Of a stretch of 64,000 nt of DNA, positions 1 through 64,000 are shown piece by piece. Position numbers and translations under genes: made by a program. How positions within the stretch are numbered: position 1 is the stretch's first letter; every line of letters begins with the position of its first letter. This DNA is from a virus, in the IMG/VR virus record IMGVR_UViG_3300021962_000035, positions 1 to 64,000 of that record; one strand, given 5' to 3'. The notes under the pieces were generated by a model. That model worked only from the letters and a program-made list of their open reading frames with translations. It was not told the origin of the DNA and ran no database searches.

Positions 1-552
1 CTCAGGGAGCACAAGGTAACACAGGAGCACAAGGTGCTGCAGGAACCAACGGAGCACAAGGAGCTCAAGGAGCACAGGGTAACACAGGAGCACAAGGTGC
101 TGCAGGAACCAACGGAGCTCAGGGAGCACAAGGTGCTGCAGGATCTTCAGGATCTAGCGGAGCACAGGGAGCACAGGGAGCACAGGGAGCACAGGGTAAC
201 ACAGGAGCACAGGGAGCACAAGGTGCTGCAGGAACCTCAGGATCTTCAGGATCTAGCGGAGCACAGGGAGCTCAGGGAGCTCAGGGAGCACAAGGTAACA
301 CAGGAGCACAAGGTGCTGCAGGAACCAACGGAGCACAAGGAGCTCAAGGAGCACAGGGTAACACAGGAGCACAAGGTGCTGCAGGAACCAACGGAGCTCA
401 GGGAGCTCAAGGTAACACCGGAGCACAAGGAGCTGCAGGAACCAACGGAGCACAAGGAGCTCAGGGTAACACCGGAGCACAAGGAGCTGCAGGAACCAAC
501 GGAGCACAAGGAGCTGCAGGAGCACAAGGAACAGAAGGTAATGACGGAGCAA
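1..552 (+). repeat. 9-nt-unit collagen-coding repeat, block 1, including a 127-bp exact duplication (1..127 = 280..406)
   Basis: Tandem GGAGCACAA/GGAGCACAG/GGTGCTGCA/GGAACCAAC units; the duplication offset of 279 equals 31 units. Confidence 0.9.
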
Positions 553-1685
553 ACAGCGGTAGATGGAGATTCTCAACAGCATTAACATCACCCAACAACC
601 CCGGTGCAACCCAGTTTATAAGTGATGTTACAGGCATTGCTTCTATAGGAAGACTCAGTATATCAACTACTTCCATAGCGGCCAACTACGCTGCTTGGTT
701 ATCCTCAATAATCGCTAACCGTACGGTCCTTCAGGTTATAGAGGTTGCTACAAATAGCACTTTAGGTGTATTCAACGTAACAGCCGTTACTAACAATGGT
801 AGCTACTATGATCTTACAGTAACAAACACAGTAGCTAGTGGCGCTTTAACTAATGCAAGAAATTATACGATAGCAATAGTTAATAACGGAGCACAGGGAG
901 CACAGGGAGCAGCTGGAACTAACGGAGCACAGGGAGCACAGGGAGCACAGGGAACTGCAGGAACAAATGGAGCACAAGGAGCTGCAGGAACAAATGGAGC
1001 ACAAGGAGCTGCAGGAACTAACGGAGCACAAGGTGCTGCAGGAACCAACGGAGCACAAGGTGCTGCAGGAACCAACGGAGCACAAGGAGCACAAGGAGCA
1101 CAAGGAGCTACTGGAACTGGAGCACAAGGAGCACAAGGAGCTGGCGGAACTAACGGAACCAATGGAGCACAGGGAGCACAAGGAGCAGCAGGTGGTGGTC
1201 TATCGGGGGGTAGTACACCTAAGCTTGCTTATTGGACAGGTGCTTCTTCTCTAGGTAATTCCGATGTGACGCAAAATACTTTAGCAAACGGAGGTATAAT
1301 CGTAACCACCGCTCTGGAAGTAGGTACTATAGGTACCCACGCAAACGTTACCGGTAGAATAGACGCGGCAAATGATATAGTTGCTTATTCAACTTCTGAT
1401 AAAGAACTGAAAGAAAACTTTGTAAGAATATCTAACGCTTTAAAGAAAGTTGAATCTATATCCGGTTATGAGTTTGATTGGAAACTTGAGCATAAGCACG
1501 AGCACGGTTTCGAAGGACATGACGTAGGTGTAATGGCACAGGAGATAGAAACGGTTCTTCCTGAAGTGGTTAGCACTAAATTTAATGGATACAAAGGCGT
1601 TAAATATGAAAAGATCGTTCCGCTCTTAATTGAAGCTATTAAAGAACTTTCTGCTCAAGTAGATGAACTTAGAAAAAACAAATAA
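3..1685 (+). CDS. Collagen-like (Gly-X-Y) tail fibre with C-terminal intramolecular chaperone (peptidase S74-like); 5' partial
   Basis: The frame starting at nt 3 reads [17 protein letters not shown]... with no stop, through a globular spacer and a second collagen block, into track ORF 1266..1685 (same frame). It ends in SDKELKENF...ISGYEFDWK...VGVMAQEIE...[17 protein letters not shown]. Confidence 0.9.
889..1195 (+). repeat. Collagen-coding repeat, block 2
   Basis: GAQ/GAA/GTN triplets in the same reading frame as block 1. Confidence 0.9.
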
Positions 1686-1693
1686 TAAACAAT

Positions 1694-2929
1694 ATGGCAT
1701 TACCAAATTCAGCAGCATATAGACAATCCAATTCTTTCTTAGCTGGAACTTTTATACCAAACGGTTCCACCGTAGCATACGCTCCTGCTTATGCAGGTGG
1801 TGGTGCTACTGGTGCAGTCTTTCCTAATCTTGGTGCAGGTTACGGATCAACAACATGGAGAAATGGAGTTGAAATAGGGGGAACCGCAAACGGATCTTCA
1901 AACCAGGCCATTTACTACACGATATATTCTGACACCTACACTCAAGGAACAACAACTCAGCCGAACGCTTTGCCTGTTGTTTGGGGAGTTACTACAGGAA
2001 ACTCAACAACAGATATTCTTAATCTAGTTAATAAACTTCCTGCGATGTACCCGACCACTAAGCACACAACTTATGCTCAGGCCGTTACTTGGCTTAACAC
2101 CGGAGGTTATTTCTTGGCCAACAGAAATTATCCGGCTATAATGTATAATGAGAGCACCCCAATGATCTCAGCTTTTGATCCTTCATTTTCCGCTTCTTAC
2201 CCTTTAACAGGAACTGCTATAAAGGATTTAACTGGAAACGCTACCTCCGCAGGTACTCTACAAGGATCTGCTTCTTGGGATTCAACCGATAAAAACTCTA
2301 TATTATTACCCACTAGCTCGAGTATTGCTTTACCTCAAAATATTTTTAGCAATTACGTTCTTGAAAGTAATAGCGCTAACCGTTTAACTTTTAGCGTATG
2401 GTTTTATTTAACAACACTTCCTGGTACTAATCTCATAGCAACTTTATTTAACCTTACTGATAATAGGGCAGGGACTACAAATAGACCTGGAGCTATTCCT
2501 CAATCAACAGAATGCTGGATGGCGCTTTATGTAAATAGCGCCGGAGAGATTCGTTTGGAGGGCGATCCTCAGTGTAGCGGAGCAGCGGTTACCACAGCAA
2601 GTAAACTTACAACTACCCCAGTAACAACAGGGTCTTGGCATAATATAACTTTTACCGCAGATTTCACAACAACTAACTCTAATATAAAAGTTTGTTATGA
2701 TGGTGTTATAGGCGGGACCGTTACATATATTTGGCCTGTTAGTGGTCCTGTTGCAAACACACCTAACGGAGTAGGTCTACTAGGATGCTCCGCTACGAAT
2801 TCTACTGGAATAATTCTTAATGGTACTGGTATGAATGGAAAGATAGGAGCATCTTACATTTACTATGATGAGATTAACGATACACAGAAAGCTGATCTCT
2901 ATAGCAAGACCCTTCCGATCTACCCTTAA
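1694..2929 (+). CDS. Virion-associated protein with C-terminal LamG/concanavalin A-like domain
   Basis: FDPSFSASYP-TGT-IKDLTGN, LTFSVWFYL, GSWHNITFT and NGKIGASYIY are LamG-type motifs; T/G/N-rich; directly follows the fibre gene. Confidence 0.65.
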   Translation: MALPNSAAYRQSNSFLAGTFIPNGSTVAYAPAYAGGGATGAVFPNLGAGYGSTTWRNGVEIGGTANGSSNQAIYYTIYSDTYTQGTTTQPNALPVVWGVTTGNSTTDILNLVNKLPAMYPTTKHTTYAQAVTWLNTGGYFLANRNYPAIMYNESTPMISAFDPSFSASYPLTGTAIKDLTGNATSAGTLQGSASWDSTDKNSILLPTSSSIALPQNIFSNYVLESNSANRLTFSVWFYLTTLPGTNLIATLFNLTDNRAGTTNRPGAIPQSTECWMALYVNSAGEIRLEGDPQCSGAAVTTASKLTTTPVTTGSWHNITFTADFTTTNSNIKVCYDGVIGGTVTYIWPVSGPVANTPNGVGLLGCSATNSTGIILNGTGMNGKIGASYIYYDEINDTQKADLYSKTLPIYP

Positions 2930-2946
2930 ATAATAATCAAATTTAC

Positions 2947-2975
2947 GGAACTTAAGCTTGTAGCTGTGGTATAAT
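2947..2975 (+). promoter_or_regulatory. Middle/ECF-type promoter GGAAC-N17-GTATAAT
   Basis: Upstream of the oxygenase-GT cluster. Confidence 0.6.
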
Positions 2976-2996
2976 TTATAAATTTAATTGTAAATT

Positions 2997-3575
2997 ATGC
3001 AGGTACAGTGTTTAATAGTTGACGACTTTTACAGCAACGTTGACGAGGTTAGAAATTTTGCTTTGCAGCAAGATTTTAGCGTGAATGGAAACTATCCAGG
3101 ACACAGAACGGATTCATTCATTACTGATAGTGCTAAGGATCTAATACAGGATATTATTAGACCTTTTGCAGGAAATGTTATCTGGTGGGGAGATGACTAT
3201 ACAGGGGCTTTCCAATACACAACAGCATCAGATAGATCATGGATCCACTCAGATTACACCACCAACTGGGCAGGAGTTTTATATTTAACTCCGGATGCAC
3301 CCATATCTGCAGGAACCGGACTTTTCAAATTGAAAGAAAACGGTTTAAGAAGCTGGAAGAATTCAGATCACACAGACGAGGAAAATAGAAACGCTCTTCA
3401 TAATAAATATTCTCAGGACTACACAAAATGGGAGATGGTTGATAAGATCGGAAACGTTTATAATAGATTAGTTCTTTACAGAGGGGATTTATTCCATGTC
3501 TCTCTAGATTACTTTGGCGATAGCAAAGAAAATGGAAGACTATTTCAATTATTCTTTTTTAATACAGAGAGATAA
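2997..3575 (+). CDS. 2OG-Fe(II) oxygenase-like protein (DUF6445-like)
   Basis: IVDDFYSNVDEVR...NYPGHRT start; HxD motif (WIHSD), WAGVLYL, YNRLVLY, distal His (LFHVS), RLFQLFFF. Confidence 0.75.
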   Translation: MQVQCLIVDDFYSNVDEVRNFALQQDFSVNGNYPGHRTDSFITDSAKDLIQDIIRPFAGNVIWWGDDYTGAFQYTTASDRSWIHSDYTTNWAGVLYLTPDAPISAGTGLFKLKENGLRSWKNSDHTDEENRNALHNKYSQDYTKWEMVDKIGNVYNRLVLYRGDLFHVSLDYFGDSKENGRLFQLFFFNTER

Positions 3576-4837
3576 TGATAACAAAAAAACCTAGCGCTAT
3601 TGTTTACGGGTGGCCTATTAAAGGATCCGTTACACTCCAGTCGGATATCTATTTTGAAGAAAGACTTTATGACGAAGTCACAGTATACTCCCTAGATTAC
3701 ACCGGAAATGTCATAGATGATTATACTAAACACAAGCCTGATCTAATCATATCCATAATAGAGGATATCAACGTTCCCGATGAGAGATTAAGGGAAATAA
3801 GTTTTGTTTACAATTTTCAGGTCCCGGGTAATGTTTTAGCTAATGATATTGTAGCACAATCCACATTCAGAAACTGCTCTTTGTCCAGACCTAAATTTTC
3901 TATATTCACACCAACATATGATACCAACCCACTTAGATTGAAAAGACTTTATGAAAGTTTAAAGGCTCAAACTATGGGAAATTGGGAATGGGTTGTTTTG
4001 GACGATACTCCAGGAAAAACTACGTGGGAGCTTATAAACGAAATAGCAGAGAAAGATTATAGGGTTAAACCTCACAAAATGTTACCGACTAGCGGAGGAA
4101 ACATTGGGCTAGTTAAACGTAGAGCAGCTATGCTCTGTGAAGGTGATTGGTTATTCGAATTAGATCACGACGACGCACTTATAAGTAATTGTTTAGAAAT
4201 GTGTTCATCTGCAGCTAGCGTTTATAAGGATGCTGGGTTCATATACACAGATTGCTGCGAACTCTACGAAGACGGTGAATTTAAAAGCTATGATTATGAC
4301 AGATCAGGTAACTGGTACGGCAGAGAGGATAACTACTACTGTTGGGGATATGCTGGACACACGATGGTTGTAGCAGACGGGAAAGAATATTTAGCTCATC
4401 ACACTGCAGATATAAATCCAAGGACGATTAGATTTAATATAGGAATGCCAAACCATGCTAGAATGTGGAGAAGGGATGTCTATCATAGAATAGGCGGACA
4501 CAATCCAAAATTCCCTGTAGCGGACGATTTTGAGCTCATTATAAGGACTTTTCTTAATACCCGTATGGTACATGTTAAAGAGATGCTATATCTCCAATAC
4601 AGCGATAGAAACACCACTACAAGCAATAATTCAATTGACATAAATAGGAGAGCTAGATTAATAAGGGATTACTACAATCCGAAAATACATCAAAGAATAT
4701 TGGACCTTGGTGGGGTTGATTGGGATTGGGATCCAGAAACAGCTACTAGTCCTAGACTACAACACGAAGGGGGAGAAAAATTAAAATTCGGAATTGAGGA
4801 ATCGTATCTAAATTACATATATGCTAAGGAGAAGTAA
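3575..4837 (+). CDS. Glycosyltransferase family 2
   Basis: IFTPTY, WEWVVLDD, ELDHDD (DxD) and VADDFELIIR motifs. Confidence 0.85.
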   Translation: MITKKPSAIVYGWPIKGSVTLQSDIYFEERLYDEVTVYSLDYTGNVIDDYTKHKPDLIISIIEDINVPDERLREISFVYNFQVPGNVLANDIVAQSTFRNCSLSRPKFSIFTPTYDTNPLRLKRLYESLKAQTMGNWEWVVLDDTPGKTTWELINEIAEKDYRVKPHKMLPTSGGNIGLVKRRAAMLCEGDWLFELDHDDALISNCLEMCSSAASVYKDAGFIYTDCCELYEDGEFKSYDYDRSGNWYGREDNYYCWGYAGHTMVVADGKEYLAHHTADINPRTIRFNIGMPNHARMWRRDVYHRIGGHNPKFPVADDFELIIRTFLNTRMVHVKEMLYLQYSDRNTTTSNNSIDINRRARLIRDYYNPKIHQRILDLGGVDWDWDPETATSPRLQHEGGEKLKFGIEESYLNYIYAKEK

Positions 4838-6023
4838 AATATGTTTAAATGCTATGGTAGCAAACGAATCCAGAACTATTCTAAGAATGCTGGAATCTTG
4901 CTATCAATATGTGGATTATTGGGTTATCCAGGACAATGGATCTACTGACGGAACACAGGATCTAATCAGAAACTTTTTTGCGGAGAAACAAATACCTGGG
5001 TTTCTTTACGAAACTAAATGGGAATATCCGGGATGGAATAGGGATCATACTTTGCAAACGTGTTTAAAATCAGATCATGGATGTGATTGGATTTTAAGGA
5101 TGGATGCAGATGAACAACTTGTTGTTGATGCTGATTTTGACTGGAACATTTTAAATGATCATTCAATTCAGAGCTTTAATATAACAGCTGATGGCGGGGG
5201 CAGTGTTTACTTCAGAACTTGGTTATGGAATGCAAGACTTCCGTGGTTATTCAAGCATGATAAAAGACACGAGGTAATTCTTTTGCCTGAGTCTGGATCT
5301 AATGACGAAGGATTTCAAAGAGTAAATCTACCTAGATCATTTAGACATATTATAACTAATGATGGACAAACTTGGGCTTCACCAACTAAGTTTTTAAAGG
5401 ATGCTCTGGAGCTAGAATCCGATCAAGTAACAAGCGGTAAAGTATTAGAAGACACATATCATCTTTGGTATATCGGAAAAAGCTATTCTGATTGCTATGA
5501 AGATTCGGATAACTTTCCATTTAAAAGAGCTCACTCAATAGAGTATGCAAGAAGGGCAATATTTTATTTTGAACAGTATCTAAATGTTATGCATGACTGG
5601 GAAAATAAGAAAACTGGGCATTTCCAAAATGAAATGTCCTACCTTGGTATGTGCTTAATAGCTAACGCGTACAGATTTATGGAAGATAAAGAAACTGCAC
5701 TTTTTTATCTTGCGAACGCCGAGCAATTCTGTCCCGAAAGAAATGAACATCTAATGTGGATGACTGAAATTTTTCTATCTATCGGAGACTATGATTCCAT
5801 GCTTGGATGCACCAGAAGATTGACAGATCCTGCTAGAAAAAATCCATTTCCTAATAGATGTTTTCTTTTAACCAATTCTGCTTACCCTGATACCGGAACA
5901 TATGTTCACGATCTTCATAAAATTGCAAATCACAAAAACGAGATAGTAGATGTGATTCCTACGGAAGACATCCAACCAAATAAAGTATTAACATCAGCCC
6001 AAGGGCCTTCATTCTTAAAATAA
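4821..6023 (+). CDS. GT2-like glycosyltransferase with TPR-like helical C-terminus
   Basis: ICLNAMVANE, WVIQDNGSTDGT, WILRMDADE (DxD), HE; helical YL...A repeats ending CPERNEHL. Confidence 0.8.
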   Translation: MLRRSKICLNAMVANESRTILRMLESCYQYVDYWVIQDNGSTDGTQDLIRNFFAEKQIPGFLYETKWEYPGWNRDHTLQTCLKSDHGCDWILRMDADEQLVVDADFDWNILNDHSIQSFNITADGGGSVYFRTWLWNARLPWLFKHDKRHEVILLPESGSNDEGFQRVNLPRSFRHIITNDGQTWASPTKFLKDALELESDQVTSGKVLEDTYHLWYIGKSYSDCYEDSDNFPFKRAHSIEYARRAIFYFEQYLNVMHDWENKKTGHFQNEMSYLGMCLIANAYRFMEDKETALFYLANAEQFCPERNEHLMWMTEIFLSIGDYDSMLGCTRRLTDPARKNPFPNRCFLLTNSAYPDTGTYVHDLHKIANHKNEIVDVIPTEDIQPNKVLTSAQGPSFLK

Positions 6024-6036
6024 AAATAAAATAAAT

Positions 6037-6312
6037 ATGTCAGAACAAATTAAATTACCAGAAGAACTCTTAATGGAAATTCAAAAATTAAGAGATGAGC
6101 TAACACAGAATGTGATTAGAATCGGAAGACTTAATGTAGAAGCTGCTTTCCACAGAAAAGATTTAGAATTGGTTGAGCAAGAGCTTAAAGCTCTTTATGA
6201 CTATGCCGAGGATATTTCTATTAGAGAGTCAGAACTTCAACAAAAAGTTATTTCCGAATACGGAAACGGAAAACTTGATTTCGAATCGGGTATGTTTACT
6301 AAAGAAGCTTAA
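6037..6312 (+). CDS. Hypothetical coiled-coil protein
   Basis: Clean ORF with an A-rich leader; ends YGNGKLDFESGMF. Confidence 0.7.
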   Translation: MSEQIKLPEELLMEIQKLRDELTQNVIRIGRLNVEAAFHRKDLELVEQELKALYDYAEDISIRESELQQKVISEYGNGKLDFESGMFTKEA

Positions 6313-6321
6313 TCTATCTTA

Positions 6322-7278
6322 GTGGACAGAAAAAGGATATTATACGTCTCTCCACATTTTTCGACCGGAGGACTTCCACAATACTTGCTTAAAAAAATAG
6401 AATCTTTTAATGATTCTAGCGATATCTATTGTGTAGAATACTCGTATTATGGAGATGCTTATGTGGTCCAAAGAAATAAAGTTATCTCTATTTTAGGTGA
6501 TCGATTTATATCTTTGGGAGACGATAAGTCCAAGTTAATTGATATAATTTCTATCATTTCTCCAGACATTATACATTTTGAGGAGATAGTAGAAACTTTT
6601 ATTGATAATAATATTCTAAAATCAATTTACAGTAAGGAAAGAAATTATTTTATTTGCGAGACTTGTCACAGTTCACAAATAGATCCTTCTGTTAAAATTT
6701 ATAAACCTGATAAGTTTGTTATGGTTTCTAAATGGATTAGAGATAAGTTTAGTATACTAGGAATACCTAGCGAACTTCTCGAATATCCTATAGAGAATAA
6801 GAAACCTGATAGGAGTTTAGCTTTATCTGATCTTGGCTTAGATCCAAATAAGAAGCACATCGTAAATGTTGGGTTATTTACGCCAGGAAAAAATCAGGGT
6901 GAACTGATTAGATATGCTAAAGCTTTGGAGAAGTTTCCCATAGAATTTCATTTTATAGGAAATCAAGCTCCTAATTTTTCTGGTTACTGGGAACCTTTAA
7001 TGAGGGATCTACCCATAAATTGTAGAATTTGGGGTGAAAGAAACGATGTTGATACATTTTATCAAGCTGCGGATCTTTTCGTTTTTACTTCCGTTTTTGA
7101 ACTTAATCCTCTTTGTATAAAGGAATCACTCTCCTGGAAAACACCGGTTATTTTTAGAAATCTTGATACCTATAGTAATTCATATAACGATAATAATTTA
7201 TCACATTATCTGACTGAGGATTTAGAAAAAAATGTGTATAAGATACTAGAGATTCTTGGGTTTATTAAACAAATGTAA
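6322..7278 (+). CDS. Glycosyltransferase family 4 (GT-B)
   Basis: PHFSTGGLPQY, NVGLFTPGKNQ, and FYQAADLFVFTSVFELNPLCIKES (E-x7-E). Confidence 0.85.
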   Translation: MDRKRILYVSPHFSTGGLPQYLLKKIESFNDSSDIYCVEYSYYGDAYVVQRNKVISILGDRFISLGDDKSKLIDIISIISPDIIHFEEIVETFIDNNILKSIYSKERNYFICETCHSSQIDPSVKIYKPDKFVMVSKWIRDKFSILGIPSELLEYPIENKKPDRSLALSDLGLDPNKKHIVNVGLFTPGKNQGELIRYAKALEKFPIEFHFIGNQAPNFSGYWEPLMRDLPINCRIWGERNDVDTFYQAADLFVFTSVFELNPLCIKESLSWKTPVIFRNLDTYSNSYNDNNLSHYLTEDLEKNVYKILEILGFIKQM

Positions 7279-7283
7279 AGTCG

Positions 7284-8465
7284 ATGCAGATACACAAAGA
7301 GTCAATATTGGTCTATAACGATCTGAAAAAAGCAGATTATCCTATATTTAAACATAAGGTAAGCATCAAAATATGGTTTGATTTTTCGCCAAAGGTTTTA
7401 ATTTCTTTTGGCGACTATAATCTGGAACCGTATACTATTAAAATGTTTGACGGAAACGGTAACCTTTTCCACATTAGTGAAATAGAAACTGGATTCTTTA
7501 CTTACGCATATAGAAGATGGATAACTGACACAACTATATTTGTTTATGATAGTAACGGATTAGAGGTATCAAGGTTTAATCTTATTGAGAAAATAAAATC
7601 AGGTAAAGTTATAGTAGCACTTGAAAGTAGTTCTTTAGGAGATACTATTGCTTGGATTCCTTATGTTAATAAATTTGCTGAGGATCATAATTGTTCTGAT
7701 ATTACAGTCACCACATTTTGGAATCACCTTTTCGAGGGTGAATATGATAGACTACAATTTAAGCATCCGGGATATCGTACCGAAGAGATTGACGTTATTA
7801 TAGGAGTTGGGTGGTATATTGAGGAGGACGTAAATTATCACAAAGTAGATCCCAGAATTTGTCCATTACAGAAAGTTGCCGCTGATATACTGGGGGTAGA
7901 GTATGTCGGTGAAATAAAGCCTAGGATAAAAAAAACAATTAAAGAAAGACCTACTGATAAAAAATATATCTGCATTGGGACTGAATCTACTGCTGCTGCT
8001 AAACATTGGAATCATCCCAACGGATGGCAGGGATTAGTTGATAGTTTTAAAGAAATAGGATACGAGGTTATACTTATTCACACACAGGGAAATTTCTTAT
8101 CTGGTGTTATTGACAAAACTGGAGATTTACCTATAGAGGATAGAATAAGTGATATACTCAATTCTGAATTTTTTATTGGGATAAGCTCTGGACTTTCCTG
8201 GTTGTCATGGGGACTAAATATACCTGTAGTTTTGATATCTGGGTTTACGCATAAATTTTGTGAGTTCTCTGACAAAACTCTTAGAATAATTAATGAGGAT
8301 AGGTGTCACGGGTGTTTTAATAAAATTGATTACAAATTTGATAGGGGAGACTGGATGTGGTGTCCCGTGCATAAAGATACTGATAGGCATTTTGAGTGCA
8401 CTAAATCCATAACACCCGATCAAGTATTTTCTCTAATTAAGAATTGGGAATTCTTTAAAGGATAG
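7284..8465 (+). CDS. Autotransporter heptosyltransferase-like (AAH/TibC, BAHT family) GT9-fold protein
   Basis: SSSLGDTIAWIPY, TTFWN, STAAAKHWN, FFIGISSGLSWLSW, and a four-Cys motif CHGC...WCP...FECTK like the TibC iron finger. Confidence 0.85.
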   Translation: MQIHKESILVYNDLKKADYPIFKHKVSIKIWFDFSPKVLISFGDYNLEPYTIKMFDGNGNLFHISEIETGFFTYAYRRWITDTTIFVYDSNGLEVSRFNLIEKIKSGKVIVALESSSLGDTIAWIPYVNKFAEDHNCSDITVTTFWNHLFEGEYDRLQFKHPGYRTEEIDVIIGVGWYIEEDVNYHKVDPRICPLQKVAADILGVEYVGEIKPRIKKTIKERPTDKKYICIGTESTAAAKHWNHPNGWQGLVDSFKEIGYEVILIHTQGNFLSGVIDKTGDLPIEDRISDILNSEFFIGISSGLSWLSWGLNIPVVLISGFTHKFCEFSDKTLRIINEDRCHGCFNKIDYKFDRGDWMWCPVHKDTDRHFECTKSITPDQVFSLIKNWEFFKG

Positions 8466-8493
8466 CAGCAAACTTCCCTTATTTATTTAGAAG

Positions 8494-8501
8494 GATATAT
8501 A
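8494..8501 (+). promoter_or_regulatory. Late promoter GATATATA
   Basis: Upstream of the neck gene. Confidence 0.75.
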
Positions 8502-8524
8502 AAAGAAAGATATCCACTAAAAGA

Positions 8525-11014
8525 ATGAGTTTTAATCCAGAGGACAAGTTTCCCAAAGAAGGAACCCCAGTTTATAACGGTAGCGGAGAGCAATACGATC
8601 TCACTGATACCCGGTATAAATATCACGACGGTCTCGATAACACTACGAAGATCAAAGATTCTTCAGTGGACGATCTCTTTGCCACCACTGATGCTGCTGA
8701 AGCTAGAGCCATCCAGATCGGATGCGGGGGATATCACACGGTCGTAATAAAAGGCAATACTTACTACAAGCCTTGCTCAACAGCAGATTACTATGCTACT
8801 AGAATAGAGCAGCTTGATAGTGCCTTAAACTTCACGTACATAGGTAATTACAGGATATTATCATGGGATAACCCATTCCTGTATGTAACTAAGTTTAAGG
8901 GATGGATTATTGATACTGGTGGAAGCAATAATAACGGACCTTCTTTAAATGCTGACGATATAGCTATAGATTTTAGGTATAGCATCGACGGTAAAACATG
9001 GTCACTTTGGACAAACGTCGGAACTGCATTAGGAGGTCTAACCAATGAATTTTCTGACTTATTTGAAATAACACTTGATCCTAATAATAAATTCTATCCT
9101 GAATTTAGATTCACATCAGTCCTAGTTAATGATGATGGTACAATCATATACAACACGGAAGAACCCATAGATCCGAGTATAGTTATCGTTAATTTTGATT
9201 TAGATCTTGAGTATGCTGATACTCCAGAGGTGGTTATCTATAAACCTGCAGCGATATGTTCCAATGAAATTTCAGTCAGACCTATCATATTTAGTGATTG
9301 TAATTTCACATTCAATCCTTATGCAGTAAACAGAGCTCTGAATCTATATCAGGATCTTAGCCAAATGGTTAATAAAGTGTTTGGGTTAGAAGCTAATTAC
9401 TATTCTGTTCAACCACAGGGGAGAGGAAAGGATGTCATATTGAGAGAATATACTTTATTTAATGTTGTTGCGGAGAAATGTATTAAGATTCTTGTTCCTC
9501 AGAACCAGTTCCCTGATAATAAAATAAACTTTGATCCTTTCGGACTGCAATTTGAAAATCCTTTTGAGATCCAGATAGATCGAAGATATTTTGAAAGTAT
9601 ATTTGGTAAAGGCTCTCAGCCCAGGAAAAGAGATATCATATATTTCCCTATTACCAATAGAATATATGAAATAAATTCAACCTATCTTTTCAGAGATTTT
9701 ATGAACGCTCCTGTTTATTTTAAAATAGAGCTTCAAAAATACAGCCCTAGAAGTAACACATACTTCCAAGATCCTGCTTATAAGGAGGAACTTGAAGGTA
9801 TAGCAGTAACAACCCAAGAACTATTTGGCGATGAAGTTAAAGCGGAGGAATTAAAATCATCTAAGCCTCAGCAGTACGCAACTACGATAACCCAAATGTC
9901 TCAGGATCCTATCAGATCTTATGTTTACAAAGACTTGCCTATTATAGAATATGATCTCAACAACAACTGGACTATAGTTCTAAATAACTATTACGATCTA
10001 TCTGAAGCTTTTGCTGACGTGTCAGAATTCCAGTATGATCCTAGTAGATATAAAAATGCAATAAGATATAAAATGCTTCCCGAGCTTAAAACTGGAGGTG
10101 AGCTTGCTTACACTTGCTGGTTTAGTCTAAGAGATTTTTATGACAACAGCAAAATGACGAAGCGCGGATATCCGATATTAAATGCAACCCTAGAAAGCTA
10201 TGATTCAGATTATTTGTTCTTTAGTACATACCCTAATAGACACAGATTAGAAAAATGGCAGTCTTACGCCTCAAATCCTGAAGGATATGTTGCCGTAAAG
10301 GGCGATAAATTACACTCAGGCGGTTATGAAGTTCTTAATGTAATTGATGAATATAGATTTGTTGTTAAAAACAACTCCACTACATTCTCTCAAGGAACTA
10401 TAGTTTGGAAAGTACAAAAAGCCCAAAACAGAAATTTAATAAGCGGTCTTTATCTTGATTCTAACGAGGACATGAAGGGAATAAGAATTGATCTTATTCA
10501 CTCTGGCGTGATTGATGAAAACACCAATCCTTTCTTAGGACAGGGAAGTTTGGTTATAAGATTAAATGACACCATAATAAATTCACCTTTACAATTTACT
10601 CCTGAGTATGGAGATTGGTATGGAGTTGTTGTTAATGTTTCTAATATCTATAAACAAATTGCAGCTAACGTCTGGGCATTAAGCTATGATCCAGTTGATC
10701 CGAACGAGCAGACAAGTAAATTGAATAAGGTTCATGAAGAAGTTAGGATGTTCACTGATCCTATAATATTCTCTGCCCCATCAAACATAAATACAGATAA
10801 GAATAGTCCTTTCTACGGAACAGAAAATAATGCTTATAAAGTATTTACCGGACCAATATATTTAAGTAATATAAGATTATTTAAAAACATGATTGATGTT
10901 GACAATCAATCAACAGTGTTAAACCAGAACATCGTAAGAGATGCTCAATTAGCACATATAATTGATAACGCTAAACCATTGCTGAACATACCTAAGTTCG
11001 CTAGAAATAGATAA
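8525..11014 (+). CDS. Extended neck protein (T4 gp14-like core with extra N- and C-terminal domains)
   Basis: FGLQFENPFEIQIDRRYFESIFGKGSQPRKRDIIYFPITNRIYEI resembles gp14; follows a late promoter and precedes the terminase. Confidence 0.6.
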   Translation: MSFNPEDKFPKEGTPVYNGSGEQYDLTDTRYKYHDGLDNTTKIKDSSVDDLFATTDAAEARAIQIGCGGYHTVVIKGNTYYKPCSTADYYATRIEQLDSALNFTYIGNYRILSWDNPFLYVTKFKGWIIDTGGSNNNGPSLNADDIAIDFRYSIDGKTWSLWTNVGTALGGLTNEFSDLFEITLDPNNKFYPEFRFTSVLVNDDGTIIYNTEEPIDPSIVIVNFDLDLEYADTPEVVIYKPAAICSNEISVRPIIFSDCNFTFNPYAVNRALNLYQDLSQMVNKVFGLEANYYSVQPQGRGKDVILREYTLFNVVAEKCIKILVPQNQFPDNKINFDPFGLQFENPFEIQIDRRYFESIFGKGSQPRKRDIIYFPITNRIYEINSTYLFRDFMNAPVYFKIELQKYSPRSNTYFQDPAYKEELEGIAVTTQELFGDEVKAEELKSSKPQQYATTITQMSQDPIRSYVYKDLPIIEYDLNNNWTIVLNNYYDLSEAFADVSEFQYDPSRYKNAIRYKMLPELKTGGELAYTCWFSLRDFYDNSKMTKRGYPILNATLESYDSDYLFFSTYPNRHRLEKWQSYASNPEGYVAVKGDKLHSGGYEVLNVIDEYRFVVKNNSTTFSQGTIVWKVQKAQNRNLISGLYLDSNEDMKGIRIDLIHSGVIDENTNPFLGQGSLVIRLNDTIINSPLQFTPEYGDWYGVVVNVSNIYKQIAANVWALSYDPVDPNEQTSKLNKVHEEVRMFTDPIIFSAPSNINTDKNSPFYGTENNAYKVFTGPIYLSNIRLFKNMIDVDNQSTVLNQNIVRDAQLAHIIDNAKPLLNIPKFARNR

Positions 11015-11017
11015 AAT

Positions 11018-11803
11018 ATGCCAAGAAGAAAACCGAAACCGGAAAAGGTAATTCAAGAGAAAATAAAAGAGAATCTTGATGCCATAATAATGGAGGAATC
11101 ATTAGATTCAGTTTCACTAGATTCCGATGATTTACCTAGACTGAAGACTTCAGAGCTAATGAATTTTGCAGACGAAAAACTTAGTGCTCTCACTGAAGCT
11201 AGGGCATTGATGGATTCTGTTGCAAAATTTTACGTGGATCCGGGCGCTCACGGGCACGTGGAGCTTCTAGATTTGAAGAAAAAAGTTGATGCGATGAACG
11301 TCTCCGCGATGATGTTTCAAATGAAATCAGCTCAACATGCTATTACTAAATTACTCGAGGAAATAGATTTAGGGAACATGCACCCCAGAATTTTTGAAGT
11401 TCTTGCACAGCTACAGTCGCAAATAATGCAAATGCCTAAGGATTATCAGACTTATCTGGAAAAAATGGAACAGAGCTACAAGAGAGTCAACACAGAGCTG
11501 GAAGAGAAAAGGCACTCCGGAGGTGTTATGATGGATCAGCAGACAGGACTAGAAGGGGAGACTAATACTTTCTATCCTTCAAATACTGACGGATCTGGAA
11601 TAAGATCTAGAGGTACAAGAGGAATAATGGAAGGTCTAAGGGACATTTTGGGAACCGAGATTGTTGATGTTAAACCAGTAGAGGTTAACCCAAATGCGGT
11701 TGTTAACGCCAGAGACAAGAAACTAATTGATGACCAACTCCGTCCACAAAGTGATGATGAGGATCAAACCGATTTTATCATTGAGGACGATATAATAGAA
11801 TAA
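11018..11803 (+). CDS. Hypothetical helical protein, possible terminase small subunit
   Basis: Position immediately upstream of TerL only; no diagnostic motif recognised. Confidence 0.4.
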   Translation: MPRRKPKPEKVIQEKIKENLDAIIMEESLDSVSLDSDDLPRLKTSELMNFADEKLSALTEARALMDSVAKFYVDPGAHGHVELLDLKKKVDAMNVSAMMFQMKSAQHAITKLLEEIDLGNMHPRIFEVLAQLQSQIMQMPKDYQTYLEKMEQSYKRVNTELEEKRHSGGVMMDQQTGLEGETNTFYPSNTDGSGIRSRGTRGIMEGLRDILGTEIVDVKPVEVNPNAVVNARDKKLIDDQLRPQSDDEDQTDFIIEDDIIE

Positions 11804-11804
11804 T

Positions 11805-13646
11805 ATGTTTTCAGAAGCAGTACAGAAAGAAGATTCACAAACGGAGAGTAGTTATTGGACAACCTCCAGAATAAATGAACTTCTTAGAAGAGTTGATGAG
11901 GAAGGGCTTGACTATAAAAGTGTAGACAACCCATTCCATGACAACAACCCCGAATTAAAAAGGGCAAATATTCTTTGGGAATATACACCGGAGGAAATCC
12001 TAGAAATGCGCAAGTGTGCGGAGGATGTTACTTATTTTGCTAAGTATTGCCAGGTTATGACCGATGAGGGTTTGAACTACATCAAGCTTAGAGATTATCA
12101 GACCTCAGTTCTTAGAGAGTACCAAGCCAACAGATTTAATATATTTTTAGCACCTAGACAGGTTGGTAAATCTATTACCTCTTCGGTAATTCTTGTTTGG
12201 TATCTGTTATTCAATCACGATAAAAATGCGATGATTTTGGCTAACGTGGGCGATACCGCAGAAGAGCTAATGGACAAGATCAAAGCAATCATCAAGGGAC
12301 TTCCGTTCTTCCTTAAACCTGGTATGGTTGTAAATAACGTGATGTCCATGAGGTTTGACAACGGATGTAGAATCTTAGCTAAGACCACAACTAAAACATC
12401 CGGTATCGGTTTTACTATACACTTCTTATACATGGATGAGTTTGCTCACATTAATCCAAACTTTATAGAAGCCTTTTTTAGATCAACTTACCCAACCGTA
12501 TCATCGTCAAAGGTCTCCAGAATCATAATCACTTCCACCCCTAATGGGATGAATAAGTTTTATGAGATATACCAGGGGGCTCTAATGGGAGAGAATAGCT
12601 TCAATCCAATCAGAGTAGATTGGTGGCAGGTTCCCGGAAGAGATGAGGCATGGAAACAAAAAGAGATTGGGAACTTAGGTAGCGAAGAACTTTTTAATCA
12701 GGAATACGGTAACCAGTTTTTAAGCTCTTCTTCCTTGCTTCTCGGGTCAAATGAATTAAAGAAGATCAAAACAAACGAGGTTGAATATGAATGGAAGGAG
12801 ATAGATTGCTTACATTATGAAGAGTCCTTAAATTATGAGAATCTTCTATGGCATCCTAAATTTAACATCGATAATGCAAATTCACCTGGAAAAAAATTCG
12901 TTTTCTCTATTGATATAAGTGCTGGTGTAAAAGGTGATTTCACCGTTGTTAATATCTTCAAAGTTACTCCACTTCCTAAGAAAATGATAGAATCTATACA
13001 GGAATATGAAGACGAATCCGATTTTTTCGGTCTGGTTCAGGTAGGTGTTTTCAGAGATAACGAGATAAAACTTGAGGAACTTGTTAAATTATTAAGGGGA
13101 TTAATAAAAGTTGTTGGCATCGATAGGGTTAAGCTAGCTATAGAAATGAACTTTAAAGGGGAGCTTCTATACGAAAAGTTGATGACGGACGATGACTATT
13201 ATGACGAGATGTTCTTGTTTACTAAGCATTCTGAATCCGCAAGAGTTTTAAAACCTGGCATCAAGTACAACGAAAAGAATAAGATGAAGTATTGCGAACT
13301 TCTCAGAAGTCTTATAAGAGAGGGGAAGATCCTCGTAAATGATAAAAAATGGACCATCCCGGAGCTTTTTACATTCGGACTAAATAACAGGGGAACATAT
13401 TCCAGTCAAACCGGACACGATGACGTGGCTATGACTTTAGTGAACTTACCTGGTCTTTTCGACGGTTATGATTTCAATCAGATGGTAGGTGATGTGTTTG
13501 ACGAGTTAGAAAACGATTACAAGCAACTGATATCTGCAAAACTTGAGGTGGGAATGCCAGGAGAAACTGATGAATTCGGATACGGAAACAAAGGTCCTTC
13601 AACTAAGGATGGCAGAAGCTATGGTGATTTTAATAAATTGCTTTAA
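11805..13646 (+). CDS. terL: Terminase large subunit (T4 gp17-like)
   Basis: LRDYQ, Walker A APRQVGKS, Walker B LYMDEFAH, ITSTPNG, nuclease SIDISAG...DFT and HDDVAM. Confidence 0.97.
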   Translation: MFSEAVQKEDSQTESSYWTTSRINELLRRVDEEGLDYKSVDNPFHDNNPELKRANILWEYTPEEILEMRKCAEDVTYFAKYCQVMTDEGLNYIKLRDYQTSVLREYQANRFNIFLAPRQVGKSITSSVILVWYLLFNHDKNAMILANVGDTAEELMDKIKAIIKGLPFFLKPGMVVNNVMSMRFDNGCRILAKTTTKTSGIGFTIHFLYMDEFAHINPNFIEAFFRSTYPTVSSSKVSRIIITSTPNGMNKFYEIYQGALMGENSFNPIRVDWWQVPGRDEAWKQKEIGNLGSEELFNQEYGNQFLSSSSLLLGSNELKKIKTNEVEYEWKEIDCLHYEESLNYENLLWHPKFNIDNANSPGKKFVFSIDISAGVKGDFTVVNIFKVTPLPKKMIESIQEYEDESDFFGLVQVGVFRDNEIKLEELVKLLRGLIKVVGIDRVKLAIEMNFKGELLYEKLMTDDDYYDEMFLFTKHSESARVLKPGIKYNEKNKMKYCELLRSLIREGKILVNDKKWTIPELFTFGLNNRGTYSSQTGHDDVAMTLVNLPGLFDGYDFNQMVGDVFDELENDYKQLISAKLEVGMPGETDEFGYGNKGPSTKDGRSYGDFNKLL

Positions 13647-13681
13647 AGCTATGCTGGATCTAATATTCTACTTTCTATTTC

Positions 13682-13689
13682 GATATATA
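13682..13689 (+). promoter_or_regulatory. Late promoter GATATATA
   Basis: Upstream of the sheath gene. Confidence 0.8.
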
Positions 13690-13719
13690 GTACAGAAGCA
13701 AAAAATATCTTAAAAAATA

Positions 13720-16700
13720 ATGGCAAATAAGGTTAAAATAGACTATTCCCAGTTTAAAGCCTCAGGGGTTTATACCCTTGAATTTGACGCGTCACAAAGT
13801 GTCATACTAACATCTCAAACGATTAGATTGGTTGTTGGCTTCTCTAACAAGGGGCCTTTCAATACTCCGGTTTATATACCAGATCCAACGACAATGATTT
13901 CTGTTTTTGGAGACATTGATAGATCCTTAGAAAATAAAGGATCTTTCTTCCATAGATCGATACTAACGTGTCTAAACACTGGTCCTGTTTTCGCATTGAA
14001 TCTATTAAAACTTAATGATGATGTTGATAGCGCTAGTCCGGACGAAGTTACGTATAGAGCTTACTCTTTGGACACTGAACAATATAATGGTGTTGTAACT
14101 TCTGAGTTATACTCATCTTATTATAACAAAGAGAGATTCTGGTTTGCAGATCCTAATTATTTCCTAGCTACTCTAAGCACATCGGATACAGGAAAACTTT
14201 TCAGCTTAACCAACTTAGGTAAATCCCCTATGAGTGTTATCATTAGAAAATCTACAGATTCTTCTAAGCCATTAAAGGGATATGATATCTTTGCTATAGA
14301 CTGGTATGGTGCTAATAATGTGCCTACGTTCATGCACCCTTACGACTATATGTCTGATTATTTCATCGACGTTATAGCAGTTTCTGGAGATTGGACAGAT
14401 TATCAAGCATTAGCTTTAGATCCTAAATGGTCAGCGTTCTTTACCAATAACGGATTCATTAAGAGCAAAATTGATGCTTTCCTTAGCGATCAGGACGTAA
14501 ACATCGTTACATCAGTAACTGGATGTATTATCCCTGACTTCGTGGATCTTAACGGGGTTAATCAATACATTCAGACTTTAGTAAATGCTAACTCTCCAGC
14601 GACAGGATTATTCTGTGCTATAGATGAACAAGCATTCGACGACATCTGTGCTAATCCATATACAATCGATTTAGTGGGTAACCACCTTATTGACGAATTA
14701 ACTGGAGATAGAGATTTAGCTAATCCTAGGATTAATTTCTTAAGCTACGACCAGGCTTTAGTTGCAGATTACCTTTATACACAAAACGTGGTTGGGGTTA
14801 CCGGTTCAGGAGCAACTGCATTTATCGGACCTACTGGTTTAAGCGGTCCAGCAAACGGTACTAAAGTAGGTACACTATTTACCCTTGATGCTGGTACAAC
14901 TGCAGGTGTTGTTTACCAATCATTTGCAGCATACGATCCTAATGCTTATGACGGAGGGTTACACTATCTTCAGACTTTAGGAACAGGAGGAACAGCAGGA
15001 TATTTCCAAAATGCTTCTCAAAAGAACGCATTAAAATCTTTCTTGACTGTTAATTCTTCGGACGATCAGAAATTTATAGTTGGTGTTGTTAATGGTATAT
15101 CCGGTGCTACTGGAGCTTTAATCAACCAATTTGCATTGCATGATCTGATTAAACTTAAAGTTACCGGAACACAGGATGTTGGAGGTGAGCTTAGAATATT
15201 CTTTACTCACCCTCTAGATACTTCTTTCTACAGATCACAAGGTATTACTGTATCCCCTGTTTATACAATCAATTCATATAATACGGGTGCTTCTGGAAGT
15301 AATAAGCCTTTCTATAGCAACGCTTACCAATTCGGTAACTCTGATTATTTGGATATCGTTAGTGAAGTTACCCCTAACGGTGTAACTGGACCTAACGCAC
15401 CTCTTGGAGTTTCCAACGTACTACAAGGATATAATGCTTCTACGTTATTCCAAAATGTTAAATACAATGAGTTGGCAGACGGAGATCAAATTTGGTTAAA
15501 CTCAGCAGGAACAAGTCTTCAGTACTTGTCATTTGAATCTACCGTAGATAGGGATCAATTTAACTATGTTAACACAAGATCTCACTCTAACGTATCACTT
15601 GCAGGGAACACAATAAATAACATAACTGGATTTGCTACTGCTTATGCTTCGGATAACATCGGAACACCAGTAACTTCACAGAAAATAGACATAGTTTCTC
15701 AGGAAGGTTCAATTAACTCATTTGTTAACTGTACGAAGATTGATACCACTTCATTCTACGTAGTTGAGGATTCAAACGGAAACGTTCCTCTATCCGTTGG
15801 AGATTTGGTAGTTTGTACAGACCTTGACATCTGCGTTCCTACCACAGGAAATCAACAAAGCAGATTAGCTAAGATTACTTCAGTTGCTTCTACAACAACT
15901 TCAGGAACTTACAAAGCTATCTGTTCTAGACCGGTACTTTACTATTCTGGTGATGGATCAGGATCAAGAGTTCAGAAGTTTAAATCAATCTCTCAGTTCA
16001 CTAGATCTTTTGATTTCACATACCTTTCTGGATTCACCATGAAAGAATCTCATAGACCTAACGGATCTGATGCTAGAGTCTCTGAAATACTTGATGTTAT
16101 GTACGACACTAACATCGCTAAGACATTAGCTTCTAAAGACGTTATTTCTTTCAGATACATTGTAGATACATTCTCTGGACAAATTTTACCTAACTCTAAA
16201 TACCAGTTAAGTAGATTAGCAATGCTTAGACAGCAATCACTTGCGCTTATAAACGCTCCATCGATGGCTCAATTCCAAGCTAGCACCGATCCTAGATTTA
16301 CTAATGCGCCTACAGCTTCTAATCCTTACCCAAGTTTAAATACTGCTTATATCGCAGACGGAGGTAACTTATCATTAAATCCTTCTTACACATTTAGCTT
16401 ACCTAGTGAAGCAGAAGGTGCTAAATTCGCTGCATTCTATGCTCCTTATATCACTATCAGAGAGTCTAATAGAAACGTGAACGTTCCACCAGCTGCTATG
16501 GTATCTAATAACTTTGTTAGAAAATTCGCTACAGGAGAACCTTATGCAATCATCGCAGGTCAGAAAAGAGGAATCTTAAGCGGAGGTGGTAACATCGTAG
16601 GAGTAGAATACGACTTCACTGACGAGGACAGAGCAAACTTAGAACCATTCGGAATTAATCCTATCATTAAGAGAAGAGGAGTTGGAGTGGTAATCTTCGG

Positions 16701-17073
16701 TAACCAAACAGCTTACCAACAAGTTAACTCTGCATTCAACTTAGTTCACGTAAGAGACTTGTTAATAAGTATCGAAAGCGACGTACAGTCTATCCTTTCA
16801 AACTACTTATTTGATTTCAATGATGATTCTATCAGACTTGAAATTAAGACATTGGTTGATAACTACTTGGACGGAGTAAGAGCAGGTGGTGGAATCTACA
16901 ACTACCAAACTGTTATGGATGCTTCTAATAATACACCAGCAATTATCGATATGAACATGGGAGTTATAGATGTTATTATCGAACCTGCTAGAGGTATTCA
17001 GAAATTCATTAACAGAATTACTGTTACAAGAACAGGAGGTATTGCAGCAGGAGGCTTTATCCAATTCGTATAA
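13720..17073 (+). CDS. gp18: Contractile tail sheath protein (gp18-like) with large insertion
   Basis: SGVYTLEFD, VGFSNKGPFNTP; C-terminal NPIIKRRGVGVVIFGNQT...AFNLVHVRDLLISIE...IEPARGIQKF. Confidence 0.93.
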   Translation: MANKVKIDYSQFKASGVYTLEFDASQSVILTSQTIRLVVGFSNKGPFNTPVYIPDPTTMISVFGDIDRSLENKGSFFHRSILTCLNTGPVFALNLLKLNDDVDSASPDEVTYRAYSLDTEQYNGVVTSELYSSYYNKERFWFADPNYFLATLSTSDTGKLFSLTNLGKSPMSVIIRKSTDSSKPLKGYDIFAIDWYGANNVPTFMHPYDYMSDYFIDVIAVSGDWTDYQALALDPKWSAFFTNNGFIKSKIDAFLSDQDVNIVTSVTGCIIPDFVDLNGVNQYIQTLVNANSPATGLFCAIDEQAFDDICANPYTIDLVGNHLIDELTGDRDLANPRINFLSYDQALVADYLYTQNVVGVTGSGATAFIGPTGLSGPANGTKVGTLFTLDAGTTAGVVYQSFAAYDPNAYDGGLHYLQTLGTGGTAGYFQNASQKNALKSFLTVNSSDDQKFIVGVVNGISGATGALINQFALHDLIKLKVTGTQDVGGELRIFFTHPLDTSFYRSQGITVSPVYTINSYNTGASGSNKPFYSNAYQFGNSDYLDIVSEVTPNGVTGPNAPLGVSNVLQGYNASTLFQNVKYNELADGDQIWLNSAGTSLQYLSFESTVDRDQFNYVNTRSHSNVSLAGNTINNITGFATAYASDNIGTPVTSQKIDIVSQEGSINSFVNCTKIDTTSFYVVEDSNGNVPLSVGDLVVCTDLDICVPTTGNQQSRLAKITSVASTTTSGTYKAICSRPVLYYSGDGSGSRVQKFKSISQFTRSFDFTYLSGFTMKESHRPNGSDARVSEILDVMYDTNIAKTLASKDVISFRYIVDTFSGQILPNSKYQLSRLAMLRQQSLALINAPSMAQFQASTDPRFTNAPTASNPYPSLNTAYIADGGNLSLNPSYTFSLPSEAEGAKFAAFYAPYITIRESNRNVNVPPAAMVSNNFVRKFATGEPYAIIAGQKRGILSGGGNIVGVEYDFTDEDRANLEPFGINPIIKRRGVGVVIFGNQTAYQQVNSAFNLVHVRDLLISIESDVQSILSNYLFDFNDDSIRLEIKTLVDNYLDGVRAGGGIYNYQTVMDASNNTPAIIDMNMGVIDVIIEPARGIQKFINRITVTRTGGIAAGGFIQFV

Positions 17074-17119
17074 TACGAATTGGAGCCTTTTGGGCAACTA
17101 AGATAAATATAAACTGAAT

Positions 17120-17674
17120 ATGGCAGGATTATCACATTATCAAAATTCATTATCAGCAATAAACAAGTTCGAACCTGTTTACCTGAATCAGTTCGAGGTT
17201 ACCGTTATACCTCCTTCTGCTGTTGCTGGCGGAGAGATCCTACTACAACACGTTACGAAGGTTGGTGGACTTACATTAGACAAAAACCCAGGATTGGTTA
17301 CCCAAAAATATAAGTTTGCTAAAAGGAACTATGCTGGAGCTAAGCCCGATAACACTTATATGGATTTAAGTTTAAGCTTTACCGTCAACTTAAATGATGA
17401 TAACTCAATGTATGTTTTTAAAACATTGAGACAATGGAGTGACTTAATCTACAATCCTTTAACAGGTGCGATGGGACTTAAGAATGATTATACTGGTACT
17501 ATCGTGGTTTCGATTTTTAATAAACAAGGGGACGTTTTCAGAAGAATAACATGCAGAGATTGTTATCCAACTAAAGCCATAAATGAAATGAATCTTAACT
17601 ACACATCAACTGATATATTCAAGATTGATGATATGACATGGGCAGTTGATTACTGGGAGGATTTATTCTTATAA
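17120..17674 (+). CDS. gp19: Tail tube protein, paralog 1 (gp19-like)
   Basis: Follows the sheath; YLNQFEV, F-VNLN, LRQWSDLIYNPLTG, DCYPT, DYWE. Confidence 0.85.
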   Translation: MAGLSHYQNSLSAINKFEPVYLNQFEVTVIPPSAVAGGEILLQHVTKVGGLTLDKNPGLVTQKYKFAKRNYAGAKPDNTYMDLSLSFTVNLNDDNSMYVFKTLRQWSDLIYNPLTGAMGLKNDYTGTIVVSIFNKQGDVFRRITCRDCYPTKAINEMNLNYTSTDIFKIDDMTWAVDYWEDLFL

Positions 17675-17691
17675 AAAAACACAAAAAATAA

Positions 17692-18267
17692 ATGGCAGGT
17701 TTACCACATTTTACAAACTCTAAAGCCGCGATAAACAACTACGAACCGGTTTATCTTAACCAATTCGAGGTTTTGATCAACCCACCTTCGGGTATAGTAG
17801 ATGCTAGCACGACTTTCAAAGGAGAGTCTATTTTAACTCAACAGGTTAAGTCCATTGCTGGATTAACTGTAGACATCTTAGCAAACGGAAACGTTGAACA
17901 AATGTACAAATTTGCTCAAAGAAGATACGCTGCAGGCGAGCCTACAACAACCGATATGACTTTAACTATGGAATTTGAAGTCAACCTAAATGATGCTAAC
18001 TCTATGAGTGTTTATAAGATACTTAGACAATGGAGCGATTTAATCTATAACCCCTTAACTGGAGCAATGGGTATTAAGAGTGATTATGTTGGGTCTATGG
18101 TTATTTCGGTTTTCAGCAAAAGAGGGGATGTTTTCAGAAGAATCAGAATTCCTTCTTGCTTTTTGAGCACAGCTATTAACGATATGCAGTTGGATTACGA
18201 GAATCCTGCTATCTACACAGTATCAGCTTCTTGGATCTGTGATTACTGGGAAGATTTATTCATCTAA
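17692..18267 (+). CDS. gp19: Tail tube protein, paralog 2 (gp19-like)
   Basis: Same motif set as paralog 1 (EPVYLNQFEV, LRQWSDLIYNPLTGAMG, DYWEDLF). Confidence 0.85.
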   Translation: MAGLPHFTNSKAAINNYEPVYLNQFEVLINPPSGIVDASTTFKGESILTQQVKSIAGLTVDILANGNVEQMYKFAQRRYAAGEPTTTDMTLTMEFEVNLNDANSMSVYKILRQWSDLIYNPLTGAMGIKSDYVGSMVISVFSKRGDVFRRIRIPSCFLSTAINDMQLDYENPAIYTVSASWICDYWEDLFI

Positions 18268-18288
18268 TATTAATTTCAATAATAATCG

Positions 18289-18318
18289 AAAGGAGACAAG
18301 GAATTTGTCTCCTTTTTT
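18289..18318 (+). terminator. Rho-independent terminator
   Basis: AAAGGAGACAA-ggaa-TTGTCTCCTTT hairpin followed by a T-tract, after tube 2. Confidence 0.85.
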
Positions 18319-18355
18319 GTTTTCTGTTATATAATAAGAAAAACAAATTAAATAC

Positions 18356-19444
18356 ATGGATAATAATATTTCACCAGAGGAAATACTTAGAAGAAAAGAA
18401 ATAGCAGGGGGATTAGTATATGATGATCCTGTTAGGGAACCAGTTACACAAAGAGAGCCCGAAAATCCTGTTACTCCTCCAGAAACTAAATTCGAGCAAC
18501 CCGTAATAAGGGAGGTAAGAGAAGTAAGGGAAGTAAGAGAAACTGCACCTCAGGATAAACCGATATCTTCCTTAGGTAAGTCACAGGCTTCTAGTAGACC
18601 GCTTTCTTTTGAAATGGGATGGAAAAATATTCCGGTTGACATCTTACCTTCCAAGGGAGACTTTTATCCTGAGGGCACAAAAATAGCCATACGAGCAGCG
18701 GAGGTTAGAGAGATAAGGCACTTCTCTACCATTGACGAAGATGATAAATTGGACATTGAAGAAAAACTAACTCATATAATTGATAGATGCTCTAGAATGG
18801 AGTTTCCTGGTGAAGGTGTGGTTTCTTATAAGGATCTTAAACAAGAAGACAGATTCTTTATAATTATGGCTATTCGAGATCTTACCTTTGTTAAGGGTGA
18901 GAATTCTATAATACTGAAACCACAAAAGACTTGTAAACAGACAATGGACTGCCCCTTTAATGATGGCATAGAATTAAGAACTGGTGCTTTGAGTTCGTAT
19001 GAGCTAGACGAACAGGTATCTAAATACTATAATCCAGAAACTAGAAGCTTTGTCTTTAACATAAAGAAAATAGAGAAGGTTATAGAACTATTTATACCTA
19101 GCATTGGAGTAACCCAGGAAATAACTTCTTTTGTGACTGAATGCTCCAGAAAGAAAGTTGAAATCGACGAGGGTTTTTTAGCCATAGCACCATTTCTCTT
19201 TAATGACTGGAGGGATCTAAGTTACGAAAAAATCCTCATGAAAATGAGGGAAAGTGATTACTGGACCAAAGAAGAATTTAGCTTATATTTTGAACTTTCA
19301 GAAAGAATCAAAATGGGCACAATGTTAGACGCTAAACAAAAATGCCCAGTTTGCGGTGATGAGGAGGTCACCGCGAAGATCACCTTTCCCAACGGGATCA
19401 GATCTCTTTTCCTTATTTCAGATATCTTTAGAGAACTTCTTTGA
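18356..19444 (+). CDS. Baseplate hub / tail assembly chaperone (T4 gp26/gp51-like)
   Basis: LPSKGDFYP, EVREIRHFS, CPF and CPVCG motifs; lies between the tubes and the tape-measure-like gene. Confidence 0.7.
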   Translation: MDNNISPEEILRRKEIAGGLVYDDPVREPVTQREPENPVTPPETKFEQPVIREVREVREVRETAPQDKPISSLGKSQASSRPLSFEMGWKNIPVDILPSKGDFYPEGTKIAIRAAEVREIRHFSTIDEDDKLDIEEKLTHIIDRCSRMEFPGEGVVSYKDLKQEDRFFIIMAIRDLTFVKGENSIILKPQKTCKQTMDCPFNDGIELRTGALSSYELDEQVSKYYNPETRSFVFNIKKIEKVIELFIPSIGVTQEITSFVTECSRKKVEIDEGFLAIAPFLFNDWRDLSYEKILMKMRESDYWTKEEFSLYFELSERIKMGTMLDAKQKCPVCGDEEVTAKITFPNGIRSLFLISDIFRELL

Positions 19445-19616
19445 TATTAAGTTTAGATTGTGGAAGGAACACGGTCTAGATCCGGAGTGGATAGAAAGTA
19501 TACCCTTCTATGAATATCAAATCTGGATCGATAAACTTAACGAGGTCATAGAACAGGATAATGCTCAGGCTAAAGCAGAGGGAGGAATTAAAGAGGTGTT
19601 TAGTTTCAGTAAGTAA
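19356..19616 (+). CDS. Small gp51-like tail chaperone C-terminal ORF, probably reached by frameshift
   Basis: SLENFFDIKFRLWKEHGLDPEWIESIPFYEYQIWI resembles the T4-like small hub-assembly ORF; the ATG at 19356 yields an implausible overlapping N-terminus. Confidence 0.6.
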   Translation: MMRRSPRRSPFPTGSDLFSLFQISLENFFDIKFRLWKEHGLDPEWIESIPFYEYQIWIDKLNEVIEQDNAQAKAEGGIKEVFSFSK

Positions 19617-19652
19617 TCTTATTGAAATATATAGACATAATATCCAAACTAA

Positions 19653-21347
19653 ATGGCAGATCCTAATCAGAAATTATTTTCACAAATAGCGGATTTGGGT
19701 AGGAATATCAATTCACTATCCGAGTCTATTAAGAAAAATACATCCGCTACGGAGTCTCTTTTTTCTGCAACAGAGAAATCTGATAAAAAAGAAAAAGAAT
19801 CAGCTACGGCCCCTAATAAGGGTGCTACGGCTAATCCTAAGGAAGGGGAGAAGAACGAAGGTGCAATAAAGGACCTAACCAAAGTTATAAGTAAGCTTCT
19901 AGGAGAGGGTGGACCTCTAATGAGTAAAATAGCAGGGATATCAAAGAACTCTGGTGGTGATGGATCAAACAAAGATTTTACTAATATTGCAGGTGGATTA
20001 AAAGGAATAATTAAGGCATTTCAGGAAGGCGGGGTTGCTCAGAAAGAAGGAAAATACCTGGTTGGCGAGAACGGACCGGAGGTGGTTAAGCTTCCTAAAG
20101 GTGCAGGTGTTATACCAATTAATATTAAGGACTTAATGGAGGGGCTAAAAAAAGTTCCAGAGTTCAGTTCCATTTTGAAAAACAGCAAGAATGATAGTTT
20201 AGATTTTTTCGGTAATTCGGGTAATCCTGGATTAATAGATTCCGATGGAATGATTATGAATCTGAGAAGACTGTCAGACAAATACTCAAAGCTAGGGGAT
20301 GATGCTAAGGACGATGAGACTAGAAAATCTATGGATTCCATGATGGAAACTATTGATTCTCTAATGGAAGCGGGTAGAGATGGAATCGATGAAGAAGTTT
20401 CTAAGATAGATGCTGAGTCTGCAACTCTTGCTAATAAAAATAAATTGAGCGGAGAAGACTTACAAAAAAGAGATAAACTGTGGGACGAGATATTAAAGAA
20501 CGTAACTAAGGATAATGATTACTATAACATACTGACAATATCTAAAGCTAAACTTCTAGCAACCCAATCGCTAACAAAAGGCGAGGCAAAAAAACCAGAG
20601 GAATCTGTTTCTGAAGTTAAACAGCAAGCGGAGGATCTTAAAAAATCAGAGGAAGTTGTAAATCCTACCGAAGTAAAGAAAGAAAAGAAGGGACTATTCT
20701 CAAAATCGAAGAAGGAGAAACAGCCGGAGAAGGTTGAAAGCTTAGAAAGCTTAGCAGCCAAAGAACCTATTTTTGGTAATAAAACGGAGGAGGTGAATAA
20801 TGATAATTCTAAGCAGGAGAATAAAAAGCCATCTTTGCTTTCCAAAGTGGGAAAGAGTGCAGAGGGAGCTTTATTTTCAGCAGCTGGTGCGGCTACTGAT
20901 AAACTTGGTATTGCTAGTCCTCTGGCTAAGAAAGGGCTTGGAGCTCTTAAAAAGTCAATAGGCAATAAAGGGAAAGAGAGTGAACCTAAATCTGCTGAGA
21001 ATAAAACGGAGCTTTCTAAAGGGACCGCTAAAACCCCTTCATTGGTTAGCGATGTTAAAAAGCTTGCACCGACTGCTAAAAATGAATCCAAGGCTGAAAG
21101 TAAGGAAGCACCGGAGAGTAAATCTTCTCCGAAGGCTACCAGCTCCGAATCTACACCCAAGGAAACACCTAAATCTGAATCTTCTAAAAAATCTGAATCA
21201 AAGGGAGAAAGCACTTCCGAACTCGGAACTTCTAAGGATGTTCAGGATATAAAGAATGCCCTCACTAGGATAGCTTCTATACTAGAAGGCACATTAACCG
21301 TTTCCCCCATAGAATCTCCATTTAGACCTGATTCTAGAAGGATCTAA
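19653..21347 (+). CDS. Tape-measure-like / baseplate hub protein, K/E/S-rich
   Basis: FQEGGV...YLVGENGPEVVKLP motif typical of tape measure proteins; follows the chaperone genes. Confidence 0.55.
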   Translation: MADPNQKLFSQIADLGRNINSLSESIKKNTSATESLFSATEKSDKKEKESATAPNKGATANPKEGEKNEGAIKDLTKVISKLLGEGGPLMSKIAGISKNSGGDGSNKDFTNIAGGLKGIIKAFQEGGVAQKEGKYLVGENGPEVVKLPKGAGVIPINIKDLMEGLKKVPEFSSILKNSKNDSLDFFGNSGNPGLIDSDGMIMNLRRLSDKYSKLGDDAKDDETRKSMDSMMETIDSLMEAGRDGIDEEVSKIDAESATLANKNKLSGEDLQKRDKLWDEILKNVTKDNDYYNILTISKAKLLATQSLTKGEAKKPEESVSEVKQQAEDLKKSEEVVNPTEVKKEKKGLFSKSKKEKQPEKVESLESLAAKEPIFGNKTEEVNNDNSKQENKKPSLLSKVGKSAEGALFSAAGAATDKLGIASPLAKKGLGALKKSIGNKGKESEPKSAENKTELSKGTAKTPSLVSDVKKLAPTAKNESKAESKEAPESKSSPKATSSESTPKETPKSESSKKSESKGESTSELGTSKDVQDIKNALTRIASILEGTLTVSPIESPFRPDSRRI

Positions 21348-21388
21348 AAATTTATCAAAAAATATTTTTTTTCCTCGATTCTATTTCT

Positions 21389-21396
21389 TATGTTTG
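21389..21396 (+). promoter_or_regulatory. Bacteroidota-type -7 element TAnnTTTG (TATGTTTG)
   Basis: Upstream of the dCMP deaminase-sigma operon, preceded by a T-tract. Confidence 0.7.
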
Positions 21397-21412
21397 TAGA
21401 AATTATAAACTA

Positions 21413-22018
21413 ATGGAGTTATCTACCCTATTGAATTATTCGGGCCGAGAAATTGTTTCCTCTGATTTTGATTTTTTAAATCCTGATTTTTTAAACATCA
21501 ATAACTGGAGCGTCAAAAAAACTGGAAGCTCGTTTGACATATCGTGGGATCACTCCGATATCATGAAGGAAAGTCCTTTGTATTGGGAAAATTCAAAGGC
21601 AATGAAAAACGACTTTATCTACTTACAGATGGCTAAAACCTGGGGAAAAAACTCGCATTGTAAAAGAATGCAGGTTGGATGCCTAATGGTAAAAGGCAAA
21701 TCGATAATCTCCGACGGTTATAATGGTTCTCCAACGGGATTTCCCAATATCTGCGAGGATGAAAATATGGTGACACTTCCGTATGTTCTCCATGCTGAAG
21801 CAAATGCGATAACCAAACTAGCAAAAAGTACACAGAGCTCAGATGGCTCTACTTTATACGTTACATTATCCCCGTGTTTTGAATGCTCAAAACTGATCAT
21901 ACAATCCGGGATAAAAAGAGTAGTTTTTTCGGGTGTTTACAGAAAACCTGAATCCCTTCCTTTTCTGATAGAGGCTGGGATTGAATTATACAGAATTAAC
22001 CAATTTGACCAAATTTAA
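21413..22018 (+). CDS. dCMP deaminase
   Basis: SHCKRMQVGC, GYNGSP, HAEANAI and LSPCFECSK zinc motifs. Confidence 0.95.
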   Translation: MELSTLLNYSGREIVSSDFDFLNPDFLNINNWSVKKTGSSFDISWDHSDIMKESPLYWENSKAMKNDFIYLQMAKTWGKNSHCKRMQVGCLMVKGKSIISDGYNGSPTGFPNICEDENMVTLPYVLHAEANAITKLAKSTQSSDGSTLYVTLSPCFECSKLIIQSGIKRVVFSGVYRKPESLPFLIEAGIELYRINQFDQI

Positions 22019-22021
22019 CAA

Positions 22022-22627
22022 ATGCAAAAAGAGACCAACATCCAAAAACTAGCAGAAGACTTTATTCTAACAAAAACAGACAAATCATTCGGAGACTTAT
22101 TTAATCGTTTAAAACCTGGTGTATCCAACCATTGTTTTCTGATTCTGAAAGATCCTGAACTAGCGGAAGACGCATTTCTTAACACCATGTCTAAGATATG
22201 GCTTAAGATAGATCAGTACGATATGGAAAGGGGTAACTTTTCCACATGGTGCTATAACATAGCCAGAAACGAATCCCTGCTTTTAATGAAGTCTAGAAAA
22301 AGACTGATCAATCACGAGGATCTTGATTTAGAGTATCTTTCGTCCAAAAATACCATAGGTGATCTGGGAGGGTTTTATACCATTGAAGACGATCCGGCTT
22401 ACGGATTTTTTAGTGAAGAAAATACAATTGACTCTGTATACGAATCGGTGCTAGACGAGATTAGATCATTACCTGAAACTTACCGTGATATCATGATAGA
22501 TCGGGAAATCAATGGTATGAAGTACAAGGATATTGCCGAAAAGTACGGAATTAAGAAAAGATCAATCGCAACAAGGATTAGAAGAGCTAGAGGGAGAATC
22601 AGAAAAAAGATGGACGGGAAACATTAA
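22022..22627 (+). CDS. Sigma-70 family (ECF-like) RNA polymerase sigma factor
   Basis: AEDAFLNT...KIDQYD...NFSTWCYNIARN (region 2); LPETYRDI...GMKYKDIAE...RIRRAR (region 4.2). Confidence 0.92.
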   Translation: MQKETNIQKLAEDFILTKTDKSFGDLFNRLKPGVSNHCFLILKDPELAEDAFLNTMSKIWLKIDQYDMERGNFSTWCYNIARNESLLLMKSRKRLINHEDLDLEYLSSKNTIGDLGGFYTIEDDPAYGFFSEENTIDSVYESVLDEIRSLPETYRDIMIDREINGMKYKDIAEKYGIKKRSIATRIRRARGRIRKKMDGKH

Positions 22628-22645
22628 CCAGAAATCTAGGTATAA
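22618..22645 (+). promoter_or_regulatory. Middle/ECF-type promoter GAAAC-N17-GTATAA
   Basis: Upstream of ORF 22661. Confidence 0.6.
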
Positions 22646-22660
22646 AAAATAAAGAATAAT

Positions 22661-23107
22661 ATGTGGTTAGCTATATTAAAATTTTTCAAGGTTTGGAAGG
22701 ATATTAAAATATATCGTGATTACCTTAAAATAGTGGAGAACGAATCTAAGAACTCCCCACTATGGGCTAGAAAAAATCTAAGAGCAGATTGGTTCGGTAG
22801 GATTTATACTGTCGTAAATCTTCCCCCTGAAGTTATCTTTTCTGCGGACCTTCCTAAAGAGTCTAGACCTTCGTTTGTGATGAACGAGCTCAAATCAACA
22901 AATGAGTACCTGAAGTCTCTTAATTTGGAAGAGATAATAACTCTAGGCATAGAACCGGTAAAAGGAACCAACGAGGAATCTTATCTTGTGGTTTATCAAT
23001 ACGTTTTCAGAGAATTAAGCTGGATTTGGATATTCCGATTCATCTTAGAAATAGGCTTAATTATATTCGCTATAGTTAATAGAAGTTACCTAATTAATTT
23101 GTTTTAA
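22661..23107 (+). CDS. Hypothetical protein with C-terminal transmembrane helix
   Basis: Clean ORF; hydrophobic C-terminus WIWIFRFILEIGLIIFAIV. Confidence 0.7.
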   Translation: MWLAILKFFKVWKDIKIYRDYLKIVENESKNSPLWARKNLRADWFGRIYTVVNLPPEVIFSADLPKESRPSFVMNELKSTNEYLKSLNLEEIITLGIEPVKGTNEESYLVVYQYVFRELSWIWIFRFILEIGLIIFAIVNRSYLINLF

Positions 23108-23913
23108 TGGATCCTAGACTGATAAGTGCTAAGAAAGAGATAGAGAAGAAGCTCGAGGTATTCAATGACAGGAATTTCTCATTCGACGAACCCTCCCATG
23201 TATATAGATACAATTCGGCTAAGTTCGATTCGGTAACAACTTTCCTTAAAACATTTAAAGTTCCCTTTGACCGTGAATATTGGTCCAAAAGGAAAGCTGA
23301 AGAAAGGGGCGTGGACGTTTCGGTTGTTCTGAATGAGTGGCAGGGAAAGGCCGATGTAGCTAATAGTTTAGGTACTAAAGTACATAAGTGGATAGAAGAT
23401 TTCTGGAGTGGAAATGCACCGGCAGTTCCAGAGGACGAAGTTCTGAGAGAAAGAGTCGATAAATTTATGGAGATCTATGATAAGAGGTTAAGTGTATTGC
23501 TTCCCCTTAAATCGGAGCTAAAGATATTTTCAAGAAAATGGAGATTGGCGGGAACGATAGATCAGCCATTTCTTTTCTGGGCCGATGATCTAGACATGCC
23601 ATTTCTTATAATAGGCGACTGGAAGACTAATGGCGATTTTAAACACGATGATCACCCTAAGGGAAGATATAAAAAATTGCTTAGGCCATTCTCACATCTT
23701 TATGAAAATAGCCACAACGAGTATTCTATACAGATTTCACTATACAGATTAATCTTAGAGGAGGAAGCTAACATACAAACCCACGATGGATTTTTATGTC
23801 ACTTGGGTCCAGAAGGTCCAGCTAAGCTGTATAGGACGAAAGATTTGCGTGAGCCGTTAAGAGCATATCTAAATGACAATAGAGCAGATTTCGATATTTT
23901 TTCTATAGATTAG
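23107..23913 (+). CDS. PD-(D/E)XK (RecB/Cas4-like) exonuclease
   Basis: SVTT, GTKVH, SELKIF...LAGTID...IIGDWKT and YSIQISLY motifs. Confidence 0.85.
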   Translation: MDPRLISAKKEIEKKLEVFNDRNFSFDEPSHVYRYNSAKFDSVTTFLKTFKVPFDREYWSKRKAEERGVDVSVVLNEWQGKADVANSLGTKVHKWIEDFWSGNAPAVPEDEVLRERVDKFMEIYDKRLSVLLPLKSELKIFSRKWRLAGTIDQPFLFWADDLDMPFLIIGDWKTNGDFKHDDHPKGRYKKLLRPFSHLYENSHNEYSIQISLYRLILEEEANIQTHDGFLCHLGPEGPAKLYRTKDLREPLRAYLNDNRADFDIFSID

Positions 23914-23940
23914 AAACATTTCGAGAAAGGGTAACTAAAA
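23913..23940 (+). promoter_or_regulatory. Middle/ECF-type promoter GAAAC-N17-CTAAAA
   Basis: Upstream of ORF 23962. Confidence 0.55.
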
Positions 23941-23961
23941 AAAATAAATATAAAAAATAAT

Positions 23962-24492
23962 ATGGCAAAGAAAAATTCCGAAAAAATTTCACTAGATCTA
24001 CAAAGTGGTCCTGGAGCATCATCAGCTATCGACTTTGATACATTGAACCAAGAGTCAGGTCTTTCTATAGATAAGGATCTTGTTGATTCTTTAGAAATCC
24101 AGATCAAAGCTAAGAAGGATGAAATCCAAACTAAGGTTTATGCGGTTTCTCTTAATGATGAGCTTTTAAATAGCTACGAGTACTTCATGGTTAACGAAGC
24201 TGAATGGAATGCTACAGAAGCTTTGGGTGTGAAAGAAGTTAATAAGCAGATTCAAAAAATCAAAAAAGAAGGAGTTAAAAGTGGTGTTGTTTATATGCCA
24301 GCTTTACCCCTTGAAGCAAGTCACTACTTTATCTCTAAAGGTAAAGGTAAAGGCTTAGCTAGCGCTGAGACTTTTATTAGCTTATATAAGCCTTTCGACC
24401 AAGCATTAGGAGATGCTAAGAAAGACGTTGCAGAGATCAAAGATCTTGAAAAACAGCTAGCAGCTGCTATGCAGGGGGTTTCACTAGGCTAA
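23962..24492 (+). CDS. Hypothetical protein
   Basis: ORF with its own promoter-like element upstream and a terminator downstream. Confidence 0.75.
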   Translation: MAKKNSEKISLDLQSGPGASSAIDFDTLNQESGLSIDKDLVDSLEIQIKAKKDEIQTKVYAVSLNDELLNSYEYFMVNEAEWNATEALGVKEVNKQIQKIKKEGVKSGVVYMPALPLEASHYFISKGKGKGLASAETFISLYKPFDQALGDAKKDVAEIKDLEKQLAAAMQGVSLG

Positions 24493-24512
24493 AAATATAA
24501 CATACCATAAAT

Positions 24513-24547
24513 AAAACCGGGTTCCTTGAAAGAATCCGGTTTTTTTG
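24513..24547 (+). terminator. Rho-independent terminator
   Basis: ACCGGGTTC...GAATCCGGT stem plus T-run. Confidence 0.8.
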
Positions 24548-24562
24548 TTGAGTTTGATTGTG

Positions 24563-24570
24563 GATATATA
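24563..24570 (+). promoter_or_regulatory. Late promoter GATATATA
   Basis: After a terminator, upstream of the membrane-protein operon. Confidence 0.75.
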
Positions 24571-24593
24571 AAGAAACTAAAAAAAACAGCTAT

Positions 24594-24893
24594 ATGAAAA
24601 CATTAGAAAAAATCAAAGAATATTCTTGGGCAATAACCCTAGTTCTAGTCCTTATGATTCTATTAAGACAATGTGGTGTTAACAGAGATATAGACAGAAT
24701 GGAGAAGCAGTCCAAAATACAAAGCGCTTACATAGATTCTATTTGCACAAAGAAAGAAGTTCAGAAGATTATGGAAATAGAGGGATTAAAAGCAGAAAAA
24801 AGAATGATCCAATCCACTGACAGAAAAATTATGGACGTTAACCGTCAGTCACAGATTGATCTAGAGATTAAAAAATTAGAAAATTCTAAATAA
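24594..24893 (+). CDS. Single-TM coiled-coil membrane protein (possible i-spanin-like)
   Basis: Start moved to ATG 24594, downstream of the late promoter; N-terminal TM YSWAITLVLVLMILL followed by a coiled coil. Confidence 0.55.
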   Translation: MKTLEKIKEYSWAITLVLVLMILLRQCGVNRDIDRMEKQSKIQSAYIDSICTKKEVQKIMEIEGLKAEKRMIQSTDRKIMDVNRQSQIDLEIKKLENSK

Positions 24894-25528
24894 TGGGAAA
24901 GAAAACGACGAGTTATTTTATAATAGGTACGTTCGTTACTCTATATTTGCTTGTTTCGGTAATTTCTACCATACACGTAATAGATTTCTTTAAGCTATCC
25001 AATCCAGATTGGTTAGCTATAAGTTTAGCTGTTGCTTTTGAGGTTGGTGCCGCAGCTTCCCTTGCTTCCCTTATAACTTTGGATAAGATGAATAAGGGCA
25101 TAGTTTGGGGTCTTTTTATAATATTGACACTCATGCAAGCTATGGGTAACACCTATTACGCATACACCCACCTGAGAGATTTTCAGGGATGGATAGAGTT
25201 ATTCGGCCTTACTGAAGAAGATTTAATCTATCAAAAGAGGGTTCTTTCTATAGTAAGTGGAGCAATCCTTCCGGTTGTTGCATTAGGGTTTATAAAATCC
25301 CTAGTAGATTACATTAAACCCACAGAGGAGGAATTAGTTACCGCAGAAGAAAAAGAAGAACCAGCTACGGAAGAAATCGTGGATACGGTAGAGGAGCAAA
25401 CCTCTCTTGATCCGATTATAGACTCAAACGTGGGTTCAGAGCCTTTACCTAGACCAGAAGCTATGGAGTCGATAAATACAGGAAGATATGAGACATCAGT
25501 TCATGTCGACCCAATGAAAATAAGCTAA
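24893..25528 (+). CDS. Multi-pass membrane protein with acidic tail (possible holin-like)
   Basis: About 4 hydrophobic helices, then an E-rich C-terminus; TAATG coupling to the upstream gene. Confidence 0.55.
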   Translation: MGKKTTSYFIIGTFVTLYLLVSVISTIHVIDFFKLSNPDWLAISLAVAFEVGAAASLASLITLDKMNKGIVWGLFIILTLMQAMGNTYYAYTHLRDFQGWIELFGLTEEDLIYQKRVLSIVSGAILPVVALGFIKSLVDYIKPTEEELVTAEEKEEPATEEIVDTVEEQTSLDPIIDSNVGSEPLPRPEAMESINTGRYETSVHVDPMKIS

Positions 25529-25534
25529 CAAGGA

Positions 25535-26209
25535 GTGTCAGACCAAAATACAACAACATATAATTTTGACGGGGGATCGGCACTTTCAAGTGGCCCTGAC
25601 TCTTTGTCAGCAGGATCAGCAGGATATGCTCTTAATCCGATGGCAGGGGCAACCGGTGGATTCGATACTGTCTATACCAATATAGCAATAACTAGAGCAA
25701 ATTTACCTAGAATAGATGCTACATTTAAAGAGTTTAACGAGAAGCCTGAACTTAAATTTATAAAGGAGTCTTTTGTTGTAACGCAGAAAGCCAACACCCT
25801 TGATTATCTTAATGTTGCTGACTTTTTTCATCCACTCCAAAGTTTTTCTGATTTCCAAAAGCAAACCTTTGAAATAGGTCCACAAAACAGTGTTAATATA
25901 GACACTGGGGGTTTAGAAGGAACCTCGGGAGAAGCATCGATGATAGTTGCTAGAGCTTACTATCTGCCTGAAGCGGATTCTGATGAAAGACTGCTTTTCT
26001 GGGACTATAAAAACGGCGGAAGAAATACAATGGGCAAACTAATGATCCTAACGGGTGCAGTTAAGGCAGGCACTAACTGGAGAGGATGGGATATGGATCC
26101 ATTTTCAACCTACGGACATACTGGACCGGCTGATGTGGGAGCGGGTGGTATTTCTTTCACCAATCCAACTAACAGGGTCGTAAAATTGACTATAATAACA
26201 GCTAATTAA
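25535..26209 (+). CDS. Hypothetical virion protein, paralog A
   Basis: Late operon; aligns by eye with the next ORF (WDY..MGKLMILTG..GW..GGISFTNP..VKLTII). Confidence 0.6.
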   Translation: MSDQNTTTYNFDGGSALSSGPDSLSAGSAGYALNPMAGATGGFDTVYTNIAITRANLPRIDATFKEFNEKPELKFIKESFVVTQKANTLDYLNVADFFHPLQSFSDFQKQTFEIGPQNSVNIDTGGLEGTSGEASMIVARAYYLPEADSDERLLFWDYKNGGRNTMGKLMILTGAVKAGTNWRGWDMDPFSTYGHTGPADVGAGGISFTNPTNRVVKLTIITAN

Positions 26210-26213
26210 TAAA

Positions 26214-26699
26214 ATGGCAACTAGACCGATAACATGTCCGTATGACGAAGGAACAGGATTCAGATTCTATAGAGGAAATTTAGTTCTTGACGAGGGCAAC
26301 ACCAATAAACTTCCGATATATCTTGAGATGGACGATCTTCTGGAGGAATCAGTTTCTTTCAGTAAGAGTAGGGTAATGCTAAAGGCAGGTAAGTGTTATT
26401 TGTTAAGTCAAACCGATATAGGGGACAACCTAGGGTATGTTTCTTTTATAGCAGTTAAGGCGGTTTACCCCTCAACCACAGTCGAGTCTAGAAAATATAT
26501 CCAGTGGACATATTTGAATGATACCTATTATATGGGGGAACTTACGGTACTCTCAGGCAAAAGCATATCGGCGAGCGACTCTATCTATGAAGGATGGCTA
26601 CTATCTAAACCCGGGGTATATTCAAATTTAGGAGGAATAGTTTTCTGTAACCCACACACAGATATAGACGTTAAATTAGAAATCTTAGTCTGCAAGTGA
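26214..26699 (+). CDS. Hypothetical virion protein, paralog B
   Basis: WTY..MGELTVLSG..GW..GGIVFCNP..VKLEIL. Confidence 0.6.
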   Translation: MATRPITCPYDEGTGFRFYRGNLVLDEGNTNKLPIYLEMDDLLEESVSFSKSRVMLKAGKCYLLSQTDIGDNLGYVSFIAVKAVYPSTTVESRKYIQWTYLNDTYYMGELTVLSGKSISASDSIYEGWLLSKPGVYSNLGGIVFCNPHTDIDVKLEILVCK

Positions 26700-26752
26700 T
26701 AAAATAGGGGCACAGATTAAATATATAGTAAAAAGTTTTTGTCCATAGCATG

Positions 26753-26760
26753 GATATATA
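26753..26760 (+). promoter_or_regulatory. Late promoter GATATATA
   Basis: Upstream of the 834-aa head protein gene. Confidence 0.75.
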
Positions 26761-26784
26761 AAAAGATTAAAAAAACAAAAGACC

Positions 26785-29289
26785 ATGGATTTTATAAACC
26801 AAGTTAAAAAACTGAAAGAACTAACAAAATCACCAGAGGTTAGACAAATTTGCGAGAGTTATCTTAGCGGATCCTCTGAGATGACCGAATCACAGGTTCT
26901 TGCCGCTCTTAACGAGCAAGCTTCAGCAGAAGCAACACCAGAAATGAAAAGCCACTGGGATTCTATAAAAAATGAGCAAATGGAGGAATCTAAAAAGAGA
27001 GCTTCAGCTTTAATGGAATCTTGGGGAGGTTTAAGAGGCAATGCTTCTTTAAATAATTCTGGTTCTTATATCGGAAACGAAAAGAAAGAAGAAACTAGCA
27101 AATCTCTTTTAGAGAGCCTAAATAACTTAGAAACAAACGACGATAGCACAAGATCTTTCGTTGAAGCTCAGGGACTTAGAAACTTAGGAGTTCTTGAATC
27201 AATCGGAAAAATCAAAGGCCTTTCTATTTACGAATACCCTAAGGTTAAAATCGTTTGTGAGCAGTATGCAAATATCATTGCAAATAAGAGCGTACCAGAA
27301 TTTTCAGTTATTCACAACTTCGTTGCTGAATTAGAATCTTTCAAATGGGACGTTACGGTTTTACCTATCATCGAAAATCTTAAAGAGAAGATTAATAAAT
27401 TCTCGAGAGAAATAGAAGTTTCTAAAGTTTTAGAATCTATTAAACAAAGTGGAAACAACAGTTTCTATTCTGAGCTTAGTGAATCATTAAGCAACTGGCT
27501 AATTTCTGAAAGCAAATCTTCAGGTTTACTTTCTAAAGAAATCTCAAAATGGTCTTTTAATCCAGTTGTTAGAAATTTAATCAATTACTTAAATGTTAAC
27601 GAGGCATCAGATTCTAGAAAATTGGAAATCCCTGTTAATGCTCAAGGAGAATCAAAAGTGGGAAGAATCTACTCACCAATCTTAATCGAGGGAGATAAAA
27701 CTATCTTTGCTATCGGAAATAGCTTATTTGAAGCTCAGGGAGAATCACTAAGAAAATTAAGCACAAAAGAAGTTGGATCTGTACCAGCTGATTATATCAG
27801 TTTGGTTAACTCTGCTCTTAGACCTTATGTTAAGATCAACGAAAACGGAATCTTAATCCAATTAGGAAAGAAATATGTTAGCTTGGTAGAAGAAAATGAA
27901 GGTGTTTCAGTTTACTTAGGTAAATCTAAACTAAACTTCAGAAGCGTAGGAGAATTGGCTAAAGTATTAGGCTTAGAATCTGCTTCACACTTTGCAGTTA
28001 ATGAATCTCAAGTAGTTGGTGATATCATCAATCTTTACGTAAACTTCTCTAACATCGTTGAGTTAGACTTTGCTAAAAATATAACTTCTAATATCTACGA
28101 AGGAGTTTCAGTTAACCTTATTAAATGGAACAGCGAAATTTACCTTCAAAGAATCAACGAAGGTATGAGAGAGAATTCAGTTTATAAAGTAAACGGATCT
28201 CAAGCGGTTAAAATGGTTAAGGATTATTTGAGATATGATATCTCTGAAGGTTTAACTGAATTCTTAGAAGGTGAGCAAAAACTTAAGTCTATCATGATTA
28301 ATGACAGAACTAAAGTACTAGAGAACATTTCTAGAATAGAAGATCAAATCAATAAGGTTGAGGGTCTAATGGAAAACAATCCTTTATATGCTTCTTCAAA
28401 GGAAATGAAATCCGCTCACGCTTTACTTAATAACGAACTTTCAGTATTAAGAGAAAAATGGAATCAGATCAATATTGAATTAAGTAAGATCGAGGATTCA
28501 CCAGAATATGAAACATTGTCTGAAGATGAGAAATTCAATATTGGTGACTATATCAAAGTTAAAGAATCTGGCGAAACTGGAAAGATCATTTCAGTAGATG
28601 CTTCATCAGGAAGATATACAGTTCTTTTGGATACCGGTAAAACTTCAGATTTCCTAGTTAATGAAATCTCTGATCTAGAAGAAGCTTTAAGCCAAGCAGC
28701 AGAAAAGAATTCTGATGATAAAGGAGAAGAGGAAGAAGGCGGAGAAGTTAAAGAGTCAGAAATCTCTAGAACCCTTGAAAAATCTGGTTTAAGCTTAGAG
28801 GAGCAAAAAGCTTTATTAAAAACTTTCTCTGACGGACACGGATTCACTAAAGCACCTAAGGGAGAAGGAGACGAAATCGAGATGGAACTCGATCATATGC
28901 ACGGTTACAATCTTACAGTTAACGAAGCTAAGGCTAAAGCAGATGCTATGGCTAAAGCACCAGGAAACAATAAGAAAGAAAAAGGTAAAGTGGAAGGCGA
29001 AGATGATTTAGCTGAAGGTCCAGAAACTAAGGATAAAACTGAATTTGAGGGTAAAGACGCAGATGGTAAGAACAAAGAAATCGGATACAATCTTAGAGAA
29101 GGAGTAGATGCTAATTTAGTAGAAGCACCGGAAAAAGGTAAAGCTGCTAAGGAGACAAAACATGTAACATCTTTAGATAAATTCATGAATTTAGCGGAAG
29201 CCCCAGGATCAGAAGGTGATATAGATTTCGAAGTAAATGATGAGATGGGTTACAACCTAGACGAATCTGACGATTTAAAAAAAAACTAA
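26785..29289 (+). CDS. Large probable prohead core / internal head protein with KOW/SH3-like domain
   Basis: Late promoter; many L/I/V-x-E motifs; FNIGDYIKVKESGETGKIISVD; C-terminal GYNL and xAEAP repeats. Confidence 0.6.
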   Translation: MDFINQVKKLKELTKSPEVRQICESYLSGSSEMTESQVLAALNEQASAEATPEMKSHWDSIKNEQMEESKKRASALMESWGGLRGNASLNNSGSYIGNEKKEETSKSLLESLNNLETNDDSTRSFVEAQGLRNLGVLESIGKIKGLSIYEYPKVKIVCEQYANIIANKSVPEFSVIHNFVAELESFKWDVTVLPIIENLKEKINKFSREIEVSKVLESIKQSGNNSFYSELSESLSNWLISESKSSGLLSKEISKWSFNPVVRNLINYLNVNEASDSRKLEIPVNAQGESKVGRIYSPILIEGDKTIFAIGNSLFEAQGESLRKLSTKEVGSVPADYISLVNSALRPYVKINENGILIQLGKKYVSLVEENEGVSVYLGKSKLNFRSVGELAKVLGLESASHFAVNESQVVGDIINLYVNFSNIVELDFAKNITSNIYEGVSVNLIKWNSEIYLQRINEGMRENSVYKVNGSQAVKMVKDYLRYDISEGLTEFLEGEQKLKSIMINDRTKVLENISRIEDQINKVEGLMENNPLYASSKEMKSAHALLNNELSVLREKWNQINIELSKIEDSPEYETLSEDEKFNIGDYIKVKESGETGKIISVDASSGRYTVLLDTGKTSDFLVNEISDLEEALSQAAEKNSDDKGEEEEGGEVKESEISRTLEKSGLSLEEQKALLKTFSDGHGFTKAPKGEGDEIEMELDHMHGYNLTVNEAKAKADAMAKAPGNNKKEKGKVEGEDDLAEGPETKDKTEFEGKDADGKNKEIGYNLREGVDANLVEAPEKGKAAKETKHVTSLDKFMNLAEAPGSEGDIDFEVNDEMGYNLDESDDLKKN

Positions 29290-29444
29290 GTCGTAACTTC
29301 TATTTCGCTCCGAAATTTGATAGTCAGAAGACTCCAGGAAAAGAATTTGTTGATTCGTCTGCAGGTAAATTAAGCAAGGCACCAACAGGTAAGGAACAAG
29401 AGGAACAAGAGGAAGAATCTGATTCTAAGGAAGACTCTAAATAA
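29286..29444 (+). CDS. 52-codon -1-frame extension of the 26785 ORF (frameshift product)
   Basis: Open frame LSRNFYFAPKFDSQKTPGKEFVDSSAGKLSKAPTGKEQEEQEEESDSKEDSK* begins at the A9 run, has no start codon, and ends before the terminator. Confidence 0.7.
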   Translation, partial: LSRNFYFAPKFDSQKTPGKEFVDSSAGKLSKAPTGKEQEEQEEESDSKEDSK

Positions 29445-29459
29445 TATAAAAAAATAACT

Positions 29460-29492
29460 GAGAACGTAGTTAAGCTACGTTCTCTTTTTTTT
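29460..29492 (+). terminator. Rho-independent terminator
   Basis: GAGAACGTAG-ttaag-CTACGTTCTC plus T-run. Confidence 0.88.
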
Positions 29493-29521
29493 GAAATATT
29501 TCTATTTTTTTCGACTAGAAA
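29493..29521 (+). promoter_or_regulatory. Middle/ECF-type promoter GAAAT-N17-CTAGAAA
   Basis: Between a terminator and the gp55-like sigma gene. Confidence 0.55.
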
Positions 29522-29554
29522 GAAATGACCAACCTTCAAAATAATAAAGAATTA

Positions 29555-29914
29555 ATGGCAAAAGACTATGTTAGAAATAGTGATCTTATCGTCGCTGTTA
29601 TAGAATCGAAAAAAGCGGGTAAACTTACCCCTGAGACTATAAGAATGTTTACCCTAATGATCCAGGGTATATCCAAAAAAATGGCCTATAAAGATCCAGA
29701 GGACAAAGAGGATTGCATGGCTTTTGCTATGGAAGATCTTTGTAAATATTGGGATAGATTCAATCCAGAAAAATCCAACAATCCCTTTGCTTACTTTACC
29801 CAGATAGCAAAGAATGGATTTGCAAAGGGATGGAAAAAATTACACCCACCAAAAAGTCCTAAAACTATCCCATTCAGCTACATAACAGGTGACGATAATT
29901 CGTATAACGTATAA
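29555..29914 (+). CDS. gp55: Late-transcription sigma factor (T4 gp55-like)
   Basis: YVRNSDL...DCMAFAMEDLCKYWDRFNPEKSNNPFAYFTQIAKNGF; likely start at ATG 29555. Confidence 0.85.
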   Translation: MAKDYVRNSDLIVAVIESKKAGKLTPETIRMFTLMIQGISKKMAYKDPEDKEDCMAFAMEDLCKYWDRFNPEKSNNPFAYFTQIAKNGFAKGWKKLHPPKSPKTIPFSYITGDDNSYNV

Positions 29915-29922
29915 AAGTTATC

Positions 29923-30408
29923 ATGACGGATATAAAAAAAGTAAAACCTAATGGGGATTACAAATCCGGAAAATTTGAACCCTCTAACCCAGATAAGTAT
30001 ATTGGAGATATCCACAACATAATATACAGATCTTCCTGGGAATATCGATTCTGTGTTTATTGCGATACTAATGAATCCATAATGAAATGGAGTTCTGAAC
30101 CTATAGCTATCAAGTACATCAATCCTCTGGACAAAAAGGAACATGATTACAATGTAGATTTTTATATAAAAGTTCTAAAAGAGTCTGGCGAAGAACAACA
30201 GTGGATAATAGAGATCAAGCCGGAGAGGCAGACTCAAAAGCCCATTTATGAGGGTACTATGACCCTTGCTAAGCTAAAATCATATAATCACAACATGCAG
30301 GTTTGGATAACGAACCAAGCAAAATTCAAAGCAGCTAAAGAATGGGCTGGGAAAAGAGGATTTAGATTCGGTGTGGTCGATGAAAAATTCCTATTTAAAA
30401 GTAAATGA
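29923..30408 (+). CDS. gp4: Head completion nuclease (T4 gp4-like, TnsA fold)
   Basis: GKFEPSNPDKYIGD...IIYRSSWE...WSSEP...VDFY...IEIKP. Confidence 0.92.
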   Translation: MTDIKKVKPNGDYKSGKFEPSNPDKYIGDIHNIIYRSSWEYRFCVYCDTNESIMKWSSEPIAIKYINPLDKKEHDYNVDFYIKVLKESGEEQQWIIEIKPERQTQKPIYEGTMTLAKLKSYNHNMQVWITNQAKFKAAKEWAGKRGFRFGVVDEKFLFKSK

Positions 30409-31010
30409 AATATTCAGAATCTGTATTACAATACAAGAAAGAATTCAACAGTATTGCAGAGCTAGTAAAGAATACTGATGATGTGTTTTCCGAGAAATAT
30501 TTCTCCGGAGGAAATTCGGAGAAGAGTTTTTCCCCTCCTTTTATACCCGGAGAAATATATGCCTTTCCCTATCCCACTGACAGCGAGTTGTCAGATAAGA
30601 GAAAGTTTATAGACAGAAATCCTATAGTATTATGCACAGATTCTTACCCGACACCGGAAAATGGTGTGATATTAAGAGGTATCGATCTTGTCGTAACACC
30701 TCCGGAGTATAGAATGAAAATAGTGGGAAAGGTTTATGATAACTTTTCTTCCATGATAGAAAAAAATCAGAATTACTATACAAAAGGTGGAGCTATATCT
30801 CCCTTGCCTTTAACTAATATCAATCTTAAGAATATGCTTGCTAATACCGGATATGAGTTTTCTCTGTTTGGATTCAAGACAAGGTTCATCAGAGAAATAC
30901 ATGTTTTGGACTTAGAAGACTGGTATAAATTACCTTATCTGAGAAGGGGCGATGTAGAGGGCTTAGATCTGCAGGGGATATATAAGGAATACCAATCGAA
31001 ATTAATTTAA
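30405..31010 (+). CDS. DNA end protector (T4 gp2-like)
   Basis: FIPGEIYAFPY...FIDRNPIVL; overlaps gp4 and precedes the portals. Confidence 0.55.
   Translation: MKYSESVLQYKKEFNSIAELVKNTDDVFSEKYFSGGNSEKSFSPPFIPGEIYAFPYPTDSELSDKRKFIDRNPIVLCTDSYPTPENGVILRGIDLVVTPPEYRMKIVGKVYDNFSSMIEKNQNYYTKGGAISPLPLTNINLKNMLANTGYEFSLFGFKTRFIREIHVLDLEDWYKLPYLRRGDVEGLDLQGIYKEYQSKLI
30977..30984 (+). promoter_or_regulatory. Late promoter GATATATA
   Basis: In the 3' end of the gp2-like gene, upstream of portal A. Confidence 0.6.
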
Positions 31011-31042
31011 GTTTTGATAGTAGAATAACTAAAACATACTAA

Positions 31043-32656
31043 ATGGCCGGTTTTGTAGACAATAATGATCCATCTCAATCCCCTGTTATACAGAGGATCA
31101 GGGAATCAGTGAGGAAACTGAGTACTTTTGGTATGAAGTATGATGACATGGTCATCAGAAATTCACAAGCTGTTGGTGTTACTGAGGCTGCTTTTTTAAA
31201 TAAGAACAAAGCTAATGTAGAGGACGAAAGCATGCTTTGGACCTTAGCAAAGCAGGATATCACAACAAAGCAGTTCATTTCATATTTCGATAAAGACTAT
31301 AAGGGCAAAAGGGATTATCTAAGAAAATTCTCGCTTAATCCCGAGATAGAATGGGTTCTAGATACGATATGTGACGAAGCCATTTCTTACGATCCCGCTA
31401 ATTTCTTTGCATACCCGGATTTCATAGATCTTTCAGACATAAATGAAAAGCTAAAAGAGGATCTTTATGAGAATTATAAAAAGCTTTATGACATCTGGGG
31501 ATTTACCGACGACATTACTGGATGGCAGTACTTTAGACAATTTTTAGTTGACGGATTTTTATGCTTTGAGATAATCTACGATAACGAGGGTAAATATATC
31601 ATAGGATTTAAAGAATTGGATCCTGTTACTATAATACCGAGTGTAGAGAAACAGGTAGACGGAACTTTTGTTAATACCTGGACCCAATTCCCACAAGACC
31701 CGAAAAGGAGAAGAATACTTTACGATCCGCAGATAATCTATATTTCTTATGCTAAAGGAAATGCAATCTCTAGGGTAAGTTATATCGAGAGGCTAATTAG
31801 ACCGTATAACATTCTGAGAATTATAGAATACACTAGAGTTATCTGGTCTGTTATGAATTCATCTTTTAGATTAAAGATGACAGTTCCTATCGGTACTAAA
31901 TCACCTCAAAAGGGTATGCAAACCTTGGGTGAACTTATGAGTATCTATAAGGAGGATGTCCAGCTTAATGATGAGAGCGGGGAATTACTAATTGACGGTA
32001 AACCTAAGATCCAGTTTTATAAAAACTATCTTATGCCCTCTGGTGTTAATGGTACGCCTACCATAGAACCTGTTACCACTGAGGGACCTAATCTAAATGA
32101 TCCTGCACCTTTGTCTTACTTCTTTGATAAGTTCGTGCAAGAATCTAAAGTTCCGCCTTCAAGGTTTCACACTCCAGACGGTGGAAACACTTCTCCATAT
32201 TCAAACGGAGCGGAAGGATTAGATAAGGAAGAAATAAGATTTGCTAAGTTTGTAGAAAGACTTAGATCAATTTTCCAGGAGATATTAACAAAGCCACTTT
32301 GGATTCAAATGGCTAAAAAATATCCTAACCTGGAGAAGGACTTCTTATTTAAGAGCCAATTGGGACTAGATTATTTCTCTGATAATCCATTTAAGATCAA
32401 TCAGGAGATGGATATTATTAATAAAAGGAAAGAATCCGTTACTGCTATGACAGGATTACTCGGAGACGAAGAGAAGCCATATTTCTCTACCGCTTTCCTT
32501 ATTGAGACTTTCCTTGGTATGTCCAGACAGGATATAATAGCAAATAAGGAAGCCATGGAGAGAAAAGCTAAGGAGAAGGAAAAAGCAGAGAAGAAAGAAG
32601 GCGGGGAAGAAGGCGGGGAAGAAAAAGAAGGGGAAGCACCAGAAGTAACACTATAA
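31043..32656 (+). CDS. gp20: Portal protein, paralog A (T4 gp20-like)
   Basis: YFRQFLVDGFLCFEII, SYIERLIRPYNILRIIE, KVPPSRF, EEIRFAKFVERLRSIF. Confidence 0.93.
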   Translation: MAGFVDNNDPSQSPVIQRIRESVRKLSTFGMKYDDMVIRNSQAVGVTEAAFLNKNKANVEDESMLWTLAKQDITTKQFISYFDKDYKGKRDYLRKFSLNPEIEWVLDTICDEAISYDPANFFAYPDFIDLSDINEKLKEDLYENYKKLYDIWGFTDDITGWQYFRQFLVDGFLCFEIIYDNEGKYIIGFKELDPVTIIPSVEKQVDGTFVNTWTQFPQDPKRRRILYDPQIIYISYAKGNAISRVSYIERLIRPYNILRIIEYTRVIWSVMNSSFRLKMTVPIGTKSPQKGMQTLGELMSIYKEDVQLNDESGELLIDGKPKIQFYKNYLMPSGVNGTPTIEPVTTEGPNLNDPAPLSYFFDKFVQESKVPPSRFHTPDGGNTSPYSNGAEGLDKEEIRFAKFVERLRSIFQEILTKPLWIQMAKKYPNLEKDFLFKSQLGLDYFSDNPFKINQEMDIINKRKESVTAMTGLLGDEEKPYFSTAFLIETFLGMSRQDIIANKEAMERKAKEKEKAEKKEGGEEGGEEKEGEAPEVTL

Positions 32657-32665
32657 AAATAAGAG

Positions 32666-34291
32666 ATGGCAGGATTTTTAGATTTTTTAAGACCTAACGA
32701 GTCAGCTTTAGGTAACATACTGAGAAGCCTTGGTAAAGTATCCAAGTTCGGTATGCAGTATGATGACATGGTCGTTAGAAATTCTCAGGCCGTAGGTAAA
32801 ACAGAAAGTTATTTCTTTAATCAGCAAGGAACTGGATTTACCCAGGATGACGCTTTTTACTGGACAGCTTCTTACCAGGATACCAAGGTAAGAAAATACA
32901 TCGCATACTTCGATAAGGACTATGTAGAAAAAAGAAACTTCTTAAGAAAATTTTCACTAAATGGAGAAATTGAATTTATTATTGATACGATTACAGACGA
33001 ATCTATCACTTATGACGATAGAAATTATTTTGCTAATCCTTCTTTCCTTAATTTAGATCTAAAGGAGAAGGTATTAAATAAGATATCTCTACATTATAAT
33101 AGGCTGTACAATATATTTGGGTTCCAAAATTCCGTACTTGCTTGGCAGTATTTCAAACAATTTTTAATTGACGGATTTCTCGCATTTGAGATTATCTATG
33201 ACAACAAAGGAAAAGAGATAATCGGATTTAAAGAGCTTGATCCATCTTCTCTACAACCCGCTGTTGAAAAGATAGGGGAAAATGAATACCAACAATTTTG
33301 GATTCAGTATCCAAAAAATCCTCAAATGACTAGGAAACTAACAAATGAGCAAATCATTTATATTTCTTATGCTAAGGGTAATAGCGTATCTAGGGTTAGC
33401 TATATAGAAAGACTCGTTAGATCCTACAACATTCTAAGAATCATGGAGAATTCCAGAATCATCTGGAATGTTATGAATGCTTCTTATAGATTGAAGTTTA
33501 TTATTCCTACTGGTAGCCAATCTCCTCAAAAAGCTATGCAGACTTTAGGCCAGCTAATGTCTAACTACAAGGAGGATATTACCATTAATGACGCTTCAGG
33601 TGAATTAACGGTAAATGGAAGACCTAAGGTTCAGTTTTATAAAAACTATCTATTTCCTGAACAGAATGGTCAATCACCTCAGATAGAATCATTAAATCCT
33701 AATGGTCCGGATTTTAATGTTATGGATAATGTTCTTTATTTCTATAACAAGTTAAAAATGGATTCCAAAATACCTTATGCTAGATTTGCTTCAAGGGCTG
33801 CTGGTCCTGTTAATTATCAGATAGGTATAGATCAGTTGGAAAGAGACGAGATAAGGTTTGAGAAATTCCTAAGAAGATTAAGATCTATTTTCCAGGAGAT
33901 ACTTGTCAAGCCCCTTTATATTCAAATGTGCTTAGATTTTCCTGAGTTGTCAAGAGATAGAAGCTTTAAAGCAAATCTGGGATTGGATTTTCACAGAGAA
34001 AGTGAGTTTGAAGAAATGGTTCAACTTACCAACTTTACTAAGAGAAGCGAATTCATAAAAGGCTTAGGCGAGCTTAAAGTTAAGGTCGGAGAGGAAGAGA
34101 AAGCATACTTTGATAATGATTATCTTATACAAAGATTCCTTGGGTTAACTCCGGATCAAATAGCTACAAACGAAAGCTATTTGAAAAAAGAAGCAAAAGC
34201 TGCTCCTAAGAAAGAGGAAGGCGGAGCTGAAGGCGAGGCCGCTCCAGCGGAGGGCGAGGGCGAAGGAGAAGCTCCGGAGGTAACTCTATAA
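32666..34291 (+). CDS. gp20: Portal protein, paralog B (T4 gp20-like)
   Basis: YFKQFLIDGFLAFEII, SYIERLVRSYNILRIME, KIPYARF, DEIRFEKFLRRLRSIF. Confidence 0.93.
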   Translation: MAGFLDFLRPNESALGNILRSLGKVSKFGMQYDDMVVRNSQAVGKTESYFFNQQGTGFTQDDAFYWTASYQDTKVRKYIAYFDKDYVEKRNFLRKFSLNGEIEFIIDTITDESITYDDRNYFANPSFLNLDLKEKVLNKISLHYNRLYNIFGFQNSVLAWQYFKQFLIDGFLAFEIIYDNKGKEIIGFKELDPSSLQPAVEKIGENEYQQFWIQYPKNPQMTRKLTNEQIIYISYAKGNSVSRVSYIERLVRSYNILRIMENSRIIWNVMNASYRLKFIIPTGSQSPQKAMQTLGQLMSNYKEDITINDASGELTVNGRPKVQFYKNYLFPEQNGQSPQIESLNPNGPDFNVMDNVLYFYNKLKMDSKIPYARFASRAAGPVNYQIGIDQLERDEIRFEKFLRRLRSIFQEILVKPLYIQMCLDFPELSRDRSFKANLGLDFHRESEFEEMVQLTNFTKRSEFIKGLGELKVKVGEEEKAYFDNDYLIQRFLGLTPDQIATNESYLKKEAKAAPKKEEGGAEGEAAPAEGEGEGEAPEVTL

Positions 34292-34460
34292 TTCCGTAAT
34301 CCATCGTTTATTTGACTTATAGGCACTCTTTATAATTTATTAATCAAACATATGCAATTTACCGCAGGTTTCAAAATAGGGCGGTTAAAATAGCAAAAGG
34401 AAGGGTTTAAATGCTTCTAACAATTTGTCCTTAATATTTTTTTTAACCGGGATCATTTCT

Positions 34461-34468
34461 TATATTTG
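34461..34468 (+). promoter_or_regulatory. Bacteroidota-type -7 element (TATATTTG)
   Basis: Upstream of the ligase; flanks closely match the 21389 site. Confidence 0.7.
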
Positions 34469-34485
34469 CAGAAAAATAATAAGAA

Positions 34486-35832
34486 ATGGTATTCGATGAA
34501 ATGGTAAACAACATCAAGATTCTTAAAGTTTTAGAATCTTTGACCGGCGAGGGATCGCAAAAAGCAAAGCAATCATTAATCAAGACGTCGATCAATCCTA
34601 AAATGGAGTACATTCTCGACACTTGTTTTAACCCCTTTGTTACTACAAAGCTTCACAAGCTAAATTTCCCAGAAAAATCTAATTCAGAAAATCCCAATTT
34701 ATGGGAAGATTTCAAAGATCTGGTTGAGGATCTGAAGAAAGCACCTGCTGCAAATGATTCCCTTAGATCTAGGGCAGAGGTCCTACTCGGAGCTAGGTTA
34801 TCTGAGAACGAGTCAGAGGACACTGAATTGAGAAAAAACCTAATGAAAATCCTTACCAAAAGGATGAACATAGGGATTGGTGCAAAATTAATTAACAAAG
34901 CAGTAGGCAGGGAATTGATTCCTGATCCTTCTCTTATGTTGGCTACTGACGATCATAAAGTGATCGAAAAGTGGGACAAGATCTACTGTGAGGAAAAATA
35001 CGATGGCGTACGTGTAATAGCTATCTACAAGAATGGTGAAATCACATACTTTACTCGTGCATTCAACGAACTTGATGCTACTTGCTTTCCGAAGATAACT
35101 TTCGATTTAAAACTCTGCATGATAAACTCTGGACTATCAGGTAACTGGTTTTTCGATGGAGAATTAACCGATTTGAACAGAAAATCCGTTAGCGGTAAAG
35201 TAACACAAATTCTTAAAGGTACGGCAAGCGATAAAATCGAAAGCGGATTTCTTTTTAATGTTTTCGATTTTGATGAACTCATTACTCTAGATAAGGGAAG
35301 CGGGGTTCTAGAATATGTTGATCGTAGAGATACGTTAGAAAAAATCACTAGCGGATTATCGGAGGATTCTCCGGTGAAGCTTGCTCAAATGTGGGAATTG
35401 TCAGATCCTTCTGAAATCACTGCCATCTATAAAAAAATAGTAGATATTGGCGGCGAAGGAGTTATCTGCAAGGATAACGGAGTTTATGAATGCAAGAGAT
35501 CTAAATCTTGGGTTAAATTCAAGGAAGTTAACGAGTGCGATCTTGAAATAACTGGATGGTATCCAGGAGAGGGAAAAAGAGAGGGTCTTATCGGAGGATT
35601 TATTTGCACAGACCTTTCAAAAACACTTAATGTTAAGATTGGATCTGGTTTCAATGATAACGATCTTAAGGAACTTAGTAAAGATCCGGATTCACACATC
35701 GGAAAGATTGCAGCAATACAATACAACGTAACGATCACGGATAAACACGAGAACAGATCTTTATTCTTGCCTCGATTTGTCGAGGTTCGTCACGATAAAA
35801 ATTCTGCTGATGATCTTTCTAGTAAATTTTAA
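34486..35832 (+). CDS. ATP-dependent DNA ligase
   Basis: Motif I EEKYDGVR, FDGEL, FDFD, EGVICK, WVKFK, and FLPRF in the OB domain. Confidence 0.96.
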   Translation: MVFDEMVNNIKILKVLESLTGEGSQKAKQSLIKTSINPKMEYILDTCFNPFVTTKLHKLNFPEKSNSENPNLWEDFKDLVEDLKKAPAANDSLRSRAEVLLGARLSENESEDTELRKNLMKILTKRMNIGIGAKLINKAVGRELIPDPSLMLATDDHKVIEKWDKIYCEEKYDGVRVIAIYKNGEITYFTRAFNELDATCFPKITFDLKLCMINSGLSGNWFFDGELTDLNRKSVSGKVTQILKGTASDKIESGFLFNVFDFDELITLDKGSGVLEYVDRRDTLEKITSGLSEDSPVKLAQMWELSDPSEITAIYKKIVDIGGEGVICKDNGVYECKRSKSWVKFKEVNECDLEITGWYPGEGKREGLIGGFICTDLSKTLNVKIGSGFNDNDLKELSKDPDSHIGKIAAIQYNVTITDKHENRSLFLPRFVEVRHDKNSADDLSSKF

Positions 35833-35861
35833 GAAACAACTTCTTTTTTTAACTCTAGAAA
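35833..35861 (+). promoter_or_regulatory. Middle/ECF-type promoter GAAAC-N17-CTAGAAA
   Basis: Upstream of the clamp loader. Confidence 0.6.
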
Positions 35862-35865
35862 TAAT

Positions 35866-36810
35866 ATGATACAAGAACTCTTAACAGAAAAACTACGCCC
35901 AAAGGAGCTTAGACATATGATACTTCCGCAGAGGATATCTAAGATATTCGAGAACGGTCTAGGTCATAATGTCTTATTAAGCGGACCCCCAGGATGTGGC
36001 AAAACTACACTGGCTAAAATATTAGCAACAGGATATCCTAGCATATTCATAAATGTCTCTGATGAAAGCTCGGTAGAAACGATACGGGTAAAAATAAATG
36101 ACTTCTGTTCCACCATATCCGTGATGGACGGTAAATCATCTAAGAAGATTGTCATTTTAGATGAGTTTGACGGAGCTTCGGATCAATTCTATAAAGCACT
36201 AAGGGGAACAATCGAAAAGTTCGCTAGCAACGCTAGATTCATTGCTACGTGCAACTATATCAACAAGGTTCCGGATGCAATCCAAAGTAGATTCGAAGTT
36301 ATAGATTTCAATCCAGTAAACAGTGACGAAGAAAATGCTCTTAAGTCAGAATGGAATAGGAGAATTGGTTTAATTCTAGGTAAAATTGGAATAACCATAG
36401 ATTCAGATTCGCTGAACGAGTTTCAGAAGAATTATTATCCCGATTTCAGATCAGCTTTGAATAAGATTCAGACCTGGATGATAGAGGGAGTTAAAAATGT
36501 AGATTCCGCTAAGATTAACGAGCTAGGTTGGTCTTATGAAGATCTTTATACCCTTATAACCACTTCTAAGGATCCAGTGAAAAACTACCAGAGTATCGCA
36601 GGAGAATACCAAGGAAAGGTTGACGAAGTTATGTCAGCTCTGGGTGAAGAGTTTATAAACTGGATAATTAACAACAAGCCGGAATTGAAGAAAATAATCC
36701 CAGCAGTAATCGTATTAGTTGCAGATCACCAAGCTCAGAGAACCCAGGTTATTGATCCTATGGTTTCTTTATTGTCTCTAGTTTTTCAAATACAGAAACT
36801 AACGGATTAA
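35866..36810 (+). CDS. gp44: Clamp loader large subunit (gp44/RFC-like AAA+)
   Basis: EKLRP, GPPGCGKTT, ILDEFD, IATCN, AIQSRF, PDFR. Confidence 0.93.
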   Translation: MIQELLTEKLRPKELRHMILPQRISKIFENGLGHNVLLSGPPGCGKTTLAKILATGYPSIFINVSDESSVETIRVKINDFCSTISVMDGKSSKKIVILDEFDGASDQFYKALRGTIEKFASNARFIATCNYINKVPDAIQSRFEVIDFNPVNSDEENALKSEWNRRIGLILGKIGITIDSDSLNEFQKNYYPDFRSALNKIQTWMIEGVKNVDSAKINELGWSYEDLYTLITTSKDPVKNYQSIAGEYQGKVDEVMSALGEEFINWIINNKPELKKIIPAVIVLVADHQAQRTQVIDPMVSLLSLVFQIQKLTD

Positions 36811-36811
36811 T

Positions 36812-37336
36812 ATGAATGACAGCTGGAGGAGAATAATCATAGCAGGTAAAGGTGGTTCGGGGAAGGATCACCTAGTTAAGCAATTGAGGGTGGAAGGCTT
36901 AATCTATTCGGTCTCTCACACATCCAGACCCCCGAGAGAAGGAGAATTCAATGGCGTTGATTATTACTTCGTTACTTACGAAGAAGCCATTGAAAGAGCC
37001 AACGGGGGAGATTTTTATGAATGGGTAGAATTTAACAAGTGGTTCTATGGAACATCTATGGATGAATTCTATAGAGCAAATCTTTTTATCATGACACCCA
37101 CAGGAATATCAAAACTAAAACCAGAGGACAGAAAAGAATCCTTTATAATATTCATCGATATTGACGAAAGCATTTTAAGGGAAAGATTAATGGGGAGAAG
37201 AGATGCAGACAAAGCGGAAAGAAGAATTGAAGCTGATAGAGAAGATTTTAAAAACTTTTCTGATTTTGACTGTATAATAACAAACCCCAATTTTACAGTA
37301 AACGAGGTAATGGAAAAAATAAGAAGAAATGATTAA
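36812..37336 (+). CDS. Guanylate kinase-like NMP kinase
   Basis: GKGGSGKD, SHTSRPPREGEFNGVDYYFV, FNKWFYGT. Confidence 0.9.
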   Translation: MNDSWRRIIIAGKGGSGKDHLVKQLRVEGLIYSVSHTSRPPREGEFNGVDYYFVTYEEAIERANGGDFYEWVEFNKWFYGTSMDEFYRANLFIMTPTGISKLKPEDRKESFIIFIDIDESILRERLMGRRDADKAERRIEADREDFKNFSDFDCIITNPNFTVNEVMEKIRRND

Positions 37337-38477
37337 TATACTTATAGACGGTAACTACATATTCCACAAGACCTTTGGCATATTCGCAGGATATGGATCA
37401 AATGTCGATCCAGGAAAGGTACTTAAAAGCAAATCAGATCAATCTATGTTTATTAGAAAGATTGCTACTGATCTTTGTGCTTCGTTAAAAATGCTTCCCG
37501 TTGGAGGCAGATTGATTTTCACATCAGATAGCAGAAGCTGGAGGAAGGATGTGGAAATAGAAGATGGAGGATATAAATCTGGTAGGGTGAAGGACGAAAA
37601 TGTTGATTGGAGCATATTTTTTGATCTTATGCAATCGTTTGGCTCTCATCTCGAAAAAATGGGATTCATTTTTTCTAAAATCGAAGGTGCCGAGGGAGAT
37701 GATCTACTTCTTTACTGGTCTCAGAAATTCAATGACGAGGGCGAAAGCTGTATTATTATAAGTGGAGATAAGGATCTACATCAGCTTGCTAGAATGAAGG
37801 GCCCGGACGTTTGGACTGCCACTTGGAATAGTAATTCTAAGAAAAATGTCCTTTCAGTCCCTACTGGATGGAAAGAGAATTGGTTAAATGAATCTAGAAG
37901 TGAAGTTAGCATTTTTAACATGAGCTCTACAATTTCTCCAGAGAAAGAAAGACTAAAAGATTTTCTTAAGAAAGTTGATATTGAAGAGATAGACAGTTTT
38001 CCTTTTATATTCAATAAAATCCTAGTTGGAGATAAAGGTGACTCTGTACCTAGTGTATGGGAATTCGAGTCTAATGGAAAGATCAGTAGATTTACACCTA
38101 AAAGTGCAGAGAAAATATATGCGATGTTTCTAGAATCCAGTTGGAGAAATCTCCCTATAAGATCACTGATAGAGGACGAGGATTTTCTGGGATGGATTTC
38201 CCCATTGATATTAAAGATAGGGAAGGGAGTAGACAGTACAGAAAACAGAGCTAAGGTTAAACACAATTTTCTTAGAAATCTCAAGTTAATGTGGCTCGAT
38301 GATATGGTGATTCCTGAGAGTGTTTCTATGAACTGTAAATTGGAAACATCAAGGGGGATTAAGCTAGAAAAGAAAGCAGTAACACTTGACCGAATAAAAA
38401 TATTAGAAGGAACAGAATGGATATCTACTGCAGGCCAGCCTAAAGGTTTTGATCCGTTCGAGCACTTTTTAAAATAA
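37329..38477 (+). CDS. rnh: T4 RNase H-like 5'-3' exonuclease (FEN/PIN fold)
   Basis: LIDGNY, DSRSWRK, YKSGR, EGAEGDD, ISGDKDLHQL, GDKGDSVP. Confidence 0.88.
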   Translation: MINILIDGNYIFHKTFGIFAGYGSNVDPGKVLKSKSDQSMFIRKIATDLCASLKMLPVGGRLIFTSDSRSWRKDVEIEDGGYKSGRVKDENVDWSIFFDLMQSFGSHLEKMGFIFSKIEGAEGDDLLLYWSQKFNDEGESCIIISGDKDLHQLARMKGPDVWTATWNSNSKKNVLSVPTGWKENWLNESRSEVSIFNMSSTISPEKERLKDFLKKVDIEEIDSFPFIFNKILVGDKGDSVPSVWEFESNGKISRFTPKSAEKIYAMFLESSWRNLPIRSLIEDEDFLGWISPLILKIGKGVDSTENRAKVKHNFLRNLKLMWLDDMVIPESVSMNCKLETSRGIKLEKKAVTLDRIKILEGTEWISTAGQPKGFDPFEHFLK

Positions 38478-38481
38478 AATT

Positions 38482-38901
38482 ATGCAACTTTTTGACGTCA
38501 TAAAACTCATATTTAACAATAAACCTAAAGAGTGGAAATCTGTAGGTAAGATAGACAAGTCTAGGAATTTTTTTATGATTAATCGTATTATGTCTATCCA
38601 GTTTCCGATACAGGCTAATCAGTTCAATAAGTTGAAGGTAGTTCCCGCACCGGTAGTTGATTGGTGGCACGATACCTTATCTGCAAGATTTTCAAAACCA
38701 CCTACTTGGTTATACACCAAAACCAAAAAAGCAGAATCGATTAAAACGGAGGAAACTAAATCTTTAGAAGCAGTAGAATCTTTTATAAGAGATAAATACA
38801 GAATATCCAAAAGGGACCTTGAAACACTTAAAAGGTTTTATCCTGATAAGTACTCTTCATGGGCATCGGACATATCCGACCAAGCGGGACTTCAAAAATA
38901 G
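38482..38901 (+). CDS. Probable clamp loader small subunit (gp62-like)
   Basis: FFMINRIMS...ANQFN pattern; lies in the replication operon. Confidence 0.5.
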   Translation: MQLFDVIKLIFNNKPKEWKSVGKIDKSRNFFMINRIMSIQFPIQANQFNKLKVVPAPVVDWWHDTLSARFSKPPTWLYTKTKKAESIKTEETKSLEAVESFIRDKYRISKRDLETLKRFYPDKYSSWASDISDQAGLQK

Positions 38902-38917
38902 ATAATATATAAGGGAT

Positions 38918-39472
38918 ATGGCGAAGCAAAGTAATAAATTGATCGACAAGGTTATTAGCAGCTTGGATTGGGATTCCATTCTTGAGGTTAATAGATGTTT
39001 TAAAATAGGGGTAGGAGAAGGCACATCGGTCATCCCGGGATTAAAGAGGAAGGTTTTTAGTGATTCGCTTACAAAGACCGACATAAAATCAGAATTGAAG
39101 ATACTTCTTAAATACGCTATCCAAAATGATATAGCTGAACTTTTTTACGGGCCTTGGATGATCTTTTGGGTAAACGGTGAATGGGTAGAAATTCAAAGAG
39201 AGGACGATGATGACGATGATGATGATGATGACCACGACACCAAAGCTGGAATCAATTTTAATTTTGATTCAAGTCTAGAAGTTATTTATTCACCACAAAG
39301 AATCCATATAGTAGGTAATTCCGATAAGAATGACCTAACACACGACGAGTCCGATGTCACTCGTTTAGAGGCTATGCTTAAGAAAGCTTTAGATTCAGAA
39401 AACTATGAACTGGCCTCAAAAATAAAAGATCTTCTAGCGCTCCAGAATGGAGAGGCCGCTGAAGATAAATAG
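38918..39472 (+). CDS. Hypothetical protein with poly-Asp tract and C-terminal UVR (UvrB/C) motif
   Basis: LEAMLKKALDSENYELASKIKDLL. Confidence 0.7.
   Translation: MAKQSNKLIDKVISSLDWDSILEVNRCFKIGVGEGTSVIPGLKRKVFSDSLTKTDIKSELKILLKYAIQNDIAELFYGPWMIFWVNGEWVEIQREDDDDDDDDDDHDTKAGINFNFDSSLEVIYSPQRIHIVGNSDKNDLTHDESDVTRLEAMLKKALDSENYELASKIKDLLALQNGEAAEDK
39203..39232 (+). repeat. (GAY)10 trinucleotide repeat encoding Asp10
   Basis: gacgatgatgacgatgatgatgatgatgac. Confidence 0.9.
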
Positions 39473-39476
39473 TCTA

Positions 39477-39965
39477 ATGAAATACATCAAATCAATAAAC
39501 GAAGATTTCGGTGGCGAAAGTGGAGCATTTGGTGACACTTACGGTTACGGAGGAGCAAATGGGGTTTTAAAGATAAACTACAAGCCATTTAGCGATTTAT
39601 CGGTTTCCGTAGGTACTGATCCTAATATGAAGACTGATGTAAAGGGATCTGAATACAAAATAGGAGATGTTGTAATAGCTGAGCCTCTAGATTCCAAAAG
39701 CAAAGTTACAGGAGTAATAGTTAGATCTTTCAGAAAACCTGATAATATAGAGTTCAGATATTTTATCCAGGTTTATAACAAGGGTAAAAAAACTGAGAGA
39801 GTAATAGAGGTTAAATCAGACTCTATTAAGTTTGCTGAAGGTGGCGAACACGGAAATATGGCAACTGTAACTAAATACAAAAATAGCGAGATTGCAGACA
39901 AGAGCTATAATTCTAAGACAGTTTACAATTCATCCGAATTAGGCCTAGAAACAACTGGGGGCTAA
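39477..39965 (+). CDS. Probable internal head protein with KOW/SH3-like domain
   Basis: Start MKYIKSINE at ATG 39477; YKIGDVVIAE...VTGVIV. Confidence 0.6.
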   Translation: MKYIKSINEDFGGESGAFGDTYGYGGANGVLKINYKPFSDLSVSVGTDPNMKTDVKGSEYKIGDVVIAEPLDSKSKVTGVIVRSFRKPDNIEFRYFIQVYNKGKKTERVIEVKSDSIKFAEGGEHGNMATVTKYKNSEIADKSYNSKTVYNSSELGLETTGG

Positions 39966-39972
39966 TTTTACG

Positions 39973-40001
39973 GAAACTTAAAGACCTTTTATCAGTACAA
40001 T
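39973..40001 (+). promoter_or_regulatory. Middle/ECF-type promoter GAAAC-N17-GTACAAT
   Basis: Upstream of the UVDE-like gene. Confidence 0.6.
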
Positions 40002-40016
40002 CTTAAAAAGGATTAG

Positions 40017-40919
40017 ATGATATCAGGACAAACTCCACCAAAAATATCTTATATAGGACCTCACACAGAATCTGGTGATTTGAGGTCTCAGATAAATTCA
40101 TACGAGGAGATGCTTTATGTCATTTTAAATAACATAAAGCTTAATATAGAAATCGACATAAAGATCACATGCATTGATGTATGTGATTTTTCATATTCGC
40201 CAAATTTCTTTAGAGAGGTTATAGAGGAGGAATCTGAAAAGATCTCTTCCATTATAGATGAGATAAATTCATTCATTGCTAAAAACGATGTAAAGATACT
40301 CTTTTCTGTTAATAGAGAATATTTTCTAGGCACCCAATTGGAAAACGTAAAGAGCTCAACACTAGCTCTCTTTTCTAGATTGTCTGAGATTCTTGACCTC
40401 ATAGGTGTAAACTATCCTTCTATAATGGTCAGGGTTGGCTCAGCATACGGGAATAGAAGAAATACTATGGATCTATTTTGTGAAAGACTTTCAGATCTGG
40501 ATCAGTGTGTTATAGACAAACTTTGTGTTATGAATGACGACAAGCCTAGCTTATTTTCTGTTACCGATCTTCTGTCCGGGATATACTACAAGGCAGGGAT
40601 ACCAATTTGCTTTAGACTTCTACCCCACCAATTTAACGACGGAGGATTGAGCATAAGAGAAGCTTTGTTTCTTTCCTGTTCTACCTGGAAGGCAGGACGG
40701 AAACCCTTCTTCATTCATTCAGAATCTTTAGAATGTGATGAAATTGGATACCCGCTCACTTCAAAGACTTCGGAATACCTTAAAAGTAGAATACCAACTT
40801 TCGGATTGGATATAGACGTGATAATAGATTCACCAGCAAGAGAGGATTCGTGTCTAAAATATAGAATGGATTATAGAGGACTTCCTCCTATAGTAATAAA
40901 CAAAAACCCTAAGAAATAA
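40017..40919 (+). CDS. UV-damage endonuclease (UvsE/UVDE)-like protein with degenerate active site
   Basis: VGSAYGNR, MNDDKPSLFSVTDL, IPICF, STW...P.FIHSES follow the UVDE motif order, but metal ligands are replaced. Confidence 0.7.
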   Translation: MISGQTPPKISYIGPHTESGDLRSQINSYEEMLYVILNNIKLNIEIDIKITCIDVCDFSYSPNFFREVIEEESEKISSIIDEINSFIAKNDVKILFSVNREYFLGTQLENVKSSTLALFSRLSEILDLIGVNYPSIMVRVGSAYGNRRNTMDLFCERLSDLDQCVIDKLCVMNDDKPSLFSVTDLLSGIYYKAGIPICFRLLPHQFNDGGLSIREALFLSCSTWKAGRKPFFIHSESLECDEIGYPLTSKTSEYLKSRIPTFGLDIDVIIDSPAREDSCLKYRMDYRGLPPIVINKNPKK

Positions 40920-40942
40920 TTTTTTATTTCGCGATATTGTAT

Positions 40943-40950
40943 TATCTTTG
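40943..40950 (+). promoter_or_regulatory. Bacteroidota-type -7 element (TATCTTTG)
   Basis: Upstream of the 3'-5' exonuclease. Confidence 0.65.
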
Positions 40951-40963
40951 TAAAAAATAAGGA

Positions 40964-41671
40964 ATGTTCACTAAGGAATCTATTTATAAGTACCTGTATT
41001 TTGACGTTGAAACTGCAGGACTTTACCCCTCGTTAGAGGTAATGCACGATGAAAATCATAGATTATGGGAGCTCTGGAAAAAGAGAGAAGATTATTATAA
41101 GGGAGCTTATCCCACTTTGGCTTCTGCTTCTTCCGAGGAAATCTATAAACAAAAAGGAGGTCTGGAACCAGAATTTTCTAGAGTTGTTTGTGTTTCCTTC
41201 GGATCCTTTACTGACGATGGACAAGAAAGATTTGCATCGTTTTACGGCGAGGATGAGCATGATATTCTGACCAAGTCAGCTAAGGTACTAAATAATGCTG
41301 CTGCCAAGAATTGGAAATTGTGTGGACACAACATTAAAGGATTTGACGTTCCGTGTTTAGGCAAAAGAATGATCTATAATGGAATAAACCCTCCGACTAA
41401 TATAAGAATATGGGACAAGAAGCCATGGGAAATACCGTACGTGGATACTTCTGATATTTTTGCTTTCGGAAGCTGGACGCATCAAAAATATCTAAGTTTG
41501 GATCTTCTTTCATGTTCTCTTGGGGTAGAATCCCCTAAGCAGTTAATGGACGGATCCAAGGTAAATGATTCCTTTTGGACTGATAAAGACTATGAAGGCA
41601 TTAAGAAGTACTGCGAACTGGACGTAAGCACAGTTATGGAGGTTATGCTTAAAATATGCTTTGAAAGCTAA
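40964..41671 (+). CDS. Stand-alone 3'-5' exonuclease (PolB-exo-like, DEDDy)
   Basis: YFDVET, GHNIKGFDVP, SLDLLS..LG..SPK, YCELDV. Confidence 0.88.
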   Translation: MFTKESIYKYLYFDVETAGLYPSLEVMHDENHRLWELWKKREDYYKGAYPTLASASSEEIYKQKGGLEPEFSRVVCVSFGSFTDDGQERFASFYGEDEHDILTKSAKVLNNAAAKNWKLCGHNIKGFDVPCLGKRMIYNGINPPTNIRIWDKKPWEIPYVDTSDIFAFGSWTHQKYLSLDLLSCSLGVESPKQLMDGSKVNDSFWTDKDYEGIKKYCELDVSTVMEVMLKICFES

Positions 41672-41708
41672 ATAAGCCATTTACGAATAACATCTAAAGC
41701 TTTTCTTT

Positions 41709-41716
41709 GATATATA
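41709..41716 (+). promoter_or_regulatory. Late promoter GATATATA
   Basis: Upstream of the nucleotidyltransferase gene. Confidence 0.75.
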
Positions 41717-41733
41717 CAAGAAAAGCTTTTTTT

Positions 41734-42540
41734 GTGGGTTCAGTTTTATCTTATAAAAAATTTATTAATGCTTCACCTATCCTGGAGAGACAAGTAAACC
41801 CGTTCTATCACGACGAACTAAATCCTGTTTTCTGGACGAAGAAAATGAAGGGTGATGATGTTGAATGGTTATTTGATCAGAGGGTAAGAAAAAAGCTCCT
41901 TAGAATAGCGGACGAATTCTTTGAAAAGTTTGAGGAGATTCTTAAACAAAAGGACATAGTAGATATCCAATTAACTGGATCTCTAGCAAACTTCAACTAC
42001 ACTAATCTATCTGACCTTGATGTCCATGTTATCGTCAACCTCGAAGGTATAGATGACGAAAATCCCAAGATACTTAAGACCGCACTAGACGGTATAAGAT
42101 TTATATGGAATCTAAGACACAACATATCAATCAGGGGATATGACGTGGAGCTATATGTGCAGGACGCAAAAGAGCCTCACGTAGCTTCTGGCCTGTTCTC
42201 CCTAATGAATAACGAATGGATAAAGAATCCTGTATTCGATCCGCCAGAGATAGATGAGATGGACGTGAACAAGAAGACAGATGCTATGGCATATGAAATA
42301 GAACAGCTCCACACGAGATTGATTGCTTCTACCGCACTTCCTCATAATGCCAAAGAGCTATATAATAGAGGTATGAAGTTAAAGGAGAAAATCATGAAGA
42401 TGAGGAAAGAGGGACTTGCAAAGGAGGGTGAATTCTCAATCGGTAATTTGGCATTTAAAAAGCTCAGAAATGAAGGATATATAGAGAAATTGATAGACCT
42501 GACTTCAGAGGCTTACGATAAAATCTACAACGAAAAATAG
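41734..42540 (+). CDS. Nucleotidyltransferase (Pol beta superfamily)
   Basis: LTGSLANFNYTNLSDLDVHV, GYDVELYVQD, GEFSIGNLAFKKLR; start moved to GTG 41734 because the late promoter overlaps TTG 41707. Confidence 0.85.
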   Translation: MGSVLSYKKFINASPILERQVNPFYHDELNPVFWTKKMKGDDVEWLFDQRVRKKLLRIADEFFEKFEEILKQKDIVDIQLTGSLANFNYTNLSDLDVHVIVNLEGIDDENPKILKTALDGIRFIWNLRHNISIRGYDVELYVQDAKEPHVASGLFSLMNNEWIKNPVFDPPEIDEMDVNKKTDAMAYEIEQLHTRLIASTALPHNAKELYNRGMKLKEKIMKMRKEGLAKEGEFSIGNLAFKKLRNEGYIEKLIDLTSEAYDKIYNEK

Positions 42541-42547
42541 GACAAAA

Positions 42548-45229
42548 ATGATAATACTTTTAGCAAAGGACGGTAAATATTCTATGGGAAATGACTTCCC
42601 GATATTTACTATTCCATTAGAAATGAAAGGTGCAACCAGTCAATCTTTAGAAGATTTTCAGTGGTGGGCTTACTCAAAAGACTTTAGAGAATGGCTTAAG
42701 AAAAATCCGAGAGAGTGGGTCGCAGATTCTGAGGATATGACCAAGTATGAAGATATTTCACAGATCATCAGAGAATCTAAAGGCGGGAGTGGTTATTCAT
42801 TAAACAAGGCAATCAGAGAGATAAACGAGTATATTGACCACGAAGAAAATAGAGTTTCTAATTTTTCAGACTTTTACTCTTCTGCAGTTTTTGAAGACGA
42901 TACAAAACAAAGTAATGCTAAAGAGGGAGAGGAAAAAGCGGTAAAACTGGCGTTCTCATATAATAAACTTCTATCTGACGGTAAGTTGGATAAGGAATAT
43001 TCCGTTATAGATCAAAAACCTGGTCAGGATAAAGCAGTATTTCTTTGTTTAGAGGATGCTGAATCAGGAGAAAATCTATTACAAACGATGGATGCCTACA
43101 AGATGGCTCCTATGGAGATTGAAAACCCTGATGCTAAATTTAGACTTTTTGAGATTAAGGATAGAATGATATCTGGACCTATACCAGACGATGCTACAGG
43201 TCCTAGTATAGCTCAAGAGGCTTTGAATAAAGGTCTTCAGTATGGAGTTTATGCAGTTGCTGCAGGAGGTATATTTGCTGGTATCAAATGGTTAGGTAGA
43301 GGCGTAGCTTTAAGACAGGCATATAAGGGACTCAAATTTTTAAGAACAGGTAAAGATGCAGCAGCAGCTGCTAGAGCGGCTAAAATCGCTAGAGACGGTA
43401 CTAGACTAGCAAGAGCTGGAAAGGGAATAAAAAGTCTTTGGGGATATGCTAGCCCGATGAAAGCTATTGCTTTCTGGGGAAGAATTGGTAAAGCTGGTAT
43501 AGAAGGAGCTAAACTTCAGAAAGCTCTTGGATCAATGGAGGGAGCAGGATTAGTTGCTAAGTCCGTTGGTATGGTTAAGGGATTCGTTACTGGTGCTAAA
43601 GCAGCAGCAGGAGCAACCAAAGCAGCAGAATGGACAAATCCTGTAGGTTGGGCACTTTTAGCTATAAATGCGATAGGTTCTACATGGAATTGGTATAGCG
43701 GTAATCAAGCACCTAGACTTGGTCAGGTGGAGGATTTTGCTAAAGATAGATTCGATCCTAAGGCTATAGATATAGGAGTTCCTATTACCATATGTTGGTC
43801 TCAGCCTGCTGGTGGATGGGGGATAGCAGTTTCTTTTCTCTGGAAAAATGAAACCAGAACCACTATGGAACTTATTAAGGTTGCTGAAAGAGGTGGTAAA
43901 TCAATATTCATATTGACCCAAATAAACGCTAAAGAAATTCAGAAACAAATAGCTGAATATGATATTACCCTTATAGCTTTTGATAATAGCGACGTGGTTG
44001 AGACCGGATTGATTGATAATGACGATCTTGATTTCGACATGTTTTGTAGTAAGCAAGATCTCAATTCTCTTTTCAACTATCAAGGATCTTGCGATTGGAG
44101 TTTGTTTGAGGATGAGTTCAATAATGCAAGCAGTAGTTTATTAATAAGCGATCCGAATGCACCAGATGAATACGAATTCCATTTTAGTGATTCTGAGGAC
44201 AACATAATAAATGTAGTGGGTAAAAAAGTTTCTACTGAAGATTTATCCAAATATTCTGAGGATGACTTAAATAGAATATTCGGTGTTACAATTTCAAAAG
44301 AGACCGAATCTAAAATAAAAGCTGGAGCTGAAAAAGCACCAGAGGAAACTGAGGAGCCTGAAGCAGAAACAGCTGAGGTTAGCGATAGCTTAAATCATGG
44401 ATGGGCTTCTGCTCTAAATGAATCTCAAGTTATAACAAGATTCTCTGATTTCAAAAAAGTAGCATATCAATTACACGAAGAAGAAGGAAACACTACAGCT
44501 AAGGGTAATCCAGAAGAGGGATCGGATGATGAGGATTCAAAATCTAGCAATATGCCAGCTTTAACCCCTGATCAGATGAGTGGACCTGCGGAGATTGCAA
44601 TATACCTTGTTACGGAGAGAGATTACGCAGATCCTAAATTAAGAGGAAAATATGAGACTGGAGAATTCACTAACTTTTTATTAGATCCTAAAGACTGGGA
44701 AGCTAGAAACGGGTCACCGGTAGACATTGATCCTAATACCGATGAAATCCTGGAGGATACCGTAAGAGGTCTTTACACTTATGTCGAGAAGAAGGAAGAG
44801 GACAAACCTATCGTAAAAGACGAAGTTCAGGACGCTGACGATTCGGATAAGGATGATAAAGAAGAAAAAGATAAGATAGAAGCTAAAAAGGATGACTATT
44901 ACATAACAGTTAGTCCTGAGGATGTTGAAATCAAGGACAGAAAAAGCTCAACAGTAATCAGAGATATGTCAATGGGGGGTGGAGTTAATTTATACGATAC
45001 CCTATTAACCTCGCAGGAAAAAGAAGCTTTAAAGATAGAAAACTGGAAGACTGTTACCTTCGCAAAAGAACTCCGTGACAACAAAGGGGATATCATAGAA
45101 GTTAAGTTTAAGAATAAATATGCTCCTTTTGGAGACAAGTCTAGAAAATATAGAGCAACAGATGGTGAAGCCTTTGAGATTGCTAAAAGATTCGTAGAAC
45201 AGACTAAGGACAGGATAAAGTACGAATAA
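42548..45229 (+). CDS. Large hypothetical virion protein with Ala/Gly-rich hydrophobic region (possible ejection protein)
   Basis: GVYAVAAGGIFAGIKWLG...NPVGWALLAINAIGSTWNW; xNE motifs; lies upstream of the protease gene. Confidence 0.55.
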   Translation: MIILLAKDGKYSMGNDFPIFTIPLEMKGATSQSLEDFQWWAYSKDFREWLKKNPREWVADSEDMTKYEDISQIIRESKGGSGYSLNKAIREINEYIDHEENRVSNFSDFYSSAVFEDDTKQSNAKEGEEKAVKLAFSYNKLLSDGKLDKEYSVIDQKPGQDKAVFLCLEDAESGENLLQTMDAYKMAPMEIENPDAKFRLFEIKDRMISGPIPDDATGPSIAQEALNKGLQYGVYAVAAGGIFAGIKWLGRGVALRQAYKGLKFLRTGKDAAAAARAAKIARDGTRLARAGKGIKSLWGYASPMKAIAFWGRIGKAGIEGAKLQKALGSMEGAGLVAKSVGMVKGFVTGAKAAAGATKAAEWTNPVGWALLAINAIGSTWNWYSGNQAPRLGQVEDFAKDRFDPKAIDIGVPITICWSQPAGGWGIAVSFLWKNETRTTMELIKVAERGGKSIFILTQINAKEIQKQIAEYDITLIAFDNSDVVETGLIDNDDLDFDMFCSKQDLNSLFNYQGSCDWSLFEDEFNNASSSLLISDPNAPDEYEFHFSDSEDNIINVVGKKVSTEDLSKYSEDDLNRIFGVTISKETESKIKAGAEKAPEETEEPEAETAEVSDSLNHGWASALNESQVITRFSDFKKVAYQLHEEEGNTTAKGNPEEGSDDEDSKSSNMPALTPDQMSGPAEIAIYLVTERDYADPKLRGKYETGEFTNFLLDPKDWEARNGSPVDIDPNTDEILEDTVRGLYTYVEKKEEDKPIVKDEVQDADDSDKDDKEEKDKIEAKKDDYYITVSPEDVEIKDRKSSTVIRDMSMGGGVNLYDTLLTSQEKEALKIENWKTVTFAKELRDNKGDIIEVKFKNKYAPFGDKSRKYRATDGEAFEIAKRFVEQTKDRIKYE

Positions 45230-45253
45230 GCAGAAAAAAATAAAATTTCTGTT

Positions 45254-45261
45254 GATATATA
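45254..45261 (+). promoter_or_regulatory. Late promoter GATATATA
   Basis: Upstream of the prohead protease gene. Confidence 0.8.
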
Positions 45262-45289
45262 AGTAACATAAAAAGTAGTAAAAAAGAGC

Positions 45290-47251
45290 ATGCCACAACT
45301 ACAATCATTAAACGAAAATATGGTATTCATCCTTGAGAGACAGAATTCCATACTAGAAGCGAAAAAGTCAGAATCTGACGATTACGTTCTAGAAGGTATT
45401 GCTGCTGTTTTCGGACAAGAGAACAACAACAATAGAATATACGAGGAGAAGGAATATTTACCGCACCTTGAATATTTGAAGGATAAGATCTCACAGAATA
45501 GACTGGTTGGTGAATTAGATCACCCAGAGAAATTCGATGTGTCTCTTAAGAACATCTCTCACATCATAACAGATCTTAACTACGATAAAGGTAACAGAGA
45601 GCTTAAGATTAAGGTTAAACTTTTAGATACCCCAGCGGGTAGAATAGCTAAGAACTTAGTTGATGCTGGAGTTCCTCTTTCTATTTCTTCAAGAGCAGCT
45701 GGTTCAGTAGGTAATGATAAAAAGGTGGCAATTAAGAAAATTTTTACTTACGATCTAGTAGCTGATCCTGGATTTAAGGACGCACAACTTGAAAGAGTGT
45801 ATGAAAGCCAAGGGTTTACATCTCAAGAATTCGAAGCAATGAAAAATAATAGCATATTAAATAGCTTAGAATGCTTAAATGAATCTTTAGGTATCGAAAA
45901 AGAATCTTCACTTAAGATATATAAAGTTGAAAATAACGAAGAATTCAACAAAATCGTGAATAAATCAGATAATAAAAATAAATCAGTCCTTATGGAGAAC
46001 AATGAATTTGTTACTGCGGAGGAGCTTAATCAGTATTCAGTCTTCTTGAAAAAAGAGATGGATTCGATGAAAGCCGCTATCGCAGAGGCTAAAAATCAAA
46101 AAGCATCGCTAACTGAATCTGAAGATTTAAGTAAAGCTAATGAAGCTCTTGAAGAAAGAGTTGCTAAGCTTGAAAAATATTCAGAGTATTTAGCTGAGAA
46201 TCTAGAAAATTCTATTAAATACGGTGAGTATTTAGCAGAAAACTTGGACAGCACTATCAACTACAGTAAATATTTAGCAGAAAACTTAGACAAGAATATT
46301 TCTTATTCTAAGTACTTAGCTGAAAACGTAGATAAGTCTATCTCTTATTCCGAGTATGTTGCTGAAAGCGTTGACAAGAACATCGAGTACTCTAAATACT
46401 TAGCAGAAAAATTGGATCAAAATATTCAATACTCAGAGTACTTAGCAGAAAACGTAGATAAAGGAATCGCTTATTCTGAATATCTTGGAGAAAACTTAGA
46501 TAAAGGAATCGCTTATACTGAATACGTTGCTGAAAAACTAAACAACGGAATCGAATACACTGAATACGTTGCTGAGAATTTAAACAAGGGCATCGAGTAC
46601 TCTGACTATCTTGCAGAGAACTTAAATAAAGGATTAGACTATTCTGAGTATCTTGCAGAGAAATTAAACAGAGGAATTGCTTATAGCGAATACATCGCTG
46701 AGTCAGTTTCTACTAAAATTCCATCTAATGGTACTGGAGTATTAAAAGAGAGTGTAAATCTATCTGCAGAAGCAGGTCTTAATGAATCTGGCTTTGCTGG
46801 AAACTATGATAACCTAACTTCACAGATTGATTCATTAATAGAATCGGTTAAGACACAAAAAACCGCTTCAAACATCAACGAAGCTGCTAAAGCAGTAAAC
46901 CCAGCCGAAACACAGAAGGCTAACGAAACAGCTCTTAACGAGTCAGAGAACACAACTAAAACAGGTCTTAAGTTTATTGACGAAATGCCAGCAGAATATG
47001 CTCCGGTATGGGAATCTTTATCAGAAGGACACCAAGCATCTATTGTTGCTCAGTCACACTTCTATAATTTAGATACCCCTTATCAGATCAAAAATTTCTG
47101 GTCAACTCGTCAGCTTGGAGCTAAACCAGTTGGAGTACAAAAACTTGACGAGAGTGAAAATGTAGCCGAGACTGCAAAAACACAAGCATATTCTTCAGAT
47201 TACATGAATTATATCGCTTCTGCACTTGAGCAAAAATTTCAAAAAAGATAA
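45290..47251 (+). CDS. gp21: Prohead protease (gp21-like) fused to scaffold (gp22-like)
   Basis: Catalytic motifs GELDHP, SISSRAAGSV, YDLVADPGF; long coiled-coil repeat C-terminus; precedes the MCP gene. Confidence 0.9.
   Translation: MPQLQSLNENMVFILERQNSILEAKKSESDDYVLEGIAAVFGQENNNNRIYEEKEYLPHLEYLKDKISQNRLVGELDHPEKFDVSLKNISHIITDLNYDKGNRELKIKVKLLDTPAGRIAKNLVDAGVPLSISSRAAGSVGNDKKVAIKKIFTYDLVADPGFKDAQLERVYESQGFTSQEFEAMKNNSILNSLECLNESLGIEKESSLKIYKVENNEEFNKIVNKSDNKNKSVLMENNEFVTAEELNQYSVFLKKEMDSMKAAIAEAKNQKASLTESEDLSKANEALEERVAKLEKYSEYLAENLENSIKYGEYLAENLDSTINYSKYLAENLDKNISYSKYLAENVDKSISYSEYVAESVDKNIEYSKYLAEKLDQNIQYSEYLAENVDKGIAYSEYLGENLDKGIAYTEYVAEKLNNGIEYTEYVAENLNKGIEYSDYLAENLNKGLDYSEYLAEKLNRGIAYSEYIAESVSTKIPSNGTGVLKESVNLSAEAGLNESGFAGNYDNLTSQIDSLIESVKTQKTASNINEAAKAVNPAETQKANETALNESENTTKTGLKFIDEMPAEYAPVWESLSEGHQASIVAQSHFYNLDTPYQIKNFWSTRQLGAKPVGVQKLDESENVAETAKTQAYSSDYMNYIASALEQKFQKR
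45916..45923 (+). promoter_or_regulatory. Internal late promoter GATATATA
   Basis: Inside the protease gene, 68 nt before the in-frame ATG 45992. Confidence 0.55.
46163..46708 (+). repeat. 13 imperfect copies of a 14-aa (42-nt) repeat, approx. DKGIxYSEYLAENL
   Basis: Read directly from the translation of the scaffold region. Confidence 0.9.
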
Positions 47252-47276
47252 ATAAATAAAAAAAACAACTAAAATC

Positions 47277-49001
47277 ATGAAATTGATTAACGAACAAGAA
47301 ATCTATGAAACTTGGTCACCTCTTATCGAGAGCAAGGCTGGTATCACAGATGAAAGCAAAAAAGGTTGGTTGACTAAATATTGTCATTACCATTCATTAA
47401 ACGAGTCTGCTGGTGCATACAACTCATTAGGCGTTGTAAACGGTATGGGTACTGTAGCTCCTCCAGCATTCCCAGGCGCATCATTCGGTGGTGGCGCTGC
47501 TCTATCAACTGGCGCTAACGCTGGTTTCTACAACAACAGCTGGCAAGGTTCAGGAGATAAATTCCCTTCATTACTTCCATTAGCTATTCAGGTAGCTGCG
47601 AAGACTGTAGGTTTTGATATCGTTCCTGTTATCCCTATGTCAGGTCCAACTGGTATCTTATCTTACTTAGATTACGTATACGCAGGTGGTAAAGTTGCTG
47701 CTGCTGCTGCTTCTTCAGCTGCTGATCAGTTAGCTACTGCTCCTTCATTAATTAAATTCCCAGTTTACCAATCAGCAACTGGAACAGGTGTTACTGGTGC
47801 TACTGCTGGTACATTCACTGTAGGTGCTACTGCTTCTGTTGGTACTACTTTACTTTTAACTTTCGTAGGTCTATCAAGAATTGATGGTTACCCTATCTTC
47901 CAAGTTACTGGTTTAGCTTCAGGTTCTAACGTTGCTTCTTACATCAACGGTACTCCTGCACAAGTAGTTACTTCAGCAGGTGGTTCTGGTTTCTACACTG
48001 GAGCATCTTCAGTTAACTACGCTGCACAGCTAGTTAAAGCTTTAGAAGATCACATCCAAGGTTTCTCTGGTGCTGGTTTCAACAACGACCAAGCTTGGCA
48101 AGGTCCTTACGTTGATGGTACTAAAACTTACAACCCAATGTTAAGAGGTGTTGCTGAGTCTACTTACTACAACTCAATGGGTCTTTCAACTTTCACTAAA
48201 TTCGTAGAAGCTGAAACTTTCCAAGTTGCTGCATCAGTTACAACTGAGCAAATCCAAGACCTTAACAAACAATTCGGTATCGACGTTATTTCAATGATCG
48301 AGAACGCATTGGTTAACGAGGTTTCTCAAGCAATCAACAAGCACATCCTTTCAAGAACATTTGCTTTAGGTTGGTCTAACCACACTCAGTTCCTTAACAC
48401 TGAAAACCAAAACCTTAACTTGAACTTGATCATCGGTGGTGGTGCTGGTACTACAGCCGCTTACGTTAAGAAAGACGACACTACTCAAGCTATGACAATC
48501 CCTGCAGGTCCTGCATCAGGAGGTTATGAGAACTTATCAACTTTACAAAGAAGATTATTCTCAAGAATCCTTGCAGCTGCTAACGTGGTAGCTAACAGAG
48601 GTAGAAGAGGTCCTGCTAACTTCATCGTTACAAACGCTGCAGTTGCAAGTGCACTTCAAGATATCTCTCAGTTCACTTTCGCACCGTTCTCTAACACTTT
48701 AACTCAAAACAACGGTACTTTATACCCTGTAGGTTCGCTTGCTGGTATGACTGTATATGTTGATCAAAACATGAGCTACAATGATACAAGAGTTTGTATC
48801 GGTAGAAAAGGTGGAGACGACGAACCAGGTATCAAATTTATGCCTTACATGATGGCTGAATCTATTCAGACTATCTCTGAAGGTACAATGTCACCTAAAA
48901 TCGCAGTTAAATCAAGATACGCTCTAGTAGAAGCTGGTTTCTTACCAGAAACTATGTACTTGACATTCTATGTTAACGTACCTGCTGGTGGTTTAGCTTA
49001 A
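47277..49001 (+). CDS. gp23: Major capsid protein (T4 gp23-like)
   Basis: PMSGPTG, TTEQIQDLNKQFGID, EVSQAINK, RGRRGPANF, FMPY, PKIAVKSRYAL; strongly biased codon usage. Confidence 0.95.
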   Translation: MKLINEQEIYETWSPLIESKAGITDESKKGWLTKYCHYHSLNESAGAYNSLGVVNGMGTVAPPAFPGASFGGGAALSTGANAGFYNNSWQGSGDKFPSLLPLAIQVAAKTVGFDIVPVIPMSGPTGILSYLDYVYAGGKVAAAAASSAADQLATAPSLIKFPVYQSATGTGVTGATAGTFTVGATASVGTTLLLTFVGLSRIDGYPIFQVTGLASGSNVASYINGTPAQVVTSAGGSGFYTGASSVNYAAQLVKALEDHIQGFSGAGFNNDQAWQGPYVDGTKTYNPMLRGVAESTYYNSMGLSTFTKFVEAETFQVAASVTTEQIQDLNKQFGIDVISMIENALVNEVSQAINKHILSRTFALGWSNHTQFLNTENQNLNLNLIIGGGAGTTAAYVKKDDTTQAMTIPAGPASGGYENLSTLQRRLFSRILAAANVVANRGRRGPANFIVTNAAVASALQDISQFTFAPFSNTLTQNNGTLYPVGSLAGMTVYVDQNMSYNDTRVCIGRKGGDDEPGIKFMPYMMAESIQTISEGTMSPKIAVKSRYALVEAGFLPETMYLTFYVNVPAGGLA

Positions 49002-49021
49002 TCTTAACTAACCTAATAACT

Positions 49022-49051
49022 AAAACCCTAGGAGCAATCCTAGGGTTTTTT
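49022..49051 (+). terminator. Rho-independent terminator after MCP
   Basis: AAAACCCTAGGA-gcaa-TCCTAGGGTTTT plus T-run. Confidence 0.9.
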
Positions 49052-49084
49052 GTGTAGTGTGGTTAAGGAATAAAAATGCTTAGG

Positions 49085-49092
49085 GATATATA
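49085..49092 (+). promoter_or_regulatory. Late promoter GATATATA
   Basis: After the MCP terminator. Confidence 0.75.
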
Positions 49093-49118
49093 CAGTATAA
49101 AAATATTATTGTTTAGTA

Positions 49119-50261
49119 ATGAAGAATCTACCATCATTTAATGATTTCAAAAAATACGAGTATCTGATCGAAACTGCAAGTTCTGATCTTAGAGAAGAGT
49201 TCAACTCTTTAGAAACAGCAGAACCTAATCACACAGTAAATGAGGGAATTTTTGGGGATTACATCAAAAATTCACTTTCTAAATTTTTCTTAGGATCATT
49301 ATCTAGCGTTGGCATGATAGACAAGGCTAGAAAGATCTTGGTTGAACTTGAAATAGACGGGATCGAAAAAAGAGCAGCCTTTGAGGAGTCTGTTGATAAA
49401 CTAGAATCCCAAATAGATGGTTTAAGCTCTATAAACGATAAGGAAAGAATAACTGCATTAGAAAGGGATAGAGATTCAAAGATTAAGGAGTTCGAATCTT
49501 TCCTTAAATCTAATTCACTTAAGATTAAAAAAGCAAAGGATTTCATAACAAAAGCCATAGACAACAATACAAGAAGAAGAGAGTATTATGAAGCGGGAAG
49601 AGCAGACGATGAAATCGCTTTAGCTGAGCTTGAATATCAAATGGCTAAAGATAAAGCTGATGCAGAGGAGATTAAGAAATTTGAGGAAAGAATAATGAAG
49701 AAAAAGAAAGAGGCGGAGGAAAAAGCTCAAGATCTTAAGGATAAAATGGAGGATGACGAGAAATCTAAGAATCCTGAAAATGTTGAAGATTTATCAGTGG
49801 ATCCGGAGGCTGAAAAGAAGAAAGTTTCTAGCAGAAAAGCTAAGGATATAATAGAGAGAAAGAAAGATCTTGAGAAAGAAATTGCTGATCTAAAAGCGGA
49901 TATGGAAAGAAAAATTAATGTTTTGGAAAAGAGACTTAAATCCAATCCAGACAAGGTTAGTAAATCATATATTGAAAAAAGCAGAATAGAGTTACTTGAA
50001 ATTAGCTCAGCTTTAGATGCTAAGAGAAACCTCCTTAGATTGTTCAGAAACTTGGGCAAAACCGAAGGGGATATAGAGAAAAAGCTAAGTAAAGAGCAAG
50101 AGTTTACCCAGCTAGCTAATTTAATAAATCAGGGAATAGTTGATGGCGAGGATGCTAATTCAGGAACTAAGAAAATAATTTCTGATATTTTTGTTACATC
50201 TACCGGTACTATCGATCTTGGTAAATTGAGATCAGCAAAGAATAAACTAAACGACGAATAA
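49119..50261 (+). CDS. Coiled-coil probable internal head protein, paralog A
   Basis: Late promoter; MKNLPSFNDFKK...LIE leader; K/E-rich. Confidence 0.6.
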   Translation: MKNLPSFNDFKKYEYLIETASSDLREEFNSLETAEPNHTVNEGIFGDYIKNSLSKFFLGSLSSVGMIDKARKILVELEIDGIEKRAAFEESVDKLESQIDGLSSINDKERITALERDRDSKIKEFESFLKSNSLKIKKAKDFITKAIDNNTRRREYYEAGRADDEIALAELEYQMAKDKADAEEIKKFEERIMKKKKEAEEKAQDLKDKMEDDEKSKNPENVEDLSVDPEAEKKKVSSRKAKDIIERKKDLEKEIADLKADMERKINVLEKRLKSNPDKVSKSYIEKSRIELLEISSALDAKRNLLRLFRNLGKTEGDIEKKLSKEQEFTQLANLINQGIVDGEDANSGTKKIISDIFVTSTGTIDLGKLRSAKNKLNDE

Positions 50262-51190
50262 TGACTTTAAAATTTAAAGATTGGAACAGCTTAAATGAAG
50301 CTGGCTTATTCGATCAGATTAAAAACTGGTTGAGCAGTACTTTTGGAGGGAGTATAGATGCACTTGATAAATTAGCCAACGAGTACAGATCAGCAGAACT
50401 TGAGTATGTTGAAAAGTGGGAAGATATCAATGTGGAGATCGATAAATTAGATCTCGAAAGATCCCAGACTAAAAGTGATCCCGCAGAGATTAAAAGAATA
50501 GACAGACTTATACAAAGAAATCATGAGCTGATGAATGCTCAGTCAAGATCTCACGAGAAAAAGACTGAAAGCATATTCGTTAAAGTTAGAGACGTTATCG
50601 GAGAAAATAAAAGAATTCGTTTCTATTGGGAAAAGCTGAAGACCAAGGTTGATGCTGACATCGCAGAGGAGATGTACAAAAGAGCTAAGAATTTAGCTGA
50701 TTCTTCACTTTCCGGATCTTTATATGCTAAATATAAAGCTGCTGTATTAAGAGCTAAACAGAAAGACACTGATTTCAGAAACAGATACGGTAACCTCATG
50801 ACTAAGGACATTGAGAATGCTGAAAGATTCAAAAAAGAAAAAATCACCAGAACAAGATCTGAAAGTGGAGAATCCGAAGCAGGAGGTGGCACAGATGCTT
50901 CTTTTGAATTTCTTTCGAAGTTACCTTTAGTAGATTTTACTAATGCAGTAAAAGATCTTTCGTCTAAGCAAGCTAAAAGCCTAGTTTCATTTCTTTTAAA
51001 AGAGAGAAATGACAGATACGTTGCAATGGATATGGAAAGAGATATTCTGAACAAAGAAGTTGAGAACGCAGAAAACAAGGATAAAGCTAGAGAATTCGCT
51101 TCTCAAAAAATTAAGGAGATCAGAGAGAAATATATGGACGAGATCAGAGATCTTAGATCTAAAATAACAATAGCAAGAAAATATGCTTAA
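50261..51190 (+). CDS. Coiled-coil probable internal head protein, paralog B
   Basis: MTLKFKDWNSLNE leader; N-terminal half aligns by eye with the preceding ORF. Confidence 0.6.
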   Translation: MTLKFKDWNSLNEAGLFDQIKNWLSSTFGGSIDALDKLANEYRSAELEYVEKWEDINVEIDKLDLERSQTKSDPAEIKRIDRLIQRNHELMNAQSRSHEKKTESIFVKVRDVIGENKRIRFYWEKLKTKVDADIAEEMYKRAKNLADSSLSGSLYAKYKAAVLRAKQKDTDFRNRYGNLMTKDIENAERFKKEKITRTRSESGESEAGGGTDASFEFLSKLPLVDFTNAVKDLSSKQAKSLVSFLLKERNDRYVAMDMERDILNKEVENAENKDKAREFASQKIKEIREKYMDEIRDLRSKITIARKYA

Positions 51191-51443
51191 GTTTAAGGAA
51201 TTTCTGATAAAAGAAGCTGATAGCGATAAGACAAAAGTTCAGGAGATTAAAACCAACATTTCCCAGAAATTTGACGAGATAAAAGGGGCTAAAGATTCCA
51301 AGAAAAAGGGTGACTTTAATTCTGAAATTGCTAGCATAAATAAGCAAGCTTCGATATACCAGGAAATCTCTGTTTTACTCAAATCACTTTCTGCAGAAAT
51401 GCAGAAATCTGAAGCGGAAGGAACTAAAGACAATATATACTAA
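51183..51443 (+). CDS. Small probable internal head protein
   Basis: MLKFKEFLIKE leader resembles the T4 capsid-targeting sequence. Confidence 0.6.
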   Translation: MLKFKEFLIKEADSDKTKVQEIKTNISQKFDEIKGAKDSKKKGDFNSEIASINKQASIYQEISVLLKSLSAEMQKSEAEGTKDNIY

Positions 51444-51453
51444 AATTCAAATT

Positions 51454-53940
51454 ATGAATAACAATCCATACATTTACAATCCGGTAGCGAAGACCTTATT
51501 AGAGGAATATCACACAAGACTTTTAGAAAATGAGCAGGTTGATTCTTTGCTTGTTAAAGTCTGCGATAATGCTTTAAATGCTTTTAAGATATTAACATTC
51601 GATTTAGCCCCAAAGAGAGATAGAAATCCTGATGTTATTAGACTTAAACTTTCAGATGTTGCAGATTCTAAAACTGTAAAATCATTAACCGCAAAATTAA
51701 TAGATTATGCGGATGACAATGATTTGCTGGATTCTAGATTTGCTGAAACGAAAAGACTTTATTTAGACAGTCTTAAAAAATTCTGTGAGGCTTTAGATAG
51801 AGCATCGGAGATTTCTAAGTCTAAGGATGATGTTGTATTTAAGCAGTTTAAATTGTCTGCTACTAAGCTTCAAAATTCCATAGATAATATAGCTAAGCAA
51901 GCAGAGGATGAAGCTAAAAAACTAAACGATAGTGAAGGATTTGAATATGGAGATACCTTAAATGAATCTATCTTTACCGGATATAAAAACAGGGTTGAGA
52001 ATCTTAGAAAAAATCTTACCAACCTAATTAGTTCGTCAGAAGGCAAGGATCAAAAATCTGGATACGGTAAAGACTGGAAAAGAATTTTTCTGGATTTCGA
52101 TGAGCAAAGAAAGATATTAGATAACACCGAAGGTGGGGATAGAAATAGAAAGTCTTTAGAGGATCTCGAAAAAAAGGTAGAGAAAGCTCAGGAAGAATTC
52201 TATAATTCTATGATCCAAACAGCAAATAGAACTTTACAGAAGTTAGAAGATGACGAGGAAGTTTACACAACTTACTCGGACGTTACTAATTTGGTTAACC
52301 AAGCATTGGATCTAATGACTAGAGCTAAGACACAATACGGATTAGCTGTTAGAATAATAAAAGACGAAAACGAAGCAAAAGAAGTCGAAACAGCTAAGGC
52401 AGTATTTCCTCTTAAAAGAGGAGACACCGATTCTGACAGAAAGATTAAAGGAAGTGGATTGATCTTTGCCATCCAAACCGCTCTTTGTAATGGTATACCT
52501 TCGGCTGGTAAATTGATAAAATCTAAAGGAGGTCCAAATGGTAAATACGGTCCAGCAACGACTTCCGTTATTGCTACTATTCAAAAGTTAAGCGGCAATA
52601 AGAACGCTAATGGACAAATAGATCAAACTCTTTTAAAAGATATCATTTCTTCTGATTGGGTTTCCGCTAAGGATAAAAAAGCAATACAAACGGCTTTAAA
52701 TACTATAGGATCTAAAATGAACGAAAGCGTTTTCGCTTCCGGCCACGTGAAGAGTATATCTGAAATGTTTTCCCCTGTTTATGAAGGAAAAATCGTTATA
52801 AACAATTCTGAATTTGAAAAAGAACTACAAGTTCAGTATAAGGCAAATTCAGTTATTTCTCATTCTTCAGGCAAGGAAGGTGAATCATCTCATTCAGGGG
52901 GAAAATCTTCTTCAGGAGTTCGCTCTTTAGCTAAAAAGCTTAGACAGAATTATAATATAAAGGTGGAGTCTGACGATTTCGTTAAACAGGACGGATCTCT
53001 TAAATCTTCTTATAATACAGAATTCATAAAAGATTGGAATGCAGCTTTAGATAAAGCGAGTCCTGCTGAGGAATTCTCTTACTTCTTTGCAAATGGAGCA
53101 GTTTATAACATCAATCTAGCTTCGTCTTCTTTAAAAACTCCTTGTAACTGGACTAAGTGGGCAGAGACCAGACAGATTAAAACATTGGGTAATGAAGATG
53201 CAACCGAATTCCTTAGAAACTATCTTAAAGGCTGGACAACTTTTGGTATGATCCGACCTGAATGGAGATACGAAGGGATTAAGTCATTGCTTAAAAAGAA
53301 TTCTAATAATAACAGTTTGGATTTACATGGTCCTTTCGAAATGATGGAATCTTCTATAAAGAACAAAGAGATCCCTTTTGTTGATTATGACAATCTTAAG
53401 GGTGATATAGCTAGAGCATTTAATATAGCTCTACAAAAAAGCGATAAGAGACCTGATTTAGGTAAAGAGGAATTCGTTGCAATCAACAATTTCCTTATAA
53501 TGATAGCTAACTGTGTTACTTTCGACGGAAGTAAATTCATAAGCTGTATAAAATGGATCAACGATAACGTTTTAGGAGCTTCTACAGCTAAGAGAATCAC
53601 GGAAGATCAAGTATTCTTTGAAAATGGTCTTAATGATTCGACTGGACAAATTTTAACTTACGAAGGATCAAAAATCATCTCTGGTGATTATGATGCCATC
53701 AAGAGAAGAAAAACCACATCGAAAAGGCAGATGTCTTCTGCACTTGACGGAATAGGTATTCTCGCTGGAATGAGAGGATCTGGAAGTGACACAAAAATAA
53801 TCCTAGGTAACAATTGCTATTATATAGCTGCTGATGTATATCCTAGCATAGCAACACACGTTAAGAGGATGAATGCTACGGAATTTGGCGATGTGCCTCA
53901 ACAAGCACCTTTTAAATGCGTCAACACAGACACTAAATAA
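51454..53940 (+). CDS. Large coiled-coil protein with peptidoglycan-binding-like domain
   Basis: LKRGD...LIFAIQTAL...NGKYGPATTSVIATIQK...NGQIDQTL resembles PG_binding_1. Confidence 0.6.
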   Translation: MNNNPYIYNPVAKTLLEEYHTRLLENEQVDSLLVKVCDNALNAFKILTFDLAPKRDRNPDVIRLKLSDVADSKTVKSLTAKLIDYADDNDLLDSRFAETKRLYLDSLKKFCEALDRASEISKSKDDVVFKQFKLSATKLQNSIDNIAKQAEDEAKKLNDSEGFEYGDTLNESIFTGYKNRVENLRKNLTNLISSSEGKDQKSGYGKDWKRIFLDFDEQRKILDNTEGGDRNRKSLEDLEKKVEKAQEEFYNSMIQTANRTLQKLEDDEEVYTTYSDVTNLVNQALDLMTRAKTQYGLAVRIIKDENEAKEVETAKAVFPLKRGDTDSDRKIKGSGLIFAIQTALCNGIPSAGKLIKSKGGPNGKYGPATTSVIATIQKLSGNKNANGQIDQTLLKDIISSDWVSAKDKKAIQTALNTIGSKMNESVFASGHVKSISEMFSPVYEGKIVINNSEFEKELQVQYKANSVISHSSGKEGESSHSGGKSSSGVRSLAKKLRQNYNIKVESDDFVKQDGSLKSSYNTEFIKDWNAALDKASPAEEFSYFFANGAVYNINLASSSLKTPCNWTKWAETRQIKTLGNEDATEFLRNYLKGWTTFGMIRPEWRYEGIKSLLKKNSNNNSLDLHGPFEMMESSIKNKEIPFVDYDNLKGDIARAFNIALQKSDKRPDLGKEEFVAINNFLIMIANCVTFDGSKFISCIKWINDNVLGASTAKRITEDQVFFENGLNDSTGQILTYEGSKIISGDYDAIKRRKTTSKRQMSSALDGIGILAGMRGSGSDTKIILGNNCYYIAADVYPSIATHVKRMNATEFGDVPQQAPFKCVNTDTK

Positions 53941-53941
53941 T

Positions 53942-53974
53942 AAAAACCCCGATCTAAAAAAGACCGGGGTTTTT
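53942..53974 (+). terminator. Rho-independent terminator
   Basis: AAAAACCCCG...CGGGGTTTTT. Confidence 0.8.
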
Positions 53975-53998
53975 CGTGATTTCCCCGTACTAATTTAT

Positions 53999-54006
53999 TA
54001 TATTTG
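53999..54006 (+). promoter_or_regulatory. Bacteroidota-type -7 element (TATATTTG)
   Basis: Upstream of the kinase-AsnB pair. Confidence 0.6.
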
Positions 54007-54048
54007 CTAAGTGGAACATGTATTGTGTTCCGCTATAGAAAGAAATAT

Positions 54049-54609
54049 ATGGTATACGTATTCGAAGGCCCCAGAAATTCAGGCAAGACATTTTTATCCG
54101 GGTTCGTCTCGGACTCCTTTAATATACCGAGATTCCAGTTTAAATTTGCAAACTTTTTTAAAGATCTAAATTTAAAAAGTGTGGATAGCAAGGAAGCACA
54201 TGCATTCTCTCTAGGAAAAGAGTTTATGCTTATGCAGCTGGCTAAGGATCTTGAACATGAGTCTTTTATTCACGACAGAGGAATATTGACAGTTTTGGTT
54301 TGGGGATTACTTGAGGGTAGAATCACGGAAGATGAAGCTAGAGATCAGATAGAAATATTGAAGAAGTATTCTTTGTTGGATCAAATAACAATAATCTACA
54401 TTCAGGGCAATAACCCAGATAAGTCTGATAGAGATAAGGATCAATGGGATCATATCGATGGTGATCCTAGAGAAAGAGAAACCTACGTAAAGGTGATATC
54501 AATGTTCCAAGAAGCTGGTCTCGATAGAATATGGGTATTTATAAACGGATTTGATGATCAATCAGTGAGCAACATGGGTTCAATGTTTGAAGATATACTT
54601 TTTAATTAA
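54049..54609 (+). CDS. P-loop deoxynucleotide-monophosphate kinase-like protein
   Basis: VFEGPRNSGKT and FIHDRG; likely start at ATG 54049. Confidence 0.75.
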   Translation: MVYVFEGPRNSGKTFLSGFVSDSFNIPRFQFKFANFFKDLNLKSVDSKEAHAFSLGKEFMLMQLAKDLEHESFIHDRGILTVLVWGLLEGRITEDEARDQIEILKKYSLLDQITIIYIQGNNPDKSDRDKDQWDHIDGDPRERETYVKVISMFQEAGLDRIWVFINGFDDQSVSNMGSMFEDILFN

Positions 54610-54613
54610 AAAT

Positions 54614-56017
54614 ATGTGCGGAATATTATTAACAACTAGGGCAGAAAAAAATCCCAACATTTTAGACACGATAAAGCATAGAGGTATAGAGAGATCTATT
54701 GGAGAACTTGATAACGTTACCCTTTGTCATCATAGGCTACCTATTCAAACTTTAGATGGTGATGACTGGAATCAGCCAAGAGAGATATCTCCTGGAGTTT
54801 ATTTAATGTTCAATGGCGAGATTTTTAACTATGATCAGAACCTATATACTTCTGACACCGAATACTTGTGTAGCTTATTCTCCGGGTACAAAGGAGGTAA
54901 TTTAGAATTCTTTGCTGCCACATATACACCGCACATTCAAACTTGGGATGGATTTTGGGCTATAGTTATCTATGACTCCAATAACGGTAACGTTATCGCA
55001 TTTACCGATCCTTTGGGTAAGAAATGTCTGTATAAAAACGATCTAGGCGAAATCTGCTCTGAAATTAAAGGCCTTTACGGTCCTTTGGACGAGGTTGACG
55101 AAGCTTATATAAGCTCCGTTAGAAAATGGGGTTACAATAAAGATAATAGAACTCCGGTGAAAACAATCAAAAGGATTCTACCTAACATTTTATACTCCTA
55201 CAATATAGCATCCCCACTATTTGATAAGACCTTTGGTCCTTATTATAGAACATGGGAATCTCCTATTCCCGAACTGATTGATGCTGATTATGAAACCCAC
55301 ATGGAGTGGCTTTGGGACAAGATGTTTGAAAGCGTAGGAAACAGACTGGTTTCCAAGAACTATCCAATATCTTTATTAATCTCAGGGGGCTTAGATTCTT
55401 CCATAATTGCTGGTGTTTTGAACGAGATGAAAGCTAAGGTTACTTGGTTCAGCATAGAGAATGGTGAAACCCCCTTTGTAAACGATTTAAGCGCCCATTT
55501 AAGCACTCCTGTTAATTTTCTAGAGTATGATATGGATTCTAGTAAAAATGCGCTTATATACAAGCTATGGAACGAAACACCGGTGGATTTAGGATCTGTT
55601 ATACCCCAATATCACCTTTTTGAAGCGGTAAAGAAAAATAGCGGTTATAGAATAGTCCTAAGTGGTGACGGATCGGATGAACTTTTCGGAGGATACTCAA
55701 GAATACACGACTATGATTCACAGCAATCTGATGTTTTCGAGGAGCTCACCTATTACCATCTTCCAAGACTCGATAAGATGTCTATGGCTCACACCCTAGA
55801 GCTAAGAAGTCCCTTCCTAAATTTAGATATAGTAAGATTTGCATTGCACCTCCCTATAGAGTGGAGAACAGATAAAAAGATCTTAAAAGATACCTTTGGA
55901 CCGATGCTTCCTGATTCTATAGTGAATCGTAAAAAAGAAGCCCTCAAAAATCCAGAAATAAAAGAGGATAAGCTTAAATACCGACAAAAAGCGGTAGACC
56001 TTTTTTTAGAGCCCTAG
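54614..56017 (+). CDS. Asparagine synthetase-like glutamine amidotransferase (AsnB family)
   Basis: N-terminal MCGI (Ntn Cys), HRG, HHRLPI, FNGEIFNY, SGGLDSS, LSGDGSDELFGGY, RLDKMSMAHTLELRSPFL. Confidence 0.92.
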   Translation: MCGILLTTRAEKNPNILDTIKHRGIERSIGELDNVTLCHHRLPIQTLDGDDWNQPREISPGVYLMFNGEIFNYDQNLYTSDTEYLCSLFSGYKGGNLEFFAATYTPHIQTWDGFWAIVIYDSNNGNVIAFTDPLGKKCLYKNDLGEICSEIKGLYGPLDEVDEAYISSVRKWGYNKDNRTPVKTIKRILPNILYSYNIASPLFDKTFGPYYRTWESPIPELIDADYETHMEWLWDKMFESVGNRLVSKNYPISLLISGGLDSSIIAGVLNEMKAKVTWFSIENGETPFVNDLSAHLSTPVNFLEYDMDSSKNALIYKLWNETPVDLGSVIPQYHLFEAVKKNSGYRIVLSGDGSDELFGGYSRIHDYDSQQSDVFEELTYYHLPRLDKMSMAHTLELRSPFLNLDIVRFALHLPIEWRTDKKILKDTFGPMLPDSIVNRKKEALKNPEIKEDKLKYRQKAVDLFLEP

Positions 56018-56043
56018 AAGCTTAGATTAATATTTTCTCCGTG

Positions 56044-56051
56044 GATATATA
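56044..56051 (+). promoter_or_regulatory. Late promoter GATATATA
   Basis: Upstream of ORF 56072. Confidence 0.75.
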
Positions 56052-56071
56052 AAGAAAATAACACAACACGG

Positions 56072-56743
56072 ATGTCCAAAATTATTAAAGATTTCGATTC
56101 TTTTTCCGACGATAGAGTAAATGAGGAATTTTCTTGGGAGGGAGTAGGTAACTTCTTCACCGGATTATTCGGTTTTGCCGGAGAGGGTCTTAGAAAAACT
56201 ATAAAGCAAAAGGTTGCTGCTAAATTAATGGAGCAATTAGGGGTTAAGGAAAACTCCAATATGTCCGCTATAGTACAGGAAGTTATAGATCAAATTCCAG
56301 TAAGCGATTATCCAAAATTATTAACCGGAGAAAACGCTAATGTCGAATACCTTGCACCTATTTTAGCAAAATCCCTCCAGGAATTTATCCAGAGAAAAGG
56401 ATTTGACAGTTTAGCTGAACAAATGGGAATAGAACCTAATGGATGGCTTTACTCAACCCTAAGAGAGGGTTTACAATCAGAAAGAGGCAGAGCAATTATA
56501 GAAAATGCCTTAATCGAAGCATTCGGCGGTCCAAATGCAAAAGGTTCTGTTGGTAGAGATGCTATATCTGCTTTGGATTCTAGCGATAAAAAAGAGTTAG
56601 TTGACGCAGCTAGAAATAAGGCTTCTCAGATTTATGGTAAGCCAAATACAGTATCCCAGTCAGGTCAAAGCAAAGGAGCGATGGATTACATTTCAACTTT
56701 CTGGAACTCTCTAATGGGAGACGATAAAGCTCAAACAACTTAA
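56072..56743 (+). CDS. Probable internal head protein
   Basis: Late promoter; MSKIIKDFDSF...RVNE leader. Confidence 0.6.
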   Translation: MSKIIKDFDSFSDDRVNEEFSWEGVGNFFTGLFGFAGEGLRKTIKQKVAAKLMEQLGVKENSNMSAIVQEVIDQIPVSDYPKLLTGENANVEYLAPILAKSLQEFIQRKGFDSLAEQMGIEPNGWLYSTLREGLQSERGRAIIENALIEAFGGPNAKGSVGRDAISALDSSDKKELVDAARNKASQIYGKPNTVSQSGQSKGAMDYISTFWNSLMGDDKAQTT

Positions 56744-56753
56744 TATTAAAGAT

Positions 56754-57098
56754 ATGAACGTACAAAACGTAGCTCAAAGAGAATTACTGGACTTCAACCA
56801 GTTTCTTAAAAAAGTGCATGATAACGATTATAAGCCTTTATCACCAGCAAATCAATCTGAAGGAGGCTTAGAAAAATCTGGTCAATCACACATAAAAAGA
56901 GAACCTAGATATGACTATGCAGGATATGCAGATGCTGTTTTTGGACACCAATCTAAAATAGATGCTCCTGGATATAGAATAGATATCAACGGTAAGCCGG
57001 GTATGATGGACGTAGGTGGAATCGGTAACATTTCTAATATGGGCACTAACGAGTCTTTAAATAATGATTCATTTATTAAAAGATTAAGTGATTTTTAA
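56754..57098 (+). CDS. Hypothetical late protein
   Basis: LLDFNQFLKK near the N-terminus; ends TNESLNNDSFIKRLSDF. Confidence 0.65.
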   Translation: MNVQNVAQRELLDFNQFLKKVHDNDYKPLSPANQSEGGLEKSGQSHIKREPRYDYAGYADAVFGHQSKIDAPGYRIDINGKPGMMDVGGIGNISNMGTNESLNNDSFIKRLSDF

Positions 57099-57122
57099 AA
57101 ACAACCACCCAAAATAGATAGC

Positions 57123-57152
57123 AAAAAGAAAGAGCCTAATGGCTCTTTTTTT
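57123..57152. terminator. Bidirectional terminator between convergent genes
   Basis: AAAGAGCC-taat-GGCTCTTT flanked by A- and T-runs. Confidence 0.8.
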
Positions 57153-57879
57153 ATGTTCCTATTTGTTCAATAAATTTTTCCTTTGCTAACTTATAGATCT
57201 CAGAATTTTCTTCGAAGTTTTCGTAGATCTCTATAACATAGAATTTAGGTGAATATTTGGTGTCCGCCTTTATCTCATTTAGTATCTCGTGGTAGATGTA
57301 CTCGTAATTAAGAGAAAAGAATGAGTTTTTTAAATGGATCTTCTTCATTATAGAAACCTCCTTTTCACCCTCTGCAGTTTCCATTTTCACGTTAGACTTA
57401 AAAAAATAATTCAGTAGCTTATCAGTAACCATATTTCTGATTATAACTATTCCTGAATTTTCTACAGGATTATGGGTACTAAACTTGGATTGGATTTTAA
57501 AGATCTTTATCTTTGATTCCTCTTCTTTAAGTATTTCTAAACAAACCTCCGAATATTCATATAGCGTTTGTAGTGAATCTTCTATTATGGAATCCAGGGT
57601 TTCTTTTTGATCCGAGCTTAGACCGTCATATTCAAAAGAATCCAGATAATCACTGTCTTCCTTTTTTAGAGATTTTACTAAGGATTGTGATAGCGACTTA
57701 TCCCTCCTAAAATCATTCAGTATCCTGACTATTCTCGATATCTCCCTTAGTATCGAATAGCAGTTATCCTTATTTAGATCCTTGCTTGTCTCTTTTAGGT
57801 AATCTAATAAGACGTATTCTTTGTGCTCCGAGTCTAATGGCTCTTTTAAGAACCATATAGGACTTATACCCTTTGACAT
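57151..57879 (-). CDS. Hypothetical protein; the only convincing minus-strand gene
   Basis: Fills a gap with no long + strand ORF; converges on a bidirectional terminator; N-terminus WFLKEPLDSEHKEYVLLDYL. Confidence 0.8.
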   Translation of the reverse strand: MSKGISPIWFLKEPLDSEHKEYVLLDYLKETSKDLNKDNCYSILREISRIVRILNDFRRDKSLSQSLVKSLKKEDSDYLDSFEYDGLSSDQKETLDSIIEDSLQTLYEYSEVCLEILKEEESKIKIFKIQSKFSTHNPVENSGIVIIRNMVTDKLLNYFFKSNVKMETAEGEKEVSIMKKIHLKNSFFSLNYEYIYHEILNEIKADTKYSPKFYVIEIYENFEENSEIYKLAKEKFIEQIGT

Positions 57880-57940
57880 CCCTATGTTATTTAGTTAATA
57901 TACATAATTATATATTCTCTTCCGTAAAAAATAAAAAATG

Positions 57941-57948
57941 GATATATA
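57941..57948 (+). promoter_or_regulatory. Late promoter GATATATA
   Basis: Upstream of ORF 57967. Confidence 0.75.
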
Positions 57949-57966
57949 GAAGAAAAACCTAACAAA

Positions 57967-58410
57967 GTGGGAAGAATTTACGATTATTCTGCGTATAGCG
58001 CATCCAAAAAAGGAGGATCCAGAGGTGACTATTCCTTCGGAAGCGAGCTAAAGTATTCTGAGATAGACTTGTTTAATAGACCCGAAGAATATGCAGACCT
58101 AGATGATGCTAAAGCTTTTATAGAGTATAGCATAGATCTGATAGTAAAAAAATCTGGTATAGATGACTTTATATTTAATATAGATTCAATAGAACTAGAA
58201 TTTAAGATTGATGATTACCCTAACGATCCTAAAGAATTTGATATTGATTTAATTCCTGGTAAAACTATAGATTACAGCCAACTTAATGCGGAAAAGCTTT
58301 CTTCTATTATACCTACCTACCCGAATAATTTATCCATAGACATGAATAAATCTACGGACCCTAAGAATTTTAAAATTACCGCTTCCTTCGGAAGCGATTA
58401 TGTTGACTAA
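57967..58410 (+). CDS. Hypothetical late protein
   Basis: Preceded by GATATATA; acidic composition. Confidence 0.7.
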   Translation: MGRIYDYSAYSASKKGGSRGDYSFGSELKYSEIDLFNRPEEYADLDDAKAFIEYSIDLIVKKSGIDDFIFNIDSIELEFKIDDYPNDPKEFDIDLIPGKTIDYSQLNAEKLSSIIPTYPNNLSIDMNKSTDPKNFKITASFGSDYVD

Positions 58411-59326
58411 TATGGTACTCGGATTTAATGATTATCAGAGATCCAAAATAAACGAGAGCGGATCTTATGCTGTCCCCGGAATAAAGGATTCTTGGGGGAG
58501 TGGATATGTGATCTCCGTTGTAGATGCAACCGACGGAAAGGAACAGCCAAAAGATAAGATAATCATACCAAAGAAGAATGAAAAATCTATAGCTTTATGC
58601 TACGTAGACAATGACGGAAATCAGTCTGAGTATGTGTGGATACCTATGGATGCTTGTTCAATGAAAAAATCCGATGTCGACGAAATAACTGAGATCCATC
58701 TGGATCCATACAAAAAGTGGATAACTTCAAGCGTGAATAAATCTAAGGTTGATGATTTAATTGAAGATTTTGCAGATCATTTGGAGACATCAAAAACCAC
58801 AGGGCAAGAAAGAATAAAACAAAATGCACAAGATGATGTAGAATTGCTAATGGATCTGATAGGTATACCTGGGTCCATAGAATCTTTCGAATCCTGCGGT
58901 GATTATATTTGGGATGCTAAACTGGACAACGGTATGTTGATCGAAATAACTAAAAGAAGCAAGGACGATCTTTTATCTAAATTTAAAATATATCTAAATG
59001 CTAGCGATCACCATCCTTGTGTTTACATAAATAACGATTCATTAGATAAGAAAACCTCATTCAAAATACCTGATATGAATGTAATCACCGTTCCCAAGGG
59101 ATTTACTGAGGTAAAGAATCCTGATCCTTACATAAAGTACCTTACCAGAAGATCTATGGATATCCACACTCCATCTGATCAAGAGTCCCTTTTCAAACAC
59201 TTCCAGAACTTAATATCATCAGGTTCAGGGGACAAGGAATTATTGAAAGATATAGTTTCTCTGCTTTCCGAATTTATGGATAAAAGAGATGTTGAAGAAG
59301 CATCGGGAAGCATTAATCAAGAATAA
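58400..59326 (+). CDS. Probable internal head protein
   Basis: MVLGFNDYQRSKINE leader. Confidence 0.6.
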   Translation: MLTNMVLGFNDYQRSKINESGSYAVPGIKDSWGSGYVISVVDATDGKEQPKDKIIIPKKNEKSIALCYVDNDGNQSEYVWIPMDACSMKKSDVDEITEIHLDPYKKWITSSVNKSKVDDLIEDFADHLETSKTTGQERIKQNAQDDVELLMDLIGIPGSIESFESCGDYIWDAKLDNGMLIEITKRSKDDLLSKFKIYLNASDHHPCVYINNDSLDKKTSFKIPDMNVITVPKGFTEVKNPDPYIKYLTRRSMDIHTPSDQESLFKHFQNLISSGSGDKELLKDIVSLLSEFMDKRDVEEASGSINQE

Positions 59327-59337
59327 TCTTAATAGCC

Positions 59338-59366
59338 GAAACAAAGACCTTTCACATTTCTACAAT
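59338..59366 (+). promoter_or_regulatory. Middle/ECF-type promoter GAAAC-N17-CTACAAT
   Basis: Upstream of ORF 59372. Confidence 0.6.
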
Positions 59367-59371
59367 TAGAT

Positions 59372-59641
59372 ATGGAAATAGGCGAGGATTTTGTTTTACC
59401 CTATGGTGAAAGACTTATTTTAAGTAAACCATCTGGATATTCTGTCGTCGAATATTCCCGTCATCCGGATAAAGATCTTGATAATATAGTGGAAGTTTGG
59501 AAATACGATAAGAGGAAGGGCAAGAAAGGAGAAGCTTCCTGGATAATCCTTAAAGATCTGTATTCCAACATAAGATCTCTGAGAGAAGAATATACACAGC
59601 AAACGTTGGAAACAATCCCTAAAAAATCAGATAAAAAATAA
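59372..59641 (+). CDS. Hypothetical protein
   Basis: ORF directly after a GAAAC-N17-CTACAAT element. Confidence 0.65.
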   Translation: MEIGEDFVLPYGERLILSKPSGYSVVEYSRHPDKDLDNIVEVWKYDKRKGKKGEASWIILKDLYSNIRSLREEYTQQTLETIPKKSDKK

Positions 59642-59645
59642 TGCT

Positions 59646-60290
59646 ATGGGGATATTTTCTTCATTATTTAAGAAAGATAAAAAAAAGAAAAAAATGGAAA
59701 TAAACGAACAAACAATAAATGATGCTCGTTCATATTACGGTGCACATGATTTTCAGTGGATTAAGGGGGATGACGCAGGAAATACTGAAATATTTAAAAA
59801 CATATCCCTGAATGGAGATATCTCATTTATTGAATTTAATAGCGGTAAAAGAATAAACACGGAACTTCTGGAAGAATTTATGATAATGCTTCCAGCCCAA
59901 CCAAAACCCGTTGAAATCCCTCAGCCTCAATATAATCCACCGGTTCAAACCCACCAGTCCACCGTTACCTCCATCATATATGACGATGCAAAAAATGCTC
60001 AAATTGATTCACCGATATATAAGTTACTGAAAAAGCAGAAAAAGAACATGGTCGAGGTTTCAATAAAGATAAAATTGAATCTTCCTCCTAAAGATCTTTA
60101 CACTGTTCTTTCTGGCTCTTTTGAGGATGCAGAAAAGGAAATAATAGATTTTGTTTTGGATGGAGTTGATATAGAGAATATAAAAGCATCTCTATCCGAT
60201 TCTATCAAAAAATCTTATTACACTGACTCTAAACCGCAAGAGGGGGCAAAGAAAAGTACAAAACCACAAAAAGAAACCAATGAGCAATAA
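59646..60290 (+). CDS. Hypothetical protein
   Basis: Clean ORF; alternative start at 59694. Confidence 0.7.
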   Translation: MGIFSSLFKKDKKKKKMEINEQTINDARSYYGAHDFQWIKGDDAGNTEIFKNISLNGDISFIEFNSGKRINTELLEEFMIMLPAQPKPVEIPQPQYNPPVQTHQSTVTSIIYDDAKNAQIDSPIYKLLKKQKKNMVEVSIKIKLNLPPKDLYTVLSGSFEDAEKEIIDFVLDGVDIENIKASLSDSIKKSYYTDSKPQEGAKKSTKPQKETNEQ

Positions 60291-60867
60291 CGAAGAAAAA
60301 ATATTGACATCCACCCCAAGATTTGATGTTATCGAAAGGGACGGAAAGGTTGGAATAAGATCCACTGTAGAATCTGTGATAATACTTCCCTTTGTCACAG
60401 ATGATCAAGGCTTACCTCTAATGCTAGGAGTTCTTAAAGAAAAGAACCCTTTCAGAGAAGGAGGATATTCGGTTAGCTTGATATCAGGTACGTCAGAGGA
60501 CGAGGATCCAGATTTTCTAGAGACTGCAAAAAGAGAACTAAAGGAGGAATCTGGATTTGATGTTGAAGACAGTTCTAAGTGGTATTTTCTAGGAACAGTA
60601 ACAGCTTCTAAAATGGTGGATGCCGAGCATCCGTGTTTTGCTGTAGATGTTACGGGAATAAATAAAGGTGAAGCGACAACTGATGGATCTGAACAGGAAA
60701 GACTTTCTGAATTTATTTTTATCCCTGCTAACGATGTGGTTAAAGCTAAGGATGTCTTTGTACCTGCAATATTTTTAAAACTTTTTAAATTTGTTGTTGG
60801 TATGGATCTTTATAATAGAGACGATTCGACTTTTGGTAAATCAAAAGGATTTAGCGTAGAGATTTAA
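60280..60867 (+). CDS. NUDIX hydrolase
   Basis: Nudix box GTSEDEDPDFLETAKRELKEESGF. Confidence 0.85.
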   Translation: MSNNEEKILTSTPRFDVIERDGKVGIRSTVESVIILPFVTDDQGLPLMLGVLKEKNPFREGGYSVSLISGTSEDEDPDFLETAKRELKEESGFDVEDSSKWYFLGTVTASKMVDAEHPCFAVDVTGINKGEATTDGSEQERLSEFIFIPANDVVKAKDVFVPAIFLKLFKFVVGMDLYNRDDSTFGKSKGFSVEI

Positions 60868-60879
60868 AATTTTTTAAGA

Positions 60880-61167
60880 ATGCAAAATAGAAGAGAAAGA
60901 AGAAAACTTCTTAGACAGTTTGGTCTCCTTAAACCAAACAAATCAAATAAAGCTTTATCCGGTCTGAGCAACATAGAATCTGGTAAAGAACTTCATAGAC
61001 AGAATCTCCAGGATATGAAGAACCAAGAAATATTAAGAAACAAAATTCAGAATCCAGAATCTGTGGAAAATCATGAGATATTTTTCTATAGAAACGAATC
61101 CACAGACTATGGTAATTTCCAGTCGATGCTAATTAATAAAGACTGGGAAAATCTTGAAAATGATTGA
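60880..61167 (+). CDS. Hypothetical protein (basic NRRERR N-terminus)
   Basis: Clean ORF within an operon. Confidence 0.65.
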   Translation: MQNRRERRKLLRQFGLLKPNKSNKALSGLSNIESGKELHRQNLQDMKNQEILRNKIQNPESVENHEIFFYRNESTDYGNFQSMLINKDWENLEND

Positions 61168-61507
61168 TTTAGTAGAAATGTCCAAAAGGATTAGTGTAAA
61201 TTTTTATATCTCCAGGCACTCTCCAAAGGAAGCTAGAAAGCGGTCCAGCTTTTCTAGTGATTTCTATGTGATCGATATCACCAAGATTATAAGGGATCTT
61301 GGATACGAGACAATCAGCATGACCCCCGAATCTGAATTCATATTAAACCATTCAATTCGTAATAAAATAACTCAGGGAATATATAGTACGAAGTGTGATA
61401 GTATACTCGTTTGCTATAGAAATATGCCCTCTGATTTTAGAGACAATCTAGAAGATTTCCTTGAGGAGTTCGTAGACACAATCGAATATTCTATCCACAA
61501 TTTGTAA
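61154..61507 (+). CDS. Hypothetical protein
   Basis: Overlapping ORF within an operon. Confidence 0.6.
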   Translation: MKMIDLVEMSKRISVNFYISRHSPKEARKRSSFSSDFYVIDITKIIRDLGYETISMTPESEFILNHSIRNKITQGIYSTKCDSILVCYRNMPSDFRDNLEDFLEEFVDTIEYSIHNL

Positions 61508-61527
61508 AAAAATTAGGATGATAGAAA

Positions 61528-63417
61528 ATGCCATCGTATAATAAGGAAGCTTTAGGTCTTCTTTGGGAAGCTTCCCGCCAAGGAACAGCCCAGGACATAG
61601 TTTCAGAAATGAGTAACCTGGGGTCCAATAACCCCTTTAAAGGACCAACTGCTAGGTCTCTCTTTTATGAGGCTGGAAGAAGAAATCCTGGTAAATATGG
61701 CCAATACCTATTCTATTCATTGGGTAGTGGTGGTAACGATTTTATCGATGCCTACTACAGATCGGAATCGCAAGACTATAACACTAGAGTTTCCTCTATA
61801 GAATCTAAAAATCCTAGCGCGGGTTTTTTAGTTAACGAGACTCTTACATTAGAAATGTCCAGTGATTTAAACACCGGAATCCTCAGTGGTCTTATTTCGG
61901 GATATGAAGGATCGATAGTAGGAGGATTATCTGCACCATATTACTGGAAAGATTTCCTTTATTGTAAACACTATGGAACCATTCCAAATAACTATATGAT
62001 AACTCTTAGGAGATATCCAACCCCAGTTTTAGATAATTTATCCATACCAGCATACAAGAAAGATTTAAAAAGCACTGAAGCATACACAGCGGGCGGAGTT
62101 GGAAGACCTGTTGCTCAAGCGGTTACATGGTTCGGCGGTAACACCTCTAATACTTTAAGCTCGCTAATCGGATTCACAACTGGGATTCAATGGGATGGTG
62201 CCAATCAACCGGACGTAAAAACCCAAGAAGCCTTTACAAAGGGATTCTTCCAGGACGGACCGGTAAAATGGATCGGTGGAGCTTTGCAAAAAATATCAGA
62301 TAAAGCGGGTAATGCTTTTGATATTGGAGCTGCCATTTTTAATGGAGCTATTGCCGCAACAGACGTTGATGAAACACTAACCAAATCAATCAGAGCTAAG
62401 AATTTTAGAGATAATGCCAAAGAAAGGGGAGGACTTTTAGGTGAATATATTTGGGTTCCTGTTGACGTTGTTTCGAATGGATATAAAAGAGGCATGGGAC
62501 TTACCTTTAGCTGGGATGCTCTGACCATTGTGTTTGAATATGAACTAAGTTCTGTTGGAGAAGTTAACAGTAAGGCGGCACTTTTGGATATCATGGGTAA
62601 TTTATTGTCCATTGGAACAAACTATGGTAATTTTTTAACCCCCGATATTAGATACAATAATCAATTTCCAGCTATAGGATTTCCGGGAGGAGAAAAAGGA
62701 CTTAATGATTTTTACAATGATCCTTTAGCTTGGATAACCACTTACGGTGCAAAGCTAGCAAATTTAACTGCTGGTTCTAGCTCATCCGAAAGTCAAGACC
62801 AAGGAAGCGAACCGGAAACCATCGGTGGAGCTGGGGATCAATTTTCTTCCGATCAATTAAATGCCATAAGAGATATTTATACAAAAATAGGTAAGGGAAC
62901 GGGAAGTCTAACAGAAGCTTTAGCACAATTGAAGAGTACTCTTGGTGACGACGCTTCTAGATTATTGAAATTTGCAGTGACCTCTGAATTTCTTTCCAGT
63001 TTCCAAGAGCCTGTGAGCTTTTTGACTGGAGCACCAATAGGGGAATGGCATTTGACTATCGGTAATCCATGTAACCCTATAGCAATGATAGGTAATCTAA
63101 TTTGTGATGGGGTTTCTATAGAATTTGGTGATGTACTAGGACCTGATGATTTCCCTACTACTTTAAAAGCCACCTTCACTTTAAAACACGCTAGAGATAG
63201 GGAGAGAGGGGAGATAGAAAGTATATTCAACCGAGGTGATGGAAGACTTTATCAGACCGCACAACCCACCTCTGCAAATCAACAAAGCTTTGATGCTGTT
63301 TCTGATGTTAACGGTAACAGATTCAGCGAAGAATATGTTAACCAGGCTTTAAACGGAGGAGCTTGGGGTTCACAACTTGATGGATTGGGTGATCAGCAAG
63401 GCCCAACAAATCCCTAA
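61528..63417 (+). CDS. Virion baseplate-region protein (possibly tube-initiator/cap-like)
   Basis: GEWHLTIGNPCNPIAMIGNLICDGVSIEF...FPTTLKATFTLK is a tube-like beta pattern; precedes a gp53-like gene. Confidence 0.45.
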   Translation: MPSYNKEALGLLWEASRQGTAQDIVSEMSNLGSNNPFKGPTARSLFYEAGRRNPGKYGQYLFYSLGSGGNDFIDAYYRSESQDYNTRVSSIESKNPSAGFLVNETLTLEMSSDLNTGILSGLISGYEGSIVGGLSAPYYWKDFLYCKHYGTIPNNYMITLRRYPTPVLDNLSIPAYKKDLKSTEAYTAGGVGRPVAQAVTWFGGNTSNTLSSLIGFTTGIQWDGANQPDVKTQEAFTKGFFQDGPVKWIGGALQKISDKAGNAFDIGAAIFNGAIAATDVDETLTKSIRAKNFRDNAKERGGLLGEYIWVPVDVVSNGYKRGMGLTFSWDALTIVFEYELSSVGEVNSKAALLDIMGNLLSIGTNYGNFLTPDIRYNNQFPAIGFPGGEKGLNDFYNDPLAWITTYGAKLANLTAGSSSSESQDQGSEPETIGGAGDQFSSDQLNAIRDIYTKIGKGTGSLTEALAQLKSTLGDDASRLLKFAVTSEFLSSFQEPVSFLTGAPIGEWHLTIGNPCNPIAMIGNLICDGVSIEFGDVLGPDDFPTTLKATFTLKHARDRERGEIESIFNRGDGRLYQTAQPTSANQQSFDAVSDVNGNRFSEEYVNQALNGGAWGSQLDGLGDQQGPTNP

Positions 63418-63435
63418 ATAAAATAAATCAATAAA

Positions 63436-63999
63436 ATGGCACTGGAAATAGATACACTGACCAATAATAAAAGAATATTCAATCCGGATAGCACTTTAAA
63501 TTCTACCGGTAGCTATGGAGTATGGGATCTCACTAAAGCTTCCATGACTTATAATAATGTCTCTGTACAGATAAAAACATTTTTTGCAGTAACTGAGTAC
63601 TATCAGATGAGACCTGATATCATAGCTGCTATTAAGCTGGGTGATCAAGGAATGGTTGGGTCCTTGTTAAAATTCAATAGCGTAAGTAATCCTTTTGCTG
63701 TCAAGGAAGGCACTGTCTTTGCAATACCTGAATCATCAACTGTACAGGAGAGCTTTAGAACAAAACAAATTAAAGATCAAACGGCCGTTAGTTCGAATAC
63801 GAACACAAATCCAAATAACGTGTTTAAGAAAAACCAAGAACAGAAAAAATTCAAGGTTAGCGAGGGTAGGAAAAAATATTTGCAGGACAAAGTAAAAAAT
63901 AAGCCTGCAATGGATTTACCGCCTAATGTTCTTCAACCAGGGGAGAAAGTAATAGATAAAAAGAACGGATTCTTCATATTTGCACCTGATGCAGGTGGA
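63436..63999 (+). CDS. Baseplate wedge protein gp53-like (LysM-like); 3' partial, absent from the ORF track
   Basis: ATG 63436 is open to the window end: MALEIDTL...YQMRPDIIAAIKLGD...LLKFNSVSNPF. Confidence 0.65.
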   Translation, partial: MALEIDTLTNNKRIFNPDSTLNSTGSYGVWDLTKASMTYNNVSVQIKTFFAVTEYYQMRPDIIAAIKLGDQGMVGSLLKFNSVSNPFAVKEGTVFAIPESSTVQESFRTKQIKDQTAVSSNTNTNPNNVFKKNQEQKKFKVSEGRKKYLQDKVKNKPAMDLPPNVLQPGEKVIDKKNGFFIFAPDAGG

Positions 64000-64000
64000 G

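What the first reader, a model, noticed from the sequence alone, without database searches (positions are those of the whole stretch)
2997..8465. Virion glycosylation cassette beside the collagen fibre, including a BAHT-family heptosyltransferase
Seen: one operon holds a 2OG oxygenase, GT2, GT2+TPR, GT4 and an AAH/TibC-like enzyme with an intact four-Cys motif, between the fibre/LamG genes and the neck gene. Known: BAHT enzymes add heptose to Ser in bacterial autotransporters, and GT2-TPR enzymes O-glycosylate flagellins. Inference: the phage O-glycosylates its own fibres or capsid for shielding, stability or host recognition. DNA glycosylation is an alternative for some of the GTs.
Basis: partly seen in the sequence, partly recalled or inferred. 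Interest (0 to 1): 0.75.

Follow-up and report, generated by a model that had tools for sequence, protein, structure and literature searches.

The report
Phage fibre-glycosylation cassette with TibC-like enzyme
An uncultured large T4-like phage carries, next to its collagen-like fibre genes, two sets of sugar-adding enzymes, one built around a true relative of the E. coli adhesin-glycosylating enzyme TibC, which most likely sugar-coat the phage's own fibres, although no sugar has been observed.

Summary
That enzyme scores 266 bits on TIGR04414 (cut-off 200). It keeps the four Cys, the catalytic Asp and all four sugar-binding residues.

The cassette is two modules.

- **s91-GT4-TibC core.** It is conserved in the lineage. 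GT4 is fused or adjacent to TibC-like domains in 37 of 57 non-redundant phage loci. These loci carry proline-free collagen-like fibres made 71% of GSS/GTS triplets.
- **DUF6445-GT2a-GT2b trio.** It is optional and also occurs in TibC-less phages. It goes with Gln-rich GAQ-type collagen fibres (11 of 13 Gln-type clusters; Fisher p 2.7e-6, uncorrected).

This phage has both fibre types. Best reading (0.6): cytoplasmic glycosylation of the phage's own collagen-like fibres. The sugar is unproven (heptose is inferred), and the phage enzyme lacks TibC's dodecamer 'thumb'. DNA or host-surface targets are not excluded for the GT2 genes.

This scan has already noted the TibC-fibre pairing on other DNA (71 notes, at least 64 genomes). 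I found no paper on it. The two-module reading is what this report adds.

The parts
3..1685 (+). Collagen-like fibre, 5' end cut by the contig start. It has 94 G-X-Y triplets (GAQ 46, GAA 15, GTN 14, GNT 7, GSS 4), with no Pro and no Lys. A globular insert lies at about residues 185-295. The C-terminus is a Peptidase_S74 chaperone domain. This is the presumed substrate of the trio module and, through its 30 Ser/Thr triplets, possibly of GT4/TibC.
   Evidence: (Collagen 6.4e-40; Peptidase_S74 9.9e-14)
1694..2929 (+). Ser/Thr/Asn/Gly-rich protein with a LamG-like (concanavalin-like) C-terminal domain. It evolves fast: 66% identity in the closest relative, whose neighbouring genes are 88-100% identical. 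It is probably a receptor-binding or fibre-tip protein.
   Evidence: no family; Atlas Laminin_G_3 clusters 0.97-0.98; TM 0.82 by row over residues 144-411
2997..3575 (+). DUF6445 protein with a 2OG-Fe(II) oxygenase fold. H84-x-D86...H167 and R181 are invariant. It is the first gene of the optional trio module.
   Evidence: phrog_1644 1.2e-32; pLDDT 72.8; proline hydroxylase 7dt0, KanJ, HygX, OGFOD1, P4H; E from 5.2e-4, TM 0.41-0.53
3575..4837 (+). GT2a: family-2 glycosyltransferase with the catalytic domain at residues 105-227. The N- and C-terminal parts match no family. Second gene of the trio.
   Evidence: (7.4e-11)
4821..6023 (+). GT2b: N-terminal GT2 domain (residues 8-104) followed by a TPR-like helical C-terminal half. 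Third gene of the trio.
   Evidence: SunS 0.0011; GmaR 6.2e-4; profile: GmaR 1.8e-5; consensus TPR 5.8e-4 to 2.3e-3
6037..6312 (+). s91: a 91-aa predicted coiled-coil protein with a conserved C-terminal YGxGxLDFxTG motif. It is always found with GT4/TibC in this lineage. Its role is unknown (accessory factor or fibre chaperone).
   Evidence: (19 non-redundant loci); no family (phrog_36295 only 0.0065)
6322..7278 (+). GT4 (GT-B, Glycos_transf_1) glycosyltransferase. It is the constant partner of the TibC-like enzyme, as a neighbouring gene or as a fused domain.
   Evidence: (7.2e-10)
7284..8465 (+). TibC/Aah-family (BAHT-like) glycosyltransferase. It has the N-terminal beta-barrel, the GT-B catalytic domain and the four-Cys iron finger. 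Asp120 is the predicted catalytic base. The beta-hairpin thumb is deleted.
   Evidence: pLDDT 87.7; 4rap TM 0.84
8525..11014 (+). 829-aa neck-type protein (T4 gp13/gp14-like region at residues 260-411). It marks the downstream border and begins the conserved block neck-o261-TerL-sheath-tube-tube.

Best explanation
The cassette is a cytoplasmic system that modifies the phage's own collagen-like fibres after translation. It has two modules.

**Module 1: s91, GT4 and the TibC-like enzyme.** I infer that it loads sugars onto Ser (perhaps Thr) of Gly-Ser/Thr-Ser triplets. The TibC-like enzyme would use Asp120 as base and an ADP-heptose-type donor, and GT4 would start or extend the glycan.

**Module 2: the DUF6445 oxygenase, GT2a and GT2b-TPR.** I infer, more weakly, that it modifies the Gln-rich GAQ-type collagen fibre encoded right beside it, perhaps by hydroxylation followed by glycosylation.

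The glycan coat would stabilise or shield these fibres, which have no proline and almost no charged residues.

**Shown:** gene content, family membership, conserved catalytic residues, and the genomic linkage across phages.

**Inferred:** the substrate, the sugar, the order of steps and the benefit.
For: **1. True BAHT-family enzyme.**
- TIGR04414 gives 266.1 bits against a cut-off of 200. TibC 4rap gives E 9.7e-56 over the full length. The model matches 4rap at TM 0.84.
- Catalytic and binding residues named in PMC4358343 (passages) are kept: D110->D120, T226->T236, K230->K240, R286->R287, W305->W306 and four Cys.
- D, K, W and the four Cys are present in 58 of 58 phage rows.
- BAHTs modify Ser of proteins in the cytoplasm.

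**2. Widespread in phages.** There are 768 metagenome proteins at E<=1e-10.

**3. Linkage to collagen-like ORFs.**
- 34 of 57 non-redundant loci hold a collagen-like ORF of at least 16 triplets in the flanks held (up to 10 kb). 28 lie within 5 kb and 4 are directly adjacent.
- 25 of 26 TibC-bearing records have a PF01391 match.
- In 9 records at least 84% complete, the nearest strong collagen ORF lies within 11 kb of TibC in 7. In G013 it is the only one in 272 kb and lies 0.5 kb away.

**4. Acceptor-rich substrate.** Of 6033 triplets in those ORFs, GSS (2156) plus GTS (2107) make 71%. X is S/T in 82% and Y is Ser in 76%. Pro is under 1%. A review gives 19% Pro at X and 31.6% Thr at Y for bacterial collagens (PMC8968730, passages).

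**5. GT4 and TibC act together.** By BLAST, GT4 is fused in 14 and adjacent in 23 of 57 loci. 16 of the 22 long TibC proteins scanned carry a GT4 domain. Four also carry an FkbM methyltransferase, and single cases carry GT2, GT25, a GT32-like domain or a pyruvyl transferase (22 of the 28 listed were scanned).

**6. This phage has both fibre types.** The GAQ-type fibre is at 3-1685. A GSS/GTS-type collagen ORF (60 of 96 triplets) sits at the far end of the contig.

**7. The trio goes with Gln-type collagen.** Among 59 collagen-ORF clusters from 164 loci: trio and Gln-type 11, trio and other 6, no trio and Gln-type 2 (neither GAQ), no trio and other 40. Fisher OR is 36.7, p 2.7e-6. In TibC-less trio loci, 7 of 7 clusters are Gln-type.

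**8. Soluble enzymes.** No cassette protein has a membrane-span-like segment (maximum KD19 1.39).

**9. Heptose genes in some relatives.** GmhA-like genes occur in 4 of 23 TibC-bearing records, and a split HldE-like pair in one more.

**10. A cultured example.** The one cultured phage with a TibC domain, Microcystis phage Mel-JY01, has an unannotated 1016-aa + strand frame 1.7 kb upstream. It holds 199 triplets, 134 of them GTS/GSS.
Against: - No glycan, glycoprotein or enzyme activity has been measured in any of these phages.
- The fibre next to the cassette in this window is mostly GAQ/GAA. Only 30 of 94 triplets hold Ser or Thr, and only 5 are GSS/GTS. The Ser-rich collagen ORF lies 120 kb away on the contig, whose ends are both broken.
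- 23 of 57 loci show no collagen ORF in view, though many are cut short.
- One complete TibC-bearing genome (G004) has no collagen match over the cut-off. In G010 the nearest is about 38 kb away or more.
- No heptose-pathway gene lies in the 122 kb held, and the host is unknown.
- The R286 equivalent is Arg in only 30 of 58 phage rows, so donors may differ within the clade.
- BAHTs were reported to modify Ser, not Thr.
- The thumb that TibC needs for its dodecamer and its activity is deleted here.
- Only 3 of 13 TibC-less trio clusters show collagen in view, and one with 9 kb on both sides has none.
- All enrichment figures come from loci sampled by anchor genes and are not corrected for shared ancestry.
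- The S74-anchored control is only marginal (my arithmetic: about p 0.055).
Confidence: 0.6

Rival explanations
1. The enzymes glycosylate other virion proteins (capsid, sheath, neck, or the LamG-like protein) and not the collagen repeats. They lie next to fibre genes only because both sit in a variable island of the late-gene block.
For: - The cassette lies in the late structural block, directly upstream of neck, TerL and sheath.
- In one lineage, TibC sits one small gene upstream of the sheath gene (L051, L058, L065, L069).
- G004 has s91-GT4-TibC but no collagen match over the cut-off.
- Mycobacteriophages are reported to carry glycans on capsid and tail-tube subunits (Freeman et al. 2023, seen only as cited in a passage of PMC12619734).
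Against: - Collagen-like ORFs are the only neighbour type shared across lineages with different gene orders.
- Their G-S/T-S make-up offers Ser at nearly every triplet.
- In G013, TibC abuts the single collagen ORF of a 272-kb genome.
Confidence: 0.12
2. The cassette, or at least the DUF6445-GT2a-GT2b trio, remodels the host cell surface during infection (LPS, capsule or host surface proteins). This has been proposed for glycosyltransferase islands of cyanophages.
For: - DUF6445 homologues in cultured phages occur only in cyanomyoviruses and marine single-cell viruses (34 records), often beside glycosyltransferase genes.
- Authors of a cyanophage paper read such genes as cell-wall modification (PMC12801897, passages).
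- GT2a's best named matches are polysaccharide enzymes such as TuaG and WcaA, all far below their cut-offs.
- 10 of 13 TibC-less trio clusters show no collagen ORF in view.
Against: - No membrane segment, flippase or polymerase is present in the cassette.
- BAHT enzymes act on proteins.
- Gln-type collagen ORFs go with the trio.
- The position is in the late virion block.
Confidence: 0.1
3. Some of the transferases (GT2a, GT2b, perhaps GT4) glycosylate hydroxymethylated bases in phage DNA, as in T4.
For: - The phage is T4-like.
- A dCMP deaminase gene lies at 21413-22018.
- Relatives G001, G002 and G015 carry a normal ThyA plus a second divergent ThyA-like ORF. That ORF (261 aa) scores under the Pfam cut-off, but matches phrog_160 at 8.4e-24. 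It could be a pyrimidine hydroxymethylase.
Against: - No ThyA-family gene lies in the 122 kb held for this phage.
- GT4 is fused to the protein-acting TibC domain in many phages.
- The trio goes with a fibre type, not with nucleotide-metabolism genes.
- The trio is present or absent among close relatives that share the rest of the block.
Confidence: 0.07

Closest known systems
TibC-TibA and Aah-AIDA-I of E. coli: bacterial autotransporter heptosyltransferases (BAHT; TIGR04414; PDB 4RAP/4RB4; PMC4358343)
   Same: - Same family by curated score.
- Same full-length fold: beta-barrel, GT-B domain and iron finger (TM 0.84).
- Same catalytic Asp, four sugar-pocket residues and four Cys.
- The enzyme gene sits beside the gene of a long, rod-like, repetitive, Ser-rich surface protein. 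I infer hyperglycosylation of a repeat rod in the cytoplasm.
   Different: - Encoded by phages. 58 phage rows are separated from 5 bacterial enzymes by a long branch (SH-aLRT 100, quick tree).
- The neighbour is a collagen-like fibre, not an autotransporter. The bacterial loci L091-L093 do sit beside AIDA/autotransporter genes.
- The thumb (TibC 264-272, Phe265/Val266) is deleted in this lineage, so a TibC-type dodecamer is doubtful.
- The enzyme is always partnered with a GT4.
- The position of TibC Pro300 is Ser, as in Aah, which takes both heptose epimers.
- Donor and acceptor are untested.
Virion glycosylation of mycobacteriophages (Freeman et al. 2023; not held, seen only as cited in PMC12619734)
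   Same: Phage-encoded glycosyltransferases, sometimes with methyltransferases, lie in or near the structural genes and decorate the phage's own virion proteins.
   Different: The enzyme families differ (no BAHT is reported there, as far as the cited passage goes). The targets are capsid and tail-tube C-termini, not collagen-like fibres. That system has been shown by experiment, and this one has not.
Glycosylated collagen-like spore proteins: BclA of Bacillus, and BclA3 with the SgtA transferase of C. difficile (review PMC8968730, passages; PMC7157674, abstract in listing)
   Same: A prokaryote-type collagen-like surface filament rich in Thr/Ser is O-glycosylated by a dedicated transferase. 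The glycan is thought to aid hydration and stability.
   Different: Those repeats are mostly GPT-type with proline. The transferases belong to other families. The setting is a spore surface, not a virion.
Collagen hydroxylation plus glycosylation in animals and in mimivirus (mentioned in PMC8968730)
   Same: A 2OG oxygenase and glycosyltransferases are encoded or act together on G-X-Y repeats. This is the model for the trio module.
   Different: The known acceptors are Lys and Pro. This fibre has none in its 94 triplets. DUF6445 is not a lysyl or prolyl hydroxylase by sequence.
GmaR of Listeria (GT2 plus TPR flagellin O-GlcNAc transferase; PDB 22ao)
   Same: GT2b has the same order of parts: an N-terminal GT2 domain (profile E 1.8e-5) and then TPR-like repeats.
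   Different: The matches are weak and partial. There is no flagellin here, and no sign of GmaR's regulatory role.

Membership tests
BAHT / TIGR04414 (Aah-TibC autotransporter O-heptosyltransferases) | Score above the curated equivalog cut-off over the full model | tested here: met
   266.1 bits against 200; residues 28-386 on model positions 10-372 of 374
BAHT / TIGR04414 | Protomer architecture: N-terminal beta-barrel, GT-B catalytic domain and iron finger | tested here: met
   phmmer alignment 37-386 against TibC 33-384. AF2 model with pLDDT 87.7 and strands at 27-99. Foldseek against 4rap: TM 0.84, 374-384 columns.
BAHT / TIGR04414 | Four Cys that hold the ferric ion (TibC 339, 342, 358, 370) | tested here: met
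   C341, C344, C360, C372. Present in 58 of 58 phage rows and 5 of 5 bacterial rows. Iron binding itself was not tested.
BAHT / TIGR04414 | Catalytic base Asp110 and sugar-binding Thr226, Lys230, Arg286, Trp305 | tested here: met
   D120, T236, K240, R287, W306. Across the phage rows Arg is kept in only 30 of 58.
BAHT / TIGR04414 | Beta-hairpin thumb (Phe265/Val266) that joins dimers into the dodecamer | tested here: not met
   A 9-residue gap opposite TibC 264-272. The thumb is absent in the whole window lineage and present in 4 of 5 bacterial rows. The model shows coil at 265-275.
BAHT / TIGR04414 | Gene next to its autotransporter substrate | tested here: not met
   No autotransporter is present. 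The neighbours are GT4, s91, collagen-like fibre and neck genes. Bacterial loci L091-L093 do have the autotransporter neighbour.
BAHT / TIGR04414 | Transfers heptose from ADP-heptose to Ser of a protein | not testable with these tools
   Inferred only from pocket residues. No heptose-pathway gene lies in the 122 kb held. GmhA-like or HldE-like genes occur in 5 of 23 related records.
2OG-Fe(II) oxygenase superfamily (for DUF6445) | His-x-Asp...His iron triad and a 2OG-binding basic residue on a double-stranded beta-helix | tested here: met
   H84, D86, H167 and R181 are invariant in 25 sequences. Foldseek top hits are all 2OG oxygenases (E 5.2e-4 and weaker, TM 0.41-0.53), on a model of only moderate confidence (pLDDT 72.8).
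Collagen lysyl/prolyl hydroxylase plus glycosyltransferase systems | Lys or Pro acceptors in the G-X-Y repeats | tested here: not met
   0 Pro and 0 Lys in the 94 triplets of the adjacent fibre
GmaR-type GT2-TPR protein O-glycosyltransferases | N-terminal GT2 domain followed by TPR repeats | tested here: inconclusive
   GmaR 1.8e-5 over profile positions 12-104. Consensus TPR proteins 5.8e-4 to 2.3e-3 over 278-366. Pfam itself reports no TPR at E<=0.01.
Phage virion glycosylation systems (mycobacteriophage type) | Glycan shown on virion proteins | not testable with these tools
   There are no data for this phage or its relatives. The primary paper is not held.

The most novel reading that the evidence does not exclude
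Aquatic phages use a matched code of enzymes and repeats to build proline-free collagen fibres.

- BAHT-like plus GT4 enzymes hyperglycosylate Ser in (Gly-Ser/Thr-Ser)n.
- A separate, mobile 2OG-oxygenase plus two-GT2 module hydroxylates and then glycosylates Gln-rich (Gly-Ala-Gln)n repeats.

The second would be a new kind of collagen modification on a residue other than Pro or Lys. In both cases the sugars take over the helix-stabilising role of hydroxyproline.
Probability: 0.2. Interest if true: 0.85.

Novelty: new variant of a known kind. Interest (0 to 1): 0.7.

Why it matters
- **Range of the BAHT family.** BAHT enzymes are described as partners of bacterial autotransporter adhesins. Here the family turns out to be common in uncultured phages (at least 577 IMG/VR stretches) and tied to an unusual class of Ser/Thr-saturated, proline-free collagen-like fibres.
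- **If the fibres are glycosylated,** this would be a second, widespread form of virion glycosylation. It would also be a natural answer to how a triple helix without proline or charge pairs stays folded, and a source of enzymes for site-dense protein glycosylation.
- **The trio module.** The oxygenase plus GT2 trio linked to GAQ-type collagen points to a possibly new collagen modification.
- **Testability.** One cultured phage, Microcystis phage Mel-JY01, carries the TibC fusion next to an unannotated GTS/GSS collagen frame, so the idea can be tested directly.

Tried and rejected
- **Complex prediction never ran.** The job was s91 as partner against the TibC-like enzyme and GT4.
- **No near DNA match** in cultured phages (megablast).
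- **Cytidylyltransferase lead dropped.** The 675-aa protein at contig 116054-118081 and the Mel-JY01 'cytidylyltransferase-like' protein were checked as possible heptose activators. Both look NMN-adenylyltransferase-like, and they are unrelated to each other.
- **Promoters and terminators.** The T4 late-promoter motif TATAAATA occurs 5 times, below the shuffle mean of 8.95. Sigma-70 and terminator scans do not exceed shuffles. No transcription-unit evidence was obtained.
- **GT4 profile against PDB** gave only WaaG at 0.0076. The SdgA match (1.2e-6, 27 bits against a cut-off of 800) is too weak to name a subfamily.
- **S74-anchored control.** 37 loci fell into 11 clusters. TibC was present only in the 2 clusters of the window's own lineage. 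8 clusters without collagen lack TibC and GT4. One GSS/GTS fibre (L107) has no TibC in the flank held. The result is only marginally informative.
- **Lys/Pro hydroxylation rejected** as the role of DUF6445, because the fibre has neither residue.
- **Alignment A2** held a stray row by my mistake. It was replaced by A3 and not used.
- **Literature.**
  - 'collagen-like' + 'heptosyltransferase' + 'phage': 0 papers.
  - The NCBI product name of the family: 1 unrelated paper.
  - 'TibC' + 'phage': 131 papers, of which none of the 15 listed was relevant.
  - 'collagen-like' + 'tail fiber' + 'glycosylated' + 'bacteriophage': 7 papers, of which none of the 6 listed dealt with this.
- **Moraphage paper (PMC12619734).** It reports four core glycosyltransferase groups in a possibly related lineage, but has no occurrence of 'heptosyl' or 'collagen'. 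I did not test whether this phage is a moraphage.

Full report
**Setting.** The window is the first 64 kb of a 121,823-base viral record that CheckV rates 44% complete. It encodes T4-type neck, large terminase, sheath, two tube paralogues, two portal paralogues, prohead protease and major capsid protein. The terminase is closest to uncultured huge phages (38%), Sphingomonas phage PAU (34%) and Tenacibaculum phage PTm1 (34%). The host is unknown. No near DNA match exists among cultured phages.

**Observation.** Six + strand ORFs fill 2997-8465 with overlaps or gaps of at most 13 nt.
- 2997-3575 is DUF6445 (9.1e-14).
- 3575-4837 and 4821-6023 are GT2 enzymes.
- 6037-6312 is a 91-aa protein of no family.
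- 6322-7278 is a GT4.
- 7284-8465 is a TibC/Aah-family enzyme.

For the last ORF, Pfam's GT9 model stays under its cut-off (18.2 against 22 bits). NCBIfam TIGR04414 gives 266.1 bits against a cut-off of 200, and TibC chain 4rap aligns at E 9.7e-56 from residue 37 to 386. An AlphaFold2 model (pLDDT 87.7) superposes on TibC at TM 0.84.

Upstream lie a collagen-like fibre with a Peptidase_S74 tail (3-1685, 5' end cut by the contig start) and a protein whose C-terminal two thirds look LamG-like. Downstream lies a neck-type gene.

**The TibC-like enzyme against the family definition.** The eLife paper on TibC (PMC4358343; passages read) names the defining residues:
- Cys339, 342, 358 and 370 as iron ligands;
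- Asp110 as the catalytic base;
- Thr226, Lys230, Arg286 and Trp305 as sugar binders;
- Pro300 (Ser294 in Aah) as the determinant of heptose epimer choice;
- the Phe265/Val266 hairpin 'thumb' as the contact that builds the dodecamer.

Counting along the alignment, the window protein has C341, C344, C360, C372, D120, T236, K240, R287, W306, and Ser at the Pro300 position. The paper reports that Aah, which has Ser there, accepts both ADP-D,D- and ADP-L,D-heptose.

A 9-residue gap removes TibC 264-272, the tip of the thumb. In an alignment of 58 phage and 5 bacterial sequences, the thumb is missing from the whole window lineage, varies in other phage clades, and is present in 4 of 5 bacterial enzymes. 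D, K, W and the four Cys are kept in 58 of 58 phage rows, while the Arg is kept in only 30 of 58.

A quick maximum-likelihood tree separates the five bacterial autotransporter-linked enzymes from all 58 phage rows by a long branch with SH-aLRT 100 (the careful search did not finish, and the root is arbitrary).

The protein is therefore a member of the BAHT sequence family. It fails two family features: the thumb and the autotransporter neighbour. The bacterial loci I fetched do sit next to AIDA/autotransporter genes.

**Where else the enzyme occurs.**
- Among cultured or deposited phages, tblastn finds only 4 records: Microcystis phage Mel-JY01 and three uncultured huge-phage records.
- In metagenome proteins there are 768 relatives at E<=1e-10.

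I analysed 84 loci, which collapse to 57 at 90% identity of the TibC domain.

**Conserved neighbours.** The window lineage has this gene order:

collagen fibre(s) - variable genes - s91 - GT4 - TibC - neck - o261 - TerL - sheath - tube - tube.

The closest relative (87%) has the full cassette. Relatives at 63% have only s91-GT4-TibC.

Across all 57 loci, a GT4 similar to the window's is fused to the TibC domain in 14, adjacent in 23, two to eight ORFs away in 7, and not detected in 13. Of 22 long TibC-containing proteins scanned (out of 28 listed), 16 carry a GT4 domain. Four also carry an FkbM methyltransferase domain. Single cases carry GT2, GT25, a GT32-like domain or a polysaccharide pyruvyl transferase. 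Mel-JY01 has GT4 + FkbM + TibC in one 1226-aa protein. GT4 and TibC therefore behave as one functional unit that is often extended into a glycan-building multi-enzyme.

**Link to collagen-like fibres.**
- 34 of the 57 loci hold a collagen-like ORF (at least 16 G-X-Y triplets) in the flanks held. 28 lie within 5 kb and 4 are directly adjacent. Many of the other 23 loci are cut short.
- At least one of the 23 (L021) has its collagen part just outside the locus.
- Whole-record searches find a PF01391 match in 25 of 26 TibC-bearing records, 24 of them over the cut-off.

In the nine records at least 84% complete for which all matches were listed (TibC positions), the nearest strong collagen ORF lies at these distances from TibC:

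| Record | Distance to nearest strong collagen ORF |
|---|---|
| G013 | 0.5 kb (the only collagen ORF in 272 kb) |
| G019 | 1.2 kb |
| G002 | 5 kb |
| G015 | 7.5 kb |
| G017 | 8.6 kb |
| G020 | 8.6 kb |
| G005 | 11 kb |
| G010 | about 38 kb or more |
| G004 | no match over the cut-off |

With one to three collagen loci per 230-350 kb, chance would give a distance of 11 kb or less in roughly a fifth of genomes or fewer. Seven of nine is then about 3e-4. This is my own arithmetic and is not corrected for shared ancestry.

An S74-domain-anchored control set (37 loci, 11 clusters) gave a consistent but only marginal result. TibC and GT4 are absent from the 8 clusters whose fibres lack collagen repeats.

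**What the fibres are made of.** The 41 collagen-like ORFs near TibC hold 6033 triplets.
- GSS (2156) and GTS (2107) make 71%.
- X is Thr or Ser in 82%.
- Y is Ser in 76%.
- Pro is below 1% and charged residues are rare.

A review gives 19% Pro at X and 31.6% Thr at Y for bacterial collagen-like proteins, and notes that BclA is glycosylated and that mimivirus hydroxylates and glycosylates its collagen (PMC8968730, passages). BAHTs modify Ser and not Thr, for example Ser313 and Ser322 of TibA.

The repeats therefore offer a BAHT-type acceptor at almost every third residue on a rod-shaped substrate. This parallels the beta-helix rod of autotransporters.

**Two modules and two fibre chemistries: what is specific to this window.** The fibre next to the cassette is not of the Ser type. 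Its 94 triplets are GAQ 46, GAA 15, GTN 14, GNT 7 and GSS 4, with no Pro or Lys. The same phage has a Ser-type collagen ORF at the other, broken end of the contig, where 60 of 96 triplets are GSS/GTS.

Within the lineage, Gln-rich fibres occur only in loci that also have DUF6445-GT2a-GT2b. Loci without that trio have only Ser/Thr-type fibres.

A search anchored on GT2b (185 relatives, 80 loci) shows that the trio also occurs in phages without TibC or GT4. There it again sits near GAQ/GAT/GPT-type collagen fibres (L184, L196, L204, L215, L218).

Over 59 collagen-ORF clusters from 164 loci:

| | Gln-type (at least 20% Gln triplets) | Other |
|---|---|---|
| Trio present | 11 | 6 |
| No trio | 2 (neither GAQ) | 40 |

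Fisher OR is 36.7 and p is 2.7e-6. TibC-less trio loci are Gln-type in 7 of 7 clusters.

Caveats:
- Sampling was by anchor gene, and there is no phylogenetic correction.
- Only 3 of 13 TibC-less trio clusters show any collagen ORF in view.
- One such cluster with 9 kb on both sides has none.

**The trio's parts.**
- *DUF6445.* It has 3703 relatives at E<=1e-5. The best 120 are 65-100% identical. His84, Asp86, His167 and Arg181 are invariant in 25 sequences. A moderate model (pLDDT 72.8) matches only 2OG oxygenases: proline hydroxylases, KanJ, HygX, OGFOD1 and P4H, at E from 5.2e-4 and TM 0.41-0.53. These hits include both amino-acid or protein hydroxylases and sugar-modifying enzymes, so the substrate class stays open. 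In cultured phages it occurs only in cyanomyoviruses and marine single-cell viruses, often beside glycosyltransferase genes.
- *GT2b.* It matches the GT2 domain of the flagellin glycosyltransferase GmaR (1.8e-5) and consensus TPR proteins (5.8e-4). It has no close relative in cultured phages.
- *GT2a.* It is a viral GT2 with nothing more specific.

**Sugar donor.** The 122 kb held contain no heptose-pathway gene. Among 23 TibC-bearing records:
- four have a GmhA-like gene (184-202 bits on TIGR00441, cut-off 209; up to 239 on NF001628, cut-off 265);
- one has adjacent HldE-like kinase and adenylyltransferase genes.

This fits heptose use in part of the clade but proves nothing for this phage.

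**Mechanism proposed.**
- *Shown:* the genes, their families, the conserved catalytic residues, the absence of membrane segments (maximum KD19 1.39) and the linkage patterns.
- *Inferred:* late in infection, newly made collagen-like chains are glycosylated in the cytoplasm. The TibC-like enzyme transfers a heptose-type sugar to Ser hydroxyls of G-S/T-S triplets. GT4, and in other phages fused methyl-, pyruvyl- and further glycosyl-transferases, start or extend the glycan. The trio acts on the GAQ-type fibre, possibly by hydroxylating a side chain that GT2a and GT2b then glycosylate.
- *Role of the sugars:* a dense sugar coat would supply the hydration and stiffness that proline, hydroxyproline or charge pairs supply in other collagens. 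It could also shield the fibre or tune adsorption. I recall, but did not check here, that galactosylated Thr stabilises worm cuticle collagen.
- *Fibre type:* whether the fibres are tail fibres, collar whiskers or head fibres is unresolved. I recall that in T4 the whisker gene wac precedes neck gene 13, which resembles the position seen here.
- *s91:* it may be an accessory factor or a fibre chaperone. I recall that T4 gp57A is a small helical fibre chaperone. I have no evidence either way, because the complex prediction never ran.

**Rivals.**
- Other virion proteins as targets (0.12), host-surface remodelling (0.10) and DNA glycosylation by the GT2 enzymes (0.07) are not excluded.
- For the DNA rival, relatives G001, G002 and G015 carry a normal ThyA plus a second, divergent ThyA-like ORF (phrog_160, 8.4e-24). 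This could be a pyrimidine hydroxymethylase. None lies in the 122 kb of this phage.

**Known or new.**
- Virion glycosylation is known for mycobacteriophages. I saw this only as cited in PMC12619734, because the primary paper is not held.
- BAHTs are known as autotransporter partners.
- My searches found no paper that connects BAHT-type enzymes with phages or with collagen-like fibres.
- The scan itself has noted the TibC-fibre pairing before, on other DNA: 71 notes in at least 64 genomes (looked up after my own analysis). Those notes are not independent evidence.
- This report adds the split into two modules, the link of the oxygenase-GT2 trio to Gln-type collagen, the loss of the thumb in this lineage, the conserved s91 gene, and the unannotated GTS/GSS collagen frame next to the TibC fusion in cultured phage Mel-JY01.

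I rate this as a new variant of a known kind. Interest is 0.7. Confidence in fibre glycosylation is 0.6.

Noticed in passing
window 31043-32656 and 32666-34291: Two adjacent portal-protein paralogues. Both match phrog_213, at 4e-58 and 2.9e-64. The scan has already noted this.
   Followed up: no
window 17120-17674 and 17692-18267: Two adjacent tail-tube paralogues (phrog_32623). The pair is conserved as a pair in all lineage relatives.
   Followed up: no
G000 contig 120783-121823 (L012:10783-11823): A second collagen-like ORF, cut by the contig end. 60 of its 96 triplets are GSS/GTS. Both contig ends break inside collagen repeats, so the assembly probably failed there.
   Followed up: partly
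L002 (Microcystis phage Mel-JY01) 2-3052, + strand: A 1016-aa open frame with 199 G-X-Y triplets, 134 of them GTS/GSS. It is not annotated in the record, which instead lists two - strand hypothetical CDSs over it. It lies just upstream of a 'structural protein' gene and the GT4-FkbM-TibC fusion, which is annotated only as 'methyltransferase FkbM'.
   Followed up: partly
L141 and L142 (complete relative G002): Relatives carry a normal ThyA (403 aa) plus a divergent 261-aa ThyA-like protein (phrog_160, 8.4e-24). The second could be a pyrimidine hydroxymethylase, so the lineage's DNA may be modified.
   Followed up: partly
G000 contig 116054-118081 (L012:6054-8081): A 675-aa protein with a C-terminal NMN-adenylyltransferase-like domain (PF01467 1.7e-6; TIGR00125 1.7e-7). 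Its long N-terminal part matches no family. It is unrelated to the Mel-JY01 'cytidylyltransferase-like' protein.
   Followed up: partly
L014 (relative of the window lineage): The large-terminase gene appears as two pieces (166 and 643 aa) with a 379-aa ORF between them. This may be an intron, an intein or a homing-endonuclease insertion.
   Followed up: no
window 54587-56017 and 40017-40919: A phage-encoded asparagine-synthase-like protein (PF00733, 6.4e-40, with a glutamine amidotransferase domain) and a UvdE-type UV endonuclease (3.5e-9).
   Followed up: no
L096, L098, L099, L101 (TibC-bearing relatives): Phage-encoded GmhA-like phosphoheptose isomerases, and a split HldE-like kinase and adenylyltransferase pair. 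These are parts of an ADP-heptose pathway carried by some of these phages.
   Followed up: partly

Follow-up and report, generated by a model that had tools for sequence, protein, structure and literature searches.

Does an uncultured jumbo phage of Bacteroidota-type bacteria hand its transcription from one sigma factor to the next, and can such a programme be read from its DNA? The question is raised by positions 21361-29914 of the window (the 64,000 nt analysed, positions 1 to 64,000 of IMG/VR record IMGVR_UViG_3300021962_000035), where genes for an ECF-like and a gp55-like sigma factor lie among putative promoters of different types. Phage sigma cascades are textbook systems known from few cultured phages (SPO1, T4), and the Bacteroidota have unusual promoters, do not use Shine-Dalgarno sequences and are poorly studied in their transcription. 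The original prediction for this locus was an SPO1-like cascade from host sigma to ECF sigma to gp55-like sigma. On the evidence below, we consider it rather likely that three sigma factors in succession direct the host core RNA polymerase to the phage genes.

The source phage is T4-related and represented by a fragment only: we rejected the 121.8-kb record (G000) as a complete genome, since CheckV estimates its completeness at 44%, and intergenic DNA makes up 3.5% of it. Conservation was scored over about 100 related IMG/VR loci, percentages being shares of distinct orthologous upstream regions, and four complete relatives (G001-G004, 270-373 kb) were examined alongside. The span 21361-29914 had no nucleotide match among GenBank phages, and our literature search found no paper on a three-class promoter code.

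Both predicted sigma genes are real, as judged from Pfam, PHROG, NCBIfam and PDB matches. In the first, Pfam places Sigma70_r2 at residues 26-94 and Sigma70_r4_2 at residues 141-192, with no r3 or r1. This protein exceeds the cut-off of the NCBIfam model TIGR02937 (sigma70-ECF; 66.5 bits against 42.9); its best model is TIGR02985, a Bacteroides family, for which, as for the SigW subfamily model, the score stays below the cut-off. The closest solved structure is B. subtilis SigW (5wuq, E 5e-11, ~46 bits), aligned over both domains. The fragment yielded no anti-sigma domain, and a downstream 148-aa protein, hydrophobic at both ends, was discarded as an anti-sigma candidate for want of any Pfam, PHROG or NCBIfam match. 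For the second sigma, the sole PDB match is T4 gp55 (7d7c_F, E 4e-4), and tblastn matches cyanophage gp55. Its first ATG is absent from most relatives, and the ATG at 29555 is the probable conserved start.

Class i promoters have the stereotyped form T-run-CCG-N11-TAnnTTTG. The core TAnnTTTG is the -7 element of Bacteroidota sigma-A (PMC6847099, PMC2483708). Bare copies are not enriched in the window (79 seen, 68 expected) and were dropped as evidence in favour of the composite with the T-run and of its location. On the + strand, the composite T5-N10-22-TAnnTTTG is confined to intergenic sites plus one coding match, and the - strand has none. All four predicted elements (21389, 34461, 40943 and 53999) are in place and retained in relatives. 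The one at 21389 stands ahead of the ECF-sigma operon, as had been proposed, and among 53 distinct upstream regions of orthologues 89% retain it; its G at the fourth position of TAnnTTTG is seldom seen in F. johnsoniae (PMC6847099). The element at 53999 was placed correctly but precedes the ATG at 54049, not the TTG at 54004. Where a -33 TTTG would lie (~19-21 nt upstream), class i sites have a T6-8 run and the G is absent, and they share an additional conserved CCG at about -26 to -24. The genes behind class i, a putative early set, encode the deaminase, the sigma factor, the ligase and the exonuclease.

Class ii required a revision. The predicted motif G(A/G)AA(C/T)-N17-(G/C)TA is present at 2947, 22618, 23913, 29493, 35833, 39973 and 59338, and its first half stands; the second half was incomplete, the motif in its original form giving 46 + strand matches, mostly in coding DNA. 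We replaced it with G(A/G)AA(C/T)-N18-TAnAA(A/T), whose -10-like part lies 18 nt after AA(C/T). In intergenic DNA this refined form occurs 8 times, where shuffling that DNA gives 0.59, and none of 5000 shuffles reached 8. In relatives the spacing is fixed at 18 while the spacer sequence varies freely; the site at 2947, for example, has identical spacing in four related loci (L110, L111, L112 and L114). The site at 22618 is retained in 94% of 53 relatives, and its GAAAC is kept even where a different reading frame runs across it. Just 4-5 nt separate the -10-like element from the ATG in the case of the genes starting at 35866 and 59372. The putative middle set behind class ii comprises an exonuclease, the clamp loader, guanylate kinase and a UvsE-like gene.

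A class ii site had also been predicted directly before the gp55-like gene. The site is there, in 22 of 30 distinct relatives (73%), although as a variant with GAAAT instead of GAAAC, always at spacing 18; the portal site uses the same variant. The most divergent relatives have no class ii site upstream of the gp55-like gene. We also considered this region as a degenerate class i promoter (TATTTTTT) and rejected that reading, as relatives show a conserved GAAAT-N18-TAnAAT and no TAnnTTT.

Class iii is represented by GATATATA, whose 22 copies all lie on the + (gene) strand, with none on the - strand. Sixteen of these copies are intergenic and lie 16-31 nt 5' of start codons. No other intergenic 8-mer is as strongly enriched (15 against 0.21 expected, p ~6e-23), an excess well above chance, as for class ii. 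The consensus, (G/A)ATATATA(A/G), is unlike the T4 late motif TATAAATA, and it is a lone 8-mer without a -35 element: over 28 aligned sites, every upstream position outside the 8-mer carries <=0.3 bits. As predicted, class iii precedes structural genes, namely neck, terminase, sheath, portal, protease and capsid genes. In 33 relatives the class iii half of the portal tandem is kept in 100% and the class ii variant in 82%. Neither Lak-B5 nor MA9V-1 shows an enrichment of GATATATA, so this late motif is specific to the present phage lineage.

Table. Promoter motifs, sigma genes and terminators in the window, by position.
Feature	Position	Strand	Support or context
Class ii, GGAAC-N18-TATAAT	2947..2975	+	5' of 192-aa gene (2997), first of next + strand run
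Class iii, 5' of neck / head-closure gene	8494..8501	+	
Class iii, 5' of tail sheath gene	13682..13689	+	100% of 27 relatives
Class i, T8-CCTCG-N11-TATGTTTG	21365..21396	+	16 nt 5' of dCMP deaminase start
dCMP deaminase, first gene of early operon	21413..22018	+	Pfam PF00383, E 2e-24; phrog_174, E 1e-52
ECF-family sigma, 201 aa	22022..22627	+	sigma-2 and sigma-4 domains only
Class ii, GAAAC-N18-TATAAA	22618..22646	+	GAAAC overlaps final codons of ECF sigma gene
Class ii	23913..23941	+	5' of 176-aa gene at 23962; kept in 91% of 45 relatives
Intrinsic terminator closing early/middle unit	24513..24543	+	12-pair stem, then T-run
Class iii, GATATATA	24563..24570	+	motif and alignment of relatives
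Two tandem class iii (AATATATA and GATATATA), 5' of 834-aa gene	26720..26760	+	100% of 36 relatives
Intrinsic terminator directly 5' of gp55-like promoter	29460..29484	+	
Class ii variant, GAAAT-N18-TAGAAA	29493..29521	+	5' of gp55-like gene
gp55-like late sigma, sigma-2 only	29525..29914	+	phrog_234, E 1e-15; Pfam r2 only
Tandem class iii GATATATA and class ii variant GAAAT-N18-TAGAAT, 5' of portal gene	30977..31026	+	
Class i, 5' of DNA ligase gene	34437..34468	+	TAnnTTTG at 34461; motif composite and relatives
Class ii, 5' of clamp-loader operon	35833..35861	+	kept in 86% of 14 relatives
Class ii, 5' of UvsE-like gene	39973..40001	+	motif and relatives
Class i, 5' of 3'-5' exonuclease gene	40920..40950	+	TAnnTTTG at 40943; composite and relatives
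Class iii, 5' of prohead protease and major capsid genes	45254..45261	+	motif and relatives
Class iii, 5' of 49119	49085..49092	+	motif and relatives
Class i TATATTTG, then class ii-like GGAAC-N18-TATAGA	53999..54041	+	5' of P-loop kinase / AsnB-like pair, ATG 54049
Class iii, 5' of 56072	56044..56051	+	motif
Class iii, 5' of 57967	57941..57948	+	motif
Class ii, 5' of 89-aa gene at 59372	59338..59366	+	4/4 relatives

The gene-strand excess of all three classes recurs in the complete relatives, and a class-by-gene table over the relatives gave a motif retention of 62-100% within class and of about 0 off class. The motifs thus form classes by strand and position, by conservation at orthologous genes and by the genes downstream, beside two sigma genes of distinct families. 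Moreover, each sigma gene stands under the promoter class of the tier before it, an arrangement that is conserved: class i before the ECF operon and the class ii variant before the gp55-like gene. We saw no autoregulatory promoter for the ECF sigma: its operon stands behind class i only, with class ii in 8% of orthologous upstream regions.

From this wiring we infer the pairing of sigma factors with classes and an early-middle-late order. In the first step, the host primary sigma (Bacteroidota sigma-A) would read class i at nucleotide-metabolism and replication genes, including the operon of dCMP deaminase and the ECF sigma. The ECF sigma, with its sigma-4 and sigma-2 domains, would then read class ii at recombination/repair, clamp-loader and several further non-structural genes, and through the GAAAT variant switch on the gp55-like gene. 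Finally, the gp55-like protein, with sigma-2 only, would read the lone 8-bp (G/A)ATATATA of class iii and so express the virion genes. The architectures appear to fit the domains, a lone 8-mer suiting a sigma-2-only protein and an AAC-type -35 an ECF sigma.

The pairing of the ECF sigma with class ii is where a different reader deserves most weight. Most studied ECF sigmas use a CGT-type -10, and the class ii TAnAAT resembles the -10 hexamer of group-1/2 sigmas more than that type; with TATAAT, TACAAT or TAGAAT and a 17-nt spacer after GAAACA, class ii looks like a classical sigma-70-type promoter. The motifs could thus be real promoters read by a host alternative sigma or an RpoS/RpoD-like sigma, the ECF sigma serving other genes. 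Such a third sigma, a 305-aa RpoS/RpoD-like protein behind a class i promoter, is encoded by three of the four complete relatives (G001, G003 and G004). Since the record is 44% complete, the source phage may encode it too, and the cascade may have another branch. On the other hand, in the fourth relative, G002 (99% complete), Pfam and protein searches detect no sigma beyond the ECF and gp55-like ones, yet all three promoter classes are there; its strict class ii sites, orthologous ones among them, number 13 on the gene strand and 1 on the opposite strand. Strict class ii counts are alike with and without the third sigma. An ECF sigma needs some bipartite promoter set, and we saw no other conserved bipartite motif; the GAAAC/GGAAC of class ii is conserved at an ECF-typical -35 distance. 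In Chryseobacterium phage MA9V-1, a gp55-like gene is accompanied by neither an ECF-like match nor a class ii excess, and together with G002 this phage may be taken as a natural control for the pairing. We therefore regard another reader as unlikely, and the ECF sigma as the probable reader of class ii.

Even with these assignments correct, the sigmas might accumulate together, with no strict relay in time and the classes setting how strongly, or in which group, genes are expressed. The tandem of class iii and class ii at the portal gene and of class i and class ii at the kinase pair would be in keeping with this, as would the head-completion and DNA-end-protector genes inside the gp55-like operon. 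Against it, the sigma genes sit, in a conserved manner, one tier upstream of their proposed target class, a terminator insulates the gp55-like promoter, and gene functions divide cleanly by class; we consider simultaneous action improbable. An exchange of roles, with the gp55-like protein reading the class ii TAnAA together with a GAAAC-binding activator and GATATATA being read otherwise, is very improbable: TAnAAA/TATAAA is indeed nearer to TATAAATA than GATATATA is, but the gp55-like gene would then stand under its own promoter class and lack anything to set it going, GATATATA offers no second element for a sigma-4 domain, and no activator candidate was found. Equally hard to credit is that the motifs are RNA-level or other DNA signals (processing, translation, packaging-related repeats): A-rich leaders do make AT-rich words common near starts, but the bipartite elements keep a fixed spacing around a freely varying spacer, lie strictly on the gene strand and frequently right after terminators, match three known promoter architectures and, as GAAAC, survive a change of reading frame.

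The relay we favour can be set beside known programmes. T4 uses sigma-70 for early genes, MotA/AsiA for middle genes and gp55-gp33-gp45 on TATAAATA for late genes. Like T4, the present phage would rely on host core RNA polymerase throughout and express late genes with a gp55-type sigma-2-only protein on a single 8-bp AT-rich element without a -35, which T4 late promoters also lack (PMC2988020); the virion module (sheath, portal, protease, capsid) and the clamp loader are shared as well. Unlike in T4, the middle tier is apparently served by a complete ECF sigma with a bipartite promoter instead of MotA/AsiA appropriation, the late motif is GATATATA, and the early promoters are TAnnTTTG because the host belongs to the Bacteroidota. 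Furthermore, neither gp33 nor a gp45-type clamp was detected: small ORFs of the 44% complete record, scanned without a gp33-specific model, gave no gp33 match, PF02916 and PF09116 had no match in G000, and PF09116 had none in the four complete relatives. A search for a T4-type PolB likewise found nothing. A gp44-like clamp loader is encoded, and a divergent sliding clamp is therefore likely. As gp33 and gp45 were not found, the term T4-type late transcription holds only in part, for sigma and promoter architecture.

The Bacillus phage SPO1 runs from host sigma-A to gp28 to gp33-gp34. The resemblance lies in a relay of phage-encoded sigmas, each gene behind the class of the prior tier, the order being read here from sequence; the sigmas themselves (ECF and T4 gp55-type against gp28 and gp33/34), the host phylum and the promoter sequences differ. 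The SPO1-like wiring originally proposed agrees with our data, from class i to the ECF operon, class ii to the gp55-like gene and class iii to the virion genes, and it calls for amendment by the third sigma of three complete relatives and the missing gp33/gp45 matches. SigW (ECF01) reads TGAAAC-N16-CGTA, its promoters being described as TGAAAC/CGTA (PMC5758882). The GAAAC -35 is identical in class ii and (G/C)TA lies at the same distance; where SigW promoters have CGTA, the phage -10-like element reads TAnAA(A/T) and the base in front of it is poorly conserved, and the phage ECF sigma, unlike SigW, has no detected anti-sigma partner or autoregulation.

T4-like cyanophages and other jumbo phages of 'group 2', among them Lak and Tenacibaculum PTm1, combine a minimal sigma with a fuller one, the latter termed RpoD-like, and no promoter code was given for them (Iyer et al. 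2021, PMC7824862). The present phage shares with group 2 a gp55-like minimal sigma beside a second, more complete one, and homologues of both window sigmas occur in Lak phages. Lak-B5 is suggestive, with TATCTTTG 5' of the sigma-holding operon and AAAAC-N18-TATAAA 5' of the gp55-like gene, but in DNA too AT-rich for this to count as a test.

Among the papers found, none describes the proposed relay, which would be a variant of phage sigma cascades. As a rather doubtful extension, which we offer tentatively, an ECF sigma captured from the host phylum and acting without an anti-sigma may have replaced MotA/AsiA in a widespread lineage of uncultured 270-370 kb Bacteroidota phages, the difference between GAAAC and GAAAT timing the hand-over to a gp55-type sigma that would act on a new 8-bp element, perhaps without gp33/gp45.

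Altogether, a whole regulatory programme would become readable from the sequence of uncultured Bacteroidota jumbo phages: if the relay is true, three sigmas could be followed in this way, or four where a relative has the RpoS-like sigma as well, with exact promoter sequences for three tiers. The ECF sigma with its promoter is a candidate orthogonal pair for Bacteroidota genetics, and the gp55-type sigma with its promoter is a second candidate pair. Likewise, hundreds of related IMG/VR contigs would gain in annotation (gene timing, true starts, operon borders), and relatives with and without the third sigma offer a natural comparison for the gain of a tier in phage transcription.

The simplest reading of the promoter classes in this phage is a three-step sigma relay. 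How the motifs are built, their conservation, the genes that follow them and the families of the proteins are observed; the sigma-class pairing and the timing are inferred. An AAC in the -35 element is a hallmark of ECF promoters, and the phage's own ECF sigma would, as the second step, read the bipartite class ii element, G(A/G)AA(C/T)-N18-TAnAA(A/T), once host sigma-A had read class i. The class i motif, TAnnTTTG, is the -7 element of Bacteroidota sigma-A (PMC6847099, PMC2483708), and SigW promoters have the form TGAAAC/CGTA (PMC5758882). In the third step, the gp55-like protein, having a sigma-2 domain only, would read a lone 8-mer, GATATATA (class iii); T4 late promoters lack a -35 element (PMC2988020). 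Each phage sigma gene is preceded by the promoter class of the previous tier.

Sigma genes of this phage and its relatives, and terminators
Feature	Coordinates	Remarks
ECF-family sigma gene	22022-22627	201 aa; Sigma70_r2 and Sigma70_r4_2 domains only
gp55-like gene	29525-29914	sigma-2 domain only
Terminators separating units	24513; 29460	
Third sigma (relatives)	L190:3286-4200 (G001:70285-71196); L191:2574-3491 (G003)	

The ECF sigma scores above the NCBIfam ECF superfamily cut-off, with a Bacteroides ECF expansion family as top-scoring model, and its closest solved structure is B. subtilis SigW, both domains being aligned. The gp55-like protein matches phrog_234 'late sigma transcription factor' (E 1e-15), and T4 gp55 is its sole PDB match; the first ATG of its gene is absent from most relatives, and the start shared with them is probably the in-frame ATG at 29555. 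Among GenBank sequences, both genes are closest to those of Prevotella Lak megaphages and of further huge uncultured phages, and the gp55-like gene also has relatives in Chryseobacterium phages, Tenacibaculum phages and T4-like cyanophages. Neither an anti-sigma factor nor autoregulation was found for the ECF sigma in this 44% complete fragment and the orthologous upstream regions of relatives. Just 3' of the sigma gene, behind a class ii promoter, lies a 148-aa protein (22661-23107) that has hydrophobic segments near its two termini and matches no family; an anti-sigma or feedback role for it would be pure speculation.

The original prediction had placed copies of all three motifs, and every coordinate was correct. 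Its form of class ii proved loose (46 plus-strand matches, 9 intergenic), but a refined form, G(A/G)AA(C/T)-N17/18-TAnA(A/G)(A/T), is present 8 times in intergenic DNA, for which shuffled versions give 0.59. We measured conservation as the fraction of distinct upstream regions per orthologous gene that keep the motif, among about 100 syntenic IMG/VR loci found via the ECF sigma (66-100% identity), a UvsE-like protein and a head protein. Class ii is kept before the genes starting at 22661 (94% of 53) and 23962 (91% of 45), the clamp loader (86% of 14), the UvsE-like gene (85% of 13) and the gp55-like gene (73% of 30, the site being missing in the most divergent relatives), as well as before 59372 (4/4 relatives) and 2997 (all four same-lineage loci). 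For all three classes, off-class motif fractions were near zero. The class ii spacing is constant at 18 while the spacer sequence varies freely. Upstream of 22661, GAAAC shares bases with the end of the sigma ORF. Relatives that read this stretch in a different frame retain it too; it is therefore a DNA-level signal.

Class ii lies ahead of an exonuclease unit, the clamp-loader/guanylate kinase/exonuclease operon, the UvsE-like endonuclease gene, a Nudix-containing unit, and the gene run that opens with the 192-aa gene at 2997. It also precedes the gp55-like gene, after which come head-completion and DNA-end-protector genes. GAAAT is invariably found at the gp55-like and portal sites (29493-29521, 30998-31026), GAAAC or GGAAC at the others; the GAAAT sites may form a subclass that is weaker or fires later. 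For the clamp-loader gene (35856-35868) and 59372 (59361-59374), 4-5 nt separate the conserved -10-like element from the ATG, which suggests that the mRNAs are leaderless or that the start-site geometry is different at 35866 and 59372. An identical 14-mer, GGAACTTAAGCTTG, occurs in two promoter regions (window 2947-2960; genome 70279-70292, L104:10279-10292), followed in one by a class ii -10 and in the other by GATATATA.

The class iii motif is undoubtedly real. All 22 copies of GATATATA in the record are on the plus strand, with none on the minus strand; 16 copies are intergenic, 16-31 nt 5' of start codons, in a record with 3.5% intergenic DNA, and several 'coding' copies are accounted for by ORFs that were called too long. 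Among intergenic 8-mers it shows the highest enrichment (15 observed, 0.21 expected), and an alignment of 28 sites gave no information outside it. Class iii stands before the virion genes, being kept in 100% of distinct upstream regions before the sheath, 834-aa, portal, 42548, protease and 49119 genes and in 88% before 19653. Tandem class iii and class ii-variant promoters, both kept in relatives, precede the portal gene (30977-31026), with GATATATA falling within the 3'-terminal part of the gene before it. Gene-strand copies within the 653-aa protease-fusion gene (45916-45923) and within 59646-60290 (60014-60021) may be internal late promoters. Before the tail-tube gene 17120, a conserved AGATAAATATAA (about 17095-17110) is possibly a variant late promoter nearer the TATAAATA of T4; two relatives (L007 and L008) have GATATATA there instead.

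As for class i, bare TAnnTTTG is not enriched; what held was a composite with a T-run and (C/T)CG, common to the four cited sites about 11 nt upstream and restricted to the gene strand. The genes behind it are dCMP deaminase with the ECF sigma, DNA ligase, a 3'-5' exonuclease and a P-loop kinase/AsnB-like pair, and TAnnTTTG is kept before the first three in 89% of 53, 77% of 13 and 69% of 13 distinct upstream regions, respectively. In the complete relative G002, class i numbers roughly 25-30 distinct copies, most of which fall in the half of the genome absent from this record. The element is highly stereotyped (T6-8, A, n, (C/T)CG, 10-12 nt, TAnnTTTG; 21365-21396, 34437-34468, 40920-40950; G002 130-265 kb), and its CCG at about -26 to -24, outside the published Bacteroidota consensus, could be a phage-specific early-promoter element. 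At the kinase/AsnB-like pair (53999-54048), class i stands immediately ahead of a class ii-like GGAAC-N18-TATAGA, and ATG 54049 rather than TTG 54004 is probably the true start.

The complete relatives G001, G003 and G004 encode, behind a class i promoter, a third, RpoS/RpoD-like sigma of about 305 aa, which the class ii -10 (TATAAT, TACAAT, TAGAAT) would suit. However, G002 (99% complete) lacks it by Pfam and protein search, yet 13 strict class ii sites, the orthologous ones among them, lie on its gene strand and 1 on the opposite strand; class ii thus does not require the third sigma, to which a fourth promoter class is possibly linked.

In G001-G004, each of the three patterns is strongly over-represented on the gene strand relative to a reversed-pattern control. 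Chryseobacterium phage MA9V-1, the one genome on which the gp55-like/ECF/class ii co-occurrence test rests, has a gp55-like gene but neither an ECF-like match nor an excess of class ii, and GATATATA is almost absent from it; Lak-B5 has no GATATATA excess. The motifs are therefore lineage-specific. These results complicate the simplest form of the relay, as do the GAAAT of the gp55-like and portal sites, the missing site before gp55-like in the most divergent relatives, the short distance from -10-like element to ATG at 35866 and 59372, and the negative searches for an anti-sigma factor, ECF autoregulation, gp33 and a gp45-type clamp.

The linear 121,823-bp record (GC 37%; 102/108 long ORFs on the plus strand), of which the window is the first 64 kb, is a fragment of a jumbo phage, since CheckV puts its completeness at 44% and complete related records span 270-373 kb. 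Collagen-like Gly-X-Y repeats at both ends (1-585, 120766-121823) may have caused an assembly break. Its virion genes are T4-like (neck, large terminase, sheath, tail tube, portal, prohead protease, gp23-type capsid). Neither gp33, among the small ORFs scanned, nor a gp45-type clamp was found in this 44% complete record, and four complete relatives likewise gave no clamp match (PF09116).

Literature searches returned no published description of such a three-class relay; Iyer et al. (PMC7824862) gave no promoter code for the two sigmas, one minimal and one fuller, that they noted in T4-related 'group 2' jumbo phages. The A-rich leaders without a Shine-Dalgarno motif and the TAnnTTTG elements point to a Bacteroidota host (PMC6847099). 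The relay would work as the SPO1 sigma cascade does, and its last step can be likened to T4 late transcription. Unlike in T4, however, the early promoters are of Bacteroidota type, the late motif differs from TATAAATA, and a complete ECF sigma would serve the middle tier in place of MotA/AsiA sigma appropriation.

Follow-up and report, generated by a model that had tools for sequence, protein, structure and literature searches.

A conserved A9 run closing a predicted late phage gene, with an open -1 frame beyond it: a putative programmed slippage site

The run of nine adenines (A9) that closes the gene of an 834-aa protein in an uncultured, aquatic T4-like phage, together with the -1 reading frame that continues beyond it, is conserved among related phage loci. 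Judged from this conservation, A9 is a deeply conserved candidate recoding signal, a known trick in a new and widespread phage gene family, and the extension encoded in the -1 frame is very probably expressed through slippage on the run. Standard decoding would yield the 834-aa protein ending ...LKKN, while a frame change of one base backwards within the run would yield a protein with 52 extra residues. We lean towards a programmed slippage site at which RNA polymerase is the slipping enzyme, with two isoforms made from one late gene. The original interpretation is supported, its fixed ratio of isoforms being presumed. No report of this recoding site was found in a literature search.

The window analyzed here is a stretch of 64,000 nucleotides of viral DNA (IMG/VR record IMGVR_UViG_3300021962_000035, positions 1 to 64,000). 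As originally predicted, the gene (Table 1) ends with GAT TTA AAA AAA AAC TAA, in which the overlapping heptamers T_TTA_AAA, A_AAA_AAA and A_AAA_AAC each lie in the zero-frame phase that the X_XXY_YYZ rule requires. The A9 run is the sole homopolymer of at least nine bases in the 121.8-kb genome, and one such run is about what run-length decay leads one to expect. The -1 frame is open from position 29271, its 52 codons past the run occupy 29286-29441, and its TAA lies at 29442-29444; it holds no ORF of its own starting with ATG, GTG or TTG. The hairpin of a strong terminator (29460-29484, followed by a T8 tail) begins 15 nt past this stop. The original observation is confirmed. The predicted long isoform has 886 aa. 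All [AG]P dipeptides of the 834-aa protein belong to five phi-x-x-[AG]-P motifs in its tail (residues 690-807), and the extension supplies two more (FYFAPK and LSKAPTGK).

Table 1. Features of the gene and of its 3' end (positions in the window)
Feature	Positions	Strand	Remarks
Late-promoter-like motif GATATATA	26753..26760	+	25 nt upstream of start codon; 13 copies vs 4.8 expected
Zero-frame ORF, 834-aa short isoform P0001	26785..29289	+	>300 homologues
A9 run, proposed slippage site	29277..29285	+	9 or 10 A's in 75/75 related loci
Zero-frame stop TAA, adjoining the run	29287..29289	+	TAA, TAG or TGA at this place in relatives
-1-frame extension, 52 codons + TAA	29286..29444	+	NFYFAPK, KLSKAPTGK and acidic tail; in-frame fusions in relatives
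Intrinsic terminator, 11-bp stem + T8 tail	29460..29492	+	Ends transcription unit after extension

Judged by the phage stretch alone, the run and the open -1 frame stand out only a little. Of the non-coding stop-to-stop stretches on the antisense strand, 3.9% reach at least 52 codons, a figure that would suit a -1 frame open by chance in a non-coding spacer before the terminator. The distribution of -1-extension lengths over all genes was set aside, being confounded by overlapping next genes. What places the site beyond chance is the conservation of run, stop and open -1 frame in relatives. We compared 75 related loci, at 42-99% protein identity and with 43 distinct extension sequences. In 66 of them a stop codon closes the gene one base after the run (65 loci, all with A9) or immediately after it (L056, where A10 leads straight into TAA), and the -1 frame stays open for 50-77 codons. 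TAA, TAG and TGA are each used at this place, therefore stop function is what is kept. The run itself is never shorter than nine, whatever the architecture of the locus.

The -1 frame bears the marks of a coding sequence. Its peptide is conserved down to 42% identity along with the run and the stop, which is the pattern in homologues on which the original prediction depended, and the peptide recurs in in-frame fusions. Variation falls mainly on third positions: the extra states per -1-frame codon position number 87/64/126 and 43/28/89 in two clades, and all five differences between the phage stretch and a 98.8% identical strain are synonymous changes at -1-frame third positions. Only the -1 frame is open in every one of the 43 distinct sequences, against 2, 4 and 0 sequences for the antisense frames. 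On these comparative data, a chance opening is already refuted, and we give it next to no weight. Hundreds of database entries, products of gene callers, lack the extension, and nearly all of them end in ...KKN or ...KKK.

If the arrangement came from faulty assembly or sequencing, or from a recent frameshift mutation with a pseudogenised tail, the true gene would be a continuous 886-aa ORF. Homopolymers are error-prone, and two short contigs and one derived clade do have a continuous ORF. However, A9, the stop and the shifted frame recur in 65 loci from dozens of metagenomes; the arrangement that requires a shift is found on either side of the family tree's deepest split, all the odd architectures lying in one derived clade; and what fused the frames in the continuous clade was an additional C rather than an additional A. 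Independent sequencing runs also agree on A9: a riverine DNA contig (run X8) and an RNA-library contig (run X15, depth 2.5) both show it, with 0 gaps across the site, so the A10 misassembly that could have undone the original prediction did not appear. The read-level evidence consists of Logan consensus contigs, with RNA covering parts of the stretch. An error or recent mutation is thus effectively refuted and very improbable.

DNA-level phase variation, in which replication slippage would produce A9 and A10 genome sub-populations with one isoform each, is also improbable. Homopolymers this long are mutable, and A10 with the extension in frame is read in two contigs, both from other samples: L103, which is 98.8% identical to the phage stretch, and L104. 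Against this reading, 65 loci from many samples, and the DNA runs over the phage stretch, have A9 as their consensus; the two A10 contigs are short (1.4-1.5 kb), both with unalignable 5' parts and one at ~1.7x coverage; and the loci in which A10 is a stable consensus (L054/55 and L056) have a layout that still needs a -1 shift. Given L103 and L104, the length of the run may be heterogeneous at the DNA level or through sequencing, a point that was counted against polymerase slippage. Both A10 readings are from DNA-type assemblies; a literature search by accession gave nothing on the two contigs, and their reading as captured slipped transcripts was left ambiguous in view of the unalignable parts and the low coverage.

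The in-frame fusions of the derived clade mentioned above (P0121/P0122, L058/L059/L068) keep A9, and those of P0121/P0122 are found in 12-13 contigs of up to 338 kb. The fusion junction reads KKN-PSR, with Asn kept, and a slip on the retained A9 is predicted to lead to ...KKKPQS and a stop. In another derived clade, the extension is split off as a separate ORF, with A9 still present; there the peptide begins from a start of its own, and its N-terminus (MSSNKILDFFSYINE...) is similar to the capsid-targeting-like tags on this genome's other late proteins. L051 keeps A9 in another phase, and in L051 and L054 the zero-frame stop does not adjoin the run. Four natural states thereby occur in the family: a shift is required; the frames are fused but the run persists; the run lies in a different phase; or the extension is a separate ORF.

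If RNA polymerase slips, the RNA:DNA hybrid could re-pair entirely on the 9-nt homopolymer and some transcripts would gain one A (A10), whose ordinary translation would give ...LKKK-LSRNFYF.... Runs of 9 A or T make bacterial RNA polymerase slip efficiently; the hybrid of the Thermus thermophilus enzyme measures 9-10 bp, and Thermus dnaX uses such a run (PMC5009743). The site examined here has a homopolymer of the hybrid length expected for transcriptional slippage (at least 9 A or T) and a predicted alternative-frame product that is conserved among relatives. Several further observations were counted in favor of polymerase. At least 9 A's are kept where 6 would suffice for a heptamer. The two Lys codons are without exception preceded by an NNA codon (TTA, GTA, TCA or CTA), despite a share of A-ending codons of 0.22-0.50 for L, V and S; AAA makes up 0.61 of Lys codons. 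A9 also persists in the different phase of L051 and in both the in-frame and the split clades. Pooled relatives contain 274, 64, 80 and 6 A-runs of lengths 7-10, this site causing the jump.

The principal competitor is programmed -1 ribosomal frameshifting on A_AAA_AAC, A_AAA_AAG or A_AAA_AAA in a homogeneous A9 mRNA, stimulated by the adjacent stop (a 'shifty stop'), which we consider a real possibility that is the less probable of the two. It would produce the same two isoforms, with the junction ...KKN-LSR... if Asn-tRNA occupied the A site, and the natural fusions do retain Asn at that place. An adjacent stop codon is a known, weaker stimulator of -1 frameshifting. In-phase heptamers, a conserved adjoining 3' stop of any of the three kinds and a conserved start-less -1 ORF all suit a ribosomal shift, as does the presence in several clades of A_AAA_AAG, the heptamer that shifts most readily in E. 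coli. A described layout of dnaX genes, in which frameshifting makes tau and the stop of gamma comes right behind the site, is comparable (PMC5009743). The stop adjoining the run in 66/75 loci and the A_AAA_AAG clades were accordingly counted against polymerase, as they fit a 'shifty stop' at least as well. A_AAA_AAA is present in phase within A9 in every phase, so the phase-shifted variant is compatible with the ribosome, and this too was counted against polymerase, together with the A9 read by the sole RNA-library contig among the consensus contigs.

The signals that commonly accompany ribosomal shifts were sought around the site. RNAalifold found 0 conserved pairs downstream in 11 diverse loci, and single-sequence folding gave a z-score of -0.34; neither a conserved stimulatory stem-loop or pseudoknot 5-9 nt downstream nor a conserved Shine-Dalgarno-like element upstream was found. 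No upstream nucleotide element is conserved, upstream codons varying freely among relatives. A hairpin enclosing the A-run in the phage stretch's own fold was dropped, as relatives do not conserve it. No tRNA genes were found on the contig, so tRNA-Lys content gives no clue to mechanism. Also at odds with a ribosomal shift are a run of 9-10 A's, three beyond the need of a heptamer, behind a wobble base fixed as A; the persistence of A9 in the in-frame and split clades, where a shift is needless; and the stop standing apart from the run in L051 and L054. In E. coli, A_AAA_AAC is weakly shifty, and both it and A_AAA_AAA are much less so than A_AAA_AAG (PMC5009743). Polymerase slippage is favored over the ribosome because no downstream structure is conserved and the run never falls below nine.

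The original prediction called the 834-aa product a head protein, a label best taken as putative. A late-promoter-like motif precedes the gene and, among others, the sheath, portal and protease-scaffold genes, all copies in the 64-kb stretch lying on the + strand, and the protein has a capsid-targeting-like N-terminus; these two features, the sole support for the label, suggest that it is probably expressed late and associated with the virion. No family or fold match supported the label. The protein consists of a structured N-terminal part of ~640 aa and a disordered acidic tail with the five motifs; an HGYN...NE site ahead of the tail is invariant. A Pfam match to an SH3-like domain stayed below threshold, and searches of PHROGs and of PDB profiles gave no match. 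The AlphaFold model (pLDDT 62.5) had no Foldseek match in the PDB at E 0.001 or better; its BFVD matches were uncharacterised phage proteins only, one from Tenacibaculum phage PTm1, and the best ESM Atlas score (0.79) belonged to an unnamed viral cluster. Against phage records, megablast gave no match and tblastn found distant Lak phages and LR756500 only, which lack the disordered tail and the A-run and therefore have no bearing on the slippage site.

The extension may serve as extra repeats of a short motif for docking or cleavage on a probably virion-associated protein. A bolder and rather doubtful reading takes A9 as a transcription-level dosage switch, used repeatedly by this group of aquatic T4-like and jumbo phages, that would control the stoichiometry of a peptide module targeted to the capsid; extension and AP-motif tail, behind the HGYN...NE site, would be clipped off by a gp21-type prohead protease and would function within the head or at ejection. 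It is suggested by the split-clade peptide, because this has its own start and a capsid-targeting-like N-terminus.

The site adds a well-supported natural candidate for recoding that falls outside the tail-chaperone paradigm. It lies in phage late genes and has been kept throughout a family with core proteins as little as 42% identical. For annotation, the 886-aa product should be recorded alongside the 834-aa one. Shine-Dalgarno-based signals are largely absent from Bacteroidota-type hosts, and the four-state series offers a ready system for the question of polymerase versus ribosome in such hosts, and of why the presumed isoform ratio matters.

Among known systems, Thermus thermophilus dnaX (tau/gamma) has a like site, a nine-base homopolymer without a stimulatory structure, with stops nearby in the other frames and isoforms that share an N-terminus (PMC5009743). 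The derived in-frame clade has exactly the Thermus polarity, whereas in the phage stretch and most relatives it is reversed, the long form being the one that needs slippage. Thermus dnaX encodes a clamp loader and its slippage is known; here, slippage is proposed from sequence for a phage late gene. E. coli dnaX likewise shifts by -1 on a Lys-codon heptamer (A_AAA_AAG), but requires a Shine-Dalgarno-like element upstream and a stem-loop downstream; at the present site, neither is conserved. In 'two-ORF' dnaX genes, the shift likewise gives the long product and the stop of the short one lies directly past the site (PMC5009743). Runs of A or T in Shigella spa13/mxiE and in IS-element transposases also give a fraction of the product a C-terminal extension (PMC5009743), in other genes and hosts and, in some cases, with a need for nascent-RNA hairpins.

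The frameshifts at the 3' ends of T7/T3 gene 10A/10B and of the capsid and tail genes of Listeria phages PSA/A118 likewise yield a minor, C-terminally extended isoform. The T7 10B extension comprises ~50 residues. As at the present site, these are late phage genes with the frame change a few codons before the stop (PMC5009743). Those frameshifts are ribosomal, occur at non-homopolymeric sites and serve proteins with known structural roles, whereas the site described here is a homopolymer in a gene whose product is probably virion-associated.

The gene for the 834-residue protein closes on a run of nine adenines, and a -1 reading frame continues past its stop codon. The original prediction of overlapping in-phase slippery heptamers at this gene end (T_TTA_AAA and A_AAA_AAC) was confirmed, and a third, A_AAA_AAA, was added. 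Reading-frame and terminator analysis also upheld the predicted start-less extension of 52 codons that stops just short of a terminator; its frame has no ORF starting with ATG, GTG or TTG, and the only way into it is a frame change in the 19 nt separating the -1-frame stop at 29268-29270 from the zero-frame stop. Under either of the machines that could slip here, the long form is predicted to have 886 residues, with K or N at junction residue 834 depending on the mechanism.

Features of the main gene's 3' end and its transcription unit, and the forms departing from the common layout
Feature	Position	Strand	Description
Main ORF	26785-29289	+	834 residues; 3' end GAT TTA AAA AAA AAC TAA
A9 run	29277-29285	+	At main gene's 3' end
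-1-frame extension	Open from 29271; 52 codons from 29286; TAA 29442-29444	+	Reading-frame translation
Intrinsic terminator	Stem 29460-29484	+	11 bp, T8 tail; begins 15 nt past extension stop
GATATATA motif	26753	+	Motif match, 25 nt 5' of main gene's start codon
L051			A9 in different phase, GAA AAA AAA ACC; zero-frame stop 12 codons further on
L054/55			A10 then GCT TAA
L058/59/68 and proteins P0121/P0122			Extension in frame via extra C, TCA AAA AAA AAC CCC AGT; A9 retained
L060/61/64			Main ORF stops early; extension a separate ORF with own ATG and ~20 extra N-terminal residues; A9 in frame

The terminator follows the extension and GATATATA precedes the start codon; the main gene and its extension therefore look like one monocistronic late transcript. 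GATATATA occurs 13 times in the window against 4.8 expected, always on the + strand, at sites (including 8494, 13682, 26753, 30977, 45254 and 49085) lying 25-70 nt 5' of genes that are late or structural. Copies are likewise found ahead of the sheath, portal and protease-scaffold genes, and the motif is a candidate late promoter by analogy with T4 TATAAATA.

Nearly all full-length members among more than 300 database relatives of the 834-aa protein terminate in ...[LV]KKN or ...KKK, and the region immediately before this terminus is variable. One hundred loci were fetched from IMG/VR; the 75 analysed comprised the window and the 74 of 80 second-scan loci that had the gene end on the contig, with 42-90% protein identity to the window protein. 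The arrangement expected in homologs, namely an A-run followed by a single base and then a stop, plus an open -1 frame, was found in 66 of the 75, at identities down to 42%. Sixty-five of these read NNA AAA AAA AA[C/G] plus stop; in the remaining one, L056, TAA comes immediately after A10. Because TAA, TAG and TGA are all represented, it is the stop function itself that is kept. The -1 frame is open for 50-61 codons, and for 77 in one locus. In L036 (4886-5120), the usual extension stop is lost and the 77 codons run into the terminator region.

The extension itself is a coding sequence under purifying selection. Extra states at -1-frame codon positions 1/2/3 number 87/64/126 and 43/28/89 in two clades, and within the extension the window differs from a 98.8% identical strain at five sites, all of them synonymous and at -1-frame third positions; two of the five differences are also variants in the independent sequencing run X8. 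Across the 43 distinct sequences, the -1 frame alone is never interrupted; the antisense frames are open in 2, 4 and 0 of them. The peptide reads (L/V)SRNFYFAPK ... GKLSKAPTGK ... acidic tail in the nearer clades and ...VWxFAPTG ... KMSVAPDGK ... acidic tail in the most distant one.

Taken by itself, this genome makes a modest case. Stretches from stop to stop on its antisense strand, which is mostly non-coding, are at least 52 codons long in 3.9% of cases. Runs of lengths 6 to 9 number 128, 30, 7 and 1, so that the A9, the sole homopolymer of at least nine in 121.8 kb, is about what run-length decay predicts. The concern that A9 was a misassembled A10 was settled by two independent contigs, one from a riverine DNA run (X8, spanning 28800-29392) and one from a metatranscriptomic library (X15, 29245-29400), which both give A9 with zero differences and zero gaps, as consensus sequences in which minor A10 molecules are invisible. 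Misassembly does not account for the run length. Switching of the run length in the DNA itself is very improbable; A10 with the extension in frame was seen in L103 (1184) and L104 (855), which are short, low-coverage contigs from other samples with partly unalignable ends, and could be sequencing error, a rare genomic variant or RNA-derived sequence.

As to which machine slips, we lean towards RNA polymerase. A slippery heptamer requires just six A's, and none of the relatives has fewer than nine in the run. Without exception, the two Lys codons are preceded by a codon with A in third position (TTA, GTA, TCA or CTA), in a genome where AAA accounts for only 61% of the codons for Lys, and codons ending in A for 22-50% of those for L, V and S. 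Relatives can have the run in a different phase, and no conserved downstream RNA structure was found (RNAalifold, 0 pairs; single-sequence z-score -0.34); all these points favour the polymerase. Also in its favour, A-runs of lengths 5-8 number 1477, 761, 274 and 64 in pooled relatives, and the count climbs again to 80 for length 9, a jump that this site causes. Published properties count for the polymerase as well: the bacterial enzyme shows efficient slippage where nine A or T bases stand in a row, the hybrid of the Thermus thermophilus enzyme is 9-10 bp, Thermus dnaX uses such a 9-nt run, and in E. coli A_AAA_AAC and A_AAA_AAA are much less shifty than A_AAA_AAG (PMC5009743).

Slippage by the ribosome instead is possible but doubtful. 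It is favoured by A_AAA_AAG in some clades and by the KKN-PSR reading in natural fusions. The stop immediately 3' of the run, kept in 66/75 loci, points the same way, an adjacent stop codon being a known frameshift stimulator. Polymerase and ribosome may both contribute.

In a quick maximum-likelihood tree of 55 distinct proteins (midpoint root, SH-aLRT support), the run-plus-stop layout is present on either side of the deepest split, and 49 proteins have the A9-N-stop form. Apart from L056, the exceptions are confined to one derived clade, in four forms (see table). In the in-frame form, seen on 12-13 contigs of up to 338 kb, a slip would instead truncate the protein after ...KKKPQS. The A9 is thus retained in this clade even where it is unneeded for reaching the extension, which would fit selection for making two forms, not merely for access to the tail. 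In the split variant (L060, L061, L064; ~5294-5560), the main gene closes with a double stop after ...NNEE, and the extension's N-terminus, MSSNKILDFFSYINE, resembles capsid-targeting-like tags of other late proteins. One clade (L046, L051, L052, L054, L058 at 2485) carries a further A9 in the main gene's 5' leader, 7 nt from the start codon.

The genome is T4-like and also encodes gp23 and a gp21-type prohead protease. Sheath and tube proteins, and a weak candidate for the tape measure, lie upstream of the main gene; a gp55-like late sigma, gp4 and gp2 homologues and two gp20 portal homologues lie just downstream. The portal genes are tandem and intact (31043-32656 and 32666-34291), with E 7e-59 and 9e-67 to the T4 gp20 portal family. 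The adjacent tail-tube-like paralogues (17120-17674 and 17692-18267) share PHROG 32623, and the sheath gene upstream of them is unusually long (1117 aa). A 653-aa protein (45290-47251, with GATATATA upstream) has its gp21-type Peptidase_S77 domain at residues 33-144 only, followed by a long C-terminal part, and is a possible protease-scaffold fusion. All long ORFs of the window share one strand; the 121,823-bp contig has 37% GC and no tRNA genes by ARAGORN.

As to the label "head protein", a virion role is no more than hinted at; no curated family (PHROGs included), PDB sequence or fold matched the 834-aa protein. Pfam gave a sub-threshold SH3-like match (residues 586-619). The structure model is confident in parts of residues 1-570 only and predicts disorder from 686 on; among its structural neighbours, which are uncharacterised phage proteins, is one from Tenacibaculum phage PTm1. 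The hints comprise the late-promoter-like motif, the invariant N-terminus MDFINQVKKLKE, which resembles capsid-targeting-like tags, an invariant HGYN...NE site preceding the tail, and an inserted peptidoglycan-binding domain, PG_binding_1, in P0121 (residues 122-172, L058/L059 clade; E 1.4e-13), located in a loop disordered in the window's protein and hinting at contact between the protein and the cell wall. The predicted repetition of a C-terminal AP motif was borne out: the tail has five [AG]P dipeptides, the protein's only ones, each part of a phi-x-x-[AG]-P motif. With two more contributed by the extension, the long form would offer more copies of a short motif for putative binding or cleavage, plus an acidic end.

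Support for the A9 as a recoding site is good, and our literature search found no report of it. The recoding mechanism is of an already known kind, the closest cases including T7 10A/10B, the 3'-end frameshifts of Listeria phages, two-ORF dnaX genes and Thermus dnaX, relative to which the polarity is reversed in most members here.
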